Part shown: one piece after another, positions 1-61,769 of the stretch
Position numbering within the stretch: position 1 is the first letter of the stretch
How the letters are laid out: each line of letters opens with the position of its first letter
From: a virus
Taxonomy: Duplodnaviria > Caudoviricetes
DNA length: 61,769 nucleotides
Direction: 5' to 3' (one strand)
IMG/VR virus record: IMGVR_UViG_3300020419_000016
Location: 1 to 61,769 of that record
The notes under the pieces: generated by a model
The model's database searches: none
What the model was told of the DNA's origin: nothing
What the model saw: only the letters and a program-made list of their open reading frames with translations
Position numbers and translations under genes: made by a program

Positions 1-621
1 ATCAATAGTAGCTAATTGTTCGTCTGTGTAAGGAAACCTTTCACTACCGAAGTCAATTACAAGTGGTTGTAGAGCTAGACTAAAATTTTCAGCTTCTTTT
101 ACTAGTTTTTTTGTAAGTTCTACTCCGTTGTTAAATCTATCTAAATCTGTATGCATCATGATGTTTACATGCGTTCTACAAACCTTAGTCATAATTTTAA
201 CAACTTCTAAAAAGTGATCAGCTTCTGCACTTTCAGGATGAAAACTTAAACATACATGATCGAAATTATTTTTATTCTTTTCCCACCAACGAATAGTACG
301 ACTAGCATTACTAATAAATCCTATATCATGTCCTTTAGATTTGATGTATTGAGCACATTTGATAAAGTCTTTCCATAAGGTTACTTCTCCACCAGTAAAT
401 TCAAAATAAACTTTTCTTGGAGCGTAATGAGCTTCGCAAGAATCAATAAACTTTTTAATTACTTCAAAGTCTTGCCAACCAAAGCTACCGTTGTTTAAAA
501 TAGGAGGACAGTAACTACAAGAGTAATTACACATGTTTCCTAAATTCCAATTCACAACGACCCAGTCCTTAGCCTCTTTGTGATGATGGTCTAGGACATC
601 ATAAATCATATCAGTTTGCAT
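1..621 (-). CDS. Radical SAM protein, truncated at the window edge
   Basis: Not in the ORF track; translated by hand from the ATG at 621: MQTDMIYDVLDHHHKEAKDWVVVNWNLGNMCNYSCSYCP...FEFTGGEVTLW...ISNASR. Contains the CxxxCxxC cluster motif and the GGE motif. Open to base 1. Confidence 0.9.
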   Translation of the reverse strand, partial: MQTDMIYDVLDHHHKEAKDWVVVNWNLGNMCNYSCSYCPPILNNGSFGWQDFEVIKKFIDSCEAHYAPRKVYFEFTGGEVTLWKDFIKCAQYIKSKGHDIGFISNASRTIRWWEKNKNNFDHVCLSFHPESAEADHFLEVVKIMTKVCRTHVNIMMHTDLDRFNNGVELTKKLVKEAENFSLALQPLVIDFGSERFPYTDEQLATID

Positions 622-624
622 ATT

Positions 625-1554
625 TTACTTGTTCCCCGTTCCGCTTAATCCTTTATGTCTATTAACACGGTCAGGCTGTTGATAAATTGTTTTAAAAAAC
701 TTACTTGCTCCTGATGAAAAAGGTTCACTATCAATAGGAATTTGTAACTCATTTATTAATTTTTTTCCGCAATTAGTAGATTCTTCTGTAACATTGTTAA
801 TAGTTGCAAAGTCATGCTCCCACAAGTTATTTAAATATTCAAAATCACGCACATTTACATAATCCCAATCTGTACACATAGTCTTATAAACACCTGCTCT
901 AGTTCCAAGTATTGCCCAGTCTCCGTTTTTTATATCTGCTCCAACCATTGCCCATATATACATCCAGTGCAAGCATCTCCAATGTAAATTTAAAAAATCT
1001 TCTTTATCTGGTTTTATTCCTTGATTCAAAGATAACTTTACACCTTCTCTAAATCCTGCTCTCCAAGCCTGCTGTGGTGTACCATTATTATACACATCAG
1101 AAAAACAACTGTTCATTTGTACGTATTTTAAATCCCAACAAAAGTCAACCTGTGCATGTTCGTTAGTAGGATCTGCATTTTCGTGTGTACGCATATTAAG
1201 AACATATTCTTTTGGCCAACATTTAAGTCCACCATTACCATAAACTAGTCCATTAACTGCATTTTTACCTGCCCAACTGATTACACAATTTTCTAATTCA
1301 ATGTCATCTTCAAATGATATTTCTTCCTTTAAAAAATTATCTTTAACTTTGTTGTCTCCATCAACAGTGATAAATCTATCTGTTTCACTTAACTCAGCAC
1401 AGGCTTTGTGTGCCGCATCACTTCCGTGTACACCATGTACACGTTTTGCCCACGGTACTTTCGTTAGTAGATCAGCATAATTTTCTTCAGCATTAGGTTC
1501 GTCATAACTTAAATAAATTACATCATAATCTAATACTTTAAACTTGTTAGACAT
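625..1554 (-). CDS. Putative GT-A fold glycosyltransferase-like protein
   Basis: N-terminal DVIYLSYDEP strand and an FITVDGD DxD motif; lies within a glycosyltransferase cluster. Confidence 0.6.
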   Translation of the reverse strand: MSNKFKVLDYDVIYLSYDEPNAEENYADLLTKVPWAKRVHGVHGSDAAHKACAELSETDRFITVDGDNKVKDNFLKEEISFEDDIELENCVISWAGKNAVNGLVYGNGGLKCWPKEYVLNMRTHENADPTNEHAQVDFCWDLKYVQMNSCFSDVYNNGTPQQAWRAGFREGVKLSLNQGIKPDKEDFLNLHWRCLHWMYIWAMVGADIKNGDWAILGTRAGVYKTMCTDWDYVNVRDFEYLNNLWEHDFATINNVTEESTNCGKKLINELQIPIDSEPFSSGASKFFKTIYQQPDRVNRHKGLSGTGNK

Positions 1555-1558
1555 TTAA

Positions 1559-2191
1559 TTATTCCTTTATAAAAGTTCCTTGCGTTAGTTTATCTACTAC
1601 GTCTTCAAAGCTCTCGCCTAATACTTTAATTCTTAGCATTGCACGTTCTTCGTTAATTGTTGGAACTCCGTGTACTGCCATGCCATTGAATAACGTTGGG
1701 TGTTTCATACTATAATAATGATTGTATTCAATGTCAGCATCTGTCCAACCATACTTCTTTTCGTAATTTACATTACGTTGTGCTTCTACACCTTCTCTAC
1801 TGTAAAATGAGATAGGAGTAAAATTAGACTCTGGTATGATTGGAAACATAATTCCACATTCCATATAATGATCTGTATGCGGATGAAACTTGTATCCTAC
1901 ATTATAATGCAATAAGTCTATGTCTCTCGGACCTGGATATTCTTTCCAATTAATCATGTCAACATATTTTTTTACTACAGGATATTCTAATAAATCTTTA
2001 CCGTCAGTTTTTTGTACTGCAACTGCATTCATACCAGGGCGACCTTTAAACTCTCTTTTAGTAGGTGTAAGGTATTGCATATAATCACCAAAGTTCATTA
2101 TATTATGCTTGTGTTCATTATAAAAATCAAATAGTTCTTTTTGATCGTATGTTATTTCATCAATTGTTGCATGGTATTTTCCAAGAATCAT
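1559..2191 (-). CDS. Putative 2OG-Fe(II) oxygenase-like protein
   Basis: HxD motif (PHTD), a distal His (AVHGV) and a downstream Arg (ERAML), matching the DSBH facial-triad spacing. Confidence 0.6.
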   Translation of the reverse strand: MILGKYHATIDEITYDQKELFDFYNEHKHNIMNFGDYMQYLTPTKREFKGRPGMNAVAVQKTDGKDLLEYPVVKKYVDMINWKEYPGPRDIDLLHYNVGYKFHPHTDHYMECGIMFPIIPESNFTPISFYSREGVEAQRNVNYEKKYGWTDADIEYNHYYSMKHPTLFNGMAVHGVPTINEERAMLRIKVLGESFEDVVDKLTQGTFIKE

Positions 2192-2196
2192 ATATT

Positions 2197-2778
2197 TTAT
2201 TTCTCCTTTACAATATGGTAAAAACTTTCATCAATAACAGGACAATACAAACTTATATTGTCTAGCATGACTAAAGAATCATCATCACACCTAATATCAA
2301 ACATTTTCTTTTCAGTAAATTTCCGCATGTCTATAAATATTTCTCCTATTAAGATATTAGGGTTATGTTCTTGTGTAATATACACTCGTTTAAGTTGACT
2401 TAAATATTTATTGGCATGAAATGTTTTGCGGAGTAGGTCTGATACTTGAGCTTTTGCTTGCCATTTTTTCTTATTTTTATCTTGAAAAATATAGAAAGAT
2501 GAAGGATCATATTTAAAAATTTTACCTAATCTCTTAATTTCATGTATACTTTTGTCTACATCAAAATTTTCAGGGTCGTCTCTTTTTACAAGTCTTGGTG
2601 GTTCAGTGCCAGCTATACTTGTTACAACATAATAGTCAATAAGGTTAACTTTTCCAGACACAAAATTAACGTATTCTTCTTTAGAAATTACAATATACGG
2701 CTCACCTTGATGTAACTCATTTGTAACTGATAATAAATTTCCTGAAATATCATCATAATATACATAAAACGTAAACAT
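2197..2778 (-). CDS. Hypothetical protein
   Basis: 193-aa ORF tightly packed in the operon, with a TAATG overlap with the upstream gene. Confidence 0.75.
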   Translation of the reverse strand: MFTFYVYYDDISGNLLSVTNELHQGEPYIVISKEEYVNFVSGKVNLIDYYVVTSIAGTEPPRLVKRDDPENFDVDKSIHEIKRLGKIFKYDPSSFYIFQDKNKKKWQAKAQVSDLLRKTFHANKYLSQLKRVYITQEHNPNILIGEIFIDMRKFTEKKMFDIRCDDDSLVMLDNISLYCPVIDESFYHIVKEK

Positions 2779-3605
2779 TATAATGACTCCAATCTATCAA
2801 CTATTCTATCAGTTAAAAATTCTGGCTCTACATAGTGTAATATATTACGTTGTAAAAAATTACCAATCAGCATAGTTTTATCATTTGTTAAATAACCACC
2901 TAATACTGTAGTCCATTTATTTGGTACTTCGTGCCAGCTTTGGCAATGTGGTTTCATATGAGTAAATGTAATAAAAGAATTAGGATCAGTTATTTCAAGA
3001 GTGTTATCTAATATTTTACTTACAATACTACAACTTAAATCCATACTACACCATTTTTGATAATAGTTACTTGCAAACTTTCCATAAAATAACTCCCAGT
3101 TTATCATAACTATCTCTAAAAGTTTAAAGAATTCGTGTGCAGTATCGCTTTTTTTAAAATAATAAAATGCACTATATAAATTAGGTAATTTATTCTCGTT
3201 AAATGTTTTTCTATAGTATATAGAATCTACAACTTCATTACGATAATTCTTTACATTACTTACAAAGAATAAATCTCGTTTCTTAAGTTCTACCCACCAA
3301 TGTGTAATATCATGTAATACCAACATATCTACATCCATAACAATAGTATGTTCGTACGGTGATGCATGATATACTTTCCATCTATTTTCAATTTTCCAAT
3401 CTGTCTCTTGTGCTTGATCAGTCCACGGTATTTTTATAATTTTATCAAATACCGATCTATACTTTTTAGGCACTTCGTCATTGGTAATTAAAGATACATT
3501 TTGATCTTTATTAAACTTATGTATACTTACTGCAAGAGCATATGCTTGCTTAATATAATCTACAGTAGTATTATTCTGTGCTAGTAAACAAAAACCTTCA
3601 CTCAT
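2778..3605 (-). CDS. Putative glycosyltransferase (GT-A, GT8/mannosyltransferase-like)
   Basis: AYALAVSI...SLITND...SPYEHTIVMDVDML with a DxD motif; NLYSAFYYFKK. Start moved to the ATG at 3605, which overlaps the upstream stop (ATGAGTGA). Confidence 0.7.
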   Translation of the reverse strand: MSEGFCLLAQNNTTVDYIKQAYALAVSIHKFNKDQNVSLITNDEVPKKYRSVFDKIIKIPWTDQAQETDWKIENRWKVYHASPYEHTIVMDVDMLVLHDITHWWVELKKRDLFFVSNVKNYRNEVVDSIYYRKTFNENKLPNLYSAFYYFKKSDTAHEFFKLLEIVMINWELFYGKFASNYYQKWCSMDLSCSIVSKILDNTLEITDPNSFITFTHMKPHCQSWHEVPNKWTTVLGGYLTNDKTMLIGNFLQRNILHYVEPEFLTDRIVDRLESL

Positions 3606-4467
3606 TTGCAAACTCTTTATCTTTATCTATTGCTCGCCCTAAACTAAATTTATTCATTACGTGTACGTTTGAATCTTCTACTGTTACTCCTACATAATAA
3701 CCACCACTGCTAGTATAGTCGCAAATAAAAGACAATTTATCACCATCTACAGAATGTAACATATCTGCATCAGATGCCATATACATATTACCTGGCATTT
3801 TTATAGGCCAGGTTGGATTAAGTTGAAATCCTCGTAAAATATGTATTGCTATACTAAACGAAAAATCATTCCTATAAGTACTGTGCGGAATTTGATACAC
3901 TAATCTATAATAGGGCCAATTATCTTTTATGTGTTGTACTAATTCAAAATACATTTTCATAAAAGGTGTTTTCTTAAAATAGAAACCTGTAGCCCACCAC
4001 ATATCAATTGAACGATCACTTATCCTATCAAACTTTTGTATTTTTCTTAACGTACTAGCAATGTCTGTTGGATTTCTGTATATTAAAAAGTCTTGATTTA
4101 ATTTAAAACAATTTAATAAGCTATCATTACCAATAATATAGTCTGCATCTAATACTATAGTTTCGTCAAATGGTGTTAGGTTATAACAGTCTGGTCTGCT
4201 ATGATTTTTCCATGGTAACTTTCTTATAGAATATACTCCATCTAAAAATCTTTTTGTTTGATTTGTGTTAACTTCTGGAATATCTATTATTTGATCTATA
4301 TATTTTTTAAAGAAAGGAAATTGTTTCGTAAGATAATTTCTATTGTCAGTTACTAATGCAACTGGCAAATCTAAATGACACTTAATTTTCTTTGCACAAA
4401 ATAATGCTTGCTTAACATAATCAACATCTTTATTGTTAAGTGCAAAGAGTAATACTCCTTGCTTCAT
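3598..4467 (-). CDS. Putative glycosyltransferase (GT-A), paralogue of 2778-3605
   Basis: VALVTD...TPFDETIVLDADY with a DxD motif; WATGFYFKK; same motif order as the neighbouring gene. Confidence 0.7.
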   Translation of the reverse strand: MKQGVLLFALNNKDVDYVKQALFCAKKIKCHLDLPVALVTDNRNYLTKQFPFFKKYIDQIIDIPEVNTNQTKRFLDGVYSIRKLPWKNHSRPDCYNLTPFDETIVLDADYIIGNDSLLNCFKLNQDFLIYRNPTDIASTLRKIQKFDRISDRSIDMWWATGFYFKKTPFMKMYFELVQHIKDNWPYYRLVYQIPHSTYRNDFSFSIAIHILRGFQLNPTWPIKMPGNMYMASDADMLHSVDGDKLSFICDYTSSGGYYVGVTVEDSNVHVMNKFSLGRAIDKDKEFANE

Positions 4468-4811
4468 ATGTTAAGAATGCCTTCTACTGATCTATTTTTC
4501 TTAATTTCGTTAAATTTTTGTAAATATTCGTTCATATTTTTTGAATATATACTTAGTATTTCATCTAAAAAATCTTCTAGCTCTTTAACTTCAATCGGCG
4601 TATTATTATCGTCTAGTAGAATTGCACTTTTTTGTCCATTTTGAATTAATGTATGACAAAAATTAATAATATCTCTATTAACATTAAATTTACCACCGTT
4701 TACATAATGTACACAATTTTCTAAGAATTTTTCGTGAATAAGATTACGCTGATTGTTTAAGGTAATCATAAGATTGGAAAAATCTAATGCTTTTTCTAGT
4801 CTATCATCCAT
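4464..4811 (-). CDS. Hypothetical protein, first gene of the glycosyltransferase operon
   Basis: AAGGAG ribosome-binding site upstream, a sigma70 promoter upstream, and an ATGA overlap with the next gene. Confidence 0.8.
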   Translation of the reverse strand: MDDRLEKALDFSNLMITLNNQRNLIHEKFLENCVHYVNGGKFNVNRDIINFCHTLIQNGQKSAILLDDNNTPIEVKELEDFLDEILSIYSKNMNEYLQKFNEIKKNRSVEGILNI

Positions 4812-4836
4812 AGAGTACTCCTTTAGTAATACTACT

Positions 4837-4865
4837 ATTATATACTAAAAAAAGCAGTTTGTCAA
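4837..4865 (-). promoter_or_regulatory. Consensus sigma70-type promoter
   Basis: Minus strand: TTGACA (4865-4860), 17-nt spacer, TATAAT (4842-4837). Confidence 0.85.
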
Positions 4866-4878
4866 TGGTATATTTGGC

Positions 4879-5901
4879 TTATGCTATGCCTGATCCAACA
4901 AAAGCATATGAAGGAGTAATCGAAGAAATTGGTCCGTTACAACGGACTTGCGACATGGTAAGATCAATGTCTAGATTTACAGTTTCATCAGTAAATGGAT
5001 CACCTGAGTCAGCATCTGTCCAAGAAAATTTAAAAGTAATTTTACCAGCTAAATCTGTTTTGGCTTCAACTTTGATACTGTTTTCTGCATATAATGAATC
5101 AGATCCAAATTTTACTGCTATCTGCTGATAACTGGTTGTTAGATCTTCTGATCCAAAACCTGCTCCAACTGTAGCTGTTCCTGTTGTAGTTGTAGAATCA
5201 TTTGCAAATGCAATAGTACCAAAATTAGTTAGCATTGTCGACCAGTCTGCATCTTTAGTTCCTGAGCCGTTAGATCCTGATGTTGAAAATCTTATTTCGC
5301 CGCCTGTATTAAAAAAATGTCTTCTATGATCATCAGCAGTGGCTGCTACAAGTGTACCATTATTAGCTCTACAATTATAACCTCCTGCAAAAGTTACTTC
5401 TATCTCAGCAGTTAAAGATTGCCAACTAGAAGTATATGATGCTCCTCCTGTTGCAGGTGTAATTTTAGATTCTAAAACTAAATGACTTGAAAATACTGTA
5501 TTCGTTGTTGCGTTAGCTTCTAAAGTTGTAATTAACGGTATAAAGTCGTTTACACCTTTATTAGCGTCAGGATTAACAATAGTAAAAACATCACTAGCGT
5601 CACGTAATACAGTACTACCTGTGCCTACATTTGATTCGTCTGCACCAATTATATTTCCAGATTCTATTGTACCGACAGCAGTAAGATTATTAGTTTGGTG
5701 TTCACTTAAAACATTAAAGTCGGATCTTAGCCCTGCCCATTGAGCGGCTTCAATATCAGTTGTTCCAGCTGAAGCTTCGCCAGGTGTAGTTATTTGATAA
5801 CCATAACCTAGTTTTCCAGTGCCAATACCTAAAATAGCATTAAGGCGAGTAACCATATCATTATATGTGGTTGCTTCTACATTACCGCCAACTGAAACCA
5901 T
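4879..5901 (-). CDS. Virion structural or tail-fibre-associated protein
   Basis: Gly/Thr/Ser-rich; paralogous to 5966-6865 (shared GYGQ/GYGY, RRHFFNxGGxIRF and KDxDWxxML motifs). GGAGG RBS and a late promoter upstream. Confidence 0.65.
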   Translation of the reverse strand: MVSVGGNVEATTYNDMVTRLNAILGIGTGKLGYGYQITTPGEASAGTTDIEAAQWAGLRSDFNVLSEHQTNNLTAVGTIESGNIIGADESNVGTGSTVLRDASDVFTIVNPDANKGVNDFIPLITTLEANATTNTVFSSHLVLESKITPATGGASYTSSWQSLTAEIEVTFAGGYNCRANNGTLVAATADDHRRHFFNTGGEIRFSTSGSNGSGTKDADWSTMLTNFGTIAFANDSTTTTGTATVGAGFGSEDLTTSYQQIAVKFGSDSLYAENSIKVEAKTDLAGKITFKFSWTDADSGDPFTDETVNLDIDLTMSQVRCNGPISSITPSYAFVGSGIA

Positions 5902-5932
5902 TAATAAACCTCCGTTATATTACACTATAATG

Positions 5933-5940
5933 TATTTATC
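5933..5940 (-). promoter_or_regulatory. T4-like late promoter (GATAAATA)
   Basis: Intergenic match to the TATAAATA gp55 consensus upstream of the gene starting at 5901. Confidence 0.65.
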
Positions 5941-5965
5941 GAATACAGCGTAGCTAATAATATTT

Positions 5966-6865
5966 TTAAAGTTCTGATGTATTGTTGTAAGTTGGGGAAG
6001 GAACTGAAACATATGTTCCTGACGGGCGTCTATGTGTAATAGAGCTTAAAATATCACCTGTTACATTAGGATCACCACCGCCATCTGCATTATCTTGGAA
6101 CTGTACATCAAATTCTATAATATTATCTGCAAGAGTTTTTGCATTTACTGTGTACATGTTATTAGCATAGTCGTATGCTGTTCCTAGTTTGTGAAATATT
6201 CTTTGTGATGTAGAAGTAAGTTCAAAATTTCCAATTGCTGTAGGAACGCCTGAACCAGTTTGTGTTGTTGCATGAGAAGCAAATGATATTGTTCCCATAG
6301 CTGATAACATAGAAGCCCAATCTGAATCTTTACCGCTAGATCCATTTGATAAATTACCTTGGAATCTTATTTGTCCACCAGCATTAAAAAAATGTCGTCT
6401 TGCCGCGGCATCTGTAAATGTTACTGTAAACTTATGAATAATTGTACCATTCCATTCTGTTACTCTAGAACTAGATATCACTGATTCTACAGAAGCCTGT
6501 GTGTCATCACATAATGCTTTGTCACCTTCAAGGTCATTAACTAATGCTAAGTAATCGTTTATACCTTTTGCTGTATCTGTAGTTCCGTCTTTGTCTATAG
6601 ACTCTGATGCACCAATTCTATCTGTAGCATTTATTATAGATAAACTAGTTAAGCTACCTGTTTGGTGAGCCCTACATTTGTCAATGTCTGATTTTAAATT
6701 TGAAAGATGTGTTGCGGTTATTACTGTATTAGCTGCAACAATTGAACTGCTTAGTATTTGTCCGTATCCAGTATCACTAAAGCCTTGCCCTAAAATAGTC
6801 TCAATTCTACTCTGCAATCCATTAAACGTTGCGGCTGTAATTAATTCTTGGGCGTTAACTGTCAT
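5966..6865 (-). CDS. Virion structural or tail-fibre-associated protein
   Basis: Paralogue of 4879-5901 with the same conserved blocks. Confidence 0.65.
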   Translation of the reverse strand: MTVNAQELITAATFNGLQSRIETILGQGFSDTGYGQILSSSIVAANTVITATHLSNLKSDIDKCRAHQTGSLTSLSIINATDRIGASESIDKDGTTDTAKGINDYLALVNDLEGDKALCDDTQASVESVISSSRVTEWNGTIIHKFTVTFTDAAARRHFFNAGGQIRFQGNLSNGSSGKDSDWASMLSAMGTISFASHATTQTGSGVPTAIGNFELTSTSQRIFHKLGTAYDYANNMYTVNAKTLADNIIEFDVQFQDNADGGGDPNVTGDILSSITHRRPSGTYVSVPSPTYNNTSEL

Positions 6866-6883
6866 AACAGGTTAATCCTATTT

Positions 6884-8410
6884 TTAAACTTTTAATACAC
6901 ATTCAACCAGCTTCTCATTTTCATTATCATTAGACTCTAATGCAATACCTACAATATCTCGCCCTTCTGAATTAGCTGATTGACATACGCCATTTTCTCC
7001 TACATAAACAGGATCGCCCTTTTCTACTAAACCTATAACACGTACCGGTACTCGTCCTTTTAAAGCAATCGGTTGTCCTTCGCTATTAGCATTCATAAGT
7101 AATGCCGGTGAATCAGATGTAACACCAATACACATATCTATATCTGATGCAGGGTCAGCTTCGTGATCTGCATGTCTACAAATAGCCATTGCTGTTCCTA
7201 CTGGATGTTCTTCTGCTGTAGTATATTTTTCTGCTAAGTCAGCATACTGTGCTTGTGTTGAAATACCAACAAAGTAATTTGCTTTAAGTGAACCTGCTGG
7301 AATTGTTTGTGCATTTATAACTTCTGATGCATTTGTTCTAGTTGCAACTGTTCCGTTAGCTACTGCTTCTGATCCTGCTCTATTAGTTCCTGAAACAACT
7401 AAACTTGTAGCTTTTTCTGCTAGTCCTGTAAAGTTATTTGCAAATACATTATTAAATTGATGATCCGCAGTTCCTAATGTAACAGTTTCAGTTGAAATAC
7501 CATCAGCTGCTAAGCCTGGGATTACTGAATTTGCTTGAATCTTTAAAGTATTTTTGATAGAGCCGCCGCTGTCTTTTGCCCTTATAGTAATAAGCGAACC
7601 TATTTCGTTTGCAAGTACTGCTTCATTACCATTTTCAATTTTGATTCTAAAATCGTTTGAATCACCAACAGCAATACCAATGTCTGCAAATTCTGCTAAT
7701 GCAGTAAAGTTTGCATCTCCTGCTTGTAAATAATTAGCTGCATCAATACCGCCTAGCTTGTCTGCGTTAGATGCTGTACCCCAATATCTAAAGTTTGTAG
7801 AAGTAGTTCCGCCTGTTGCATTAACAGTATTTTTTAGTGTCATACCTTGTTTGACAACATCAAAACCTGCAATAGCGTTTGTTGCATCTGTACTATCAAT
7901 TGTAAACGCTTGATTAGATACAATCATTACAACTTCGTCATTAATAATAGCTTTTATTATTGAACGAGTAACGCCTGCATTATCGTTAATTGTAGCACTT
8001 TTCCATTGTGTTAAAAGTGATCCTGCGTCTTGTGGTCCAACTAATACAAATGTTGTTCCATTAAACGCATAAAGTTGTTCATTTCCAGTGTCCCACCAAA
8101 AATCACCTTCGGTTAAGCCTGCTGGTTGTGTAGCACTTACTTCTGCGCCACCTGTTGTGCGGAATTTAGTTCCGTCATAAAACTTTAACTTTTTTGTCGA
8201 ACTATCAAACCAAATTTGCCCTGAGATTGCTTTAGGAGGTGCTGATGTTCCTGAAAAGTTTTCCAATAAGAATACAAAGTTTTCGTTTTGAATTTCTCCA
8301 TATCCGGCATAATTTTTACCAACTAATTTTAAGTCAGTAGTTTGGTCAATGGTTCCATCTTCGACAACTGTAAGTTGAGAATTATTATATCTGTCAATTG
8401 TGTATGCCAT
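6884..8410 (-). CDS. Tail fibre protein with a probable C-terminal intramolecular chaperone (peptidase G2-like)
   Basis: N-terminal LxGxNYxGxGE...ENFxxLLENF...GQxWxD module shared with the next two genes; C-terminal YADLAEKY...KGRVPVRV motif. Confidence 0.7.
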   Translation of the reverse strand: MAYTIDRYNNSQLTVVEDGTIDQTTDLKLVGKNYAGYGEIQNENFVFLLENFSGTSAPPKAISGQIWFDSSTKKLKFYDGTKFRTTGGAEVSATQPAGLTEGDFWWDTGNEQLYAFNGTTFVLVGPQDAGSLLTQWKSATINDNAGVTRSIIKAIINDEVVMIVSNQAFTIDSTDATNAIAGFDVVKQGMTLKNTVNATGGTTSTNFRYWGTASNADKLGGIDAANYLQAGDANFTALAEFADIGIAVGDSNDFRIKIENGNEAVLANEIGSLITIRAKDSGGSIKNTLKIQANSVIPGLAADGISTETVTLGTADHQFNNVFANNFTGLAEKATSLVVSGTNRAGSEAVANGTVATRTNASEVINAQTIPAGSLKANYFVGISTQAQYADLAEKYTTAEEHPVGTAMAICRHADHEADPASDIDMCIGVTSDSPALLMNANSEGQPIALKGRVPVRVIGLVEKGDPVYVGENGVCQSANSEGRDIVGIALESNDNENEKLVECVLKV

Positions 8411-8444
8411 TTTTATCTAACCCCTATATGCATTATATTAATAG

Positions 8445-8452
8445 TATTTATC
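8445..8452 (-). promoter_or_regulatory. T4-like late promoter (GATAAATA)
   Basis: Intergenic, upstream of the gene starting at 8410. Confidence 0.65.
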
Positions 8453-8456
8453 AGCA

Positions 8457-10370
8457 TTACGGATAATTACTCGTGCTACCATGTGACCAAGAAGTCCCAT
8501 TACTTGTAAAAGTCATAGTATATCTTGTAGGTGTAATTGTTGCAGAACCTGAAACACCACCTGCGGCCACTGCTAAGTCTTGCATTACTGACGTAGAAGA
8601 TGATACATTATCTTTATCTACTGCTATATACGACTTGTTTAATGCCCCAGATAGCAATCCTTGGCTAATATTAATACTTGCACCTGCATAGTTTGTGCAA
8701 TGTACAGTGGCTATTGCCCCATTTTTTGTATTTGCAGGATACAAAGTTTGTAAAACTGCAATTACGTCATTTACTGGGCCATTTCCTACGCCACCTGCGT
8801 TTGGATTTGAAAACCCTGTAATATCTAATGCTAAACCAACATTTTCTGCATCAATAGTTACATCAACATAATTTTTTGTTGCAACACCTTGTGCATCTGT
8901 TGGATCAGTTACTCCTGTAATTTTTTGTGTATTTACTGCTATATCGCCTGACGATATAATATTAAGTCCGCCACCAGTAACAGTAATAGTTGATCCGTCG
9001 AATCCTAAGTTATCAATGTTCAAACTGCCTAAAGTACCAATATTAATAAGTCCTGTTGCTGTTGTTACTGTTGACGCTATTTCTGTTTTACTTAAAACTG
9101 TTGTGCCATCAATCTTATATCCAGGGTCACCGTTAATTTCATTTGTAATTAAATCAATATTCTGATTAAAAGTCCAACTATTTGTTGCATCTAACCATAT
9201 AATATCTTTACTACCTTGTGAAGAAGATAAAGTTATACCTCCTCCGTCAATAGCTGCATCATTACCTTCTGTGCTATCACCTTGCAAACCTAATTGTATA
9301 TTTTTATCTTCTACTCGTAAAGTTGTAGTATCTAAATATGTTGTATCACCCGATACAAGTAAGTTTCCACCTACTGTTACGTTTCCAGAAAATTTTCCTG
9401 CTCCAGTAACATCTAATTCAACTGTTGGATTATCAGTAAATACTCCAACTCTTTCAGTAGCTGCATCAATAACTATACCTGAAATATATGCGTTACCTTT
9501 TCTTACTTTTAAATTAATATCTGTGTTAGCTTGTTGTGCTTCTAATTCTAATTGATTAGTACCTGAATTAACTTTTAAAATTCCGTATTCAATGTCACCA
9601 ACACCAACTGCTAGACCTGCTTGATTTTTTACTGAAAGTTTACCAGTAGTTTGAGTTGCACCTACTGCACTCATAAAACTAGTTGTATTAAATTTAGTGC
9701 CGCCGGCATCAATTAAACTTTCTGCTGATTCTGCAATTCCTAAATACTTAAAGTCTGTAGCAATAGGATTAAATCCTTTTTTGTATAATTGTCTTTTAGG
9801 TATTTGTGTATCATTAGCATCTTGAGGAAACCCAGGAATACCATTTACTTGTTCAACATAAAATTGACTGTCAGTAAATACTCCTACTAGCTGTCCACCT
9901 ATAAATAATTTTAATGCGGTGCGTGTAACATTTACAGAGTCAATAACTGATTGTACTTCAAATCCTGTTTTCTGCTGACCTGCTTGATAAGGTGGGCCAG
10001 CAAGAACTAAATCAGTTCCGTCAAAAAAGTATAACTGATTATTTTTACTATCTATCCAAAGATCACCTGCGACCATTGTAGGCTGAGAAGCACTAACAAT
10101 CGGTCCACCTGCTGATTTAAAAGAAGTACCATTATAAATTTTTAATCTTTGTTCAGTTGTATCAAACCAAAGTTGTCCTGTAATTGGTGTACTAGGAGCT
10201 GTTGTATTTGAAAAATTTTCTAAAAGTTTTACAAAGTTTTCATTAACAGCTTCACCGAATCCTGTATAGTTTCTACCTACAAGTGTTAAACTTGAAGAAG
10301 TAACATCAATTTGACCATCTACTAAATCTACTAGTAAGTCACCGTTAGCTTTATTAATTCTGTAACTCAT
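8457..10370 (-). CDS. Tail fibre protein
   Basis: Shared N-terminal LLENF/GQLWFD module; fibre motifs RVGVFTDNPTVELDV and DPTDAQGVATKNYVD. Confidence 0.7.
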   Translation of the reverse strand: MSYRINKANGDLLVDLVDGQIDVTSSSLTLVGRNYTGFGEAVNENFVKLLENFSNTTAPSTPITGQLWFDTTEQRLKIYNGTSFKSAGGPIVSASQPTMVAGDLWIDSKNNQLYFFDGTDLVLAGPPYQAGQQKTGFEVQSVIDSVNVTRTALKLFIGGQLVGVFTDSQFYVEQVNGIPGFPQDANDTQIPKRQLYKKGFNPIATDFKYLGIAESAESLIDAGGTKFNTTSFMSAVGATQTTGKLSVKNQAGLAVGVGDIEYGILKVNSGTNQLELEAQQANTDINLKVRKGNAYISGIVIDAATERVGVFTDNPTVELDVTGAGKFSGNVTVGGNLLVSGDTTYLDTTTLRVEDKNIQLGLQGDSTEGNDAAIDGGGITLSSSQGSKDIIWLDATNSWTFNQNIDLITNEINGDPGYKIDGTTVLSKTEIASTVTTATGLINIGTLGSLNIDNLGFDGSTITVTGGGLNIISSGDIAVNTQKITGVTDPTDAQGVATKNYVDVTIDAENVGLALDITGFSNPNAGGVGNGPVNDVIAVLQTLYPANTKNGAIATVHCTNYAGASINISQGLLSGALNKSYIAVDKDNVSSSTSVMQDLAVAAGGVSGSATITPTRYTMTFTSNGTSWSHGSTSNYP

Positions 10371-12394
10371 TATGTACTCCTACCAGTGTATATGATATAG
10401 TTAATTATCAAATGTGGATTCATTAAGTTCAAAGGTTGTCCAACAGCTGAATCAGATTCAATTCCGCCACTGTTTGGTAGATACTGTCCACCGTTTGTTG
10501 CTGTAGGACCATCTCCTCTAAATGCACCTGTATCTGTTGTTGGAGCACTTAAATCATTAATAGCATAGAACTGTGTTAATGCATCGCCTTTTAAATCGTG
10601 TTTGTGATCTGGCAAATTAGTTACTTGAATGTTTCTAGTTTCTTGACCGTCTTGTGAGCCAATAATATCTGCTGATTCATCTGTAATAACGTTAGCACTA
10701 GTTCCGCCCATATTATCTTTACCAACAGTAGTTCTTCCTCTTAAATCTGGAACTTTAAAAAATCCTGTTGTTACTGATGCTTCAGCACCAAAGTTATAAC
10801 CAATTGCAGCAAATAAAGCTGTGTAATCAGAAATTCTATATTCTGTACCATCACACATTAACCAATCTTGTGGTGATGTTGCTCCACCGTATGCCATCAT
10901 TACTCCTGCAGGGTTAGTTGCTACGGAAGAAAATAGATTTGCTCTTGAAATTTTAGCTAGTCCAGTTGCTCCTGTTACCCTGTTTAATAAAAATTCATCG
11001 TCAGCTTGTGAAGATACTGTTGCACTTTTGCCGCCAATAATTGTATTACTAATTGTAGCATTAAAAGTTTTAGAAGACCCTCCAGTTTGACCATCGAATG
11101 TAAATGCTGGTGCAGTAACGTCTCCTGCTAGTTGAAACGTAGTTGCAGAAGTTAATTTATCTGCTGACCCAGCTCTACCTGATACTGTACCACTTACGTT
11201 ACCTACAAGGTTTCCTGTAAATGCTGTAGAATAAATATTTTTCCATTTAATAGCATCGGTACCTAAGTTATATGTATTATGTGCTAGTGGCATTAAATCA
11301 GTTAATGTTGATGCTCCTGCAACATTAAATGTACCGCCTGCATAAATGTTCTTAGCAACACCAAGTCCGCCTTTTGTAACAATAGCACCTGTGCCTATAG
11401 TTTCACTTTGTGTAGTTGAGTCTATAACTGCCGTGCCGCTTGCTTTTAAATTACCTGTTATATCTAATGCTTCGTCTGGTGCAGTATTGTTAATACCTAC
11501 TCGTAAATTAGAATCGACTCTTAGTACTGTTGTTAATATTCCGTTATTTTTTACTCTTATATCAATATTTGATCCTTCAATTTGATGCTGAATAACTCCT
11601 GCTGATCCTTCAATACCAATATTTAATTCTGCATTTAGTCCATAATTTATTCCGGTATTATTTTGAATGTTAATAGGATAGTTTGATGTACTAACTACGT
11701 CACTTCTTAAAAAATTTGCTGCAGGAATAGAAGATCCTGATACTACTAAACTTTCTGCTTTTTCACTAGTTCCTCTATACTTTAAATTACCTGCTCCAGT
11801 AATATCTACACTACTTAAATTTACACCTGGGGCTATAGTTGAAAATCCTGTAATAGCTGTCTTTGGTGTAAATGCGTGTGTTGAAATTATTGCGGCTGGC
11901 TTAGAAAGAACGTCTAATTGAATTACTGTATAATCAATATTATCTGTTCCAGTAATAGTCGCAGGTGTTACACCTGTTGATAATCCGTCACTAAATTCTG
12001 GGCCAATTAAAACCCAACCTGAACCAGAAAACAAATATAGTTGTTGGTTATCTGTGTCTACCCAAAGATCTCCTAATTGTGAAGCAGAAACGTCAGGAGC
12101 AGAAACTGCTTTCTTAATACCTGCAGCTGAAACCCAATTAGTTCCGTCAAATACTTTTAGTGTTTCAGAACCTCCTGTATTATCATACCATAACTGTCCT
12201 TCTACACCATTACTTGGCGCTGTGTTAAAAGCAAAATTCTCTAATAGATGTAAAAAGTTTGTTGCAATAGCAGATCCATATGCAGTAGTATTTCTACCCG
12301 GAATCTGTAATGAAGTACTAGTATTTAAAGAATTATCTTCTACTACTATAGTACCTTTGTTTGCAGCGTCTGTATATGATATAGTATAAGCCAT
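10370..12394 (-). CDS. Tail fibre protein with a tail-collar domain
   Basis: Shared N-terminal module; tail-collar motif PAGVMMAYGG...WLMCDG...YTALFAAIG...VPDLRGR; C-terminal HKH and NYIIY. Confidence 0.8.
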   Translation of the reverse strand: MAYTISYTDAANKGTIVVEDNSLNTSTSLQIPGRNTTAYGSAIATNFLHLLENFAFNTAPSNGVEGQLWYDNTGGSETLKVFDGTNWVSAAGIKKAVSAPDVSASQLGDLWVDTDNQQLYLFSGSGWVLIGPEFSDGLSTGVTPATITGTDNIDYTVIQLDVLSKPAAIISTHAFTPKTAITGFSTIAPGVNLSSVDITGAGNLKYRGTSEKAESLVVSGSSIPAANFLRSDVVSTSNYPINIQNNTGINYGLNAELNIGIEGSAGVIQHQIEGSNIDIRVKNNGILTTVLRVDSNLRVGINNTAPDEALDITGNLKASGTAVIDSTTQSETIGTGAIVTKGGLGVAKNIYAGGTFNVAGASTLTDLMPLAHNTYNLGTDAIKWKNIYSTAFTGNLVGNVSGTVSGRAGSADKLTSATTFQLAGDVTAPAFTFDGQTGGSSKTFNATISNTIIGGKSATVSSQADDEFLLNRVTGATGLAKISRANLFSSVATNPAGVMMAYGGATSPQDWLMCDGTEYRISDYTALFAAIGYNFGAEASVTTGFFKVPDLRGRTTVGKDNMGGTSANVITDESADIIGSQDGQETRNIQVTNLPDHKHDLKGDALTQFYAINDLSAPTTDTGAFRGDGPTATNGGQYLPNSGGIESDSAVGQPLNLMNPHLIINYIIYTGRST

Positions 12395-12398
12395 CTAG

Positions 12399-13013
12399 TT
12401 ACGCCTCATTAAAACCAGTTAAACTTTGCACTCTAACTGTATAATCTATCTGTATAAGTCTATTAAGTGATTTTTGTACAGGATGGAATATAACGTGAGT
12501 AAGTAACCTTCCTGTTCCGCTTGCAGAATAGGCCTTTAAACCTAGTTCGTCAAACACATATAAACTTGAACCGTCTGTAGCAGTATCATACGCATCTTGC
12601 CCACTTGGTTCGCTATAATCAAGTAAACATGTAACTAATACATCTGTATAGTTTGTACCGCTTACGTGTCTTGTTTCTATTTTATTTCTTACAGGATCTA
12701 AATTGTTTACGCTTCTATCATCGACAACTTTTGTATGAGTCTGATTATACAAACTTGCATTTGTTCCTGTTGAATTTGGTGTTAAGTATGTAATAATACC
12801 TGTAGGATCAACACTAGTACCTCCATTTCCAAAGCTCATTTCATAAATCCAACCTGCACCACCGTTACCGATACTTTCTGCAAGGCTTAAACTCATGTTT
12901 TCATAATGAATTGCATTACGCTTATCAACAAACGTATGATTTGACTCTGGATCGTGGATTTTGATGTGTCCTTGTATCAAAACTCCGCTCATATCATGTA
13001 AATTGTCTGTCAT
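12399..13013 (-). CDS. Putative virion or baseplate-associated structural protein
   Basis: Start moved to the ATG at 13013 (AGGA RBS, late promoter at 13033-13040). C-terminal FDELGL...LLTHVIFHPVQKS...IDYTVR. Confidence 0.6.
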   Translation of the reverse strand: MTDNLHDMSGVLIQGHIKIHDPESNHTFVDKRNAIHYENMSLSLAESIGNGGAGWIYEMSFGNGGTSVDPTGIITYLTPNSTGTNASLYNQTHTKVVDDRSVNNLDPVRNKIETRHVSGTNYTDVLVTCLLDYSEPSGQDAYDTATDGSSLYVFDELGLKAYSASGTGRLLTHVIFHPVQKSLNRLIQIDYTVRVQSLTGFNEA

Positions 13014-13032
13014 ATTATTTTTCCTGTCATTG

Positions 13033-13040
13033 TATTTATC
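13033..13040 (-). promoter_or_regulatory. T4-like late promoter (GATAAATA)
   Basis: Overlaps the stop codon of the giant ORF, upstream of the gene starting at 13013. Confidence 0.6.
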
Positions 13041-16000
13041 GAGGTAAGTCAACACTTGTAGCTCGTAAGAATCTACCTATATCAGTATCTGCTTGGCTAA
13101 GTGCTGTACCTGGATCTGTCCATCGTTTTCCTTGTTTTCTTATTATAATAACCTTCTGATTTTCACCTGGAGCGTTTAATAAAGTTAACGTACTACCTAA
13201 AATTGAAAATTCTGCTGGTAATGTTTCGTCACCTTCTGGGCTATCTTGGGCTATACTACTTGTTGTTACACCATTTATAGTAGTTTCAAACTTATAAGAA
13301 GAAATTGCATTTTTTCTTAATCGTTGTCCTGCTACAAATACATCAAACTCGTTAACTCCGCCTGCTCCTGGTGTAAAATCTAATTCAAACGTAGAACTTG
13401 TACCGTCTGCTGTAAATACTGTGCTAATTGTCTCATCTTTATATGGCATTGAAGCGTCAATACTCTGATCATATACTTCTGTGCCACTTGAATGCAAATC
13501 ATTTACTCCTGTACCTAATGTACCTCTTTGTAATTGTTTAAGTAAGTTGCCTTCTTTAAGTCTATACTCAATTCTTTCTCCGTTAACAAAAATAATACCT
13601 GGGTATTCTGATCCTGCTGTTGGATTTGTTATGCCACTAGCGTCAACTAATTCTATTGTTTTATCGTAAGGTGTTAAATCTTTTCCAAGAATATAGTTTT
13701 TATCTCCATCTATTCTTTTGTAATGTGTTCTATTAAGCATATCCTTAAACTGTCTAAATCCAAATTTAGTAATTACTGTTGGATTACCAAAATGTAAAAC
13801 TTCTATTCTATCACCTTCATTTAAAGGACTAACTAATTTAATAAAATTCTTGTCTGTAGTAACACTATAATCTACGTCTGCAAGTAACAGTTTGTTATTT
13901 AATATTACCCAGGCATATTTAGAATCAACTGCTGGACTTCTTAATTTAAATAACCCTGCTCTTAAATTATTTAAGAAATAATATTCAGGTGTTCCTTTTG
14001 TAATAGGTGTATTTTCTTGTACAGTATAAGATTCTCTTTCAAATTTTTGAGCTGTACTGTTACTAAACTGATAAACTTTCATTCTAGTTCCAATTGGCCT
14101 ATCTACTTCAAAAGAACAAATAGTTGGGGTTGGAACAAATACGTTTGATGAATCACCTTGTTGTTCAAAGTAACCAAATCTATATTGACTTTCAGTAATG
14201 ATATATACCAATAACGTATCTCCAGCTACACCAATGCTATCTGCAAGTTTTACTGTGTTACCTTTTTGTTGATCTAAAGGCGTATCACTATCAAATGCTT
14301 CAGCTGATGTAAATGTCCAGTCTGTTGCATACTCTAATATTCTACCATTTAGGTAAACTTGAATCTGTGAACTTTGTACTAATGCAATAGGTATTTGCCA
14401 AAGGTCTAATTTATAATCTCTTGCTGAAGAAACTGTAAACTGCTGATTAAAGCCAGAATGTAAAATATCATCTCCTATTTGTACAAGTGTGTGTATGCCT
14501 GCAGGACCGTATGAGAAAGGTGCTTGACTTAATAAAAGTGTATCATTTCCTTGTGGTTTAGTTGCAATAAACTCATCAACTACTACCTGACTAAATGAAT
14601 CTATTTCATTTCCGTCTCCAATGAATAATGCAAACCTAACAACATCACCTGCTTTTAGAGGAGAAGCTAAGACTAGTTCAACATTATTTGGATGTGATCC
14701 TGTACTTTTTACAAATACAGCTTCTAATTTTACACCGTTACTTGTCGCAATGCCTTGTACGTTATCAGTCCAACGAACATTTGTTTCAAAATTATTTGAA
14801 CTTCCGTCACTTACAAAACTATCTATATCTAAAATTTGCAAGCCTGCTACTTCAACTAACGTTAAATTAATCTTAGAACCTTCTGCTGGCGCAACTTCAA
14901 AGTCAACTGTTTTATTAGCATAGTTAACCTTATAACCTAAGGTTGAATCATCTGTAGTAGGTTCAAGTATATCAGATCCTACTTTTACAAACAATGAACT
15001 TCCTGTAAATGGAGTCTTGCCTAAGTCAAACACTTTAGTAGATCCGTCTCCGATATAATTTCTATTTACTACTATACTACTTCCACCAACTGGTCTTTCA
15101 AATACACTTATGTCTACAGCATCTAAAACTTGTCCTGGAACAATTTCTTCAGGACCTTTACTAGTAGTAGGAGTAACAAATCCGTCACCGTCTATAGTAA
15201 TGTCTTCTGCTTTTAATCCTGTAGCTGAGGTGTAAGCTAGTGTACCGCCAGTAATAGAAGTATCATAACTTTCAGGGTCGTTAATAAAGCTACCATCACT
15301 TGTTTCTTTTCTTACAATAATTACATCGTCAGCTTGAGTTGGAACTTCTAATTCTTGTAACTCTATAACTGTAGTTGTGCCATCTCCTGTAATACTTTGC
15401 ATTATAGCATTAGGATTTTTTACTAGTGCTGAATCATATCCTGGTTCAGGTGCCCAATTAGGGTCGTCTAATCTTATACCATTTCTATATAAATTATAAA
15501 CTACTCCATTTTCTAGAGGCTTGCTTAATGTAATACTTATTGTACTGCCATCAAGTGTAAATACCTCATCTTCATACGTAGTATCATATGTATCCCACGA
15601 ATCAGTATACCAAGGAGCAGAGTCCCAACCAGTGTTACCGCCAAACTCAAAACTTTTAACTTCAACTCCGCCGTAGTCTATACCATCCATTACTTGAGAT
15701 AAATCATTACCAAATTGTCCTGCAACTGGATTGTACGCTAAACTTACTCTATCTGCGGCTGTTAAATATTCAATCGGCTTCTTGTATTTTATTACTATAG
15801 AAGTATTGTTTGCTGGCGGTTTAGTAAATGTAACTCTACCAAAATATCTATCATATCCTTTTGTAGTATCTTTTATATTTTCATATGTATATTCACTTTG
15901 TAAAGAAAGTTCACCTGCAATAGTTATTTCTACAGTATTTGTTTTTAAGTCCATTGGAAATATTAAATCAAATACATAAGCACTACCTGATCCAACAAAT

Positions 16001-19000
16001 GTTTGTGACTCACTTAATTTAGTTACTATAAATTTTCCTGTAACTCTGTCAAACTTAACAGTAGTGTGCATTCCTCTAACTAACCCGTCACCTAATATTG
16101 CAACTAATTTTGCAGGCTTGCCACCTTCTCTTATTGAGCCATTCACTTCTACTACTGGAGGATTTAAATATCCAGTACCCTTATTTGTTACTTCTATTGA
16201 TGCTATCTTGCCACCTTGCCCTAATTTTGCAATAGCTGTAGCACCTGTACCAGTTTCAGATGTGCTTAAATCTTGTCCAACAAATTTAATTACTGGTGGT
16301 TGTGTATAGCCACTACCAGCATCTGCTATTTCTACACGATTAATTTTATAAGATAAATTGTCTACCCAATTTTTGTTTGGGTATGTTGTAAGATCTGTAT
16401 TGGTTCCTACTATTGCATTATCGATAACTTTTACAGAAGGAGGAACAATTGATTTTGTTTCATCTTCCCATCTTGGAGGTAAATCAAAATCTGTAACTAA
16501 ATTAGCAGATACATTAAGTTGATTGTAATCACTAATATATTCACGTAGTTTAGATTTAAACGGTTTAACTTCTTTTAAATATTCTTCGTAACTAGGTAAG
16601 TTATCGTTCTGGAAAGTTATCTTTTTACTTAGATCACCTACATTGTGTCTTGCTTTAATAAAGCTAGTTTTAAATGCCCAGTCTACTAATCCTTGTTCAG
16701 TAAATACGTATTTTAGACTTGATAAAAATAAATTATTATATTCTACTGCTAGTTCATCTATAAACAAGTTGTCTCTTAGTGCTTCAAGAATAATTCTTGT
16801 TTCTTTGACTGGCTGTACATCGTAAACTTTAATATCATAACTAGCACTATCAAAGCCCGAACCAACAGTTGTGTTGAATAGTGATGGAAGGAATTTTATT
16901 GTTCCATTCTGTCTACCAATAGTTTTATAATTTATTGTGTAATCGATTGAATCAGCATTATCAATTTTTTCTAATAACAACCAGCCGCCTGTACCAACGT
17001 TTGCTATTTTAATTACATCACCGGTGTTATCGTCTAAAGACTCTAATTGATAGCTAGAATCTATCAAATGATTTATATCAGTAAATTCATTATATCCTGT
17101 ATCATACCAATCTATATAATCCCAGAACAATGAAGTATCAAATACTTGACTAACTTTTCTTACCCATAAAGTGTTGTTTATATTTCTTTCGTAAACTGAC
17201 CACTTACCTGATAGTGTACTATCACTTCTTACAAGAACTGCAAATCGTCTAATTGCCAATGTTGTTAATGTTGAATCGTACCCGCTTCCTTGACTGTTAA
17301 CTGTTGCTGATGTTACTGCGCCAACACTATTAATTGTTACTGTAATATTTGCAGCTGTTTCATATCTTCCGTTAATTTCAACATTAGGAACAACTTTGTA
17401 ACCACGACCTGGTTCTGTAACAGTTACCCTTACTATTTTACCGTCAACTACTACCGGAGTTAATACTGCTTGTTTAACTTTAGCAGTTCCAACAAACTCT
17501 AAATCTTCAAAAGTGTCTACAGCTAAATCGTATGTGTTTCCGGCTGCTAATGGCACTTCTTGTTTTGACAGTAAAGGCGTAATAATTTTATCATCAACTA
17601 TTAAATTTCTTTTCAGTACAATATTGACTCTATCAATGACTTGCTTCAATGCTTCAGTTTTATTAACAAACCAAGATTGTCTTGGATCATTAAGTATACC
17701 GTACTTTTCTTTAGCTGATAAGTTTGGATCAGGAACTATTCTACCTGCTGAGTCATACCCAATTAAACTATCAAACCATTTGCGTTCTATATCAGCATTT
17801 GGTTTACTTGTATCTAAACCTGCTGTATACAATTGATATTGATTATGTATATTAATATCTTGATTTTCAATTGTCCAATATTGTATGCTGAGAGCAACTT
17901 CATTATCTTTAAGAAGACTTTCACAGTTATATAAAACAAAACTTGTAGGACTTATGAAGTTAATAAACCTGTATCCCATGCTTGCTGGATCGTCTATATA
18001 TCTTGCAACATTAAACGCACTTAATTTTCTTGTTTCAATATTAGGTGCAGTAATTCTTCCTTTTACCCAGTAGTAATATTTGTTTGAAAAAGTTTGTGAA
18101 ATTTCATCATATATTCTTTTAGTTGAATAAATTGTATCGTCATATTTTGTTGTACCTGTAACACCTTCAGTTACACCTTCTGTTGATGCTGAAGTCATGT
18201 TCCATTGTGATGGAGTTAATGTAGTTTCGACCCATTCGTATACATCTACACTATTTCCTGTAAACTGTGTATTCCAATTGTTTACACTAAAAATAGTGTT
18301 GCCTTGGTAAGCATTTAAAAACTTAGCTGTTGATAGATCCCACCAAAGTTCTCCAACTTGTTCTTCGCCCCAAACCTCTGCCTTACTGGTATTTACGTTT
18401 GACGTTCCAAGTGAATATACTGCTGGGTCATAATGTAACTTATAAGAAAGTTCTTGTTCAGCTATGCCTGGAATTTTACCTTGTACAGGATCTAAGTAAT
18501 CTATGTAACTAACTAATTTGTTTTCTTTTGTATTATATAATAATACTTTTTTAATTTTTGCTACATCAACAGTATCTTTAGGTGATGAATGAGCTTTCCA
18601 AATATTCTTAGTTGGATCTTTTCTAAAATCTATTACTGCTCCGTTTTCGCCTGCGAATGTTGTATGCTTTGGAAGTCCTACATATACATGGCTGTTTTTT
18701 GTATACAGATTTAAACCAAAGTCTCTAATGCTATTACTTGAATCAGTATTAGCTACTGCTTGTGTTGAATCTGATAACTCGTTATACGCTATTGTTTGAC
18801 CGTAAACTAAATTGTCGTCAATATTTTCATATAGATAAACAACTCCTGTATCTATAAATTTCTTAGCAAATGTAGTAAAATTGTTATCCCAGGTTGTTTG
18901 TGGAATAGCTTCTAATGAATCAAATGTTGTTTTAGCATCTGAGTCTGCATTTTTTGCAGTAATAGCTAAAGTTTTAGTATCGAAAGAAAGTTTAACACCA

Positions 19001-22000
19001 AATAGTTCTACTTTTTCATTACCTCTACTAAACAATGTTTGTGATAATTCAAATAAACCAGTAGTTACATTTTTCTTCATTACAAAGACTCGGCCTTGAT
19101 CAAATTGTATACGTGAAGGATCTGTTTCGCTACGTTGTGTTTCTGCAAAAGGTTCACCAATTGCAATCATATTACCATCACTACTGATAGCTATGTCTGA
19201 TCCCCATAATGTTTTTTCTGTAGACCATTGATCGTCGTCGTCTGTCTGTGCAGGAAAACTAGATTCCATTATACTTTGTGTTCTTTGATAATTGCCGTTT
19301 TTATTTCTATATACAACTACTTGTGATTTTTCACCGCCATCATACCTAGCAAGTCCTATAAGAACTTCACCATCATCAGAAACATCTATTCTGTTAAAAT
19401 TAAATAACCCTCCTTGATCTAATACAGTACTAGGATCAGCACTATCAAAGATTGGTAGTATTTCTGTATTGTTAGGAACATAACCTAAGTAATCTAAAGG
19501 TTGTGTTTGTTGAGTCCAGTTAGCTCCATTAAAAAATCCTGGTGCTAAATTTGTATTTGCTTTGTAAATACCTCCATCAAGATAAATTATATCTCCGGTT
19601 TGATAACTTACTAAAGACGAGTATGTTCCTTGAAACTTTTTATCTTTAGCTAGTTCCCAATCCCAAACATTACCGTCTACATCTGTTCCGTGTTTTATAA
19701 AATAAGTCCTGCCAGGTTGGAAAGTGCTATCGTCAAATTGTTTATTTAGATTTCTAAAATCTCTAAACGTATTGTAATCTTCGCCTGCATGTACAAAAAG
19801 TCTGTACAAGTTATTTTTCTTTGCACACCTTATTTCAGATCCTAAATAAAAATCTTCTTTTGCTTCTGGTACAATGTAACTTTGTAAAAATGCATATCTA
19901 TTAGTTGTTCCTGTACCAAAGACTGAATACATTCCTTGGTTCTCAAGAGTGCTTGCTGTTGCTCCGCTTACAGCAGGAATACTATAAACATTTATCCAAT
20001 CATTATTGCCTGCTGACGGCAAGTTAGCTGCAACAGGAACGCCTGAAACTGTATTTTCTTGGTAAAACCAATATTCAGTATCTGTCATTGCAGAAGTTGT
20101 AGGTAATGAAATATTTGCTCCTGTATCAACTACTATTAATTTTCCAATATCTTCTGAAGCTAGTCCTAAAGATTTTTTCTGAATTTCGCCCATTACACGA
20201 TCAACTTGATATATTGGACTAGGATCTGTCGGAGATCCTAAAAATTCTATTTCTGCATTATTGCCAAATATAGAGCCGTTTGAAAAGTTACCAACTACAT
20301 CTTTTACAAAAATTGTTGCGTTTAATGCGTCTCTTTGATAAAATGTTATTTTCGCTGTTGCTCCTGTTGTAACATCTCTCACGGTATCACCTACCCTAGG
20401 CTCAAATGGTTCTCCAAATAAATTAAACTTTGTGAATCCAAATTTAATATATCCGTCCCATAAATCATATACAGTTAATTCACTATTAGTTTGTGCATAT
20501 GTTAATCCTATAGCTGAAGGATCATTACTAATACCAGATGTATATCTTGCCAATGAAGGAATAAACATTTTAAATGTGCTACCGTTTGATAGCGTATCAG
20601 TTAACGGTTTAGGAGCTCTAATTACATAATAAGGACTAAGGAATGGAGTAGTAACGCCGGCTGCACCTGGTAATCCTTGATAGCTTAATGTTTCTATATA
20701 ACTTGCTAATGTATCTTCACTAGATACTGTTGCTGTTTCATAATCTCTTGAATTATAATAATAATTAGATGGTGCTGAACTATCAGTAATTGCTTCTTGG
20801 TATACTAAACCTTTACCTTGATCTGATGTGGTTGTAAATATCTGATAACCACCTGGAACAGTAATCATAAAATATCCACCGTAGTAGCTACTTACATCTG
20901 TTGTTTCTGAAGGAGCAGCTGTAGTATATTCTCCAACAAAGTCTCCGTTTGAAAGGAATAAACTGTCTGTAGAACTAAAACTTCCTGTTATCTCATTAAT
21001 ATATAATCCTATACTACCGCCAACTTCATAAGAATATGCTACTGTACCAGATCCTGTTTGTGTTTGAATCTTATCTCCGGCTACTGGTTGGTTTGTAAAT
21101 GCATTAATATTAAGAATTAAATCAACCTTCATTTGTATTTGATGAGTACTGCTAAAGAACGTAGAGCTTAATTCTGACATACCGCCACCTGGGAATGGTT
21201 CTTTATCTGTATAGGTTGTTTGCTCTTGGTTTGCTATTGTTTTCTTATTCCATTTTAGTTTAATTTGGTCATTTATATCAAGACCTGCATATTGTAACTT
21301 TGGTGCTTTAACTAAAACATGATCAACAGTAATTCCAGTAAAAGGATATTTACCTGTCAATATTACATCTATCTGTTCTGAAGATTGTGTTGTATTACCA
21401 ACTGACTCTATCTGTTGAACTACACTTCCAAAACTAGTAAACTGAATACTAGCTGATTGTGGAACAATTGACGTAGTTGCCTTCCATAACTTATTATTAT
21501 AATTTACAATATCATCTAGTACATAAGAGCTACTAGCGTTATAATCATTTTTATATCTTGTTTTTACATTACTTGCATTAGGAGATCCAACAACTAGATA
21601 TTTCCCATCCTCTGTCAAAGAAATAGCTGAGCCAAATTTTTGTAGCTTAGGTGGCGTTGTTAAAGGTGTAAATTTACTAACATCAAAATTTACTCCAGCT
21701 ATGTGTGTTTCTGCTACTGTATAAAATAAGTTATTGGCTTTTACTAAATCGCCTACAGTATATGTCACACCTGTATAAAATCTTTTATATGTAAATGCTG
21801 TATCTGTAGGAGCAGTAACAACTTGTGATAACACAAAGTTTGCACTTGCTGAACCTCTAGTGTAAATATAAACCTGGCCATCATCTTCATCTGGTGAGCC
21901 AACAGCTAATACAGTATTAGATTTATTAGTTGTTATTGCTGTTGCAAATGTTTCATTGTTAATACTTTCTCCACTGCTAATATCTTGTAACTTTAAAAAT

Positions 22001-25000
22001 GCTTCTGTATTTTCGTATACTGTCCAGTTATTACCATCAGCTTTATCTACCCAAAATTTTGACTTTAGTGTTGCTAATTTTTGTGCAATATCATTCAAGT
22101 TAGCTAAAGAATCTGTTCTAACAGATACTAATTTACTTAACTTTCCGATACACTCATCTATGTCTTGAACTTCTTCAGCCGTTTCAAAAGTAACTTTTTC
22201 TAAACTTATAGATTTTACTTTAAAGAATCCACCAACTGCACCTTTGGTTGTTTGAGCGTTTGCAAACGTACTATCTCCTGGATCTAGTGTTGTTGAAATT
22301 AAATCATAAACTCCAAATATGTCGCCTGCTTTTATATTTTGCGGAGTTGAAGTTAATGTGACAGTAAATTCAGTTTCACCCCCAGTTACTTTTTCTACTA
22401 TTAAATCTGTATCATCATGCCTGTATATATTCCATGTAAGTTTATCATTACCTACCCAAATTAAATCACCTTGATTACATGTAGCAAAATCTATATTTAA
22501 AATTGAATCAAAATCTTTTACAACAAATTTTACATCTTCTTGATTAACGTAGCCACTATCTTTTACAAAACCTTGTTCTGAAGCGATATATTTTTTTGGA
22601 AACGGAGCATGCGTATAATTTTTTGGTTTTAAATAAGTTTCATAAGGCTGTATTCTATAAATTAGATCTGTTTCTTCACCTGTTACAGATTTAACTAGTT
22701 CTATTGGCTGTGGAGAAAGTCTAAACTTATTTTCATCTAATTTATATTCTACTTCATCAAAGCCCGAAGCTGCACCATACTGGCCACGCTTAATAGCCCA
22801 TTCTTCGTAGAACTCTAAACTATCTTTATCTGTGTTTCCTAGAACATCAAATAATTTTGTTAAAGCGTTCTTTGTACCTTTATCTTGAATGAATCCTTGA
22901 TAAAACTTATACTGACTTACATCATCATTAATAATATTTTCTAAATACTTACGTTTCTGATACCCAATAAGATGTTGTGCTAACCTTTGTTGTTCACTAT
23001 CAAAGTTATCACTATCTAAGTCATAAAAATCTGCAAACTGGTTTGTTTTATATTCGAAGTTTGGTGTTAACCCAGATTCTGGTTTAGAATCTAATCTTGA
23101 CCATTGATTATCAATAAATGATTCTGTACCTGGAACTTTACTGTTTGCAGTATAATAAAATTCTTTGTGCTTTACAATATCGCCTATAAAGTAATCTTTA
23201 TTTGGTTGCCAGTCTGTTATAGTTGCTTGGTCATATACAAAGCCTTCTATATTTAAACTTCCATCCCAGTTTGTTGTTCTGTATCCTAGTACTTTAATTC
23301 TTTCTTGCCTGTAACCTGGTTCAGGATCATATATTGTATCATTGAAAACAGTTTTGTTATCTAATAAAACAACATGCTCTTTTTGTACACAAGGTAACTT
23401 TATTGCAAAAATTCCATCTGCTGTGTTTTTTGGTCTTAAAATAAATTCAGTTGGTTCTTGCCTATCAACTTGTATAAAATCAGATGTTAATTTTTGTCCA
23501 TCAACTTTTAGTAATGTATAACCAAAGAATCCGTCAAATATGTTATCAACAACACTATAGTCTGTTTTAAACTTTAATTGATTTGCGCCTGGACTTAAAC
23601 TAATTAAGGTTCCTTCTGCCCAATTGTGAAGTGTCCAAAAAGCAAACTCTTTTGTTGAAGTTTCCCAGTCATCTACTACACTAGCACTTTTTCTAAAATT
23701 ATCAAATACAAATCCAATAGACTCTAAATACTTTCCATACCCTTGAATAAAGTCACACACATCTTGTATTGTTGGTAATATAGTTCCGTATGGTAACTCT
23801 AACGGTGCAAAAGTTGCAAACTCTCTTCGAAGAGTAATTTCTCTTCCACCAGTAGTTGGTAGCTTAGGTATGCTTGCAAAATTAGATTCTTCAAAAGTAT
23901 CTCCAGCTATGTGTTGCTTTGTTACTCGATAATATTTTCCTGAATGTTCTACTATAGCACCTACTGTATAAGTACGACCTCCTTCAAACTCTAAGAATGG
24001 TTCAGAAGTTCCGCCAACTGTAATTACAGGATCTCTGTCTCTTTCAAAGTGTGGGAAATATTTAAATGTAGTTGATGAATTATCATAACCTTTAATTTTA
24101 TATCCATTAGTTCTTCGTTCAATTATAAGGCCACTATACGAAATTGTTTTAATTGGAGCACTTTTATTTAAAAATATATTATAGTTTTCATCTGGTACAA
24201 ATACATTACCTTCATTAAGAGGTGTTCTACTATCTAGAATCAGTTTAAATTTATTTTTATCTGTATATCCGCCAACTTTGAACCCTATCTGGTTAGTAAT
24301 CGATTTAAGATTTTGTTTGTATTCAGTATACGAAGTAACAACATTAGATGCCATGTAGCCTGCAACATAATTTACAAGTCCTGATGTAAAAGTTTGAGTA
24401 CTGTCTAACTGGGTGTTAGGAAAAATTAAATCTTTTAATTTAATCTGATTACTTTGTGTTTTGTATATTATTTGCTTAGTTAAATTTCTTACTTGATTAA
24501 CTCTATCAAATCCTGTAGCTAATACTTTTGAAGGTTGACTTAGTGTCCAGGCAGTAATTAAACTGAAAGGATACTCACTACTTCTTCTCCATGCTGTTTC
24601 AACCGGCGCTTCGTCACCAAATTTAAACGAATCATCTAATCTTGCTGAATCAAAACTTTGTGCATAACCTGAATCGTTTGGACTTAATAAATTTCCGCTT
24701 GCATCAACTGGTAGATGTGTTAAAAGTCCTGGTCTCTTATATTTGTTTAAAATTTTTATTTTTTTATTAGGCTCTCTCACAACCCCGTTTTGCAAGTCAG
24801 TCCATAACACTAAATTATCTCTTGTATACGGAGCTGGGCCATACTGTGTTTCCCACCAAGTAGGCATTTTTGTAAAACCTATCATTTCCCAAGGATGGGT
24901 ATGTGGCCTGTCTGTATCATATGCGTGTCTGTATACGCCTCTCCAAAAGCCAGGTAAGTCATTACCGTTAGGTGATGCTGCAGAAGAATAATTAAATGTC

Positions 25001-28000
25001 CAAGTATTCGTTCTATTATGAAAATCGTTTAGCGTATAATCTTTATCTACCAATGTTGACCATTGTATAAAGTCTGACAACATTGGACTATCTACTGCTG
25101 TTTTACTAAAGTCAGTTGTCCTAAATTCTCCGCCTTGAAAATTATGTATATCAAATAAATCAGAATCATACGCTATTTTAATGTTATTAAAAATTCTTAA
25201 TTCTAATTCTAAAACAAGATGATCTCTATAATCCTTGTAAGCTACAATTTTACTTCCGTCATGACCTTGTATTACTGGTGTGCCTTCTATCCATTCATTT
25301 ATATTCTGATTAGGATTAGTTGTGCCGTGATTTGCACTACTATTTGGCATATAGAATGTTCTGTTAAGTCCTACAAAAGTATGTGTATGGGCTGAACCTG
25401 CGCCGCCTTGCTCTGTATCTTTTGCTACTGCTTCTGCTTGTGTAGCATATAAAGGCCAAAACCAACCTACTTTTCCTGCACCCATTTGATTGGATCCGGC
25501 TGTTCCGTAAAATTTATATGCACCTGATGGTGATACTGGACCTTCACTTTGTGTAGTGTTATCAATATAAAGTTCTGGTTGATAGCTAGGATATAATCCT
25601 AACTTTGAAGGAGTCGGTGGTACATAACTGCCGTTGGTTGTCTCATATTCGTATATATCAAGTAAATCGCCTTTTGCTTTATTTGCCGTAACTCTACAAA
25701 ATCCTTCACTATTAAATACATAATCTTTTTTGTGTACTAATTGTCTTCCGTTTAAGTATACTTGTACTGCATCTCTACTAGCAGTATCTAAGCTAAAGGT
25801 TTTAGAAAGTAAAAAATATTCTTCTGTATTATCGTCTATCTCGTGCGTAGTTTTATTAAAAGATCCTTGAGGCACCATATCTGAAAAATAGAACGGCATT
25901 GAGTTAACTTTATCTTTGTTAAGATCAGCCATAATTTTATCAACATGTTCTTTAGCCGGACCTTCCCAACCTAAGTCATGTGCAACTTGCAAAAATAATC
26001 TTTTAAACTTACCATATTCTCTTCTTGCAAAACGCATCGACGATATTAAATTTGAATCTTTGTCTAGTAAGCTATACATTGCAAGATTTAAAGGAGAACT
26101 ATGTTTTACAAATCTATTTCCAAATCTAGTAACATCCCCTAGATCTCTTAAATTACTTGCACCAGGAAATTTACCTGTAAAGTCTGGTAAATCTTCTACA
26201 ATACTAGATACGTGATTGTTTACTTCTCCTACAGTAAATTCATTGAGGTTGTTGTTAAGCGGATTTCTTTCTAAGTTACTAGGAAACTCATAATACCCAT
26301 TATCATTTTTTGATGCAACTGAGTTTGTTTTAAAAACAATTTTGTCTCCAATAGTTAAACCAGTTGCTGACGTAAATGCTGGTTGTAAAAATGTAACTGT
26401 AGTTAAATTATTTGCTGATGTTCCTAATGTATAATCTACATCTTTTAATTTAAGCTGATTATTTAAAAATACTGTCAAGTTTAAATCTGCAAGAGATGCA
26501 CTATTTTCATAAACATCTACTTCAAACGCTGATGTAGTATTATCAAAAACATACTGTCTTACTACTGGCTGTTTACTATCAGTAGGTGCTTTTGTCCAAG
26601 CATTGGCATTTGTATATGTTGCTATTGCAGAATACTTTTGAAGGAAACCTATGTCAGTGTTTTTATAGTATAGTTGGCTTCCAATTAAATATTCAAAATA
26701 GTCTGCAAGTAAATCAAATTTAAAAGTAATATCACCTACATTAGTTATAGTTCTATAAGATAGAACAAGTCCAACTTCACTATCTGCTGTACCTATCGCT
26801 CCTTCTTTGTAACTGAAAATTTTGTTACCTTTAAAAGTTGATGAATTGTATACTGTTGTATCGCTAAAACTTTTGTTGTTTTCGTCAAACAAATCAAATA
26901 AAGGTGCTTGGTTTACTTTTGTTTTAGTTTGTGCTTGTTTCCATTCTGTACCATTGTAGTAATACATCAATCCTTTGTAGCTGGTACCTTGACTTACTAA
27001 CACAACTTCGTTTGTTATAGGTTTAGAATCTGCAACTTCAATTAATGAAATCTGTTTTATATTTTGATCTATTTCAATTTCTGGTCCATCAAATTTAAAA
27101 AACTTAACTTCGAATATTCTTCCTTTTACTAATGGATCAGGATCTGCTGTAAATAAAATACGCATTCCATCAATTAAATCTACACCATCAATGTTATATC
27201 CTGTGCTTCCTTCTATCGTCGAAAACACATCTTTAGTATGTGTATCTAAAAGATTTACATTAGTTTTAATTTTGGTACCAAAGTCAAATAGCTTTAGTCC
27301 TTTATCAAATTCAATAATTGGTCTTTTTGCTCTAGCTGACTCGTCGATACTTACAGGTTGTTGATTTAGTGTAGCACTTTGTTCAATAACTGATTTATGG
27401 AACCATCTATTGTATCGACTCCATAAGTTACCATCATTAGCTGAACGATTAATTAGCATGTAATCTCTTACTGTAGGATAACCTATAGCAGTATCAAACG
27501 GTTGTCTATCAAACCCTTGTACATCAAAGTCTACATCTACATCAGCTACAAATGCACTAGGTACTGTTAATTCGTCTTCATTAATTAAAACAATTTTATC
27601 ACCAACGCCTTCAACATAGTATTCTCCTGTAGCGTATTTTGCAGGTGTTACTTCTCCGATAAATTTAATCTTCATTCCATTACTAAGATCAAACCCGGCG
27701 CCTGTTGTATATGTTTTTTTCCCTAGTACTTCTGCATCAATATCAATAGCTGAAGATTCTTCAATATTTGCAACTTTTATTAATCCTGCTGCTTCTATGT
27801 CATTATCAGCTACATAATATAATATATTAGGTGTAGTAGCAGTTGGTGTGAATGTAATTACACCTTCTTCTGTACCTTGATTGTCAATTAAGTTATCAGA
27901 AGCTGATAACATAAATGTATCATCTAAAGTACGTTTTGTTCTAATAGTAAACGGCAACCCAGGTGTGTTAATATCAAACTTATATGTAACACCCCTAAAT

Positions 28001-28590
28001 AATTTAATAGTAGGATTTTGTGTAAGTCCGTCAGGAGAAAATACATATCCAAAATTATCTAAATTATCAGCAATGCTTACTGTGTATGTACTAACTACTT
28101 CTGTAGTTTGTCCCCTGACATCAATTGTCTGCGGACCACTTGGAAGCCAATAGTATTCTCTAAAATTAATAAACTTATCCCAATTGATATGAGGATTCCA
28201 ACTATAATATTCTTGCTTATTAGTTATATTATGATCTTTAACTTTATCATTAAAACTAGAAAGTTGATTCATGTAATCATTATAATCTTTATAAAATTTT
28301 ACAGAATCTAAATTATCTTTAATAACAGCTGCAGGTTCAAATTGATAGTTTTGTCTACTATCGGAAAAATCACCTATATAATTGTCATCTTTATCAAATG
28401 ATGATGCAGTCTCACGACCATAATAACCGTTTAACTTTTCAACTACTCCTGGTTGGACTAATTGGTCTATAGTACTAGCTAGAAATTTACTATTAGGTAC
28501 TGTTCTAAAATATTTTGGAAGATGCTGTTCAGTTTTTCTTTTTGCATTTGGATCAGCTGTTCCGTCTTTTTGATGATTATCAAAAGCCAT
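13036..28590 (-). CDS. Giant 5184-aa baseplate-associated structural protein (gp7-like position) with propeller and carbohydrate-binding-like repeats
   Basis: Uninterrupted 15.5-kb ORF coupled to gp6 through TAATG. Contains FG-GAP-like repeats, five YxxGDIV-type modules, GxGYxxxP repeats and C-terminal FxxDGxxxxFxL repeats. Confidence 0.75.
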   Translation of the reverse strand: MAFDNHQKDGTADPNAKRKTEQHLPKYFRTVPNSKFLASTIDQLVQPGVVEKLNGYYGRETASSFDKDDNYIGDFSDSRQNYQFEPAAVIKDNLDSVKFYKDYNDYMNQLSSFNDKVKDHNITNKQEYYSWNPHINWDKFINFREYYWLPSGPQTIDVRGQTTEVVSTYTVSIADNLDNFGYVFSPDGLTQNPTIKLFRGVTYKFDINTPGLPFTIRTKRTLDDTFMLSASDNLIDNQGTEEGVITFTPTATTPNILYYVADNDIEAAGLIKVANIEESSAIDIDAEVLGKKTYTTGAGFDLSNGMKIKFIGEVTPAKYATGEYYVEGVGDKIVLINEDELTVPSAFVADVDVDFDVQGFDRQPFDTAIGYPTVRDYMLINRSANDGNLWSRYNRWFHKSVIEQSATLNQQPVSIDESARAKRPIIEFDKGLKLFDFGTKIKTNVNLLDTHTKDVFSTIEGSTGYNIDGVDLIDGMRILFTADPDPLVKGRIFEVKFFKFDGPEIEIDQNIKQISLIEVADSKPITNEVVLVSQGTSYKGLMYYYNGTEWKQAQTKTKVNQAPLFDLFDENNKSFSDTTVYNSSTFKGNKIFSYKEGAIGTADSEVGLVLSYRTITNVGDITFKFDLLADYFEYLIGSQLYYKNTDIGFLQKYSAIATYTNANAWTKAPTDSKQPVVRQYVFDNTTSAFEVDVYENSASLADLNLTVFLNNQLKLKDVDYTLGTSANNLTTVTFLQPAFTSATGLTIGDKIVFKTNSVASKNDNGYYEFPSNLERNPLNNNLNEFTVGEVNNHVSSIVEDLPDFTGKFPGASNLRDLGDVTRFGNRFVKHSSPLNLAMYSLLDKDSNLISSMRFARREYGKFKRLFLQVAHDLGWEGPAKEHVDKIMADLNKDKVNSMPFYFSDMVPQGSFNKTTHEIDDNTEEYFLLSKTFSLDTASRDAVQVYLNGRQLVHKKDYVFNSEGFCRVTANKAKGDLLDIYEYETTNGSYVPPTPSKLGLYPSYQPELYIDNTTQSEGPVSPSGAYKFYGTAGSNQMGAGKVGWFWPLYATQAEAVAKDTEQGGAGSAHTHTFVGLNRTFYMPNSSANHGTTNPNQNINEWIEGTPVIQGHDGSKIVAYKDYRDHLVLELELRIFNNIKIAYDSDLFDIHNFQGGEFRTTDFSKTAVDSPMLSDFIQWSTLVDKDYTLNDFHNRTNTWTFNYSSAASPNGNDLPGFWRGVYRHAYDTDRPHTHPWEMIGFTKMPTWWETQYGPAPYTRDNLVLWTDLQNGVVREPNKKIKILNKYKRPGLLTHLPVDASGNLLSPNDSGYAQSFDSARLDDSFKFGDEAPVETAWRRSSEYPFSLITAWTLSQPSKVLATGFDRVNQVRNLTKQIIYKTQSNQIKLKDLIFPNTQLDSTQTFTSGLVNYVAGYMASNVVTSYTEYKQNLKSITNQIGFKVGGYTDKNKFKLILDSRTPLNEGNVFVPDENYNIFLNKSAPIKTISYSGLIIERRTNGYKIKGYDNSSTTFKYFPHFERDRDPVITVGGTSEPFLEFEGGRTYTVGAIVEHSGKYYRVTKQHIAGDTFEESNFASIPKLPTTGGREITLRREFATFAPLELPYGTILPTIQDVCDFIQGYGKYLESIGFVFDNFRKSASVVDDWETSTKEFAFWTLHNWAEGTLISLSPGANQLKFKTDYSVVDNIFDGFFGYTLLKVDGQKLTSDFIQVDRQEPTEFILRPKNTADGIFAIKLPCVQKEHVVLLDNKTVFNDTIYDPEPGYRQERIKVLGYRTTNWDGSLNIEGFVYDQATITDWQPNKDYFIGDIVKHKEFYYTANSKVPGTESFIDNQWSRLDSKPESGLTPNFEYKTNQFADFYDLDSDNFDSEQQRLAQHLIGYQKRKYLENIINDDVSQYKFYQGFIQDKGTKNALTKLFDVLGNTDKDSLEFYEEWAIKRGQYGAASGFDEVEYKLDENKFRLSPQPIELVKSVTGEETDLIYRIQPYETYLKPKNYTHAPFPKKYIASEQGFVKDSGYVNQEDVKFVVKDFDSILNIDFATCNQGDLIWVGNDKLTWNIYRHDDTDLIVEKVTGGETEFTVTLTSTPQNIKAGDIFGVYDLISTTLDPGDSTFANAQTTKGAVGGFFKVKSISLEKVTFETAEEVQDIDECIGKLSKLVSVRTDSLANLNDIAQKLATLKSKFWVDKADGNNWTVYENTEAFLKLQDISSGESINNETFATAITTNKSNTVLAVGSPDEDDGQVYIYTRGSASANFVLSQVVTAPTDTAFTYKRFYTGVTYTVGDLVKANNLFYTVAETHIAGVNFDVSKFTPLTTPPKLQKFGSAISLTEDGKYLVVGSPNASNVKTRYKNDYNASSSYVLDDIVNYNNKLWKATTSIVPQSASIQFTSFGSVVQQIESVGNTTQSSEQIDVILTGKYPFTGITVDHVLVKAPKLQYAGLDINDQIKLKWNKKTIANQEQTTYTDKEPFPGGGMSELSSTFFSSTHQIQMKVDLILNINAFTNQPVAGDKIQTQTGSGTVAYSYEVGGSIGLYINEITGSFSSTDSLFLSNGDFVGEYTTAAPSETTDVSSYYGGYFMITVPGGYQIFTTTSDQGKGLVYQEAITDSSAPSNYYYNSRDYETATVSSEDTLASYIETLSYQGLPGAAGVTTPFLSPYYVIRAPKPLTDTLSNGSTFKMFIPSLARYTSGISNDPSAIGLTYAQTNSELTVYDLWDGYIKFGFTKFNLFGEPFEPRVGDTVRDVTTGATAKITFYQRDALNATIFVKDVVGNFSNGSIFGNNAEIEFLGSPTDPSPIYQVDRVMGEIQKKSLGLASEDIGKLIVVDTGANISLPTTSAMTDTEYWFYQENTVSGVPVAANLPSAGNNDWINVYSIPAVSGATASTLENQGMYSVFGTGTTNRYAFLQSYIVPEAKEDFYLGSEIRCAKKNNLYRLFVHAGEDYNTFRDFRNLNKQFDDSTFQPGRTYFIKHGTDVDGNVWDWELAKDKKFQGTYSSLVSYQTGDIIYLDGGIYKANTNLAPGFFNGANWTQQTQPLDYLGYVPNNTEILPIFDSADPSTVLDQGGLFNFNRIDVSDDGEVLIGLARYDGGEKSQVVVYRNKNGNYQRTQSIMESSFPAQTDDDDQWSTEKTLWGSDIAISSDGNMIAIGEPFAETQRSETDPSRIQFDQGRVFVMKKNVTTGLFELSQTLFSRGNEKVELFGVKLSFDTKTLAITAKNADSDAKTTFDSLEAIPQTTWDNNFTTFAKKFIDTGVVYLYENIDDNLVYGQTIAYNELSDSTQAVANTDSSNSIRDFGLNLYTKNSHVYVGLPKHTTFAGENGAVIDFRKDPTKNIWKAHSSPKDTVDVAKIKKVLLYNTKENKLVSYIDYLDPVQGKIPGIAEQELSYKLHYDPAVYSLGTSNVNTSKAEVWGEEQVGELWWDLSTAKFLNAYQGNTIFSVNNWNTQFTGNSVDVYEWVETTLTPSQWNMTSASTEGVTEGVTGTTKYDDTIYSTKRIYDEISQTFSNKYYYWVKGRITAPNIETRKLSAFNVARYIDDPASMGYRFINFISPTSFVLYNCESLLKDNEVALSIQYWTIENQDINIHNQYQLYTAGLDTSKPNADIERKWFDSLIGYDSAGRIVPDPNLSAKEKYGILNDPRQSWFVNKTEALKQVIDRVNIVLKRNLIVDDKIITPLLSKQEVPLAAGNTYDLAVDTFEDLEFVGTAKVKQAVLTPVVVDGKIVRVTVTEPGRGYKVVPNVEINGRYETAANITVTINSVGAVTSATVNSQGSGYDSTLTTLAIRRFAVLVRSDSTLSGKWSVYERNINNTLWVRKVSQVFDTSLFWDYIDWYDTGYNEFTDINHLIDSSYQLESLDDNTGDVIKIANVGTGGWLLLEKIDNADSIDYTINYKTIGRQNGTIKFLPSLFNTTVGSGFDSASYDIKVYDVQPVKETRIILEALRDNLFIDELAVEYNNLFLSSLKYVFTEQGLVDWAFKTSFIKARHNVGDLSKKITFQNDNLPSYEEYLKEVKPFKSKLREYISDYNQLNVSANLVTDFDLPPRWEDETKSIVPPSVKVIDNAIVGTNTDLTTYPNKNWVDNLSYKINRVEIADAGSGYTQPPVIKFVGQDLSTSETGTGATAIAKLGQGGKIASIEVTNKGTGYLNPPVVEVNGSIREGGKPAKLVAILGDGLVRGMHTTVKFDRVTGKFIVTKLSESQTFVGSGSAYVFDLIFPMDLKTNTVEITIAGELSLQSEYTYENIKDTTKGYDRYFGRVTFTKPPANNTSIVIKYKKPIEYLTAADRVSLAYNPVAGQFGNDLSQVMDGIDYGGVEVKSFEFGGNTGWDSAPWYTDSWDTYDTTYEDEVFTLDGSTISITLSKPLENGVVYNLYRNGIRLDDPNWAPEPGYDSALVKNPNAIMQSITGDGTTTVIELQELEVPTQADDVIIVRKETSDGSFINDPESYDTSITGGTLAYTSATGLKAEDITIDGDGFVTPTTSKGPEEIVPGQVLDAVDISVFERPVGGSSIVVNRNYIGDGSTKVFDLGKTPFTGSSLFVKVGSDILEPTTDDSTLGYKVNYANKTVDFEVAPAEGSKINLTLVEVAGLQILDIDSFVSDGSSNNFETNVRWTDNVQGIATSNGVKLEAVFVKSTGSHPNNVELVLASPLKAGDVVRFALFIGDGNEIDSFSQVVVDEFIATKPQGNDTLLLSQAPFSYGPAGIHTLVQIGDDILHSGFNQQFTVSSARDYKLDLWQIPIALVQSSQIQVYLNGRILEYATDWTFTSAEAFDSDTPLDQQKGNTVKLADSIGVAGDTLLVYIITESQYRFGYFEQQGDSSNVFVPTPTICSFEVDRPIGTRMKVYQFSNSTAQKFERESYTVQENTPITKGTPEYYFLNNLRAGLFKLRSPAVDSKYAWVILNNKLLLADVDYSVTTDKNFIKLVSPLNEGDRIEVLHFGNPTVITKFGFRQFKDMLNRTHYKRIDGDKNYILGKDLTPYDKTIELVDASGITNPTAGSEYPGIIFVNGERIEYRLKEGNLLKQLQRGTLGTGVNDLHSSGTEVYDQSIDASMPYKDETISTVFTADGTSSTFELDFTPGAGGVNEFDVFVAGQRLRKNAISSYKFETTINGVTTSSIAQDSPEGDETLPAEFSILGSTLTLLNAPGENQKVIIIRKQGKRWTDPGTALSQADTDIGRFLRATSVDLPR

Positions 28591-31500
28591 TAGTAACCTC
28601 CGCTACTACTTGAACCTGAGCTACTTGAACTACTACTTGAACTACTACTTGAACTACTACTTGAACTACTACTTGAACTACTACTTGATGAAGTTGTTGT
28701 ATTTGACGAGGTGGACGAGCTAATTGATGCAGCAGTTGTTGTTGAACTTTGTATACCAGCAGATACTCGTGTACTGGACGTAACAACGGCACCGTCATTT
28801 GCTCTTAATCTTGTTGCTGTAACTGCATCTATAACATCAACGTTATCTACAGTTGCACCACTTATAAAAATTTCATCACTTTCTGATTTTATTTCATATA
28901 AACTTCCAAATACCTGTGATGACTGGGTTGGAACAATAATGAATGTAACTAAATCTGGAGTCATTTGCGACATAACGTAATTTGCCATTTCTGAGAAGAA
29001 AAACTTATCTCCAAAGTCCCAGTTTTCTAATGCAAAGTATTCATTTATAGCGGCAACAATTCTTGATTTAACATCATTATCGTTTAATACTAAATCAGGA
29101 TTTTTTACTACTTTAAATGTTGCTTGCAAATCTGTATCTGCCTTTGTTCCAAATAATACTTTGTACTTAACTGGATGATAAATTATTTCATCTGATAATG
29201 ACTTAATTTTAGATAGTTGTGTATCATATGATAAAGCTAACGCATCAGAACTTGGTGGCAAAGGTAATGTTCCTGCACCGTTTAAGTATAACCTAAAATC
29301 TGTATCATAGCTTTTGGTTAAAATATATGTGTCAATCAAGTTACTTGCACTTGGATCAATTCTTGAACTATCATCTGCTCCGTGAATGTAGTGGAATGTA
29401 ATATCATCTCTACCAACTCTTGCTCTATAATCTGTTGTCTGTTTTAATATACCTTCTACACTATCATAAATTTTAAAAATATTTGTTGATGTAAAGTAAA
29501 ATAATTGTCCGTTAGTATACGTGCTTAAAGCAGATAAAGAACCTTCTGTACTTAATACAATCATGCCTAATGTGTTTGCTGAAATATAGTTAAAATCTTC
29601 TACTCCGTCCGTTGTAGTATTCTTTTGTTGGAAAATATATTTTGTTAAAGGGTTTGTAGTTTCATCAACAATAGTATCAAAAATATCTGGATCATCTACG
29701 ACTCCGTCGTCATCGCTATCAAAAAACGTAATTTCTATTTTCTTACTATCAACATAACCTTCAGCATCTCTATATTCTTCAGTAAGTTCCCAATCATAAT
29801 TAACTGTAAATGGTAATGCACTATCTGGTTTAGTGTTAATGTTTAATACACTAATTTTATCTTTAACAATTTTACCAGTTAGATTGTTATAAATTTTGTC
29901 TGTTTTATCAAAGTAAAATCTCATTTCTTGATTACTTTCAAAGATATATCTCATTGCTCTATTTTTAATAGTGTAAGTCTCGCCGTTAGTTTCAAATAGT
30001 AGCATCCAACTAGCGTCTAATTGCTGATTTGATATATCTCCTGTTTTACCTGTACTGAATGATGCTGTAACATTTAGGTTATTTTCTGTTACAATTCTCC
30101 AAGACTGAGAATCAGTGCTATATCTTAAACCAAATGTTTTATAAGCAAACACTTGATCAATAAGTTGCGTTGCAACATCAGTTTCAAGAGAACCTGCTAA
30201 GCCAGGAATAATTTCAGCTAATCTAGATCCTGTAGGAATAATATCATTTAATGATACAGGACCTTGTCCAGTTGATGCTATTATAGTACCATCGCCTGTT
30301 ACCGCTGCTATCTTAACCCATTTATAGTCAACTACTCCTTTTTTACCTTGATAACCAGTATTACTTACTAAGTCTGTGTTTAAGAAACTTTGTCCTGTTG
30401 GTGGTAAAAATTTAATTAACGATCCTGGAACTATTAATTTTAATAATGATGATGTAAATGTTCCTAATTGTGATTTTACATCTGCAGAGTTTTTAAAATA
30501 TCCTGTGCTTAGGTTTGTAGTTTTGGTTGATTGTACCCAAGTTACTCCTAAGTCTACAGTTGAAATTTTAGGAAAATTATTATAATAATAATTCCTAACT
30601 TTCTTATCTCTTAAGATAGGTTGAATTGTGTTTACTATTGCTCCTTCAACATCTGTTTTTGTAGTAAAAGTAAATGTTGTTTTTGGCTCTAGATTTTCTT
30701 TAAATAAAACTCCGTCTGTTCCATATAGATTTGTTTTACTGTACTTTCCAGTTGCATCAATTAGATCAAAATATCTAGATATTCCGCTTGATGTTCTGTT
30801 AATAGACTTAACTTTAATAATTTCTTGACTTACACCTAAAGGTGAAATTTGGTAGTCTTCACCTGTTACCATTCTGTTTTGTGTGTAATAAGTTGACGGA
30901 GCGTTTTGTTTAATACTTGCATTCGATTCGCTCTCTGTTGAATTATCAACAGTATACTTTAATTCATATGTAAGTGTTAGTGTTTCAATCTTATCAGTCT
31001 TTGACAAATAAGGTATAGAAACAGTTATGCCTCTCATATCGTCTGGTGTTATTATTACTCTTTCATTTTTACTTACTCTGTAAAATACACGGAAGCTACC
31101 TTTAGGTAAATTTCCAAACACTCCATCTGAAAACATTAAACTAATTCTATCATCAACTCTAGTTAAAACTGCATAAACGTTATTAATACTTTTACTTAAA
31201 CTATTGTAAACAACATTGTTACCTTCTACCGAATCAACTTTTGTCCATAGTTCTTGTTCAGCACCAAAAGAATCTAATTTATAAAGCCATACGTCTGAAT
31301 TATTTACATTTGTAGCATCAATTGAAACAACTTGATTTGTACTAGGAGTTGTTATGTTAAACACTCCTTCATCAATTGCTCCTTCTCTAAAGTGACTAAA
31401 AAATCCTGTATTGCTACTTGCACTACCTCTTCCGTCATCTCTATATAAAAATGCAAAGTTATTTCCTGGAAACGGTGCTTCTTCTTGAATTACTTTGTCA

Positions 31501-32159
31501 ACTACGTCTGTTGATACAATTTCAAATCTAACAGAACGTCCATCTATATTCTTAGCAAAGCTATATACAGGAACTTCTGAGTTTGTGCTTAACATACGAT
31601 ATTGCTCAGTAGGAATACCATTAGCAGTATCTTTTTTAATTGGTCTGCCAAATTTAGCATTTACAGGTAATGTTGAATTCATTACTTTTACAAACTGTTC
31701 ATACCAGTCTGGATTTGTAGGATCGTTCCATACAATAGTTTGATTTGCTAAATTAACGTTATTTGAATCTAGGATTTCTTCTGTAGTGTTTACACTTTCT
31801 ACTTTAAGTAAGCCGTTAGCAGCTTGATTTCTTTTTGGATTATAAGAAAGCAAACGTGCTAAACGCAAAACGCTTTCTCTACGTTCTGCTAATTCTAAGT
31901 AATTTTCTCTTGCATTTAGATCAATACGGAATGAAATATTTTGACCCATATATGCTATTAAATCTATGAGGGCTAAATATTCGCTGGATTCAATATAATC
32001 GTTAAAATCTTCAGGATAATTTTCCCTCAAATAATTGATCATAGTGCGGCGGAGATTATCAAAGTCATAGCTCTGAAAATCTGCATTACGAAAAGATTGA
32101 TATATGCGTCTCCAATCTTCTGCAAGTAATAATCTATTCTGTCTATCTGTTGCCGGCAT
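28590..32159 (-). CDS. gp6: Baseplate wedge protein gp6
   Basis: DFDNLRRTMINYLR...FNDY...ALIDLIAY...ENYLELAERRESVLRLARLLSYNPKR and ESNASIKQNAP...QNRMVTGEDY are gp6/baseplate-J signatures; adjacent to gp25. Confidence 0.88.
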   Translation of the reverse strand: MPATDRQNRLLLAEDWRRIYQSFRNADFQSYDFDNLRRTMINYLRENYPEDFNDYIESSEYLALIDLIAYMGQNISFRIDLNARENYLELAERRESVLRLARLLSYNPKRNQAANGLLKVESVNTTEEILDSNNVNLANQTIVWNDPTNPDWYEQFVKVMNSTLPVNAKFGRPIKKDTANGIPTEQYRMLSTNSEVPVYSFAKNIDGRSVRFEIVSTDVVDKVIQEEAPFPGNNFAFLYRDDGRGSASSNTGFFSHFREGAIDEGVFNITTPSTNQVVSIDATNVNNSDVWLYKLDSFGAEQELWTKVDSVEGNNVVYNSLSKSINNVYAVLTRVDDRISLMFSDGVFGNLPKGSFRVFYRVSKNERVIITPDDMRGITVSIPYLSKTDKIETLTLTYELKYTVDNSTESESNASIKQNAPSTYYTQNRMVTGEDYQISPLGVSQEIIKVKSINRTSSGISRYFDLIDATGKYSKTNLYGTDGVLFKENLEPKTTFTFTTKTDVEGAIVNTIQPILRDKKVRNYYYNNFPKISTVDLGVTWVQSTKTTNLSTGYFKNSADVKSQLGTFTSSLLKLIVPGSLIKFLPPTGQSFLNTDLVSNTGYQGKKGVVDYKWVKIAAVTGDGTIIASTGQGPVSLNDIIPTGSRLAEIIPGLAGSLETDVATQLIDQVFAYKTFGLRYSTDSQSWRIVTENNLNVTASFSTGKTGDISNQQLDASWMLLFETNGETYTIKNRAMRYIFESNQEMRFYFDKTDKIYNNLTGKIVKDKISVLNINTKPDSALPFTVNYDWELTEEYRDAEGYVDSKKIEITFFDSDDDGVVDDPDIFDTIVDETTNPLTKYIFQQKNTTTDGVEDFNYISANTLGMIVLSTEGSLSALSTYTNGQLFYFTSTNIFKIYDSVEGILKQTTDYRARVGRDDITFHYIHGADDSSRIDPSASNLIDTYILTKSYDTDFRLYLNGAGTLPLPPSSDALALSYDTQLSKIKSLSDEIIYHPVKYKVLFGTKADTDLQATFKVVKNPDLVLNDNDVKSRIVAAINEYFALENWDFGDKFFFSEMANYVMSQMTPDLVTFIIVPTQSSQVFGSLYEIKSESDEIFISGATVDNVDVIDAVTATRLRANDGAVVTSSTRVSAGIQSSTTTAASISSSTSSNTTTSSSSSSSSSSSSSSSSSSSSSSSSSGSSSSGGY
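28621..28688. repeat. 12-bp tandem repeat (CTACTTGAACTA x5 plus a partial copy) encoding the poly-Ser tail of gp6
   Basis: Five perfect copies at 28621-28680 plus CTACTTGA. The coding strand reads TCA AGT AGT AGT (SSSS). Confidence 0.95.
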
Positions 32160-32180
32160 ATGTAATATTCCTTATTGTAC

Positions 32181-32188
32181 TATTTATT
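32181..32188 (-). promoter_or_regulatory. T4-like late promoter (AATAAATA)
   Basis: Intergenic, upstream of the AAGGA RBS of gp6. Confidence 0.55.
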
Positions 32189-32212
32189 GCATATAGTAAA
32201 GTACGTATATAA

Positions 32213-32662
32213 TTAGGACTTTAAAAAGCCCGCATCTTCGTCAAATCTCATCCTTAATGTTTCTGAGATATTAAACGGAAGATATGTAATAGTACATTCA
32301 ATTTGTATTCCTTGTTCGTATTGATCAACTACTATCCTGTCTACATTTGTTCTTGGATCACTGTTGACTATTTTTGTAACATTTTGTATTATTGCATCTT
32401 TTAAGGTTTCAGTTAATGGTTCAAATAATGCGTCCCAAATAATTGTACCAAACTCGGGATTACTTAATTTTTCGCCTTGTCTTATATGGAAGTGATTAAT
32501 TAAATCTTGTTTAATAAGTGATATGTCATATAGACTTACAGTATTATTGTCAGGATTAACTGTACTCATACCTCTATATGTTGTTTTAGTATTAACAGAC
32601 TCCATACTTTTGTTACCAGGAACTGTTATTTCTGCGTATATTTTTTTCTCTCTACTACTCAT
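32213..32662 (-). CDS. gp25: Baseplate wedge protein gp25 (GPW/gp25 family)
   Basis: IKQDLINHFHIRQGEKLSNPEFGTIIWDALFEP...DPR is the gp25 signature. Confidence 0.92.
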   Translation of the reverse strand: MSSREKKIYAEITVPGNKSMESVNTKTTYRGMSTVNPDNNTVSLYDISLIKQDLINHFHIRQGEKLSNPEFGTIIWDALFEPLTETLKDAIIQNVTKIVNSDPRTNVDRIVVDQYEQGIQIECTITYLPFNISETLRMRFDEDAGFLKS

Positions 32663-32667
32663 ATCAA

Positions 32668-32675
32668 TATTTATC
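32668..32675 (-). promoter_or_regulatory. T4-like late promoter (GATAAATA), 5 nt before the gp25 ATG
   Basis: GATAAATA-TTGAT-ATG; no Shine-Dalgarno sequence between motif and start. Confidence 0.65.
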
Positions 32676-32949
32676 CACCTGCAAATACGTCAGGACTTCC
32701 TTCTTTAACACTTGTACAATTTGGTCCGCCGACATCATCACCTATTCTACCACAACCTAAATTGTTTACAAATACGGTTGTTGAACCAACTGTTATTACG
32801 TCTGAATGCCCTCCGCAATGAGCAGTATTTGGATCACTTTGTCTAGACACAGCGATTCCATTAGCAAAAACATTACCAGATCCTTTAGCTCTTACCATAC
32901 CACCACAATGTGGCACATCATCATCGCCGATTCTTGTAACTGCTGGCAC
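32671..32949 (-). CDS. PAAR-repeat spike tip protein (gp5.4-like)
   Basis: MPAVTRIGD...GSGNVFANG...GSTTVFVNN...GRIGD...GSPDVFAG, with His/Cys metal ligands. GTG start with an AGGAG RBS. Confidence 0.92.
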   Translation of the reverse strand: MPAVTRIGDDDVPHCGGMVRAKGSGNVFANGIAVSRQSDPNTAHCGGHSDVITVGSTTVFVNNLGCGRIGDDVGGPNCTSVKEGSPDVFAGG

Positions 32950-32951
32950 AC

Positions 32952-33461
32952 TTATCTCCTATCATTATAATCATAATTGTCGTTATCCATAAATTGTCTA
33001 ATTGCTTGCTCATTATTATGACACTTATGTTGTATTGTAATTGTACCTTGTTTTACTACTGGAGTAACAGCAGGAGGTACTCCAACTAATTCTGTGTAGT
33101 TTACATCAACATTATAAATTTTATATTTAAAAGCACTAAGATCTTGACTTAATGAAAATAAGTTTTTATTATCTGGCATTTTATGAGCTCCAACAACTGT
33201 TTGCGGAGTTTGTTCTTTATCACTTGTTTTTGCATCACAAAAAGTAAACACATCATTCCACCCAGAAATATATTTTCCTGTAGCAGTAAATCCTGTACTA
33301 GAATTTGTAATTGTTACTGTATCGTCTAAGGCAGTTCCATGAGTTGCTAAAACAGAATTTATAGTTCCTCCTGTGCCTTCAGCAAAAGTTACATTTAAAG
33401 TAAAGTCTACTCCGCGAGTTGCTTCTGCTAAATTTTCTACTCCTCCACTAATAGTAAACAT
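32952..33461 (-). CDS. Hypothetical protein between gp5 and PAAR
   Basis: 169-aa beta-rich ORF tightly packed in the spike operon. Confidence 0.7.
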   Translation of the reverse strand: MFTISGGVENLAEATRGVDFTLNVTFAEGTGGTINSVLATHGTALDDTVTITNSSTGFTATGKYISGWNDVFTFCDAKTSDKEQTPQTVVGAHKMPDNKNLFSLSQDLSAFKYKIYNVDVNYTELVGVPPAVTPVVKQGTITIQHKCHNNEQAIRQFMDNDNYDYNDRR

Positions 33462-33462
33462 T

Positions 33463-34926
33463 TTAAGTTACCAATCCAGATTGCTCAACACACTTCTTTT
33501 TCATTGTGTCATTTGCGGCTGCTTTTAATTCAGCTTGTGATCTTGTATCTTTAACTTTTGTAGACGTTGTACCTGTTGTAGGATCAACAATAGCAAGAGC
33601 AGCATCGGTGTTTACAGGAGTATGAGCATTTGGAAGATAATTTTCATGTCCTGCCCATGGCTCTGCCTGTGGTTGTCTTGTTGGTATTTTCGCTGATGAT
33701 GCTTTAGCCGCTGTTGGACCGTTCATATCAATTTTACCTGCTGTTTCAAGATGATGACTACTTGTAATATTACTTGTGCCTCCACATGTAATCTTACCAT
33801 CTTTACCTACCATTATTTCCCAATTACCGGCTACTGCGGTTTGTTTAATATCTGTTGCGGCTGTCAAATTAATATTTCTACCAGCTTTTAAATTTATATC
33901 TCTATCTGCTGTAATATTATAATCATTTTCAGTATGTACACTTACACTATCTTTTGCATAAATGTCTATTTTTCCATTTGATGTTAGTTCAATCCAAGTT
34001 GTTCCTCTAGCATTTCCAATATAAATTAAATCTTCTGAATTATGTAATAATATTTGGTGTCCGGTTCTTGTTTGCAAACGTACTAATTCATTTTGAGGAA
34101 TAGTAGGATCTCCATCCATTTCCATACTCTCAACATTTGCGTATTCTGGTCCAGAAGTTGATGCTGGTCCTTTTCGTAAAAAGTTAGCATCTCCGTCGTC
34201 CATAACAAATGAAGAGCCGCCCAGTCTTGATGAAGGCACTTGTGTCTGCGAACCTTTATTGCCGTATTTGTATTTAGGTGCTCCTGGTCTACGATCATAT
34301 GGTCCTGGTGTATTCCAACCAAATACCATACTAGGTAATTCTCTCCTAGCACTAGAAGAATTTACTCCTCGTGTATTATCTCCGATTAATCCTGAAGCTG
34401 TGAGTCTTGTTTCAAGATCAGGATTTGTAGGCTTTAAAAATTTTGTAGGATCTTGGCCTTTGTGTTTTTTAAGTTTTTTATTGTATTCTCCTACAGGAAG
34501 ATTTTTTGTTTTATCTTTATCGTTAAATGTAGTAGAGGGATTACCAGGAATTTGAAAGTTCATATATTCGTCAGGAACACATCCTAACCAATAACCCATT
34601 GAAATATTTCCTTCAACAAATATTACTAAAACTAAATTTCCAACATCAGGTGGAACTGCCCACATACCGTAACTTTGTTGTGAGTGTTTATATCCTTCAT
34701 TGTCACTATTTCCAGCATAAGGAGTAACTCCATAAAAACCTGGAAGGTATTTTACCTGTGCAGTTTGTCCAGTAGTTGCTGTATTGTTTCCTTCTTCGGT
34801 AAGTTTTAAAAGTTCAACTTCTAACCCGCCCATATAGCTAGTATCAAGATGACTTACTATTCTAGCTAAGAACGGACCTGGATCGCCTTTTAAATCAACA
34901 GTACTGGTTCTTGATTCTACTGCCAT
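33463..34926 (-). CDS. gp5: Baseplate central spike gp5 (VgrG-like), no lysozyme domain
   Basis: OB-fold motif YGMWAVPPDVGNLVLVIFVEG...YWLG; RTGHQILLH...WIELTSNGKIDIY followed by short beta-helix repeats. Confidence 0.82.
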   Translation of the reverse strand: MAVESRTSTVDLKGDPGPFLARIVSHLDTSYMGGLEVELLKLTEEGNNTATTGQTAQVKYLPGFYGVTPYAGNSDNEGYKHSQQSYGMWAVPPDVGNLVLVIFVEGNISMGYWLGCVPDEYMNFQIPGNPSTTFNDKDKTKNLPVGEYNKKLKKHKGQDPTKFLKPTNPDLETRLTASGLIGDNTRGVNSSSARRELPSMVFGWNTPGPYDRRPGAPKYKYGNKGSQTQVPSSRLGGSSFVMDDGDANFLRKGPASTSGPEYANVESMEMDGDPTIPQNELVRLQTRTGHQILLHNSEDLIYIGNARGTTWIELTSNGKIDIYAKDSVSVHTENDYNITADRDINLKAGRNINLTAATDIKQTAVAGNWEIMVGKDGKITCGGTSNITSSHHLETAGKIDMNGPTAAKASSAKIPTRQPQAEPWAGHENYLPNAHTPVNTDAALAIVDPTTGTTSTKVKDTRSQAELKAAANDTMKKKCVEQSGLVT

Positions 34927-34928
34927 TA

Positions 34929-37352
34929 CTAAGAGCCTCCGTGATCAATTTGATTTTCTTCGCCACCTTCAATATAAAGTGAATTATCAGATTTTGCAGC
35001 TTGTTGTGGATTATCAATTTTTATGCCTTTTGTAGTTTTCTTTGCTTGTGCTGGACTTTCAGCTTTCTTAGGTTCTTCTTGATTTCTACGTCTAATTAAC
35101 TTTAGTGTTTGCTCAAATTTGCCACCACTAAATTCACTTGCTACTCCTATGCATTGATACAAGCCGCTAAATGCTTTTGTCGGTATTGTTTTTCCATTAA
35201 ACTGCATGAACCCGTTTTCATTTAAATCAAACGGTGTTCTAAAATTTAAAACACAATCTATTTCAGAACTTTGAAAATCGGCACTTCCGTCTTTTGTAAT
35301 ATTAATAAATTCTGTTTGTTCTGCTGTATAATTTCCTGCGCCGCTGTCATTAAGCCAAAATGGATCACCCCAAATTTTTAAATCTACTTTTATTAAGTCT
35401 ACCGGACTATCTAATAATGCTTCGTTAAACTGTCTAGCAACTTGTGTTTCACTCCACTCTTGGCCGCCGCCTCCGGCCGGAGCAACAGTTTTCTTTGCTT
35501 TTTCAGAAACTTTAGCAATACCTTCTGCAGGTAGTGTTTTTGCATCACCCTCATTTTGTTTATTAGGAGCTTCTTTATCTTTAGATACAGCTGCTCCTTG
35601 AGACCCAGTTTTACTATCTTTTGATGCTTGCCCTCTTTGTGCTCCAATACCAACAAAGAATGCATTATTAAATTGTATATCAAAATCTAATACATCTTTA
35701 TTTTTTCCTGTGTATATATAATTGTATTCTTTAGCGGCTTGTAATTTTAACTCTTCTATTTTTGGTGTTACTTTACTAGGTGAATTAAATCTTGCGGCAT
35801 TTACTTTATAAGGAACAACCCTGAACAAAAATACTTTAGGATTTTTACCAGTAGAATCTACAGTAGCTGAATCATTAGATTCAAACACTTGTGATTCAAT
35901 TTTAAACCAGTCAACCATATTATTTTTATCAGTATTTTTTAAGCGTTGTTTTAATCCTCTGCCGTATTCACTTGCAATAACAATTTCTTCAATAATATCT
36001 TGTACTTTAGTACCTGCTTTAAATTGAAAAGTTCTAAGTGTTTCTGGTACTTGACATTTTGCTCTACATACAACTCCGTTATTCATTGTAGCAACATTTG
36101 GTTCTGTTTGTGGTTTAGTTCCAGTGTCATTTTTTGATTTTACAATCTTTGCTTGACCAATTGAATTTATGTTTTCTGGATTTTCTGCATATTTTCTAAT
36201 AGTTTCACCAACTTCAGATCTTTGAATTGTGATACCTAATAGTTTGTTTATAGTTTCATCAAACTTTTTAGGTACATCACCTGCTTGTATTCCAGCAATA
36301 CTTTCAAAAATTTCTTGCTTTCGTTCTTGACTTAGATCTTTTACTTCTCCTTCTGCTGGTGTTGAAGTAGTTGCTCCTGTTGCAGCTTCGCTTGGCTTTC
36401 CTAATATTGCTTCTTTAGCACTACTTCTTTCTTTAGGAAACATAATTATGTATTGATCTGTTTTGCTTACTTGTTTGGCTTCTTTACCTTTTAATAATCT
36501 TTCGTTTAAAATACTTGTTAAACTTTTTCCGCCAGTTTGTAATAATTCTTGTACTGTACTACCAGATAAATTTAAATCGTTTTTTGCTGCCTGTTGGTTA
36601 TCACCAAATCCTTGATCATTATGTTTAACATATGCTACATCATATGTACTTCCTTGTTCTGTTACATTAAATGTACTATTAATAATGTGTATAGGAAAAT
36701 ATCTAGTTGTTCCCGGAACTTGGCTTACGTTGCCGTTATCATCATATCCTTTAAAATGTAGTGTAAGCATAAACGGTGCATCAATATAATTTTTATAACC
36801 ACAGCTTAGTGCTGCAATTTGTAATGTTTCATAAAATAACCCCATGCTGTAAGGTTCAAATATTTTAAAACTACCATTAATAGCATCAGCTTGTTTTGTG
36901 CCTTTGTTATGAGTAATAACTGTGTTTACTTCTACATCATCTATATAAAATTCAACCCCTCCTAATGCTAATTCTGTAGCTGTTTTAACTTTTTGTGCGC
37001 CGGATCCGCCAGATCGGCAAATAATTTTTTTTGGTCCGTATCGTCTATAAGTAGAGTCAGGTCTGTTTAATTCATCAACTGTTAAACAAGATAATGTCCA
37101 AATGTAATTTACACTTGCATAAGGTTCTAATGGATTTGGAAACGGAGGTGCTCCAACTATTCTACTTAGTGTTGTTCTAAAAAAACTTGTAAAATTGCTT
37201 GCAAATAGTTCTGGTCCTGATAAAGAAGTTGCTAATGTCTGAACATTTAGTGCTTTTGATTGTATAGCACCTTTAACTTCATTAGCTGAACCTTCTATTG
37301 AACTTCTAACAGCATTAACATCTATGTTTGGAGAAATTAATAAAGGATCCAC
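34929..37352 (-). CDS. Baseplate hub protein (gp27/gpD-like)
   Basis: Lies between the gp53-like gene and gp5. C-terminal LKIWGDP...FSGLYQCIGVASEFSGGKFEQTLKLIR is typical of hub proteins. GTG start with an AGGAGG RBS. Confidence 0.65.
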   Translation of the reverse strand: MDPLLISPNIDVNAVRSSIEGSANEVKGAIQSKALNVQTLATSLSGPELFASNFTSFFRTTLSRIVGAPPFPNPLEPYASVNYIWTLSCLTVDELNRPDSTYRRYGPKKIICRSGGSGAQKVKTATELALGGVEFYIDDVEVNTVITHNKGTKQADAINGSFKIFEPYSMGLFYETLQIAALSCGYKNYIDAPFMLTLHFKGYDDNGNVSQVPGTTRYFPIHIINSTFNVTEQGSTYDVAYVKHNDQGFGDNQQAAKNDLNLSGSTVQELLQTGGKSLTSILNERLLKGKEAKQVSKTDQYIIMFPKERSSAKEAILGKPSEAATGATTSTPAEGEVKDLSQERKQEIFESIAGIQAGDVPKKFDETINKLLGITIQRSEVGETIRKYAENPENINSIGQAKIVKSKNDTGTKPQTEPNVATMNNGVVCRAKCQVPETLRTFQFKAGTKVQDIIEEIVIASEYGRGLKQRLKNTDKNNMVDWFKIESQVFESNDSATVDSTGKNPKVFLFRVVPYKVNAARFNSPSKVTPKIEELKLQAAKEYNYIYTGKNKDVLDFDIQFNNAFFVGIGAQRGQASKDSKTGSQGAAVSKDKEAPNKQNEGDAKTLPAEGIAKVSEKAKKTVAPAGGGGQEWSETQVARQFNEALLDSPVDLIKVDLKIWGDPFWLNDSGAGNYTAEQTEFINITKDGSADFQSSEIDCVLNFRTPFDLNENGFMQFNGKTIPTKAFSGLYQCIGVASEFSGGKFEQTLKLIRRRNQEEPKKAESPAQAKKTTKGIKIDNPQQAAKSDNSLYIEGGEENQIDHGGS

Positions 37353-37353
37353 T

Positions 37354-37656
37354 TTATCCTCCTAAGACTTCTGTTAATTTTGATCCCTGTGGCAAATATA
37401 TCTGTGTACCTGTAACCATATCATAAACTGGATCTTTGATTGTATTCATATTACGTTGAGCAAATATCCACCAAAGTTTAGTAGATCCATATAGATCGTA
37501 TGCTAGTAGATCTGGTCTATATTGATATTGAGATTCAATAGTATATAAAATATCATCATCGTATGCTGGTACTGGTCTAATACTTAAAATATCTAAGTAT
37601 TGTCCATTTACAACTTCTGTATTAGCATACGGACTTTCGTTGTCATAAGTAGCCAT
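37354..37656 (-). CDS. gp53: Baseplate wedge protein, gp53/LysM-like
   Basis: YRPDLLAYDLYGSTKLWWIFAQRN...GTQIYLP signature. Confidence 0.8.
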   Translation of the reverse strand: MATYDNESPYANTEVVNGQYLDILSIRPVPAYDDDILYTIESQYQYRPDLLAYDLYGSTKLWWIFAQRNMNTIKDPVYDMVTGTQIYLPQGSKLTEVLGG

Positions 37657-38504
37657 TAAATAAATCCATCTTGATCTGTAAGACTTCCGCCATTAACAAA
37701 ATCATCTAAACTAAATCTTGCAACTTTACGTCTGCTGTAAATTGGTTGACATGTTACCGAAACCATACTTGAAATAGGTACCCAAGAACCCATTGGTCCT
37801 ATGTCAACTTTCATATAATCAACATCTGGTTCAAGGTTAACTGTAAAGTTTGTAATAATTACTGGAACATTAGGTAAAACATAATCTCCATAACCTGTTA
37901 GTTTTACTAACGGCGGAGGTGCACCTTGATTACTTGTATCACCGTAAGCCATTTTAGTTACAGAACGTAAATAGTGTACAGCTGCAATCCAATATAATCC
38001 TTCTAGTGAATTTTCTATCATAAAATGTCCAGTTACTACCATTGCTTTCGGATCTGAGTTCTGATAAGCAAAATAAGGATAATTACTATGTACAGGGGTA
38101 ACAGCCTGATATGATGCATCATGTTGCATCATAATTTGTGGAGTATATGGAAAAACCATACCGCCTGTTTCAACTAAAGGTGCTAATAAAGGACTACTTG
38201 CCATTGTGGATGGAACACTTAATTTAACTCGCCAATCATATTCTGAAGACGACCCAAATGTCGCACCTACAATGCCCTTTGCCAAAGGATTTGCACCTGG
38301 TAATAAATTTAAGGCTCTCGCAGCTTTTCCAAATCCTGTATCTGATAAAAAATCAGTTACACGCTGGACCACACCACCTGTTGTACCTTTACCTACGTTT
38401 AACGCTTCTGAACCAACTGTTGCAGATACGCTTGCAGCCGCATTAGCTAATTGTCCGCCGTCGGTTGCGGCGTTAGTACGTATTGTTGAATTTCTTGTTG
38501 CCAT
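37656..38504 (-). CDS. Tail tube initiator / baseplate protein (gp48/gp54-like)
   Basis: FPYTPQI...GAPPPLVKLTGYG...VPVIITNFTV tube-fold motifs; immediately upstream of the LysM gene. Confidence 0.65.
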   Translation of the reverse strand: MATRNSTIRTNAATDGGQLANAAASVSATVGSEALNVGKGTTGGVVQRVTDFLSDTGFGKAARALNLLPGANPLAKGIVGATFGSSSEYDWRVKLSVPSTMASSPLLAPLVETGGMVFPYTPQIMMQHDASYQAVTPVHSNYPYFAYQNSDPKAMVVTGHFMIENSLEGLYWIAAVHYLRSVTKMAYGDTSNQGAPPPLVKLTGYGDYVLPNVPVIITNFTVNLEPDVDYMKVDIGPMGSWVPISSMVSVTCQPIYSRRKVARFSLDDFVNGGSLTDQDGFI

Positions 38505-38526
38505 AGTTTTGGTAACTCCTATACAT

Positions 38527-38534
38527 TATTTAGT
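38527..38534 (-). promoter_or_regulatory. Late-type promoter (ACTAAATA) for the baseplate operon
   Basis: Minus strand TAAATA-ATGTATAGGAG is nearly identical to TAAATA-CTGTATAGGAG in the promoter at 59257. Confidence 0.55.
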
Positions 38535-38562
38535 TGACAAAATTAACTACATACATTATAAT
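38534..38562 (+). promoter_or_regulatory. Consensus sigma70-type promoter for gp55
   Basis: TTGACA (38534-38539), 17-nt spacer, TATAAT (38557-38562); GGAG RBS follows. Confidence 0.88.
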
Positions 38563-38583
38563 AGAGTATAACCTGGAGAAAAA

Positions 38584-39417
38584 ATGAAAAAAGTAAATTA
38601 TTTAAACAATAAGGATATATTATCCGAAATACATAAATCAAAAGGCACGTTTAGTAGTTTTACTGATGATTCATACCATCAGTTTGATATAATTTTACCA
38701 AGTTTGGATAGAATTAACATACGAACTATAGCCGAAGCTAAACGTAACAAAGCCAAAAGACTTGGGTTAGCTGATTATGACAATAAAAAAGCACAAGGCA
38801 TTAAAGTAAAACTTGCTGAATGCGAAGTGGATTATCGAAAGATTACTAAAGATGAACTAATTTTTAGGATTATGACATTTGATCATATTCCTGAAGAAAA
38901 AGGTAGAAAGAAAAACCCTAAAACAATAGCTGATACTAAAGTTAAATTAAATTTTCCACCATTTCAACACTATAAGTTTGATGAAAATGACAAACTAGTG
39001 TGTGTAGGAAAAAGTCATTGGGTCGGAGGAATGGAAAACGGATACTTTTCTAAATCAGACGGACAAGCGACACCTAAACTAGCAAATATGTGGATCAAAT
39101 TATGCGAAAGATATGCTACTAGAGGAAACGTAAGAGGCTATACATATAACGACGAAATGAAAGGTCAAGCGATTTTGCAATTAGCACAAATTGGTTTACA
39201 ATTTGACGAATCAAAATCTAATAATCCATTTGCTTACTACACGGCGGCTGTAACTAATAGCTTTGTACGAGTGATAAATTTAGAGAAGCGTAATCAAAAC
39301 ATTAGAGACGATATATTAGAACAAAACGGAATGGATCCTAGTTATACCAGACAACACGCAGGTGAATGGGAAAGCTACATGAAAAGAGAAGCAGAAGCTA
39401 GAGCTAAACAAAATTAA
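38584..39417 (+). CDS. gp55: Late transcription sigma factor gp55
   Basis: NYLNNKDIL N-terminus and RGYTYNDEM...FDESKSNNPFAYYT...NSFVRVINLEK core; lies upstream of gp47/gp46 as in T4-like phages. Confidence 0.85.
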   Translation: MKKVNYLNNKDILSEIHKSKGTFSSFTDDSYHQFDIILPSLDRINIRTIAEAKRNKAKRLGLADYDNKKAQGIKVKLAECEVDYRKITKDELIFRIMTFDHIPEEKGRKKNPKTIADTKVKLNFPPFQHYKFDENDKLVCVGKSHWVGGMENGYFSKSDGQATPKLANMWIKLCERYATRGNVRGYTYNDEMKGQAILQLAQIGLQFDESKSNNPFAYYTAAVTNSFVRVINLEKRNQNIRDDILEQNGMDPSYTRQHAGEWESYMKREAEARAKQN

Positions 39418-39420
39418 CTG

Positions 39421-39449
39421 TTGACTTCTTACGTAAAATACCGTATAAT
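39421..39449 (+). promoter_or_regulatory. Sigma70-type promoter for gp47/gp46
   Basis: TTGACT (39421-39426), 17-nt spacer, TATAAT (39444-39449). Confidence 0.8.
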
Positions 39450-39475
39450 AACAATGAGATACAAAAGGAGTAATT

Positions 39476-40486
39476 TTGTTTAAGAAAGCGGCAGTATTTA
39501 CTGATATTCACCTTGGGTTAAAAGGGAATAGTAAAGTACACAACGACGATTGTGAAGAGTTTGTAGATTGGTTTATCCAAAATGCAAAAGATAACGGTTG
39601 CGAAACCGGAATATTCTGTGGTGATTGGCATCACAATAGAAATTCATTAAATTTAACCACTATGGATGCAACTATACGTTCAATGGAAAAGCTAGGTGCA
39701 TCATTTGAACAGTTTTTCTTCTTCGATGGTAACCACGATCTTTATTATAAAGATAAAAGAGATGTTAATTCAACAGCATTTGCTAAACACATTCCAGGTA
39801 TTACCTTTATCGATAAAATTACTACCAAAGAAGATGTAACATTAGTTCCTTGGCTTGTAGGTGAAGAGTGGAAGAAGATTAAAAATATTAAAAGTAAATA
39901 TATGTTTGGTCATTTTGAACTTCCTAGTTTCTATATGAACGCTATGGTACAGATGCCTGATACAGGAGAGTTACAGGCTTCGCATTTTGAACATCAAGAA
40001 TATGTTTTTAGTGGACACTTTCATAAAAGACAAAAACAAGGTAAAATTTATTACATAGGAAATGCATTTCCTCACAACTATGCAGATGCATGGGATGACA
40101 AACGAGGAATGATGATACTAGATAGAGAAAACAATAAAGAACCAGAGTATATTGACTGGGTAGATTGTCCTAAATATAGAACAACAACTTTAAGTCAATT
40201 GTTAGACCCTAAACAAAACATTATTAAAAGTAAAATGTATTTGAGAGTTACTATTGATGTTCCCATCAGTTATGAAGAAGCTAGTTTTATTAAAGAAACA
40301 TTTATTAGCCAACACAAATGTAGAGAAATTAGTTTAATTCCACAAAAACAGGTTGAAGAAATATCTACTGAACTAGATATTCAACAGTTTGAATCTGTTG
40401 ACCAAATAGTTGCAGGCGAAATTGCCGCAATTGACTCCGATAACTTTAACAAAAAGACACTTATGGACATTTATAGCGACCTATGA
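39476..40486 (+). CDS. gp47: Recombination endonuclease subunit gp47 (Mre11/SbcD-like)
   Basis: Metallophosphoesterase motifs DIHLG, GDWHH, GNHD, GHF and SGHFH. TTG start with an AGGAG RBS. Confidence 0.93.
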   Translation: MFKKAAVFTDIHLGLKGNSKVHNDDCEEFVDWFIQNAKDNGCETGIFCGDWHHNRNSLNLTTMDATIRSMEKLGASFEQFFFFDGNHDLYYKDKRDVNSTAFAKHIPGITFIDKITTKEDVTLVPWLVGEEWKKIKNIKSKYMFGHFELPSFYMNAMVQMPDTGELQASHFEHQEYVFSGHFHKRQKQGKIYYIGNAFPHNYADAWDDKRGMMILDRENNKEPEYIDWVDCPKYRTTTLSQLLDPKQNIIKSKMYLRVTIDVPISYEEASFIKETFISQHKCREISLIPQKQVEEISTELDIQQFESVDQIVAGEIAAIDSDNFNKKTLMDIYSDL

Positions 40487-42255
40487 TAGAAATTAAAGAT
40501 TTAACAGTAAAGAACTTCATGAGTGTGGGTAATCAAACCCAGGCTGTAGATTTTAATCAGCAACAACTAACTTTAGTATTAGGTGAAAACTTAGATCAAG
40601 GTGGTGATGATAGCGGTTCACGTAACGGAACAGGAAAAACTACTATTATCAATGCTTTGAGCTATGCATTATACGGTCAAGCACTTACAAACATTAAACG
40701 CAACAACTTAATTAATAAAACTAACAGTAAAGGTATGTTAGTTACACTTCATTTTGAAAAAAATGGCGTAGACTACAGGATTGAGCGTGGTAGAGGCCCT
40801 AACTTACTTAAATTTTTTATAAACAATCAAGAACAAGAGCTAGTTGACGAAAGTCAAGGCGATAGTCGTAAAACACAAGAGTTTATCAATGACTTATTAG
40901 ACATGAGTCATGATATGTTCAAGCATATTGTTGCACTTAATACATATACTGAGCCGTTTCTTGCTATGAAGCAAAACGATCAACGTGCAATTATTGAACA
41001 ACTATTAGGAATTACTATACTATCTGAAAAAGCAGAGTCTTTAAAAGAACAAATTAAAAAAACTAAAGAATTAGTTACTGAAGAAACTTTAAAAATTGAA
41101 GCAATACAAACTGCTAATGAAAAAATAAATGCAACTATTGAAAATCTACAAGGTACGCAACGTGCATGGATGTCTAAGAAAGATCAAGATATTAAAAAAC
41201 TACAAAGTAGCATAGACGAGCTAGAGCATGTTGATATTAATACTGAACTTGACTTACATGAAAAATTAAGTACATGGAACGAACATAATAATAAAATTAT
41301 GGCTCTTAAAAAAGAATTAAGCACACTTGAGCCTGCATTAGTACGTGCTGACAAGACTGTAGAAAAAGCATCTAAAGATATCGCAGATCTTGATAATGCT
41401 ACTTGCTATACTTGTGGACAAGCACTACATGATGACAAAAAAGATGAAATTTTAGATAGAAAAAATAAAGAACTTGAAGATGCTATAGCATATCAAACCG
41501 AAGTAGGTGATAAACTTATTGATGTTTCAAAAGGACTTGAAAGTATTGGTGAGATTAATGGAAAGCCTACAACATTTTACGAGACAGCTAAAGAAGCGTA
41601 TGAGCATAGACAGAATGTTGATAGCTTAAAACAATCCTTATCTAACAAAGAACAGGAAATTGATCCTTACCAAACACAAATTGACGAGCTAAACAATAGT
41701 GCCGTGCAAGAAATTAATTGGGATCCTGTTAATAGATTAGATAATTTTAAAGAACATCAAGAATTTTTATTAAAGTTGTTAACAAATAAAGATAGCTTTA
41801 TACGAAAAAAGATTATTGATCAAAATTTAGCATACCTTAATAATAGACTTACTTACTTCTTGGATAAACTAGGTCTTCCACATCAAGTTGTGTTTCAAAA
41901 TGACTTAACAGTTGAAATTACACAACTAGGACAAGACTTAGACTTTGATAATCTAAGTAGAGGTGAACGTAATAGGCTTATACTAGGTATGAGCTTTGCA
42001 TTCCGTGATGTATGGGAAAGTTTATACCAAAAAATTAACTTATTGTTTATTGATGAGTTAATTGATAGCGGAATGGATACTGCTGGTGTTGAAGGTTCAC
42101 TTGCAGTTCTTAAGAAGATGGGGCGTGAGGGTAAGAAAAATGTATATCTTATATCTCACAAGGATGAACTTGTTGGTCGTGTTAATCATGTACTTAGAGT
42201 TGTAAAGGAAAACGGGTTTACTAGTTACGCGAACGACATAGAAATTGTAGAATAG
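40483..42255 (+). CDS. gp46: Recombination ATPase subunit gp46 (Rad50/SbcC-like)
   Basis: Walker A NGTGKTT, coiled coil with a CYTC zinc hook, LSRGE signature, Walker B LFIDE and ISH switch. Confidence 0.95.
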   Translation: MIEIKDLTVKNFMSVGNQTQAVDFNQQQLTLVLGENLDQGGDDSGSRNGTGKTTIINALSYALYGQALTNIKRNNLINKTNSKGMLVTLHFEKNGVDYRIERGRGPNLLKFFINNQEQELVDESQGDSRKTQEFINDLLDMSHDMFKHIVALNTYTEPFLAMKQNDQRAIIEQLLGITILSEKAESLKEQIKKTKELVTEETLKIEAIQTANEKINATIENLQGTQRAWMSKKDQDIKKLQSSIDELEHVDINTELDLHEKLSTWNEHNNKIMALKKELSTLEPALVRADKTVEKASKDIADLDNATCYTCGQALHDDKKDEILDRKNKELEDAIAYQTEVGDKLIDVSKGLESIGEINGKPTTFYETAKEAYEHRQNVDSLKQSLSNKEQEIDPYQTQIDELNNSAVQEINWDPVNRLDNFKEHQEFLLKLLTNKDSFIRKKIIDQNLAYLNNRLTYFLDKLGLPHQVVFQNDLTVEITQLGQDLDFDNLSRGERNRLILGMSFAFRDVWESLYQKINLLFIDELIDSGMDTAGVEGSLAVLKKMGREGKKNVYLISHKDELVGRVNHVLRVVKENGFTSYANDIEIVE

Positions 42256-42263
42256 GTAATAAA

Positions 42264-42470
42264 ATGGAAGACGATATCCATGATAAACTAATAAAAGCAT
42301 ACTTAGAGTACCATAAAGCAAACGATGCATTTGAATCTAGATGTTCTCACAGAACTCATGCAAGTAGTAGGCGCTGGCTTAGAGAAATTAGGAGTTTAGC
42401 AAAACAGCGTATGGAAGAAATACATACTACGTTCAAAGTCAAGAAAGGTCAGGACGATCAAGAGGCGTAG
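42264..42470 (+). CDS. Hypothetical protein
   Basis: 68-aa helical, basic ORF within the operon, with an AGGT RBS. Confidence 0.7.
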   Translation: MEDDIHDKLIKAYLEYHKANDAFESRCSHRTHASSRRWLREIRSLAKQRMEEIHTTFKVKKGQDDQEA

Positions 42471-42481
42471 GTAAGTACAGA

Positions 42482-42916
42482 ATGCAATGGACTTACCGAG
42501 GAGAAGAAATAGAGCAATTACCAGATGATTGCGAAGGATTTGTATATTTAATAACAAATCTTACTAATAATCGAAAGTACATAGGCAAAAAACTAGCAAG
42601 ATTTAAAACAACTAAGCCACCACTTAAAGGCAAAAAGAATAAAAGGCGAGGACACAAAGAAAGTGACTGGAGAGACTATTGGGGATCATCAGATCATTTG
42701 AATGCAGACGTGCTTAGACTAGGCAAAGACAAATTTACTAGAGAAGTTTTGCATTATTGTCCCAGCAGAGGCGTATTAAGTTACATAGAGGCAAAGGAAC
42801 AGTTTGATCGCAGGGTATTAGAAACAGATGAATACTATAACGGTATCATTAATGTGCGAGTAGGCAGTTCAAAAATCTTAAAAGAACATCTTAAAAACAC
42901 TTTAGGCAAACTATAG
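42482..42916 (+). CDS. Small GIY-YIG family endonuclease
   Basis: GFVYLITN...KYIGKK motif, YWGSS, a catalytic-type Glu (YIEAKEQ) and C-terminal YYN. No separate DNA-binding tail. Confidence 0.85.
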   Translation: MQWTYRGEEIEQLPDDCEGFVYLITNLTNNRKYIGKKLARFKTTKPPLKGKKNKRRGHKESDWRDYWGSSDHLNADVLRLGKDKFTREVLHYCPSRGVLSYIEAKEQFDRRVLETDEYYNGIINVRVGSSKILKEHLKNTLGKL

Positions 42917-43320
42917 AACACTGATTGGTCGAGACGCTCGACTCACCTTGAGAACATATCACATATGTTCAGATTCTGGTGCCGTTCAACAGGCTGTATG
43001 CTACGAAAACCCTTTAGCAATAGGAACGAAGCGAGGGATAGCGAAGAAATCCGCGAAGCGGAAAACGGTTTAGCAAATTTTTTCGTGATGTCGACGTAGG
43101 TTGGGAAAGGTCAGAGCCCAGTAGCAAAGTCAAACACCTACTTCCGAATCTCGGCTGTGACGAACTCACATGAAGACCAAGATTAGATGGAACCAGCGAT
43201 TAGGTTCCGTCTGACTGAAACAATCTACATGAAGCAATTACAATTTACTTCGTAAATTGCTTTTACATATATAGTTTGAGCGTAAGCGAAAAACTAAATG
43301 AGCTTTAGCTCATTTCTTAA
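42917..43320 (+). ncRNA. Putative large structured non-coding RNA (or structured DNA element) of unrecognised family
   Basis: About 400 nt without a substantial ORF, more GC-rich than other intergenic gaps, with at least 10 helices. The long helices have G-U pairs only on the + strand. Confidence 0.65.
43296..43315. terminator. Hairpin between convergent units, possible bidirectional terminator
   Basis: AAATGAGC-TTTA-GCTCATTT perfect inverted repeat at the junction of + and - transcription. Confidence 0.5.
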
Positions 43321-43364
43321 CAATCAAGTACATTATCCAATGTGTACAATCGTCATGTGGATCA

Positions 43365-43550
43365 TCAATGTAAATCAGGATCTCTTCCGAACCCATCTTT
43401 TACAGGACTGTATTCAAATGATTCGTATCTGAGCTGTAGATGCGGTTGAGTTTCTTGACACGTAAGTATATATTGATTAGCTTCTTCTATTGAGTTAACT
43501 ATATCAATTTCGTTATCAAGATTGTCTAATATTTTATATTTCGTAATCAT
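43365..43550 (-). CDS. Small hypothetical protein
   Basis: 61-aa ORF with protein-like composition filling the gap; TTTAAATA late-like motif at 43558-43565. Confidence 0.55.
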   Translation of the reverse strand: MITKYKILDNLDNEIDIVNSIEEANQYILTCQETQPHLQLRYESFEYSPVKDGFGRDPDLH

Positions 43551-43578
43551 GAACTATTATTTAAATACCTGAACAGGA

Positions 43579-43586
43579 CATAAATA
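43579..43586 (+). promoter_or_regulatory. T4-like late promoter (CATAAATA)
   Basis: Intergenic, upstream of the AAGGA RBS of the gene starting at 43617. Confidence 0.6.
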
Positions 43587-43616
43587 CTACTAGTTAATAA
43601 AATTAAGGATTTTTCC

Positions 43617-45005
43617 ATGCGAGTTCTGGAAGTTATACAACCAAACAACGATAAACAGCAGTTAGATGAAGCAATTTTTACTACGGCGCTGATTGGCCTA
43701 GTTGGGATGTCTATTGGTGCAGCAGCTATTGAAGCTGGCATTGGAATGGTTAAAAATTGGGCTGATGATTGGGATATCAAAGGATTTAAGCCTACTGGCA
43801 ATCACGTTCCTGATCAAACAACAATCATAGATGGTAAAAAGAAATATGTCTATGTCGAAAAAGAAATGAAATGGACACAACAAAACAAGGTCAAAGGCAA
43901 ATGGAAATTTACTGATCCTAAATACACAGCAAACGTTACTGATGATGTGATTAAAAAAGCTATCAAAAATAAAAAATTAACTTTTCCTAACAAAGCTGCT
44001 GTTGTAGACACTATGCAACGACAGTATATGGAAAAACAAATGAAAAGCGGAAAATTACCCGCTGATGTAAAAGCAGGCTTTAATAAATCAGGTAACTTTC
44101 TTGATGATGTAATAAAAAGAGAAGAAGCTGGCGTAAGAAAAGGTGCAAGAGGAGTTTGGAACAGGATTAAAACTGGAGGTACAAAGATCTTTACTCGTAG
44201 AGTTTTTCAAGCAATTAATGTTTTTATGCCTGTTGCATTAATTGTTAATGCTGTAAGACTCAAAGCATGGTACAAAACAAAATTAAACTGGGGCAAAGGA
44301 GATGGTTTAGGTACTAATCCTTTAGATACTGTTGATACAGGCGGAGTAGTAGGATATCCTCACCCATCTGGTGATCCTGATAAAGTTTATGGAAGAACTG
44401 AATACGATCAGGACATGATAAATCTAAGAACAACTACAGTTAACGCAGGAGTTGCTTGGATGGCAGCTCAAGGTGTTAATGTTTTAGCAGGTGGAATATT
44501 TTGGTTATATGCACAACGCAAAGGTAAAATTATAGATAGGGTTAATAAAAAGAAAACCCTAGCTGGAAAAAGCTGGGCCATAGCAAAATGGATAGGAAGC
44601 ACACCTTTTAGGATAACTGGAAAAATTCTTAAACTGGGATCTGCTGGAGTTTCTGCAGGTTTAGTATACTCAGCGTTTGATAGATCGTTTGCAGAAAAAT
44701 TAGCCAATGCAATGGCTGATTTTATATTTAGATACGATGTATTTGCACAAAAATATTCAACTGCTGAAGATATTACGGAGTATATGATAAAAGAATTAGG
44801 GCCACAAGGTTACGAACAAGCAATGGCCCAAATTGGTCTAGGAACAACGGCTGGTGACGCTTTAGCAAATCAAGATGGTGAGTTAGGTGGAGAAATTAAT
44901 CCTTTAGATAATACTAGTCCAAGTAGTAGTAGTGGTAGCAGTAGCAGTAGTGCTAGAGATACATTTAATAATCTTACTAAGGATGATGATTTCTGGAACA
45001 ATTAG
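43617..45005 (+). CDS. Hypothetical late protein with hydrophobic segments; candidate internal head or ejection protein
   Basis: Late promoter; N-terminal VLE and LDE sites followed by a Gly/Ala hydrophobic helix; basic middle region; Ser-rich C-terminus. Confidence 0.5.
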   Translation: MRVLEVIQPNNDKQQLDEAIFTTALIGLVGMSIGAAAIEAGIGMVKNWADDWDIKGFKPTGNHVPDQTTIIDGKKKYVYVEKEMKWTQQNKVKGKWKFTDPKYTANVTDDVIKKAIKNKKLTFPNKAAVVDTMQRQYMEKQMKSGKLPADVKAGFNKSGNFLDDVIKREEAGVRKGARGVWNRIKTGGTKIFTRRVFQAINVFMPVALIVNAVRLKAWYKTKLNWGKGDGLGTNPLDTVDTGGVVGYPHPSGDPDKVYGRTEYDQDMINLRTTTVNAGVAWMAAQGVNVLAGGIFWLYAQRKGKIIDRVNKKKTLAGKSWAIAKWIGSTPFRITGKILKLGSAGVSAGLVYSAFDRSFAEKLANAMADFIFRYDVFAQKYSTAEDITEYMIKELGPQGYEQAMAQIGLGTTAGDALANQDGELGGEINPLDNTSPSSSSGSSSSSARDTFNNLTKDDDFWNN

Positions 45006-45181
45006 ATAAGTGGCATACCAGAGTCTTTAGCATTTTTAATATTTTCCATAACAATTTTATTCATTATTTCAAAATCTTCTAAATCGGTATCATGTAAAAG
45101 AGTGTGAGACTCTACGCCTCCACGCATATACCAACACAGCTGATAGACTTGGTGCTTTATTTCTTTGATCTCATTTTCCAT
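45002..45181 (-). CDS. gp51-like baseplate/tail assembly protein (59 aa, below the ORF track cutoff), probably expressed as a frameshift fusion
   Basis: Hand translation: MENEIKEIKHQVYQLCWYMRGGVESHTLLHDTDLEDFEIMNKIVMENIKNAKDSGMPLI. It follows the gp26-like gene, and its frame stays open back to the slippery site at 45235-45241. Confidence 0.7.
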   Translation of the reverse strand: MENEIKEIKHQVYQLCWYMRGGVESHTLLHDTDLEDFEIMNKIVMENIKNAKDSGMPLI

Positions 45182-45187
45182 CTCTTT

Positions 45188-45241
45188 GGCTAATTCCGAG
45201 AGATCAGAATCCTTTGTTCTAATTAGCCTTGAGCGAAAAAA
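45188..45241 (-). promoter_or_regulatory. Predicted -1 programmed ribosomal frameshift signal
   Basis: T TTT TTC heptamer (45241-45235) in the correct phase, a 6-nt spacer, then the 8-bp stem GGCTAATT/AATTAGCC (45228-45221 with 45195-45188). Confidence 0.7.
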
Positions 45242-46047
45242 TTTGAGTAATCCAATTCAATGTTCAACTTTGATTGATGACCACAGTTAGCACAAGTGAT
45301 GTCTGTTTCAGGAACAATAAACTGTTCATTATTACGCATAATAGCTTTTTCAATTTGTACAAAAAAATCTTTATCAGCATTTTCTATAAACTTAGCTATT
45401 TCAGTTAGATTAGTTTCTTCTTCATTATCTACTTCAATTTTTGCAATAGAAGATATTACTGTATTTTTCCTTAATACAGCTAGAGAGTCATAAACTTTTT
45501 GTGTTTCTTCTCCTCTAATATTTTCATCTTCGATATTTGGAATAGCTTGCATTAAAGAACGCTGTTGTTTAAAGTTTTGTTTGTTAATTTCATTTAACTC
45601 TTTAAAATTTAAAGGGCGTAAATGAAACTTCATGTTATCAACTACAATACTTTCTTCAAAGACTCCTTTTGCAAAATGTGATAACATATTTTGAATATCT
45701 ATTTCATATGTATTTTCTGTACCACATTCTGTACAAACATTTTTTGCACTTATACTACCACCGTAACTAGCCATTCTAATTACACTTAAAATTGTATAGA
45801 TATCTGTCATTGGAATGTCCCAAGGATTTTTTATACTTGGGATACAGCTTTTTATAATTTCTACTGTAGTATTTCCGCTGAGCAATGTATCAGGAGTTTT
45901 AGTTGCAATTTCGTTACTAGCTGTCATACTGAAAACTTCTAATTCTTCAGTTTTAGCCAAAGATCCTTGACTATACCACTTTCCTTTACTAGGTAGGTCA
46001 ATAGACTGTTTTGGTTGTCGTTGATATTTGGTTAATGGTGACGACAT
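45223..46047 (-). CDS. gp26: Baseplate hub assembly chaperone, gp26-like
   Basis: IDLPSKG...MTASNE...IRMASYG, two CxxC motifs (CTEC, CANC) and a C-terminal NFF. Start moved to the ATG at 46047 (AAGGA RBS). Confidence 0.75.
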   Translation of the reverse strand: MSSPLTKYQRQPKQSIDLPSKGKWYSQGSLAKTEELEVFSMTASNEIATKTPDTLLSGNTTVEIIKSCIPSIKNPWDIPMTDIYTILSVIRMASYGGSISAKNVCTECGTENTYEIDIQNMLSHFAKGVFEESIVVDNMKFHLRPLNFKELNEINKQNFKQQRSLMQAIPNIEDENIRGEETQKVYDSLAVLRKNTVISSIAKIEVDNEEETNLTEIAKFIENADKDFFVQIEKAIMRNNEQFIVPETDITCANCGHQSKLNIELDYSNFFAQG

Positions 46048-46058
46048 GTTTTTTCCTT

Positions 46059-46087
46059 GATAAATATATTCATATAGTATATTTATG
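46059..46087. promoter_or_regulatory. Face-to-face pair of late promoters
   Basis: + strand GATAAATA at 46059-46066 points toward the tape measure gene; - strand CATAAATA at 46087-46080 points toward gp26. Confidence 0.6.
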
Positions 46088-46113
46088 ATCATAAAATCTC
46101 GGGAATTTAAGAT

Positions 46114-48270
46114 ATGGCAGATGAAAAAGATTTATCAGATAATTTAAAAAAAACCAGTGATGGCGCACTTGCATTAGCCAAATCTCTTGCTTTAACCAAG
46201 CCAGGTCTTACGGATTTTGCTTCTAAAGTTCCAGTAGTTGGTGATAAATTAGGTGCTGTAGCCAAAGAACTTGAAAATCAAGTTAGCCAATACCAAGTTT
46301 TAACTAAATCAGGAATAAATTTCAACGGCAACTTATCAATGATGATAACTGCAAGTACTCAAGCAGGGTTGAGTATTAAGGAAATGACCGGTTTAGTAGC
46401 CAGTAACAGCGAATTACTAGCAGGATTTGGCGGTAGTGTAGAAAATGGAGCACAAGGGTTCTTAAAAAATTTACAAATAATGAACCAAGCCAACAATCAA
46501 TATGGCACACAACTTAGAAATATTGGCTTAACTCACGAAGAAATTGGCGAAGCTATGATGCAGACCCAGCGTATGGCTATGATGTCAGGTAGATTAAATG
46601 CCGCTACTGATGCAGATATACAACAGCGTACAGCAGAATACGCAAAAGATTTAGACTTATTATCAAAACTAACAGGTAAAAGCAATGACGCACTAAAGAA
46701 AGAGCAAGCCGCAATGCAAAGGCAAGGTGACTTTAGAGCTAAAACTATGGGCATGGAAGCAGACATGCAGAAATCTATGCTAAATGCCGCCAGTGAAGCA
46801 GATGCTAGTGGTATTGGCGACTTGTTCAAAGACATGATGATTAGAGGCTTTCCTAGTGAAGACCAAGCACAGTTAGCAGGTATGTTTAGTAACTCTATGG
46901 GTGTTATGAGACAAATGAAAGCAGCTCAAGATGCAGGTAACACAGCAGAATATGATAGATTAAAAGGAACACTTGCAGCCGCTGCAATTAAAGATAAGTC
47001 AGCTAACAAAGAACTTGCAATACTAGGCGGAACAAACGCAGCCACTGCCGCAGTTGCAGAATCATATGCAAAAACTTCTGAGGCAATGATAGGTGTTCAA
47101 GCAGCGTACGAACGTGGAGAAATAAGTTATAGACAGCTACAAGCAAAAATACAAGAAAGAAGAGAGCGAGCTCTTATAGAACAAGAAGCAGTAGGCGGCG
47201 ATGTTGAAAAAGGTGGTGCAGGTCTTGACAAAGTAGGACAAGAAATGTTAGGCGCAGCAATTCGAGGCCAAGAAACAATGATTAGAGCCGCGGCAGAAAC
47301 ACAAGTTAAAGTAACTGTACCGATATATGAAAAATACTTAGGTCCAATGTTTAAAAATTTATCTGATAGGGTTTATGCTGGAGAGACTACGGTAATAGAT
47401 AAAATTACTACAGGGACAATGGCTACGTTGAATGCAGCCAAAGCATACGCAGAAGGTGGCGGCTCAAATCCATTAAAAAAACAAGCATTACAAGCTGAAG
47501 CTGCTATAGATGCCAAAGCGGGAGACGACACTACGTCTCAAAAAGATGTTGACAGATTGGCTAATTTGAAAGATACTATTACACAGTTAGGAACTAAATC
47601 AGATTTAACAAGAGATCAAATAATAAAACTTGTAAATGCTCTTAACGAAGCTAATAAAATAGCAGCACCAGGATCAACACCAATAACAGCGCCAGCCAAA
47701 AAAGGAGAAAGAAATCCTTTAGAAAAAGGTTATGGCCAAGAGGGCAACGTACCTGGATTTAATAAAGGTACTCCAGGAATGGACCAAGCAATGAAAGGAT
47801 TTACTTCTTTTGCTGGCTTAACACAAAGTTTTGGTAAAGGCACTTTAGCAATGTTACACGGTAATGAATTGGTAATGACAGAAGCACAAGCTAAACAATT
47901 AGATGAAGGCATTGCTATGATGAAATCCAATATGCCAAATATTGGTTCAACAGAAGGTCTCAGAAACGCCACAGCAAATATACAAGGAGCGGTAAATACT
48001 TTGCGTAGTCCTGAAACTCAGGCTAGTGCTGGAGCAAATATGGATTCGATGAAACCAATGATGGAAGAAATGAAAACATCAATGATGGCACAAGCTGAAG
48101 CAATGAAAAACGCCTTACCAGCAGATATGTTTGAAAAGATGTCTACTGCAATGGAGAAGACAGCTTCTGGAATAGGAAGTCAGTTAATTGAACAAAAAAA
48201 TATGACTAAGGTTACAAAAAATTTAGGAAATATGGGTAATGTGTTTAGTCGAGGAGGCTTAAACATATGA
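46114..48270 (+). CDS. Tape-measure-like protein (gp29-like)
   Basis: 718 aa, Ala/Gly/Met/Gln-rich and helical, with a FGKGTLAMLHGNELVMT motif; next to the tail chaperone genes. Confidence 0.65.
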   Translation: MADEKDLSDNLKKTSDGALALAKSLALTKPGLTDFASKVPVVGDKLGAVAKELENQVSQYQVLTKSGINFNGNLSMMITASTQAGLSIKEMTGLVASNSELLAGFGGSVENGAQGFLKNLQIMNQANNQYGTQLRNIGLTHEEIGEAMMQTQRMAMMSGRLNAATDADIQQRTAEYAKDLDLLSKLTGKSNDALKKEQAAMQRQGDFRAKTMGMEADMQKSMLNAASEADASGIGDLFKDMMIRGFPSEDQAQLAGMFSNSMGVMRQMKAAQDAGNTAEYDRLKGTLAAAAIKDKSANKELAILGGTNAATAAVAESYAKTSEAMIGVQAAYERGEISYRQLQAKIQERRERALIEQEAVGGDVEKGGAGLDKVGQEMLGAAIRGQETMIRAAAETQVKVTVPIYEKYLGPMFKNLSDRVYAGETTVIDKITTGTMATLNAAKAYAEGGGSNPLKKQALQAEAAIDAKAGDDTTSQKDVDRLANLKDTITQLGTKSDLTRDQIIKLVNALNEANKIAAPGSTPITAPAKKGERNPLEKGYGQEGNVPGFNKGTPGMDQAMKGFTSFAGLTQSFGKGTLAMLHGNELVMTEAQAKQLDEGIAMMKSNMPNIGSTEGLRNATANIQGAVNTLRSPETQASAGANMDSMKPMMEEMKTSMMAQAEAMKNALPADMFEKMSTAMEKTASGIGSQLIEQKNMTKVTKNLGNMGNVFSRGGLNI

Positions 48271-50009
48271 GTTGGAAAAAATATTTCACACCTGTACAAA
48301 CAGGTGATAATATGACAGGTAGCTATTCACCTTTTACAAATGGTGGAGGCGCTCAAGCAGGACCAGCAAGAACAAATTATAGTTCATACTTACCAGATGT
48401 ATACGTAGGTAGTCCAAATCGTGTTGAACGATACGGACAATACAATACAATGGATAATGACTCAGAAGTAAATGCGGCTTTAGATATCTTAGCTGAATTT
48501 TGTTCGCAATCAAATAATGAAAATGCAACAAACTTTAAATTTATATTTAATAAAAGTGCAACTAACAGCGAAGTTAACATTTTAGGACAATATCTTAGAC
48601 AGTGGAGTAATTTACAAAAGTTTAGTACTCGTATGTTTAGAATTATGAGAAATGTTTTTAAGTACGGAGATCAAATTTTTATAAGAGATCCGGAAACTAA
48701 AAAACTATTTCATATTGATCCAGCAAAACTAGTTAGGATTATTGTTAACGAATCTGAAGGCAAAACTCCGGAACAATATATTTTACGCGACATGAATCTT
48801 AATTTTAGAGACATGGTTGCAACTACACCACATATTACAAACGGAAACATTACAGGTGGCGGTAGCGGATATCAAAGCGGTGGCGTAAGAGGAATGGTAG
48901 GCAATGCTCCTCAACAAGCAGGTAGTAGATATCAACAAGGCGAAGGCGAAGTAGCTATAAACGCAGAACACATTGTACATTTAAGTTTAAGCGAAGGCTT
49001 AGACAATAACTTTCCTTTTGGTAATAGTTTATTAGAAGGTATATTTAAAGTATATAAACAAAAAGAATTACTTGAAGATGCTATTATAATTTATCGTGTG
49101 CAAAGAGCACCAGAACGCAGAGTATTTTATGTTGATGTAGGTAACATGCCAACACACCTTGCTATGCAGTTTGTAGAAAGAGTTAAAACAGAAATACATC
49201 AAAGAAGAATTCCAAGTGCAACAGGTGGAGGTAATAATGTTATTGATAGTAGTTACAATCCTTTATCAATAAACGAAGATTACTTTTTCCCACAAACCGC
49301 AGAAGGTAGAGGTTCTAAGGTTGAAACATTACCAGGCGGAACAAATCTAGGAGAGATTGACGATCTCAGATATTTTACTAACAAACTAGTACGTGGTTTA
49401 CGTATACCTAGTAGTTACTTACCTACTGGTGCAGATGATGCAACTAGTTCATATAATGATGGACGAGTTGGCACAGCATACATACAGGAATTAAGGTTTA
49501 ACAAATATTGTGAAAGATTACAAGGTCTTGTAACACAAGCATTTGATAATGAATTTAAAAGATTTTTATTAGAAAAAGGTGTAAACATTGATACTTCAAT
49601 GTTTGACTTAAAATTCCAGCCACCACAAAACTTTGCAAGTTATAGACAAGCAGAACTTGATAATGCTAGAGTACCAACATTTACACAAATGAGTGCAATA
49701 CCTTATTTGTCAAATAGATTTGCATTAGAGAGATTTTTAGGATTTAGTAAAGAAGAAATTGCAGAAAACGAAAGACTATGGAGAGAAGAGAACGACGAAA
49801 ACTTAACACCACCACCAGGCGATGCTTCAGGTGAAATGAGAAGTGTAGGAATTAGTTCTGCAGGCATTAGTGCTGACATTGATGGAGCAGAAGATATTCT
49901 TGATGATACACCATCGCCAGAAGATGGCGGAGCAGGAGCACCACCAGAAACAGTAACAGGAGATACACCAGGCGGCACACCTCCACCGGGAACAGACCAA
50001 ACGGTATAA
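48267..50009 (+). CDS. gp20: Portal protein gp20
   Basis: LLEDAIIIYRVQRAPERRVFYVDVGNMP...EDYFFP...GRGSKVETLPGG.NLGEIDDLRYF is the T4 gp20 signature. Confidence 0.97.
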   Translation: MSWKKYFTPVQTGDNMTGSYSPFTNGGGAQAGPARTNYSSYLPDVYVGSPNRVERYGQYNTMDNDSEVNAALDILAEFCSQSNNENATNFKFIFNKSATNSEVNILGQYLRQWSNLQKFSTRMFRIMRNVFKYGDQIFIRDPETKKLFHIDPAKLVRIIVNESEGKTPEQYILRDMNLNFRDMVATTPHITNGNITGGGSGYQSGGVRGMVGNAPQQAGSRYQQGEGEVAINAEHIVHLSLSEGLDNNFPFGNSLLEGIFKVYKQKELLEDAIIIYRVQRAPERRVFYVDVGNMPTHLAMQFVERVKTEIHQRRIPSATGGGNNVIDSSYNPLSINEDYFFPQTAEGRGSKVETLPGGTNLGEIDDLRYFTNKLVRGLRIPSSYLPTGADDATSSYNDGRVGTAYIQELRFNKYCERLQGLVTQAFDNEFKRFLLEKGVNIDTSMFDLKFQPPQNFASYRQAELDNARVPTFTQMSAIPYLSNRFALERFLGFSKEEIAENERLWREENDENLTPPPGDASGEMRSVGISSAGISADIDGAEDILDDTPSPEDGGAGAPPETVTGDTPGGTPPPGTDQTV

Positions 50010-50012
50010 ATA
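50005..50012 (+). promoter_or_regulatory. T4-like late promoter (TATAAATA), 5 nt before the ATG
   Basis: TATAAATA-CTAGC-ATG(50018). Confidence 0.75.
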
Positions 50013-50017
50013 CTAGC

Positions 50018-50266
50018 ATGATACTACGTGAATTATTTTATTTTGATAAAGATACACTTGATACTGTTCAAGATGATTCGTATGAACCAAAGTACGATCA
50101 GTCTATAGTAGATGCTGACGATACTAGAAAAACAAAACTTACTTTATCACAAATTAACAGAGCAAGAAAAGGTTCTGAAACACATCAAAAAGAAAAAAGT
50201 AAAGAGCTAGATATCACTAGACAAATGTACGGTCTTGCAGCTCAGGCGGCAGCTGGCGGTGTCTAA
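50018..50266 (+). CDS. Small head-module protein, possible prohead core protein
   Basis: Follows the portal gene, has a late promoter, and carries an N-terminal LRE site. Confidence 0.6.
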   Translation: MILRELFYFDKDTLDTVQDDSYEPKYDQSIVDADDTRKTKLTLSQINRARKGSETHQKEKSKELDITRQMYGLAAQAAAGGV

Positions 50267-50271
50267 GCTAG

Positions 50272-51000
50272 ATGACCAAACCCAACAAAGCTGATTACAC
50301 AAAAGATCAATGGCGTAAACTTAAAGAAAAGATTAAATTAGAAAAAGCGGCAAAACGTGCAGCAAAAGCTAATAAAATTCCTCCTCGCCCTCCAATAAAA
50401 AATTTAGACAACAATATAACATCATTTGTTTTAGGTAACGGATTAAGCAGAAATCCTATAGATCTAAATGCAATTAAAGAATACGGTAAAGTATACGGAT
50501 GTAATGCGTTATATAGAGAATACGATCCTGATTACTTGATTGCTGTTGATGTTAAAATGGTTTTAGAACTAAACAAAAACAAATATCAATATCGTAACGA
50601 TCAAGTATGGACAAATCCTAACAAAGCATATAATAGTATGTCAAATTTTAAATTTTTTCAACCTAGCAAAGGTTGGAGTTCAGGACCAACTGCTTTATGG
50701 CTAGCAAGCCAACATGGACCTAAGCAAATTTTTATACTAGGTTTTGATTATACAGGAAAAGACGGCGGAAACCACTTTAACAACATATATGCAGATACAG
50801 ATAACTATAAAAAATCTATAGACGGTGCCACTTATCATGGTAATTGGCTTAAACAAACAGCAACTACTATTAAAGAACACCCACGTATCAACTATACGAG
50901 AGTTATAGCTAAAGATAATTATTGTCCAGAAGAGCTAAATATTTTGAGCAATTATAGTACAATGGATATTGAACATTTTTTAAGAATTTTCTCAATATAG
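50272..51000 (+). CDS. Sialyltransferase/MAF-like (Rossmann) glycosyltransferase-like protein
   Basis: Motif series FVLGNGLS...YGCNALY...PDYLIAVD...SSGPTALWLA...IFILGFD, with a Lys-rich N-terminal extension. Confidence 0.6.
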   Translation: MTKPNKADYTKDQWRKLKEKIKLEKAAKRAAKANKIPPRPPIKNLDNNITSFVLGNGLSRNPIDLNAIKEYGKVYGCNALYREYDPDYLIAVDVKMVLELNKNKYQYRNDQVWTNPNKAYNSMSNFKFFQPSKGWSSGPTALWLASQHGPKQIFILGFDYTGKDGGNHFNNIYADTDNYKKSIDGATYHGNWLKQTATTIKEHPRINYTRVIAKDNYCPEELNILSNYSTMDIEHFLRIFSI

Positions 51001-51052
51001 CGGAAAAATCTTAAAAAACTCCGTTTTGAGCCTATTTTCGGGTATATTTTCT

Positions 51053-51060
51053 TATAAATA
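51053..51060 (+). promoter_or_regulatory. T4-like late promoter (TATAAATA) for the head operon
   Basis: Exact consensus; followed by the hairpin TTACC-GTATAT-GGTAA (51080-51095) and an AGGAG RBS. Confidence 0.75.
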
Positions 51061-51121
51061 GTAAATACAAATGACAGCCTTACCGTATATGGTAAACAAA
51101 TTATATTTATAGGAGAATAAA

Positions 51122-52105
51122 ATGGCAGATTCAAAACAATTCGAAGAAATGCTCGAGAAACTTGTTAATGAAGACAAGGCCGGAGCAGAAGAACTTTTCC
51201 ACAATATTGTGGTTCAGAAATCCAGAGAAATTTACGAAAATCTATTAGAAGACGATCTAGAAGACGAGTCAGTTGATGAAGCATCTGATGAGGAAGTAGA
51301 TGAAGCATCTGATGAGGAAGTAGATGAAGCGTCTAAAGATGAAGAAGTAGACGAAGCTACTGACGAAGAAGTAGATGAAGCTTCTAAAGATGAAGAAGTT
51401 GAAGAAGATTTCAACTTAGACGAATTTGAAGTTGAAGGCGAAGACGATGCTGACATGGGCATGGATGCAGGCGATCCTGCAGACGACATGATGGCTGATA
51501 TCGCTGACATGGGCGACGAAGAAGGCGAAGGCGAAGGCGACGACGAGCCAGAAGGTGACGTTGAAGAAAGAGTCGGCGACTTAGAAGACGCTCTAGACGA
51601 ACTTAAAGCAGAATTTGAAGATATGATGGCAGGCGACGAAGGCGGAGATGACGAAGCTGAAGACGAAATGCCAGCTGATGACGCTGAAATGGACGCAGAT
51701 GATGAAGAAGGCGATGACGAAGAAATGCCAGAAGCATCAGATGAAGAAGTTGATGAAACATCAGATGACGAGGTTGAGGAAGGTTCTAAAGAAGAACTAT
51801 CTCCAACAGAGCAGATGCGTGAATATGTTGAAAAAGTAACACCTAAAATGGGCGACAACGGTGCAAACACCAAGTCTCCAGTAGCAGGTGCGAACGACAT
51901 GGGCGGAGATGCTTCTAACTTAGCACAAGGCGCAGACGAAAAAGGCATGACACCAGCAAGTCCAAAAGACATTGCAAGCGGTAACGTAAATGTACCAGGT
52001 GGAAAAGCTTCTAAGTCAATGAAAGCTAATGCTAAAGGCCATGGCGCAGAGAAAAAAGGCGCAGGCGACACAGCTGCTAATAAAAAAAGTACTATTGGTA
52101 GCTAA
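51122..52105 (+). CDS. Highly acidic prohead core or scaffold-like protein
   Basis: Very Asp/Glu-rich with repeated VDEASDEE units; immediately upstream of the prohead protease. Confidence 0.7.
   Translation: MADSKQFEEMLEKLVNEDKAGAEELFHNIVVQKSREIYENLLEDDLEDESVDEASDEEVDEASDEEVDEASKDEEVDEATDEEVDEASKDEEVEEDFNLDEFEVEGEDDADMGMDAGDPADDMMADIADMGDEEGEGEGDDEPEGDVEERVGDLEDALDELKAEFEDMMAGDEGGDDEAEDEMPADDAEMDADDEEGDDEEMPEASDEEVDETSDDEVEEGSKEELSPTEQMREYVEKVTPKMGDNGANTKSPVAGANDMGGDASNLAQGADEKGMTPASPKDIASGNVNVPGGKASKSMKANAKGHGAEKKGAGDTAANKKSTIGS
51272..51406 (+). repeat. Degenerate 24/27-bp tandem repeat encoding VDEAS(K)DEE
   Basis: Five GTnGAyGAAGCn... units in frame. Confidence 0.9.
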
Positions 52106-52124
52106 TTAATATAAGGAAACTTGG

Positions 52125-52748
52125 ATGCAAAATTTATCTGAGACACTGACATTCGACCAAGCAAAAATAGTCGTTGAGTCTGCCAATGAAGGGAAAGACT
52201 TGTATATGAAAGGTATTTGTATACAAGGCGGAGTACGCAACGCTAACCAGCGTGTTTATCCTGTACAAGAAATTGGTAGGGCTGTCAAAACTCTCAACGA
52301 TCAATGCTCAGGAGGATATAGTGTTCTCGGCGAAGTTGATCATCCAGAGGGACTGAATATTAATTTAGATCGTGTTAGCCATATGATCACAGAAATGTGG
52401 ATGGAAGGCGACAACGGTTACGGAAAACTTAAAATTTTACCAACACCTATGGGGGTCCTAGTTAAAACAATGCTTGAAAGCGGAGTTAAACTAGGAGTCT
52501 CGTCACGTGGTTCAGGTAACGTATCAGAAAGTGGAAACGGAGAAGTTTCTGACTTTGAAATTATCACTGTGGACGTTGTGGCTCAGCCAAGCGCCCCTGG
52601 TGCATATCCAACTCCAATTTATGAGCAACTTATGAATGCAAGAGGTGGAATGAAGGCTTACGAATTTGCACAGGCAACTAAAGAAGATCCTAAGGCACAA
52701 AAATATTTAAAAGAATCTCTGATTAATATAATCAGCAGACTCCAATAA
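52125..52748 (+). CDS. gp21: Prohead protease gp21
   Basis: NANQRVYP, GEVDHP, GVSSRGSG and DVVAQPSAP motifs give the His/Ser/Asp triad. Confidence 0.96.
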   Translation: MQNLSETLTFDQAKIVVESANEGKDLYMKGICIQGGVRNANQRVYPVQEIGRAVKTLNDQCSGGYSVLGEVDHPEGLNINLDRVSHMITEMWMEGDNGYGKLKILPTPMGVLVKTMLESGVKLGVSSRGSGNVSESGNGEVSDFEIITVDVVAQPSAPGAYPTPIYEQLMNARGGMKAYEFAQATKEDPKAQKYLKESLINIISRLQ

Positions 52749-52763
52749 AAGGAGATAAAAAAC

Positions 52764-53855
52764 ATGTTGGATGCACTAAAAACACTTTTCGAAAATGACG
52801 TTGTTTCGGATGAAGTGCGTACTCAAATTGAAGAAGCGTGGACAGCAAAACTTAAAGAAAATAGACTTGCTGTAACCGCTGAACTCCGTGAAGAATTCGC
52901 TCAGAAATATGAACATGACAAAGCTACTATGGTAGAAGCTATTGACAATTTAGTATCTGAGAGATTAACTGCTGAAGTAGCTGAATTTACAGAAGACCGT
53001 AAACAGCTTTCAGAAGCAAAAGCAAAATATGCAGTAGCAATGCGTGAAAATGCAGGGTTACTAAAAGGTTTTGTGATGGAAGCACTTAAAAAAGAAGTTT
53101 CCGAACTTCACGAAGAACAAAAAGCAATGGCTAACAATTTTTCTAAATTAGAAGAGTTTGTAGTCGACGCACTAGCCAACGAAATATCTGAGTTCTACGA
53201 AGATAAAAAAGACTTAGCTGCTACTAAGGTTAAACTTGTTAAAGAAGCTAAGAAACACTTGGCCAAAGTTAAAGAAAACTTTGTACAAAGAAGTGCTAAA
53301 GCAGTATCTTCAACAGTTGATAAAGCTCTTAGAGGAGAAATTAATCAACTTAAAGAAGACATTGATGCAGCACGTAAAAACGACTTTGGGCGGAAATTGT
53401 TTGAAGCATTTGCAAATGAATATCAAGGAAGCTATTTGAATGAAAAATCAGAAACTTCTAAGCTATTAAAAGTTGTTAATGTTAAAGACAAGCAGTTAGC
53501 TGAAGCAAAAGCATTTGCTGTTAAAGCAAAGAAAGTTGTTGAAGCACAAGAAGCTGAAAAGAAACAGCTTGTTGAATCTGCACAGCGTAAAGAGATCATG
53601 CATGGCTTGGTTGCACCATTAAGCAATCAACAGCAAGAGATTATGAAAGACTTACTGGAATCAGTTCAAACAAACAGATTACAATCTCAGTTTGAAAAAT
53701 ACTTACCGACAGTTATTGACGGCGAAGCACCAGAGAAAGCTAAAAAGGCGAAACTTACAGAAGGCAAAGAAATTACAGGCAATAGAGAAATAGTTCAAAC
53801 TAGTAAAACAGTAGACGATAATGTCGTTGACATTAGACGTTTAGCTGGAATTTAA
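52764..53855 (+). CDS. gp22: Prohead scaffolding protein gp22
   Basis: Coiled-coil, Glu/Lys/Ala-rich protein between the protease and capsid genes; FGRKLFEAF motif. Confidence 0.82.
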   Translation: MLDALKTLFENDVVSDEVRTQIEEAWTAKLKENRLAVTAELREEFAQKYEHDKATMVEAIDNLVSERLTAEVAEFTEDRKQLSEAKAKYAVAMRENAGLLKGFVMEALKKEVSELHEEQKAMANNFSKLEEFVVDALANEISEFYEDKKDLAATKVKLVKEAKKHLAKVKENFVQRSAKAVSSTVDKALRGEINQLKEDIDAARKNDFGRKLFEAFANEYQGSYLNEKSETSKLLKVVNVKDKQLAEAKAFAVKAKKVVEAQEAEKKQLVESAQRKEIMHGLVAPLSNQQQEIMKDLLESVQTNRLQSQFEKYLPTVIDGEAPEKAKKAKLTEGKEITGNREIVQTSKTVDDNVVDIRRLAGI

Positions 53856-53869
53856 TAAGGAGATATAAT

Positions 53870-55039
53870 ATGTCAGAACTACTAGAAAGTCGCTGGCAGG
53901 AGACCAAAGGTGCTCTTCTTGAAGGCTTAAATGGCAACAAGAAGGCAGTTATGGCAAGTACACTTGAGAACACTCGTAAGTATTTGTCAGAGGCCGCAGG
54001 CACTGGTGCAACTTCCGCCGGTAATATCGCAACACTTAATCGTGTTATTCTTCCAGTCATCAGACGTGTGATGCCAACCGTTATTGCTAACGATTTGGTA
54101 GGCGTACAACCAATGACAGGACCAGTGGGTCAGATCCACACACTTCGCGTTCGTTATGCTGAAAGCAACGACAACGCAACAGCAGGTGAAGAGGCTCTTA
54201 GCCCATTCAAAATTGCTACAGCTTATTCAGGTGCGGGCACAGACCCATCTGGAACAGCAGACGCAACTGCAACCTTAGAAGGTGACGCTGGACGTAAAAT
54301 GTCCATCCAGATCTTAAAACAGACTGTAGAAGCAAAATCCAGAAAGCTATCAGCTCGTTGGACTTTTGAAGCTGCACAGGACGCTCAGTCCATGCACGGT
54401 ATTGATGTAGAAGCAGAAATTATGGCTGCTTTAGCACAAGAAATTACCGCTGAAATTGATCAAGAGATCATTCAGAGCTTAACTACATTGTCTGGTACAG
54501 CCGCTCAGACTTATGATCAAGCTGCTGTGTCTGGTACAGCTACTTTCGTTGGTGATGAGCATGCAGCTCTTGCAGTTCAAATTAACAGAGTATCAAACTT
54601 GATCGCTCAACGTACAAGACGTGGCGCAGGTAACTGGGCTGTTGTATCGCCATTCGCGTTAACAATCCTACAATCTGCAACAACTTCTGCGTTTGCACGT
54701 ACTACTGAAGGTACTTTTGAAGCACCAACTAACACTAAGATGGTTGGAACTTTAAACGGTGCAATGAAAGTATACGTCAACACATATGCTGGTGATAATG
54801 CTCCAGTACTTGTTGGCTACAAAGGTACTAGCGAATCTGATGCTGCTGCATTCTACTGCCCATACATTCCATTAATGAGCAGTGGTGTAGTGTTAGATCC
54901 AACATCATTCGAGCCAGTCGTGAGCTTCATGACTAGATACGGATATGTTGAATTATCTAACTCAGCTTCATCCCTTGGTAACGCGGCTGATTACTTAGCT
55001 AACGTTGCGATTACTAACGGTAACGTAAGCTTCAGCTAA
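53870..55039 (+). CDS. gp23: Major capsid protein gp23
   Basis: VGVQPMTGPVGQI, VEAKSRKLSARWTFEAAQD, EITAEIDQEII, AFYCPYIPL and FMTRYG motifs. Confidence 0.97.
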   Translation: MSELLESRWQETKGALLEGLNGNKKAVMASTLENTRKYLSEAAGTGATSAGNIATLNRVILPVIRRVMPTVIANDLVGVQPMTGPVGQIHTLRVRYAESNDNATAGEEALSPFKIATAYSGAGTDPSGTADATATLEGDAGRKMSIQILKQTVEAKSRKLSARWTFEAAQDAQSMHGIDVEAEIMAALAQEITAEIDQEIIQSLTTLSGTAAQTYDQAAVSGTATFVGDEHAALAVQINRVSNLIAQRTRRGAGNWAVVSPFALTILQSATTSAFARTTEGTFEAPTNTKMVGTLNGAMKVYVNTYAGDNAPVLVGYKGTSESDAAAFYCPYIPLMSSGVVLDPTSFEPVVSFMTRYGYVELSNSASSLGNAADYLANVAITNGNVSFS

Positions 55040-55055
55040 TAGTTTACAAAACTTG

Positions 55056-55085
55056 AAAATAGGCCCTACGGGGCCTATTTTTTTG
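55056..55085 (+). terminator. Rho-independent terminator after gp23
   Basis: AAAATAGGCCC-TACG-GGGCCTATTTT followed by further T residues. Confidence 0.9.
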
Positions 55086-55186
55086 ACTGATGAAAAAAGA
55101 CAAAGATTTTGTCCTTGAAACAATTTACGAAAAAAAGACAGACTATAGCACAACTTGGTTAGTGCGTATTAAATCAAAAAAATAAA

Positions 55187-55429
55187 ATGTCACTTAAGAA
55201 AAAAGGTATAGGAAAACTACATCATGGAAGACCTATTGCGTATGCTTTATTAGATGAAGAAGATTACAAGCATATCTATACACGTAAAGATCGTATTAGA
55301 ATAGGAGTAGAGATTGCGTTTTTTATAAGCGTAGCTTATATAATCGCAGATATAGCATACATGACATGGTTTGAAGACAAATATAACATTTTTGGACAAG
55401 TAAACCAATTTATTTACATGCTTCCGTAA
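55187..55429 (+). CDS. Small hypothetical membrane protein
   Basis: 80 aa with one hydrophobic helix (IGVEIAFFISVAYIIADIAYMTWF). No clear RBS, so the start is uncertain. Confidence 0.45.
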   Translation: MSLKKKGIGKLHHGRPIAYALLDEEDYKHIYTRKDRIRIGVEIAFFISVAYIIADIAYMTWFEDKYNIFGQVNQFIYMLP

Positions 55430-55437
55430 AAAAAAGG

Positions 55438-55466
55438 TTGACATTATAGTAAAAGTTTGCTATAGT
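55438..55466 (+). promoter_or_regulatory. Sigma70-type promoter driving a non-coding transcript
   Basis: TTGACA (55438-55443), 17-nt spacer, TATAGT (55461-55466); A-tract upstream. Confidence 0.8.
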
Positions 55467-55472
55467 GTATAC

Positions 55473-55720
55473 ATAAGCTAAAAACTTGTAGCTAGAGTTT
55501 TTATATAGTGCAAGGAAGAGGCGTTTACCAGAGCGTCGAACTTGACTAGTTAGGGGTGGTACCCAGGCTTGGTAGTAGAAATACGCTGAGTCACATCGCT
55601 CTCCCGAGCGGAACTAGGTTCCCTGGTTATCAGAATGGCATCTGTGGCGAGGGGTTGTAGGTATAACCGAGTCCTACCTATACTTGCTTATACTAAAAAG
55701 ACGCTTCGGCGTCTTTTTTT
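55473..55720 (+). ncRNA. Putative stand-alone structured ncRNA of unrecognised family
   Basis: Bounded by a promoter and a terminator. A GC-rich multi-branched domain is closed by the helix 55504-55514/55683-55692, with many G-U pairs and a GAAA tetraloop. Confidence 0.75.
55695..55720 (+). terminator. Rho-independent terminator
   Basis: AAAAAGACGC-TTCG-GCGTCTTTTTTT, with a C(UUCG)G loop and a U-tract. Confidence 0.92.
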
Positions 55721-55723
55721 CTC

Positions 55724-55731
55724 TATAAATA
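55724..55731 (+). promoter_or_regulatory. T4-like late promoter (TATAAATA), 5 nt before the ATG
   Basis: TATAAATA-ATTGT-ATG(55737). Confidence 0.7.
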
Positions 55732-55736
55732 ATTGT

Positions 55737-56705
55737 ATGAAATATTGTAGAGAACCTTTTATCCACTCTGAAATAAATCCAAAAGGTGATATAAGACTAT
55801 GCTGTGGATCGTGGCATCCTAAAATAGTTGGTAATATTCATCAAAGTCCATTAGAAGAAATATGGACTAACAAAGAATCACAAAAAGTTAGAGAATCAAT
55901 TAATGATCAATCTTACAAATATTGTAAATTAGAAATTTGTCCTCAGCCATTTCAGTCTACTCCTATTAATGTCCACACACGTTTACCAAAAGTGTTAAAA
56001 TTTAGTTTTGATAATAGTTGTAATTTAGAATGTCCTTCATGCAGGAGTAGTAAAATACAGCATGTAAAAGGATCTAAAGAATACAACGAATCAATGTCAA
56101 TACTTAACAAAGTAAAAGAGTCGTATTATAAATTTGGTGTAGATCAACCTACAGTTTTTATTATAACTGGATCAGGAGATCCCTTTGGTAGTGATGTATT
56201 TAGAAATTTTTTATATGATTTTGATGGTAGGAAAGTACCTAATTTAAAATTTGTATTTTTAACAAACGGTGTAATGCTCACGCCAAAGGTTATAAACAAG
56301 ATTAGTAAGATCTATAATAACATTAAACAGATGAATATCAGTATAGATTCAGCAACTCCTGACACATACAATGTTGTTCGTAAAGGCGGAAACTTTACGC
56401 AATTACAAAAAAATATAGAATACTTACATAACTTCAAACAGTTCAATCATGTAAAATTTTGTTATTCATTTGTAATACAAAATACAAATTTTGCTGAAAT
56501 AGAACCTTTTGTAGAATGGATTTTAACATATCCCAGAGCAAGTGTTAGATTTACTAGGATATTAAACTGGAGTGATATGGCAATTGATTTTAACAAAGAG
56601 AATATTTTCAGCCCAGATCATCCAAACTACACAAAATTACAAGAAACTTTAGCAAAAATAAAGCATATCCCAAACATAGACTTTCATAACGTTTTGTCTA
56701 AGTAG
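55737..56705 (+). CDS. Radical SAM protein with an N-terminal SPASM/twitch-like auxiliary cluster domain
   Basis: CNLECPSC (CxxxCxxC), GSGDPF, TNG and ISIDS motifs; N-terminal CREPF...GDIRLCC...GNI...EEIW...C. Start moved from 55635, which lies inside the ncRNA. Confidence 0.88.
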   Translation: MKYCREPFIHSEINPKGDIRLCCGSWHPKIVGNIHQSPLEEIWTNKESQKVRESINDQSYKYCKLEICPQPFQSTPINVHTRLPKVLKFSFDNSCNLECPSCRSSKIQHVKGSKEYNESMSILNKVKESYYKFGVDQPTVFIITGSGDPFGSDVFRNFLYDFDGRKVPNLKFVFLTNGVMLTPKVINKISKIYNNIKQMNISIDSATPDTYNVVRKGGNFTQLQKNIEYLHNFKQFNHVKFCYSFVIQNTNFAEIEPFVEWILTYPRASVRFTRILNWSDMAIDFNKENIFSPDHPNYTKLQETLAKIKHIPNIDFHNVLSK

Positions 56706-56799
56706 ATAAATACTATTGTCATAAATCGTGTCACTTAAAGTGGACTTATGCAGAATTGACCCACTGCGTATTACGTAAAAAGTATAAAGGAGAAAACAA
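56705..56799 (+). promoter_or_regulatory. Late promoter (GATAAATA, 56705-56712) plus a structured 5' leader
   Basis: Hairpins CACT-TAA-AGTG and TATGCAG/CTGCGTA lie upstream of the AAGGAG RBS. Confidence 0.5.
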
Positions 56800-57159
56800 A
56801 TGGGAAGACCAATTAATAAGAGATTTTTTGGCGCAACAGGCGACAATACTCAACCAACTATAGCAATTAGATATCATGACGGTACAGCATCTAGAGAAGG
56901 ATTTATCCTTTCTCAAAGAGGTACTAACAAATTTAATTGTGATAGTGCCGCTGGTACTGCAAAAATTTGCAGACTAGTAAATGAAATTGCACCTAATGCA
57001 GAAGGTGAATGTTCTTTAGTAGGTATTACACCAGGTGGTGGAGCAATAATACTTAAAAAAATGTTCAACAGAACAGCAGTAGACTTTGATAACAATCGTT
57101 ACAAGTGGGCTGTTGAAGATGATTCAACAGAATCATTAATTAGGTTAACAGCTATTTAA
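56800..57159 (+). CDS. Hypothetical late protein, probably a virion component
   Basis: Strong RBS and late promoter; first gene of the structural cluster. Confidence 0.7.
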   Translation: MGRPINKRFFGATGDNTQPTIAIRYHDGTASREGFILSQRGTNKFNCDSAAGTAKICRLVNEIAPNAEGECSLVGITPGGGAIILKKMFNRTAVDFDNNRYKWAVEDDSTESLIRLTAI

Positions 57160-57162
57160 TAT

Positions 57163-57186
57163 AATAGGGGGAGAAATCCCCCTATT
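57163..57186 (+). terminator. Stable hairpin (terminator or processing site)
   Basis: AATAGGGGGA-GAAA-TCCCCCTATT, a 10-bp stem with only a short U-tract. Confidence 0.65.
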
Positions 57187-57201
57187 TAAAAAGGATTAAG
57201 A

Positions 57202-58212
57202 ATGTCAAAGTATTTAAGAATAGGAAATGGTGATTATAATATCGTTACAAAAGAAGGCGGTGAAATCACATTAGATACAACTGATGGAAACTTAAATGGC
57301 ACAGGTAAAGTTATTGTTACTGGAGGATTAGAAGTCCAAGGTGATAGTACTACTTACAATTCAACAGTAGTTGCAATAGCTGATAACATCATTGTACTTT
57401 CTAAAGATAATACTGCTTCAGGAATTCCTGCGGCACTCAATTATAGAAGTGGTGTAGAAATTGAAAGAGGATCTCAAGCAAATGCATTTATGGTGTATGA
57501 TGAACAACTTGCTTGGACTCTTGGAGGAACGTCGGGCCAAGGAACATGGACTTTTGAACAAGGTGCAACTACAGTACCTATTAAAGCAACAGGAATGTTT
57601 TCAGATTCTAACTTATTTTTTAATCCAGGAACGGGTATTATATCAGTAACAAATACAACTAACTACGAGCAAAGAGTATTTCAGTATGGTGGTGGAATAG
57701 TTACGGGCGGAGCAATTGACGATGATATTATACCAAATGCAAAAGGCGTAATAGATTACGTTACTTATGCACTTGCATCAGGCGCAGTTCCTGCTAGACT
57801 ACAAGAATCAGATACTTCAATCGAAGCACATGACTTTAGTGTAACTGGAACAGATAGTAAACTACAATTTGATATTAACGGTGTAGCTAAAGCAAATTTA
57901 TTTGCAGACAGACTTGAAGCATTTGACATAATGATCCAAAACAATGAGATTACAACTACAGCTAGTAATACTGACTTAGTGCTAGGATCTCCAGGAACAG
58001 GATCAGTAAAAATTAAAGATAATATTGAAATAACTGAAACACCTGGTGAGAATGATGTTGCTACAGATCCAAGTGTACCGGTTGAAGGTATTAAGATATA
58101 TTCAAAAACACAATCAACTGGTGGTTCAGGATTGTTTTTCGTTAATAAGAGTAGTAACAGAGACGAATTGATAAGTAAGAATAAAGCACTAGTGTATAGT
58201 ATGGTGTTCTAA
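57202..58212 (+). CDS. Virion structural or fibre-like protein
   Basis: Gly/Thr-rich; IADNIIVL...GVEIERG resembles a block in the fibre gene 8457-10370. Confidence 0.6.
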   Translation: MSKYLRIGNGDYNIVTKEGGEITLDTTDGNLNGTGKVIVTGGLEVQGDSTTYNSTVVAIADNIIVLSKDNTASGIPAALNYRSGVEIERGSQANAFMVYDEQLAWTLGGTSGQGTWTFEQGATTVPIKATGMFSDSNLFFNPGTGIISVTNTTNYEQRVFQYGGGIVTGGAIDDDIIPNAKGVIDYVTYALASGAVPARLQESDTSIEAHDFSVTGTDSKLQFDINGVAKANLFADRLEAFDIMIQNNEITTTASNTDLVLGSPGTGSVKIKDNIEITETPGENDVATDPSVPVEGIKIYSKTQSTGGSGLFFVNKSSNRDELISKNKALVYSMVF

Positions 58213-58223
58213 AGGAAATAAAA

Positions 58224-58580
58224 ATGGCAATAACAACAAATCAATTAACATTAACACAATTAGACGCATTAACTGTACCTTCTGATAAAACATATGCAAT
58301 TACAAATGTATTAGTATGTAACACATATAGTCCAAGTGGCGGAAGTGCTGCAACTAGAGGTGCAAATTTTACAATGCATATTATTCCTTCAGGAAGTGCA
58401 TTAAACAATAACGTAACTTGTGTTGTTAAAGAGTTAACATTACCTGCAGGAGAAACTTTTACATTTGATTCAGAAAGAATTATTTTAGAAACAGGTGATA
58501 AACTTACTTTTACAGCTTCTCCAGATCAAGGTTCAGGAAACACAGATTTAGCGTGTACAGTTAGTTATATGGAAGTATAA
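58224..58580 (+). CDS. Small beta-rich virion protein
   Basis: YAITNVLVCN...LPAGETFTF...IILETGDKL...VSYMEV; AAGGA RBS. Confidence 0.6.
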   Translation: MAITTNQLTLTQLDALTVPSDKTYAITNVLVCNTYSPSGGSAATRGANFTMHIIPSGSALNNNVTCVVKELTLPAGETFTFDSERIILETGDKLTFTASPDQGSGNTDLACTVSYMEV

Positions 58581-58581
58581 G

Positions 58582-59253
58582 ATGCGTTTACTTAAAGGTC
58601 AAAATACTAACCAACGTAACGTATACGGCAGAGGTGTACAAGTAGATACATTAGATCAAGTAATTGCTGAAAGTACAAATTCAATTCGTGTGCCTATGGG
58701 TACAACAGCTCAAAGACCTACTACTCCAGCTAACGGACAAATTAGATATAATACTTCAAATAATAAATTTGAAGGATACGAAAATTCAGCGTGGAGAAAC
58801 TTACGATATGCTGAACCATTTCCAACAGGTATTATTCAACAAAGTTTAGGAAACGGGGATGCAACTGCTGTTTGTTTTGGACCGTTGAATTCACAAGATA
58901 CAAATCAAGTTGCTCCGGCAGCAGCCCAAAATGTAATTGTTCTTGTTGAAAATGTCTTTCAGTTAGCAACAACAAACTACACTATGGTACAGAATCCATC
59001 TGCAGCAACAGGAACTGGTTCAGAAGTTACTGCTGGTTCTTTCCAAGTAAGTACAGAATACAAAATTGTAACAGTTGGCACAACAGACTTTACAACTATT
59101 GGTGCCAGTGCAAATACTGTAGACACAGTATTCACAGCTACAGGAGCTGGTACAGGAAATGGTACAGCAAGACCAACCGGATATTATCTAGTATTTACAT
59201 CAGCACCTGATGCAGGTAAACCAGTAACTGCCCTACATAACTTCGATAAGTAA
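58582..59253 (+). CDS. Tail-fibre-associated protein
   Basis: VPMGTTAQRP...GQIRYNTSNNKFEGY fibre motif. Confidence 0.65.
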   Translation: MRLLKGQNTNQRNVYGRGVQVDTLDQVIAESTNSIRVPMGTTAQRPTTPANGQIRYNTSNNKFEGYENSAWRNLRYAEPFPTGIIQQSLGNGDATAVCFGPLNSQDTNQVAPAAAQNVIVLVENVFQLATTNYTMVQNPSAATGTGSEVTAGSFQVSTEYKIVTVGTTDFTTIGASANTVDTVFTATGAGTGNGTARPTGYYLVFTSAPDAGKPVTALHNFDK

Positions 59254-59256
59254 ACC

Positions 59257-59264
59257 TATAAATA
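59257..59264 (+). promoter_or_regulatory. T4-like late promoter (TATAAATA)
   Basis: Exact consensus upstream of the AGGAG RBS of the gene starting at 59283. Confidence 0.75.
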
Positions 59265-59282
59265 CTGTATAGGAGATATAGT

Positions 59283-60752
59283 ATGGCCGTAGGTAGAATA
59301 TCGGGACCTCTTTTAAAAGCTAATTTAGAACGTAACGGAGTTGATTTAGACTTTCGTAATCAACCCTCTGACACTCCTTTATTATTTTTTGATGTCAGCA
59401 CAAGTAGATTAGGTGTTAAAAAAGATGCACCTGCTACTGATTTAGATATTATTGGTGCAAGTATGCGTACTAGTGACTTACAAGTATCAGCAAATAACAC
59501 TCAAATAGCAAATTATACCTTGAATGGTAATAATTTACAAGTTTCAACAGGAAATATTTTGTTTAATGCGGCAGAGGCAATTAGAGCAACTACAATCGAA
59601 ACAGATAATATTAGAATTACTGACAATACAATTTCTACATTTAATAGTAATGCTAGTTTTGACATTACTCCAAATGGCACAGGAAGAGTTGAAGCATATT
59701 CGGATATGAAAATTTTTGGAAATTTAGATACTCCACAAACAGTAACTATGGGTGGCAATATAACTATAGGAGATAATGGATCAGACACTATTGATTTCAA
59801 CACTGAATTTACAAGTGACCTAACTCCTGATGTTACTGATGTATCTAATTTAGGTAGTTCAGCGAATAAATGGAATAACATACAAACATTTAGATTGAAC
59901 GGAGCTAAACTAGATACTCCAAACTTAAAAATAGAAACAAACTATATTACTACACAAGTTTCTAATTCAAACTTAGACCTAAGAGGTAATGCTAGTGGTA
60001 TAGTAAAATTAGAAGATTTAACTTTTGCAAATGAAACAATAAGCTCAACAACAGATATAGAAATAAGCAGAGATACTACTGTGGATACTACTGCTGCAAT
60101 GTACATTCCAACAGGCACAACTGCACAAAGAACTAGTGCAAATTCTGGAATAAGGTTTAATCATCAAACAACAAACTTTGAAGGCTATTACAATGGAAAT
60201 ATTATATTTGGCGGCGTATATTCAGATAACGCTCTAACTAATGTAGTTGCTCACCCAACAAACGATACAATTGGATTTACTGTAAATAATGTCAGTGTTG
60301 GTACTGTTAGTTCAACAGGCATAGCTGTACATGGACTACAAGTTGATGATATTAATATTGATGGGAGTATTATTAGCACATCTACAGATACAGATTTAAT
60401 ACTTGCTCCTGCCGGCACAGGGTCTAGTAAAGCAGTTAAAATTGATAATATATCAATCGGAGAAACTGTAGGAAGTCAGCAAATAAAAAGTGATAACAAT
60501 ATAATAGAGTTTGCTGTATCAGGATACGGAGCAAATAAATTTCCCGGCTCATATGCAGTAACAATTCCAGCAGGCGATACAGCCGCAAGACCTGTTAGTC
60601 CTCAACTAGGAGATACTAGATGGAATACGGAAAATAGTTTATTAGAAACTTATAACGGTAGTAATTATATAAGTGCTGCAGGTTCTGGCGGTGTTGTAAC
60701 TAGAGCAGAATACGACGACATTTTACTACAATTTACAATCTTACTAGGGTAA
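59283..60752 (+). CDS. Tail fibre protein
   Basis: Repeated NxISTxxSNxxLxLxPNGTG units and PxGxTAxRP...RxN motifs. Confidence 0.7.
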   Translation: MAVGRISGPLLKANLERNGVDLDFRNQPSDTPLLFFDVSTSRLGVKKDAPATDLDIIGASMRTSDLQVSANNTQIANYTLNGNNLQVSTGNILFNAAEAIRATTIETDNIRITDNTISTFNSNASFDITPNGTGRVEAYSDMKIFGNLDTPQTVTMGGNITIGDNGSDTIDFNTEFTSDLTPDVTDVSNLGSSANKWNNIQTFRLNGAKLDTPNLKIETNYITTQVSNSNLDLRGNASGIVKLEDLTFANETISSTTDIEISRDTTVDTTAAMYIPTGTTAQRTSANSGIRFNHQTTNFEGYYNGNIIFGGVYSDNALTNVVAHPTNDTIGFTVNNVSVGTVSSTGIAVHGLQVDDINIDGSIISTSTDTDLILAPAGTGSSKAVKIDNISIGETVGSQQIKSDNNIIEFAVSGYGANKFPGSYAVTIPAGDTAARPVSPQLGDTRWNTENSLLETYNGSNYISAAGSGGVVTRAEYDDILLQFTILLG

Positions 60753-60766
60753 TAATCTATAAAAAC

Positions 60767-60885
60767 GATAAATATTGTTAATAGAATATGACCAATGTTT
60801 TATTCACAAACCGCGGTTAACCAGCGATGGGGTAGGTCCAAATTGGTTAGAGGCACGCTAATGATGCCCGTATTGAGGAGAAAAG
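60767..60885 (+). promoter_or_regulatory. Late promoter (GATAAATA, 60767-60774) plus a long structured 5' leader
   Basis: TGACCAAT/ATTGGTTA long-range helix, AACCGCGGTT palindrome and GGCA/TGCC hairpin before the GAGGAG RBS. Confidence 0.5.
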
Positions 60886-61769
60886 ATGGCTGTTGGTCGC
60901 ATATCCGGTCCGCTCTTAAAGTCGAATTTAGTTCGTAATGGAATTGATTTAGCTTTTGAGACCGACCTTTTATATCTAGATGTTAATAATTCACGTCTCG
61001 GCGTTAAAACAAGTTCACCTCAATATGACTTGGACGTAAACGGAACTACTAAAACTACAAATTTAGTTGCTACTACAGCAACAATTTCCGATATAAATTT
61101 TTCAAATAACACAATTAGTACAACAAGTAACTATTTAAATCTAGGTACACTTGATGATGTAATATATCAAAACAAACTATCTATCGATGCAATTGATATA
61201 GAAGGTAACACAATTAGAACTAATAATTCTAATGCTAATTTAGAATTTCGTCCTAATGGTACAGGTAAAGTACATATACATTCTGATTTAAATGTTGATG
61301 GTAGCGTACATGTTACAGGTAACATTACAGCAGACGGAAATATTGTATTAGGTGATGATGATACAGATTCAATTACTATTAATTCTGAAATTGCAAGTGA
61401 TTTAATACCAGATATAACTGATACATATAATCTAGGTAATGTAAGTAAAAGATGGAATAATTCTTGGATTAATAATGTAAACACTACTGAAGCAAATATA
61501 GGCGATGTGCAAATTAGAGATAATTATATTACTTCGTCAGCATCTAACGCTAATTTAGAATTACGAGCAAGCGGTGCAGGATCAATTGTAGTTGATTCTA
61601 TAAGTATTAATGGAAGTACAATAGCTTCAACTGTTGACTTAATATTACAGCCGGGTACGGCAAAAGATGTTAATTTTAGTTCAACAGGAGCACTAAAACT
61701 ACCAACAGGTACAACTGCACAAAGACCTACAGCGTCTAGAGGAAAAACAAGATATAATACAGATTTAAA
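60886..61769 (+). CDS. Tail fibre protein, paralogue of 59283-60752, truncated at the window edge
   Basis: Not in the ORF track. ATG at 60886 with a GAGGAG RBS: MAVGRISGPLLKSNLVRNGIDLAFETDLLYLDVNNSRLGVKTSSP...; open to the end of the window. Confidence 0.85.
   Translation, partial: MAVGRISGPLLKSNLVRNGIDLAFETDLLYLDVNNSRLGVKTSSPQYDLDVNGTTKTTNLVATTATISDINFSNNTISTTSNYLNLGTLDDVIYQNKLSIDAIDIEGNTIRTNNSNANLEFRPNGTGKVHIHSDLNVDGSVHVTGNITADGNIVLGDDDTDSITINSEIASDLIPDITDTYNLGNVSKRWNNSWINNVNTTEANIGDVQIRDNYITSSASNANLELRASGAGSIVVDSISINGSTIASTVDLILQPGTAKDVNFSSTGALKLPTGTTAQRPTASRGKTRYNTDL

What the first reader, a model, noticed from the sequence alone, without database searches (positions are those of the whole stretch)
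42482..43320. Minimal GIY-YIG nuclease followed directly by an ornate ~400-nt structured element: candidate nuclease-RNA system
Seen: right after the GIY-YIG stop codon (42916) lies ~400 nt of non-coding sequence in an otherwise tightly packed genome. Helices: GTCGAG/CTCGAC (42928-42942); GAACATAT/ATATGTTC (42952-42970); GCGAAGAAAT/ATTTTTTCGT (43041-50/43077-86) enclosing CCGC-GAA-GCGG; GTAGGT/ACCTAC (43096-101/43136-41) enclosing TGGG/CCCA; CCGA/TCGG; TGTGA/TCACA; 12-bp TTAGATGGAACC/GGTTCCGTCTGA (43183-94/43203-14); CAATTTAC/GTAAATTG (43241-59); and a possible long-range TGCTAC/GTAGCA pair. The long helices contain G-T pairs on the + strand only, which points to a + strand RNA co-transcribed with the nuclease. 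Internal repeats: TAGCAA x3 (43015, 43071, 43122) and ACATGAAG x2 (43168, 43227). Known: homing GIY-YIG enzymes such as I-TevI carry a separate DNA-binding domain. This 144-aa protein has only the catalytic core plus a basic insertion (KTTKPPLKGKKNKRRGHK). HNH/IscB nucleases pair with adjacent ornate RNAs (HEARO/omegaRNA). Inference: the element could be a scaffold or guide for the nuclease, or an independent large phage ncRNA. I do not recognise the family.
Basis: partly seen in the sequence, partly recalled or inferred. Interest (0 to 1): 0.85.

Follow-up and report, generated by a model that had tools for sequence, protein, structure and literature searches.

The report
New folded RNA beside phage nuclease
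The gene-free stretch after this small nuclease gene encodes a real, undescribed, heavily folded RNA shared by many uncultured marine phages, but the RNA goes with the genome position, not with the nuclease, so it is probably not the nuclease's guide.

Summary
Window 42904-43316 (+ strand) is a conserved, pseudoknotted noncoding RNA of about 410 nt.

On 75 distinct sequences, 94.6% of cells pair and 28 of 42 pairs change on both sides. None of 500 shuffles reached these values. G-U cells outnumber A-C cells 90 to 14, which fixes the + strand. There is no Rfam or ARAGORN match.

The nuclease-RNA system is not supported:
- **RNA without the nuclease gene:** L108 and L143 have a PDDEXK gene in its place. 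L156, L161 and L205 are an unrelated phage lineage.
- **Nuclease gene without the RNA:** this holds wherever it lies away from gp46 (7 loci, plus phage Melnitz).
- **Nuclease family:** it is a common ~148-aa phage family, and its basic segment is also kept in RNA-less loci.

Best reading: an autonomous, new family of large ornate phage RNA at the end of the gp47-gp46 operon. It most likely acts in trans; that part is inferred.

This scan had noted the same family on two other genomes (e1-5735907, e1-5659942). Their replication-origin reading is kept as a rival.

The parts
42482..42916 (+). GIY-YIG nuclease gene, 144 aa. It is a neighbour of the RNA, not a demonstrated part of it.
   Evidence: Pfam SegE_GIY-YIG PF19835, E 2.4e-34, residues 3-123. 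phrog_447, E 6.4e-37. About 140 aa in all 80 relatives.
42904..43316 (+). Whole structured RNA. It runs from the conserved AGGC, which overlaps the last codons of the upstream ORF, to the terminal hairpin.
   Evidence: Conservation. AGGC abuts the stop codon of whichever ORF lies upstream.
42927..42982 (+). 5' module, type A. It consists of hairpin 42927-33/42937-43, helix CACC 42944-47/GGTG 42979-82, and the enclosed hairpin 42952-59/42963-70.
   Evidence: The helix covaries as CACC/GGTG, CGCT/AGCG and CTCC/GGAG. The same module heads a different core in L007-type loci (nhmmer E 4e-5 to 4e-4). Many relatives carry a longer type B module instead.
42997..43002 (+). Long-range helix Px, 5' strand (TGCTAC).
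   Evidence: It pairs with 43121-43126. All 10 pairs of this helix change on both sides. Own-sequence duplex median is -10.4 kcal/mol against -5.3 for foreign partners, with 23 distinct 5' strands.
43010..43037 (+). Hairpin P2, CCCT 43010-13/AGGG 43034-37. Its large loop holds the invariant GGAACGA (43023-29).
   Evidence: 4 of 4 pairs change on both sides and 99.3% of cells pair. Invariant loop columns.
43041..43086 (+). Variable-length stem P3. In relatives it ranges from a 4-nt-loop hairpin to an extension of about 90 nt.
   Evidence: The closing pairs covary (helix 3).
43087..43141 (+). Pseudoknotted core. It consists of junction GATGTCGAC; GTAGGT 43096-101 pairing ACCTAC 43136-41; hairpin TGGG 43102-05/CCCA 43117-20 with a near-invariant 11-nt loop; Px 3' strand GTAGCA 43121-26; and an A-rich linker.
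   Evidence: Helix 4 was not in the model, yet 98.9% of its cells pair, with types UA, CG and GC at one pair. Helix 5 is 99.0% paired, with GC/AU changes. In L161 the pair reads GCAGGT/ACCTGT.
43144..43154 (+). Small hairpin CCGA/TCGG.
   Evidence: Covaries as CCGA/TCGG and CCAA/TTGG, but only 83.3% of cells pair.
43164..43175 (+). Box 1, ACTCACATGAAG.
   Evidence: Nearly invariant across 71 sequences.
43183..43214 (+). 12-bp hairpin. Its 3' strand GGTTCCGTCTGA is invariant.
   Evidence: Helices 7 and 8. Changes fall on the 5' strand and give G-U pairs.
43223..43234 (+). Box 2, ATCTACATGAAG.
   Evidence: Invariant core.
43241..43259 (+). Hairpin CAATTTAC/GTAAATTG, mostly with a TTCG-type loop.
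   Evidence: 5 of 5 pairs covary in the 96-sequence scan.
43274..43294 (+). Conserved hairpin GTTT-GA-GC-(4-nt loop)-GC-GA-AAAC, with facing GA/GA.
   Evidence: Invariant TGAGCG..AGCGA.
43296..43315 (+). Terminal hairpin, probably a two-way terminator.
   Evidence: 8 of 8 pairs covary. The scan scores it as a minus-strand terminator.

Best explanation
Window 42904-43316 encodes one member of a new family of large phage noncoding RNAs. Members run from about 330 to over 600 nt.

Anatomy. The family has a conserved pseudoknotted core, at least two interchangeable 5' modules and variable peripheral stems.

Position and expression. The RNA lies on the + strand at the tail of the gp47-gp46-orf68 operon. 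It is made either as the 3' part of the upstream ORF's transcript (this window) or from its own sigma-70-type promoter (a sister clade). It ends at a hairpin that also terminates the converging minus-strand genes.

Relation to the nuclease. The RNA is an autonomous genetic unit. The GIY-YIG gene is an ordinary small phage nuclease gene that sits between orf68 and the RNA gene in most members of this phage group.

What is shown and what is inferred.
- Shown: the RNA-level structure, the strand, the family, and its separability from the nuclease.
- Inferred: the RNA is released or kept as a stable folded molecule that acts in trans, with a protein partner or as an RNA-only machine, in the way other large ornate phage RNAs are thought to act.

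My odds:
- real autonomous RNA family, about 0.85
- trans-acting rather than cis-acting, about 0.45

The confidence figure of 0.6 is for the statement as a whole.
For: Structure and strand:
- 94.6% of cells pair and 28 of 42 pairs change on both sides, with 0 of 500 shuffles as high.
- 94.4% pair and 17 of 42 pairs change on both sides on a plain MAFFT alignment.
- The long-range helix fits its own partner far better than foreign partners.
- G-U cells 90, A-C cells 14.

Not coding:
- Indel lengths show no preference for multiples of three: 404 are multiples of 3, against 1180 and 454 with remainders 1 and 2.
- The median in-frame open stretch after the stop codon is 13 codons in 61 loci.

Ribozyme- or aptamer-like conservation:
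- 66 invariant columns in 71 sequences that are under 94% identical. Many lie in loops and junctions.
- A peripheral stem ranges from a 4-nt-loop hairpin to about 90 nt.

The RNA follows the locus, not the nuclease:
- Of 58 nuclease loci with the RNA, 55 have gp46 within 1.5 kb upstream. Two more have it further upstream, and one has no room to tell.
- Of 16 loci without the main-type RNA, 9 are gp46-context loci that carry a variant RNA with the same 5' module. The other 7 (6 in other contexts, 1 with no room upstream) have no RNA.

RNA without the nuclease gene:
- L108 and L143 carry a PDDEXK_15 gene in its place.
- L156, L161 and L205 lie in another phage lineage. In L161 the RNA sits between an Aldolase_II gene and a cytochrome c gene.
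- All five match model R1 at E 1e-21 to 1e-28.

Own promoter in the sister clade: 11 of 12 consensus matches plus TG, right after the nuclease stop codon.

Phage-only distribution: the 4 true hits in 185,579 species genomes are phage-like contigs binned into MAGs.

Contigs from RNA libraries bridge the stop codon: 42650-43061 and 42697-42955.
Against: - No transcript ends, abundance or processing are known.
- The RNA-library contigs may derive from DNA in those libraries.
- No partner protein was found. The two phage lineages that carry the RNA share no neighbouring gene.
- The boxes are not enriched elsewhere in the 62-kb window: 2 matches against 5.1 expected.
- A start directly at a stop codon and an end at a terminator would also fit a purely cis-acting 3' UTR element.
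- The sequences are related, so shuffle controls overstate independence.
- Alignment A6 is fitted to the nested part of the structure.
Confidence: 0.6

Rival explanations
1. The RNA acts in cis on its own DNA locus. In this reading the transcript forms a persistent RNA-DNA hybrid that primes or licenses replication. This would resemble ColE1 RNA II or the transcript-primed origins of phage T4 (both recalled, not checked here). Two earlier notes of this scan proposed this reading.
For: - The RNA lies beside recombination and replication genes gp47/gp46.
- Primary sequence is strongly conserved in unpaired parts as well.
- An A+T-rich segment of variable length precedes the last conserved hairpins.
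- Earlier notes e1-5735907 and e1-5659942 reached this view. They are leads, not independent evidence.
Against: - The cumulative GC-skew minimum of the window lies at 37-39 kb, where gene direction flips, and not at 43 kb. The skew simply follows the coding strand.
- The same RNA sits among metabolic genes in another phage lineage.
- Nothing here shows hybrid formation.
Confidence: 0.12
2. The element is a cis-acting 3' untranslated region. It would protect or process the upstream operon's mRNA and terminate the converging transcripts, with no role as a free RNA.
For: - It starts at the stop codon of whichever ORF lies upstream.
- It ends in a covarying hairpin that scores as a terminator.
- RNA-library contigs join the ORF and the element.
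Against: - A core of 300-600 nt with a pseudoknot and 66 invariant columns is far more than mRNA protection needs.
- The sister clade drives its version from a separate strong promoter.
- The upstream ORF differs between loci while the RNA stays the same.
Confidence: 0.15
3. The RNA is a scaffold or guide for the adjacent GIY-YIG nuclease.
For: - Of 67 RNA loci that could be judged, 60 have the nuclease gene directly upstream.
- The two are probably on one transcript.
- The protein lacks a separate DNA-binding domain.
Against: - Both occur alone.
- 802 phage records hold relatives of the protein, 4 of them at 80-90% identity. No record in that collection matches the RNA.
- The pair is never seen outside the gp46 neighbourhood, so it does not move as a unit.
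- The basic segment is kept in RNA-less loci.
- There is no constant-length hypervariable segment.
- My search listing showed no natural RNA-guided GIY-YIG enzyme (listing only).
Confidence: 0.04
4. This reading explains the adjacency only. The nuclease gene would be a free-standing, Seg-like selfish gene that has settled next to the RNA gene because the conserved RNA gene, or its edge, is its cleavage or landing site.
For: - The nuclease gene is found in at least three genomic contexts.
- L108 and L143 look like sites without it.
- The protein is more conserved than its neighbours. One example is 88% identity against 56% for gp46 in L007.
Against: - The protein is present in at least 585 contigs at constant length, with no decayed copies seen. 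That looks more like a useful phage gene than a selfish one.
- It has no DNA-binding domain for site recognition.
- The target site is unknown.
Confidence: 0.1
5. The stretch is a decayed coding region, for example a lost C-terminal DNA-binding domain, or it encodes small proteins.
For: In this window the frame stays open for 60 codons after the nuclease stop codon.
Against: - Those 60 codons are the largest value among 61 loci. The median is 13.
- Indel lengths do not favour multiples of three.
- Paired columns change in a compensating way.
- The nuclease is about 140 aa in all 80 relatives.
Confidence: 0.01

Closest known systems
GOLLD and ROOL (large ornate RNAs, often phage-borne; PMC12286853, listing and abstract seen)
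   Same: Several hundred nucleotides long. Many conserved helices plus conserved unpaired nucleotides. Carried by phages. Function unknown. Modular peripheral variation.
   Different: No Rfam match to either family. No tRNA genes in the window. Smaller than GOLLD. Whether it forms multimers is untested.
HEARO / omega-RNA with IscB-type nucleases (recalled)
   Same: An ornate RNA encoded right next to a small nuclease gene, on the same strand.
   Different: No Rfam HEARO match. The nuclease is a GIY-YIG domain alone. The RNA and the nuclease gene occur separately. No guide-like segment is present. The pair is not mobile as a unit.
Group I introns carrying GIY-YIG homing endonuclease genes, such as those of phage T4 (recalled)
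   Same: A GIY-YIG gene next to a pseudoknotted RNA in a T4-like phage.
   Different: No interrupted host gene and no exon continuity. No Rfam Intron_gpI match. A hairpin lies between the two 5' strands of the pseudoknot, and no P8-like hairpin is in the expected place.
ColE1 RNA II and transcript-primed T4 origins
   Same: A folded transcript next to replication and recombination genes.
   Different: No evidence for an origin here. The GC-skew turning point lies 4-5 kb away and follows gene direction.
SegE-type GIY-YIG domain proteins, phrog_447. This is the closest match for the protein, not the RNA.
   Same: Pfam PF19835 at E 2.4e-34. phrog_447 at E 6.4e-37, with the same length class.
   Different: No C-terminal DNA-binding part such as Seg homing enzymes carry (recalled). 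It resembles the stand-alone T4 endonuclease II class in size (recalled, untested).

Membership tests
HEARO / omega-RNA type nuclease guide RNA | Matches the curated RNA family model | tested here: not met
   No match at gathering score or up to E 10 in the element. None in 16 related loci either.
HEARO / omega-RNA type nuclease guide RNA | The RNA and its nuclease gene always occur together | tested here: not met
   RNA without the nuclease gene in L108, L143, L156, L161 and L205. Nuclease gene without the RNA in L021, L023, L025, L029, L043, L059, L067 and Melnitz.
HEARO / omega-RNA type nuclease guide RNA | An unstructured, hypervariable guide of fixed length at one end | tested here: not met
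   The 5' end is a conserved AGGC at the stop codon and the 3' end is a hairpin. The variable segments differ in length and mostly fold.
Group I intron with homing endonuclease gene | Interrupts a gene whose exons join into one frame | tested here: not met
   The upstream ORFs are complete. The next gene downstream is on the minus strand.
Group I intron with homing endonuclease gene | Core with the P3-P7 pseudoknot, the P4-P6 domain and P8 | tested here: not met
   A pseudoknot exists, but the order of its hairpins differs. No Rfam Intron_gpI match. The comparison with the intron plan rests on recall.
tmRNA (phage Melnitz carries one, PMC9004378, passages seen) | tRNA-like domain and tag reading frame found by ARAGORN or Rfam | tested here: not met
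   ARAGORN finds 0 genes in the window. No Rfam tmRNA match.
GOLLD / ROOL | Matches the curated family model | tested here: not met
GOLLD / ROOL | Forms RNA-only multimers | not testable with these tools
   This needs cryo-EM or native gels.
Origin-priming RNA (ColE1 RNA II type) | Lies at a replication origin | tested here: inconclusive
   The cumulative GC-skew minimum is at 37-39 kb, not at 43 kb. However, skew here follows gene direction, and the record is a 17%-complete fragment.
Origin-priming RNA (ColE1 RNA II type) | Stable RNA-DNA hybrid processed into a primer | not testable with these tools
   This needs wet-lab mapping.
SegE-type GIY-YIG domain protein (the neighbouring gene) | Pfam PF19835 above its cut-off | tested here: met
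   118.6 bits against a cut-off of 25, with residues 3-123 on profile positions 1-123.
Seg-type homing endonuclease (the neighbouring gene) | A separate C-terminal DNA-binding region | tested here: not met
   The protein is 144 aa and the domain match ends at residue 123. All 80 relatives are about 140 aa.

The most novel reading that the evidence does not exclude
The RNA is a new class of large functional RNA used by abundant uncultured marine phages. It would be either a ribozyme, for instance one that cuts itself out of the operon transcript at the stop codon, or a self-assembling RNA-only particle like those reported for ROOL and GOLLD. A pseudoknotted core, 66 invariant columns, swappable 5' modules and expendable peripheral stems are what such RNAs show.
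Probability: 0.2. Interest if true: 0.85.

Novelty: new member of a known kind. Interest (0 to 1): 0.6.

Why it matters
Large, intricately folded RNAs are rare, and most of the known classes turned out to do unusual chemistry or build unusual assemblies.

This family has at least 96 distinct full-length sequences among the loci fetched here. It occurs in marine T4-like phages and in at least one other phage lineage.

The family offers enough natural variation for structure determination and a clear design for function tests. The result also removes an attractive but unsupported idea, an RNA-guided GIY-YIG nuclease, before anyone spends bench time on it.

Tried and rejected
**tmRNA.** Phage Melnitz has one, but at another locus. 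ARAGORN and Rfam find none here.

**Group I intron, HDV-like and hammerhead readings.** I compared the helix order and the boxes with recalled plans. None fits, and Rfam gives nothing.

**Stop-codon readthrough into the element.** Rejected. The median open stretch after the stop is 13 codons, and this window's 60 is the largest of 61.

**Bacterial counterpart.** The genome scan gave 5 stretches. Four are real and all lie on phage-like contigs inside MAGs. One, from a Prevotellaceae MAG, has no RNA.

**Cultured phages.** No blastn match to the 404 nt in 50,697 records.

**RNA-library contigs.** None lies over 43062-43320 in the four runs laid. This says nothing about absence.

**Boxes as decoys or targets.** No enrichment of the box or of its complement in the window.

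**Shared partner gene.** None is shared between the two phage lineages that carry the RNA.

**GC skew as an origin marker.** No extremum at the locus.

**Covariance model R1.**
A shorter seed worked.
- R1 did not reach the divergent L060-type or L007-type variants that nhmmer or inspection link to the family. Those links therefore rest on sequence only.

**All-against-all column covariation on 96 sequences.** It was swamped by one divergent subgroup and was not used for the core.

**The 2023 catalogue of viral structured RNAs (PMC10690425).** It lists motifs of 29-151 nt. Pieces of this RNA may be among them. Its supplements could not be opened.
Full report
**1. Setting**

The window is a 61.8-kb fragment of an uncultured virus record, estimated 17% complete. 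It is a marine T4-like phage. The nearest cultured relatives of the genes around the finding are the Methylophilales phages Melnitz.

The local gene order on the + strand is:
- gp47-like, 39476-40486
- gp46-like, Rad50 type, 40483-42255
- a 68-aa ORF, 42264-42470
- the 144-aa GIY-YIG gene, 42482-42916
- about 400 nt holding only ORFs of 41-51 aa

After that come a 61-aa minus-strand ORF (43365-43550) and further genes.

**2.

The stretch folds better than shuffles on both strands, with z = -3.08 on + and -2.61 on -.

The nuclease protein recovered at least 585 related stretches in IMG/VR, and 80 loci were kept. In 58 of these 80 the downstream DNA matches a profile of the element. In 16 it does not, and 6 are too short to tell.

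A second scan did not use the nuclease. It used only the two conserved boxes as a pattern. It found at least 120 stretches, and 80 loci were kept. Of these, 79 match the profile, two of them weakly.

In all, 141 of 166 sequences held the element, giving 96 distinct full-length versions. Some loci from the two scans come from the same contigs.

**3. It is an RNA structure on the + strand**

- RNAalifold on 28 of 37 distinct core sequences gave 38 pairs, 18 of them with compensating changes.
- I defined a structure by hand that includes a pseudoknot.
- On a MAFFT alignment of 30 sequences, all with the commoner 5' module and chosen from 71, 94.4% of cells pair and 17 of 42 pairs change on both sides. 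None of 500 shuffles was as high, and slid partners give 27-41% paired.
- A covariance model built from 13 seeds matched 75 of 99 sources.
- On the resulting alignment of 75 distinct rows, 94.6% of cells pair and 28 of 42 pairs change on both sides. All five measures beat 500 of 500 shuffles, and slid partners give 36-46%.

Two caveats apply. The rows are related to each other, and that alignment is fitted to the nested helices. However, the pseudoknot strand pair 43096-101/43136-41 was not in the model. It still pairs in 98.9% of cells, with three pair types at one position.

The long-range helix 42997-43002/43121-26 is the best-supported helix. All 10 of its pairs change on both sides. There are 23 different 5' strands, and the median duplex energy is -10.4 kcal/mol with the sequence's own partner against -5.3 with foreign partners.

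G-U cells outnumber A-C cells 90 to 14 of 1216. The folded strand is therefore the + strand.

Coding is excluded:
- Indel lengths do not favour multiples of three.
- The frame after the stop codon is open for a median of 13 codons across 61 loci.

**4. Anatomy**

- The RNA begins with a conserved AGGC. This motif overlaps or abuts the stop codon of whichever ORF lies upstream.
- A 5' module follows, and it comes in at least two forms. The window has the short form, two hairpins inside a covarying closing helix. Most relatives have a longer, unrelated-looking form.
- The core follows. It consists of the long-range helix; a hairpin whose big loop holds the invariant GGAACGA; a stem that ranges from a 4-nt-loop hairpin to about 90 nt; an invariant junction; the pseudoknot helix enclosing a hairpin with a near-invariant 11-nt loop; an A-rich linker; a small hairpin; box 1; a 12-bp hairpin whose 3' strand never varies; and box 2.
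- The 3' part has a covarying hairpin, a stretch of variable length, a conserved hairpin with facing GA/GA, and a terminal hairpin. All 8 pairs of the terminal hairpin covary, and the scan scores it as a minus-strand terminator.
- There are 66 invariant columns among 71 sequences under 94% identical. That alignment used 69 of the 78 sequences selected. Nine divergent ones were left out because MAFFT could not place them, and L156 and L161 were added.

**5. It is not a known family**

- Rfam 15 gives nothing in the element, either at gathering score or up to E 10. It also gives nothing in 16 related loci.
- ARAGORN finds no tRNA or tmRNA.
- No match to the 404 nt was found in 50,697 phage records.
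- The 4 true hits in the species-genome collection are phage-like contigs inside MAGs.
- My literature searches did not turn it up (listings and abstracts only).
- The 2023 catalogue of viral structured RNAs reports motifs of 29-151 nt. It could hold fragments of this RNA.
- This scan's own notes show that the family was seen twice before on other genomes.

**6. The nuclease link fails**

The protein is a SegE-type GIY-YIG domain. It belongs to phrog_447, a family whose profile is 148 long.

Relatives occur in 802 phage records, 4 of them at 80-90% identity and the rest under 60%. No record in that collection matches the RNA.

The basic segment lies within the domain match. It is kept in loci that have no RNA.

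Among nuclease loci, the RNA follows the position in the genome:
- Of 58 loci with the RNA, 55 have gp46 within 1.5 kb upstream. Two more have it further upstream, and one has no room to tell.
- Of the 16 loci without the main-type RNA, 9 are gp46-context loci. These carry about 650 nt free of ORFs, starting with the same 5' module.
- The other 7 lie after ribonucleotide reductase or dCMP-deaminase-like genes, or beside converging genes (one of them with no upstream sequence to judge), and they have no room for an RNA.

Melnitz, at 80% protein identity, also lacks the RNA.

Conversely, of 67 box-ascertained loci that could be judged, 60 have the nuclease gene upstream. Four carry a confirmed RNA without it, and 3 are unconfirmed pattern matches.
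- In L108 and L143 a PDDEXK_15 gene and a small ORF stand in the nuclease gene's place.
- L156 and L161, together with L205 from the genome scan, belong to a different phage type. In L161 the RNA lies between an Aldolase_II gene and cytochrome c and SHMT genes.

No variable segment has the fixed length and open structure of a guide.

**7. Expression**

In this window no promoter-like site stands out before the RNA. The scan found 6 sites against 4.2 expected.

Contigs from two RNA libraries of different studies run from inside the nuclease ORF into the element, at 42650-43061 and 42697-42955. This fits co-transcription, although DNA carried into those libraries cannot be excluded.

In the sister clade a promoter with 11 of 12 consensus matches plus TG sits directly after the nuclease stop codon. 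There the RNA probably has its own start.

**8. What it does**

This part is inference. The pattern of conservation is the pattern of RNAs whose fold itself does the work: an invariant pseudoknotted core, expendable peripheral stems and swappable modules.

I therefore favour a stable RNA that acts in trans, alone or with a protein (about 0.45). The alternatives are:
- a purely cis-acting 3' UTR (0.15)
- the origin or RNA-DNA-hybrid role proposed by the earlier notes (0.12)
- a nuclease partner (0.04)

My one test of the origin idea was GC skew. It gave no support, but it is weak evidence, because skew here tracks gene direction. I found no partner gene shared by the two carrier lineages, and no extra copies of the boxes or of their complement in the window.

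**9. Verdict**

The element is a real new family of large ornate phage RNA. The eye-catching nuclease-RNA system is not supported.

Noticed in passing
window 55482-55687 (+): A manA RNA (Rfam RF01745) at 56.4 bits, just above its gathering score of 55.2. It lies in the 596-nt gap before the ORF at 55635.
   Followed up: no
window 13036-28590 (-): A single open reading frame of 5184 aa, followed by one of 1189 aa. Presumably a giant structural or fibre protein. Not examined.
   Followed up: no
L007 3414-4090 (also L014, L015, L016, L024, L035): A sister clade has a strong sigma-70-type promoter right after the nuclease stop codon. About 650 nt free of ORFs follow. They begin with the same 5' module as the window's RNA but continue into a different, also hairpin-rich, core. 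This suggests a superfamily of modular RNAs.
   Followed up: partly
L108 8216-8933; L143 (same position): A PDDEXK_15 endonuclease gene plus a 71-aa ORF occupy the slot between orf68 and the RNA, where the window has the GIY-YIG gene. Two unrelated nuclease genes alternate at one site.
   Followed up: partly
L161 5639-10534: A phage-like contig carries IscU-like, Bax1-I, Aldolase_II, cytochrome c, SHMT and FAD-oxidase-like genes around its copy of the RNA. It is either an unusually rich set of host-like metabolic genes or a mixed contig.
   Followed up: partly
window 42917-43099 (+): The reading frame of the nuclease stays open for 60 codons past its TAG. This is the longest among 61 loci and is not conserved.
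   Followed up: yes
L060, L058, L066, L074, L079 (about 3430-3900): A divergent subgroup keeps the 5' module, both boxes and the 3' hairpins. The sequences of its core helices are replaced, including a fully different 10-bp hairpin in place of 43183-43214. The covariance model missed the three of them it was given, L058, L060 and L079.
   Followed up: partly

Follow-up and report, generated by a model that had tools for sequence, protein, structure and literature searches.

A manA RNA behind the capsid gene of a marine jumbo phage as a probable independent transcription unit

A folded RNA gene of about 250 bases is present in the stretch of viral DNA analysed here (an IMG/VR record of 61,769 bases, hereafter the window), and it belongs to the already catalogued manA family and not to a new class of RNA. 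The core of this RNA was matched on the plus strand at 55482-55687 by the Rfam model RF01745 over model positions 1-192 of 192, with a score of 56.4 bits that exceeds the gathering score of 55.2 by a small margin (E 9.6e-12). When the whole window was scanned, manA was the single Rfam match at the gathering threshold. The preliminary description of this DNA implied a novel RNA without a described motif and named a clear match to one as evidence against its proposal; the Rfam check that it suggested returned such a match at full length, and the implied novelty is therefore refuted. What stands is its view of a structured non-coding unit between a host-type promoter and an intrinsic terminator, which is borne out by the fold, the homologues and the flanks. 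We consider it likely that this manA member is a self-contained transcription unit of a jumbo phage, carried as optional cargo, whose product acts in trans as a folded particle, most likely a homo-oligomer.

The manA RNA goes back to Weinberg et al. 2010, who proposed it as a riboswitch candidate, and it is listed as cis-regulatory (PMC2864571). Its reported sources are marine metagenomes, T4-like cyanophages and two gamma-proteobacteria, where it commonly occupies potential 5' UTRs (PMC2864571). The 5' UTR position is a contextual descriptor which lies outside the Rfam model itself, and it does not describe the RNA of the window, where a terminator and the motif TATAAATA separate the RNA from the next gene. 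The canonical T4-like cyanophage form, found for instance in Prochlorococcus phage P-SSM2 (142837-143034), has the same multi-helix architecture as the RNA of the window, with all 192 model positions aligned. Both contain the AGUG and GGUGGU signatures and a GNRA-capped middle hairpin, both have marine phage hosts, and a sigma70-type promoter is located directly upstream in each case. The two differ in that the P-SSM2 RNA scores 181.6 bits against 56.4 bits for the window, and in that a purL-annotated gene starts 16 nt past the P-SSM2 RNA where the window has an intrinsic terminator. They also differ in genome, as the canonical manA belongs to a cyanophage whereas the window belongs to a jumbo phage (capsid protein 72% identical to that of Vibrio phage 2.275.O). 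No manA was found in cyanophage Syn9. A covariance model of the window's own subfamily recovered the P-SSM2 manA (L125 1496-1708) at full length, as a weak match with 20.8 bits and a rough E-value of 0.0015. Only 8 of 20 sister loci were observed to pass the Rfam cut-off, which means for annotation that the manA cut-off overlooks over half of the subfamily (12/20 loci).

A gapped sequence pattern made from the window matched at least 119 stretches in viral contigs. Four chance matches (L116, L009, L019 and L049) were removed ahead of all counts, loci with too little flank were left out and identical sequences were collapsed, leaving an alignment of 71 distinct sequences from viral contigs among the matches listed. 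RNAalifold gave 43 pairs for these 71 sequences among the matches listed, and the pairs reproduce the architecture of the Rfam manA model. The search for covariation among homologues that had been proposed beforehand revealed compensatory changes on both sides of 27 of the 43 consensus pairs (71 homologues among the matches listed). With a consensus structure derived from the same alignment on which it is scored, which favours the structure somewhat, paired cells amounted to 98.6% against 28-51% with slid partners, and the covariation score was 0.488 against at most 0.096 in controls, with none of 500 shuffles reaching the observed values (all among the matches listed). The size of this gap to the controls, together with the many pair types, leaves little doubt that the aligned manA structure is real. 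The 250-nt stretch also folds more stably than its shuffles (z -3.36), one of 200 shuffles being equally stable. The sole internal ORF is a 34-aa GTG frame and the homologues vary by single-base indels, in agreement with the earlier statement that no credible ORF is present.

The first helix is the P1 hairpin (TAAAAACTT / GAGTTTTTA, 55479-87/55495-55503), which matches P1 of the Rfam manA model and had been placed correctly as the 5' hairpin in the preliminary description. Its stem sequence varies among the homologues among the matches listed while the pairing is preserved. The multi-helix domain is closed by TATAG at 55504-08 and CTATA at 55678-82. For this closing helix, the TATAG strand had been named correctly but its partner had been taken to be TTATA at 55688-92. 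Within the domain, the consensus contains helices at 55511-14/55541-44, 55520-24/55533-37, 55553-55/55562-64, 55596-99/55608-11 and 55657-61/55673-77, and covarying helices are formed by CTAGTT/AACTAG (55546-51/55612-17) and CCCT/GGGG (55621-24/55651-54). The hairpin with the GAAA loop (55567-71/55587-91 with 55575-77/55582-84) is upheld by covariation in the homologues and corresponds to the hairpin GGCTTG../..GAGTC capped by GTA-GAAA-TAC that had been described. The same is true of the CGCTC-TCCC-GAGCG hairpin and of the GGCGT/GCGTC part of the proposed GGCGTTT/GAGCGTC helix.

Other pairings proposed earlier were rejected as not conserved in the 71 homologues among the matches listed, where GAAC/GTTC, CTGG/TCAG and GGTTGT/ATAACC are paired in 68.7%, 49.8% and 69.5% of the cells, respectively. 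The GTAGGTA/TACCTAT pairing, which had been offered as an alternative, contains the helix that is upheld in homologues (GTAGG/CCTAC). A suggested contact between the TCCC loop and GGGG at 55651-54 is paired in 58.1% of the cells among the matches listed and was likewise rejected, as GGGG was found to covary with CCCT at 55621-24 instead. The GCAAG/CTTGC pairing reaches 91.5% among the matches listed, with a 5' side that is fixed by the search pattern and a 3' side that overlaps the terminal helix P0 described below.

Beyond the Rfam model, which leaves the conserved 3' tail TTTTGCTTAT unpaired, we observed an additional terminal helix, P0. Its 5' strand ATAAGC (55473-55478) starts 7 nt past the -10 element of the promoter, its 3' strand GCTTAT (55686-55691) lies inside the tail, and their pairing belongs to the minimum-energy fold. 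Matched 5' and 3' segments gave -7.07 kcal/mol as against -5.46 +/- 0.19 kcal/mol for permuted ones, and none of 500 permutations was as good, in a test of 57 distinct segment pairs among the matches listed that is inflated by kinship. The compensatory versions of P0 include AATGC/GCATT, ATATGC/GCATAT, ATAAGTA/TACTTAT, CAATACC/GGTATTG and ATAATAG/CTATTAT, and these distinct helix types stand free of the inflation by relatedness. P0 connects the 5' terminus predicted for the transcript with the tail that immediately precedes the terminator, and this gives the transcript the look of a discrete, closed RNA. No such helix was found in the manA literature searched; the supplements of Weinberg 2010 and of a 2026 preprint on manA (10.64898/2026.07.01.735769) may note a similar one.

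The promoter is of the sigma70 type and is located at 55438-55466 on the plus strand, where it was detected by a promoter scan and by its conservation. It consists of a -35 element TTGACA (55438-43), a spacer of 17 nt, a TG (55458-59) preceding the -10 element and TATAGT (55461-66) as the -10 element, so that the promoter named in the preliminary description is present with 11 of 12 matches. Inside the AT-rich window such sites are not significant, seven with at least 11/12 matches being found against 4.9 +/- 2.3 in shuffles. The promoter is credible because it is conserved in relatives: of the 74 unique upstream regions among the matches listed, 71 have a TTGnnn-16..18-TAnnnT motif, always with the same placement, and L026, which is one of the three misses, visibly carries TTGACA-17-TATAGT. 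Transcription would start at about 55473, and the promoter type suggests that the RNA may be expressed early.

At the other end, the C(UUCG)G terminator reported earlier was recovered by a terminator scan at 55695-55722 on the plus strand as AAAAAGACGC-TTCG-GCGTCTTTTT followed by a T-run, with a hairpin of 10 bp at 55695-55718, a UUCG loop, seven U and a dG of -11.9 kcal/mol. Counting hairpins of dG -7 or better that are followed by a U-tract, we found that 51 of the 77 unique contexts among the matches listed have a terminator which starts 11-17 nt past the closing helix. The hairpins of these 51 terminators comprise 33 distinct sequences, and their mean dG is -12.8 (among the matches listed). 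The arrangement of an aptamer-like domain, a terminator and a same-strand gene about 16 nt further on is what would be expected of a transcription-attenuating riboswitch, in which metabolite binding by the manA domain would decide whether transcription passes the terminator at 55695-55722 into the radical SAM gene. The original proposal of manA as a cis-regulatory riboswitch candidate (PMC2864571) points the same way, and the GACGC arm of the terminator has a possible partner in one GCGTC of P3 (-7.9 kcal/mol). In addition, the T-run and the ATG are only about 16 nt apart, and a polymerase that reads through would produce a joint transcript.

However, the terminator does not overlap the conserved manA fold, and the competing pairing that a riboswitch of this kind requires was not found. 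The 33 hairpins sit on near-identical cores without arm-core covariation among the matches listed; energies of -8.10 matched and -8.07 permuted kcal/mol in one comparison and of -8.89 and -8.89 in the other (p ~0.45-0.53) give no sign of an antiterminator. The terminator stem has a probability of 0.92 in the full-length ensemble of the window and of at least 0.9 in 50 of 51 full-length ensembles among the matches listed. Furthermore, the gene past the terminator changes from locus to locus. The 89 ORFs that come next among the matches listed form 24 sequence clusters; 74 of them share the strand of manA and 15 do not, and some of the short antisense ones are probably spurious. Their Pfam and PHROG functions include a tail-like protein, a cytidylyltransferase/mannose-6-P isomerase fusion, gp32, CspA, peroxiredoxin, a TonB-dependent receptor and DNA ligase, and convergent tail-fibre and baseplate genes were also found downstream of manA copies; no shared functional theme was apparent among the genes behind manA among the matches listed. 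No ligand of manA was found in the manA literature searched, and manA is not mentioned in two riboswitch reviews.

The site between the terminator and the radical SAM gene argues in the same direction. A late-promoter-like motif, TATAAATA, is located at 55724-55731 on the plus strand, 5 nt ahead of the radical SAM ATG. Its 7 sites in the window, against 12.2 +/- 4.3 expected, show no enrichment, and its reading as a late-promoter-like element rests on its position: four of the five copies in the plus-strand gene block (50005, 51053, 55724 and 59257) are intergenic and stand just before ORF starts. The earlier judgement that the RNA is probably not just a leader agrees with this placement and with relatives that carry the cassette without the radical SAM gene. 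Taken with the promoter, the terminator, the varied downstream genes and the loci of the capsid lineage described next, these observations render it unlikely that the RNA serves the radical SAM gene as a riboswitch or leader, and we regard the attenuating riboswitch as quite improbable.

The genes around the RNA place it among the late genes of a large phage. Genes nearby code for a T4-type prohead protease (52125-52748), for a scaffold-like protein (52764-53855) and for a Gp23-type major capsid protein (53870-55039). The capsid protein was observed to be closest to that of Vibrio phage 2.275.O (71.6% identity), in which no manA was found, and next to those of Sinorhizobium phage Phosso and Yersinia phage fHe-Yen9-04. 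It is thus nearest to the capsid proteins of jumbo phages of about 350 kb, and the low CheckV completeness of the window (17) fits relatives of that size. No tRNA genes were found in the window.

Between the capsid gene and the next conserved gene there is a variable cargo segment (55087-56704, plus strand) which holds an 80-aa ORF (55187-55429), the manA cassette, TATAAATA and, on the same strand as the cassette, the radical SAM/SPASM gene (55737-56705). The segment is regarded as cargo because the closest relative, L128, which is 92% identical in nucleotides, aligns to 52001-55086 and 56705-58998 only and is devoid of the whole segment. Measured in 38 relatives, the distance between the capsid gene and the conserved gene that follows it varies between 157 and 2040 nt. 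In a lineage set of 80 contigs, with capsid proteins 80-96% identical to that of the window, a search with the subfamily model detected a manA-type RNA behind the capsid gene in 21 loci, and the complete matches carry the promoter in 20 of 20 cases and the terminator in 18 of 20. Past these terminators we observed GATAAATAC, then a freshwater-2 RNA and then a conserved gene starting MGRPINK. This frame is kept in the window, with GATAAATAC at 56706-14, a sub-threshold freshwater-2 match at 56729-56802 and an ORF at 56800-57159. The radical SAM gene was found in none of the 80 capsid-lineage loci, and L147 and L179 are examples of loci where manA is present and the radical SAM gene is absent. 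The comparison indicates that the manA cassette is optional cargo which is uncoupled from the radical SAM gene. A search of viral contigs for close relatives of the radical SAM protein gave no match. A cargo slot behind the capsid gene was not found in the manA literature searched, supplements aside.

Phage morons are independent promoter-gene-terminator units inserted between conserved phage genes. The manA cassette shows moron-like traits, as it has its own promoter and terminator and is present or absent at a fixed slot between conserved late genes; it differs in that the cargo of a moron is a protein gene whereas the cargo here is an RNA.

The layout with a terminator is not the only one in the family. 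A nearby terminator is absent in 26 of 77 subfamily contexts among the matches listed, and 62 of 88 classical cyanophage-type contexts have none, with promoter-like sites in 67 of the 88. As an example, we found an unannotated manA copy on the minus strand of Pelagibacter phage Mosig EXVC030M (MT647606, 108164-108371), which is the sole blastn match in 50,697 phage records (77.6% identity over 61% of the query). This copy scores 64 bits with manA, has a promoter TTGACA-17-TATATT, and its P0 reads AATGC/GCATT where that of the window reads ATAAGC/GCTTAT. It differs from the window in that it lacks a terminator and is followed, about 23 nt past the RNA, by the start of a rubrerythrin gene. Since the gene starts at most about 25 nt past the RNA in both P-SSM2 and Mosig, the manA family occurs in both layouts, the leader one included, and copies in the leader layout may have a role in cis.

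The frequency of the leader layout is also the main point in favour of reading the RNA as a cis-acting 5' element of an early read-through transcript behind a leaky terminator, for instance a stabiliser, a processing site or a translation element: about one third of the subfamily copies among the matches listed and most classical copies have a gene directly after the RNA and no terminator. For the window this reading is highly improbable, as the terminator is strong and canonical, and 18 of 20 lineage copies are terminated and then followed by a separate promoter-like motif and a separate leader RNA. The conservation of promoter and terminator and the occurrence of the cassette without the radical SAM gene argue for a stand-alone early RNA instead of a leader or riboswitch of that gene. 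A terminated, stand-alone layout as the rule of a jumbo-phage lineage was not found in the manA literature searched; the supplements of Weinberg 2010 and of the preprint may note terminated copies.

Metatranscriptome data were available as assembled contigs, which are silent on transcript starts, ends, strand and level. Parts of 53870-56705 are contained in 20 RNA runs from 13 studies. The contigs of four runs cover the capsid gene and, separately, 55514-55677 (X2), 55515-55626 (X1) and 55591-55622 (X3). Short contigs from two studies lie wholly inside 55514-55677, and none was found on 55105-55390 or 55770-56705. The confinement of these contigs to the manA core is a weak hint of expression.

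The preferred reading of the RNA as a self-contained, trans-acting particle can be put as a sequence of steps. The host sigma70 RNA polymerase would initiate at about 55473 and halt at the intrinsic terminator near 55720, releasing an RNA with a predicted length of about 250 nt. The 5' end would then pair with the 3' tail through P0 and close a compact multi-helix domain. The folded RNA particle would presumably act in trans and not as a switch in cis, and its most likely form would be a homo-oligomer, after the behaviour of other manA RNAs in vitro. Members of the family other than the RNA of the window have been reported to self-assemble in vitro into decamers or octamers and, in one case, into a 60-subunit icosahedral-like cage, as seen by cryo-EM (10.64898/2026.07.01.735769). 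The assemblies are described as built of pentamers with loop-loop contacts, which include a GNRA loop-receptor contact, and the preprint still terms manA putatively cis-regulatory (10.64898/2026.07.01.735769). The RNA of the window has a GAAA-capped hairpin and a G-rich GGUGGUA loop. If the loops correspond to the numbering of the preprint as we infer, the presumed partner loop is UACC in most homologues among the matches listed, which is complementary to GGUA, and UCCC in the window, which is less so.

The evidence for a stand-alone unit would fit equally a trans-acting RNA that works as a monomer, be it a sponge or sensor for small molecules, a decoy for a protein or an sRNA that acts by base pairing, and this is the main rival of the oligomeric particle. 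The conserved single-stranded stretches AGUGCAAGGAAG and the GGUGGUA loop could be its binding sites, but their invariance in our alignment is imposed by the search pattern. A sensing role of some kind would be in keeping with the leader-type copies that precede purine, hsp20, rubrerythrin and peroxiredoxin genes, whereas no ligand, protein partner or complementary target was found. The experimental data found on the manA family show RNA-only oligomers (10.64898/2026.07.01.735769), and we consider a monomer unlikely.

Similar assemblies are known from other phage RNAs. ROOL and GOLLD were described as phage-encoded RNA-only nanocages by Kretsch et al. 2025 (PMC12286853) and, like manA, they are highly structured stand-alone RNAs encoded by phages (PMC12286853). 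Members of both form closed homo-oligomers in vitro, as do members of manA (PMC12286853; 10.64898/2026.07.01.735769). ROOL and GOLLD are the closest functional analogues of manA, while being unrelated to it in sequence. The manA RNA of about 200 nt is far shorter than either and has no homology with them in sequence or structure, and the association with tRNA islands that is typical of ROOL and GOLLD contrasts with tRNA genes in only 6 of 115 manA loci among the matches listed. Membership of the window's RNA in ROOL or GOLLD was rejected, no Rfam match to either model being found in the window.

A wider proposal can be made for the family, which we offer tentatively as one possibility. The manA RNAs may be trans-acting RNA particles and not riboswitches, made early by marine phages from moron-like promoter-RNA-terminator cassettes, where P0 and the terminator would define a protomer of about 250 nt. 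The protomers might form pentamer-based closed assemblies in the cell that sequester or scaffold a host or phage component, and the leader-type copies could then be the same particle gene, located ahead of another gene without sensing for it.

The locus and its relatives point to an independent manA RNA gene in a large and abundant group of marine phages. This rests on the conserved host-type promoter, the covarying P0, a terminator that is near-constant in the lineage and varies freely in sequence, and the status of the cassette as cargo. Proposed as a riboswitch candidate in 2010, manA has stayed unexplained since then, and in vitro cages were reported for it in 2026 (10.64898/2026.07.01.735769). 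The unit described here gives a defined manA transcript that can be synthesised, and it argues against seeking a ligand by way of the neighbouring genes.

The region behind the major capsid gene is a slot that ranges from 157 to 2040 nt in length among 38 relatives. In the window, this slot holds a 1.6-kb cargo segment (55087-56704) which contains an 80-aa ORF, the manA cassette and a radical SAM gene, and alignment shows the whole segment to be missing in L128, the nearest capsid-gene relative. Directly 3' of the capsid gene lies a G+C-rich palindromic hairpin (55056-55081) with A- and T-runs on its sides, and a counterpart of this hairpin is retained in L128 and in a further capsid-gene relative, L133. 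On either strand, the hairpin resembles a terminator. One RNA-library contig from the metatranscriptome run X1 was found to join position 55088 to 55427, and some relative is therefore without the 80-aa ORF.

The radical SAM gene of the cargo (55737-56705) encodes a protein with an unusual domain order, in which a SPASM-type Cys-rich domain (residues 4-64) is N-terminal and precedes the radical SAM domain (residues 93-261). A search of the viral contigs for close relatives of the protein found none.

The slot behind the capsid gene is occupied in L133 by a divergent manA-type RNA (5424-5643), and further RNAs of this type were observed in the slot of L159, L176, L170, L144, L184, L153, L189, L156, L181, L183, L185 and L157. 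These divergent RNAs score 39-76 bits with the subfamily model made from window-type homologues. The L133 RNA has a rebuilt central junction and lacks the GGTGGTA loop, and its Rfam manA score of 41.3 bits is under the Rfam cut-off.

Other structured RNAs occur close to manA. In 11 of the 20 loci scanned (L014, L028, L057, L017, L075, L023, L030, L010, L037, L069 and L073), a glutamine riboswitch (RF01739) together with a small ORF precedes manA by about 280 nt. The same arrangement was observed in L133, where the riboswitch is located at 5234-5281; no glutamine riboswitch was found in the window at E values up to 0.1. In six of the 115 loci listed (L013, L036, L084, L089, L104 and L113) and in the Pelagibacter phage Mosig (L001, 548-886), a phage tmRNA gene is found no more than a few kb from manA. 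Among the classical cyanophage-type loci, a tRNA gene appears from the sequence to lie directly 3' of manA in L212, L244 and L262. Many cyanophage-type copies are followed 3' by one long conserved hairpin (AGACCTAAGATGCAACT...GGGCAGATGGTCT) and a U-run, for example in L222, L224, L238, L256, L263, L265, L270, L273, L293 and L301.

Elsewhere in the window, sigma70 consensus promoters with 12/12 matches are found in intergenic positions at the heads of gene blocks (38534-38562 on the plus strand and 4837-4865 on the minus strand), and a giant ORF of 5184 aa (13036-28590) is located next to an ORF of 1189 aa (28590-32159), both on the minus strand.

Behind the cargo, the stretch at 56706-56802 holds GATAAATAC, which resembles a late promoter, and then a match to the freshwater-2 RNA (RF02980), upstream of an ORF (56800-57159) whose product begins MGRPINK. 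The match is below the cut-off (43.2 against 49.9 bits, E 1e-4). Of 20 homologous loci, 9 have a freshwater-2 leader that scores above this threshold. In most of the capsid-gene relatives, the freshwater-2 leader comes after manA.
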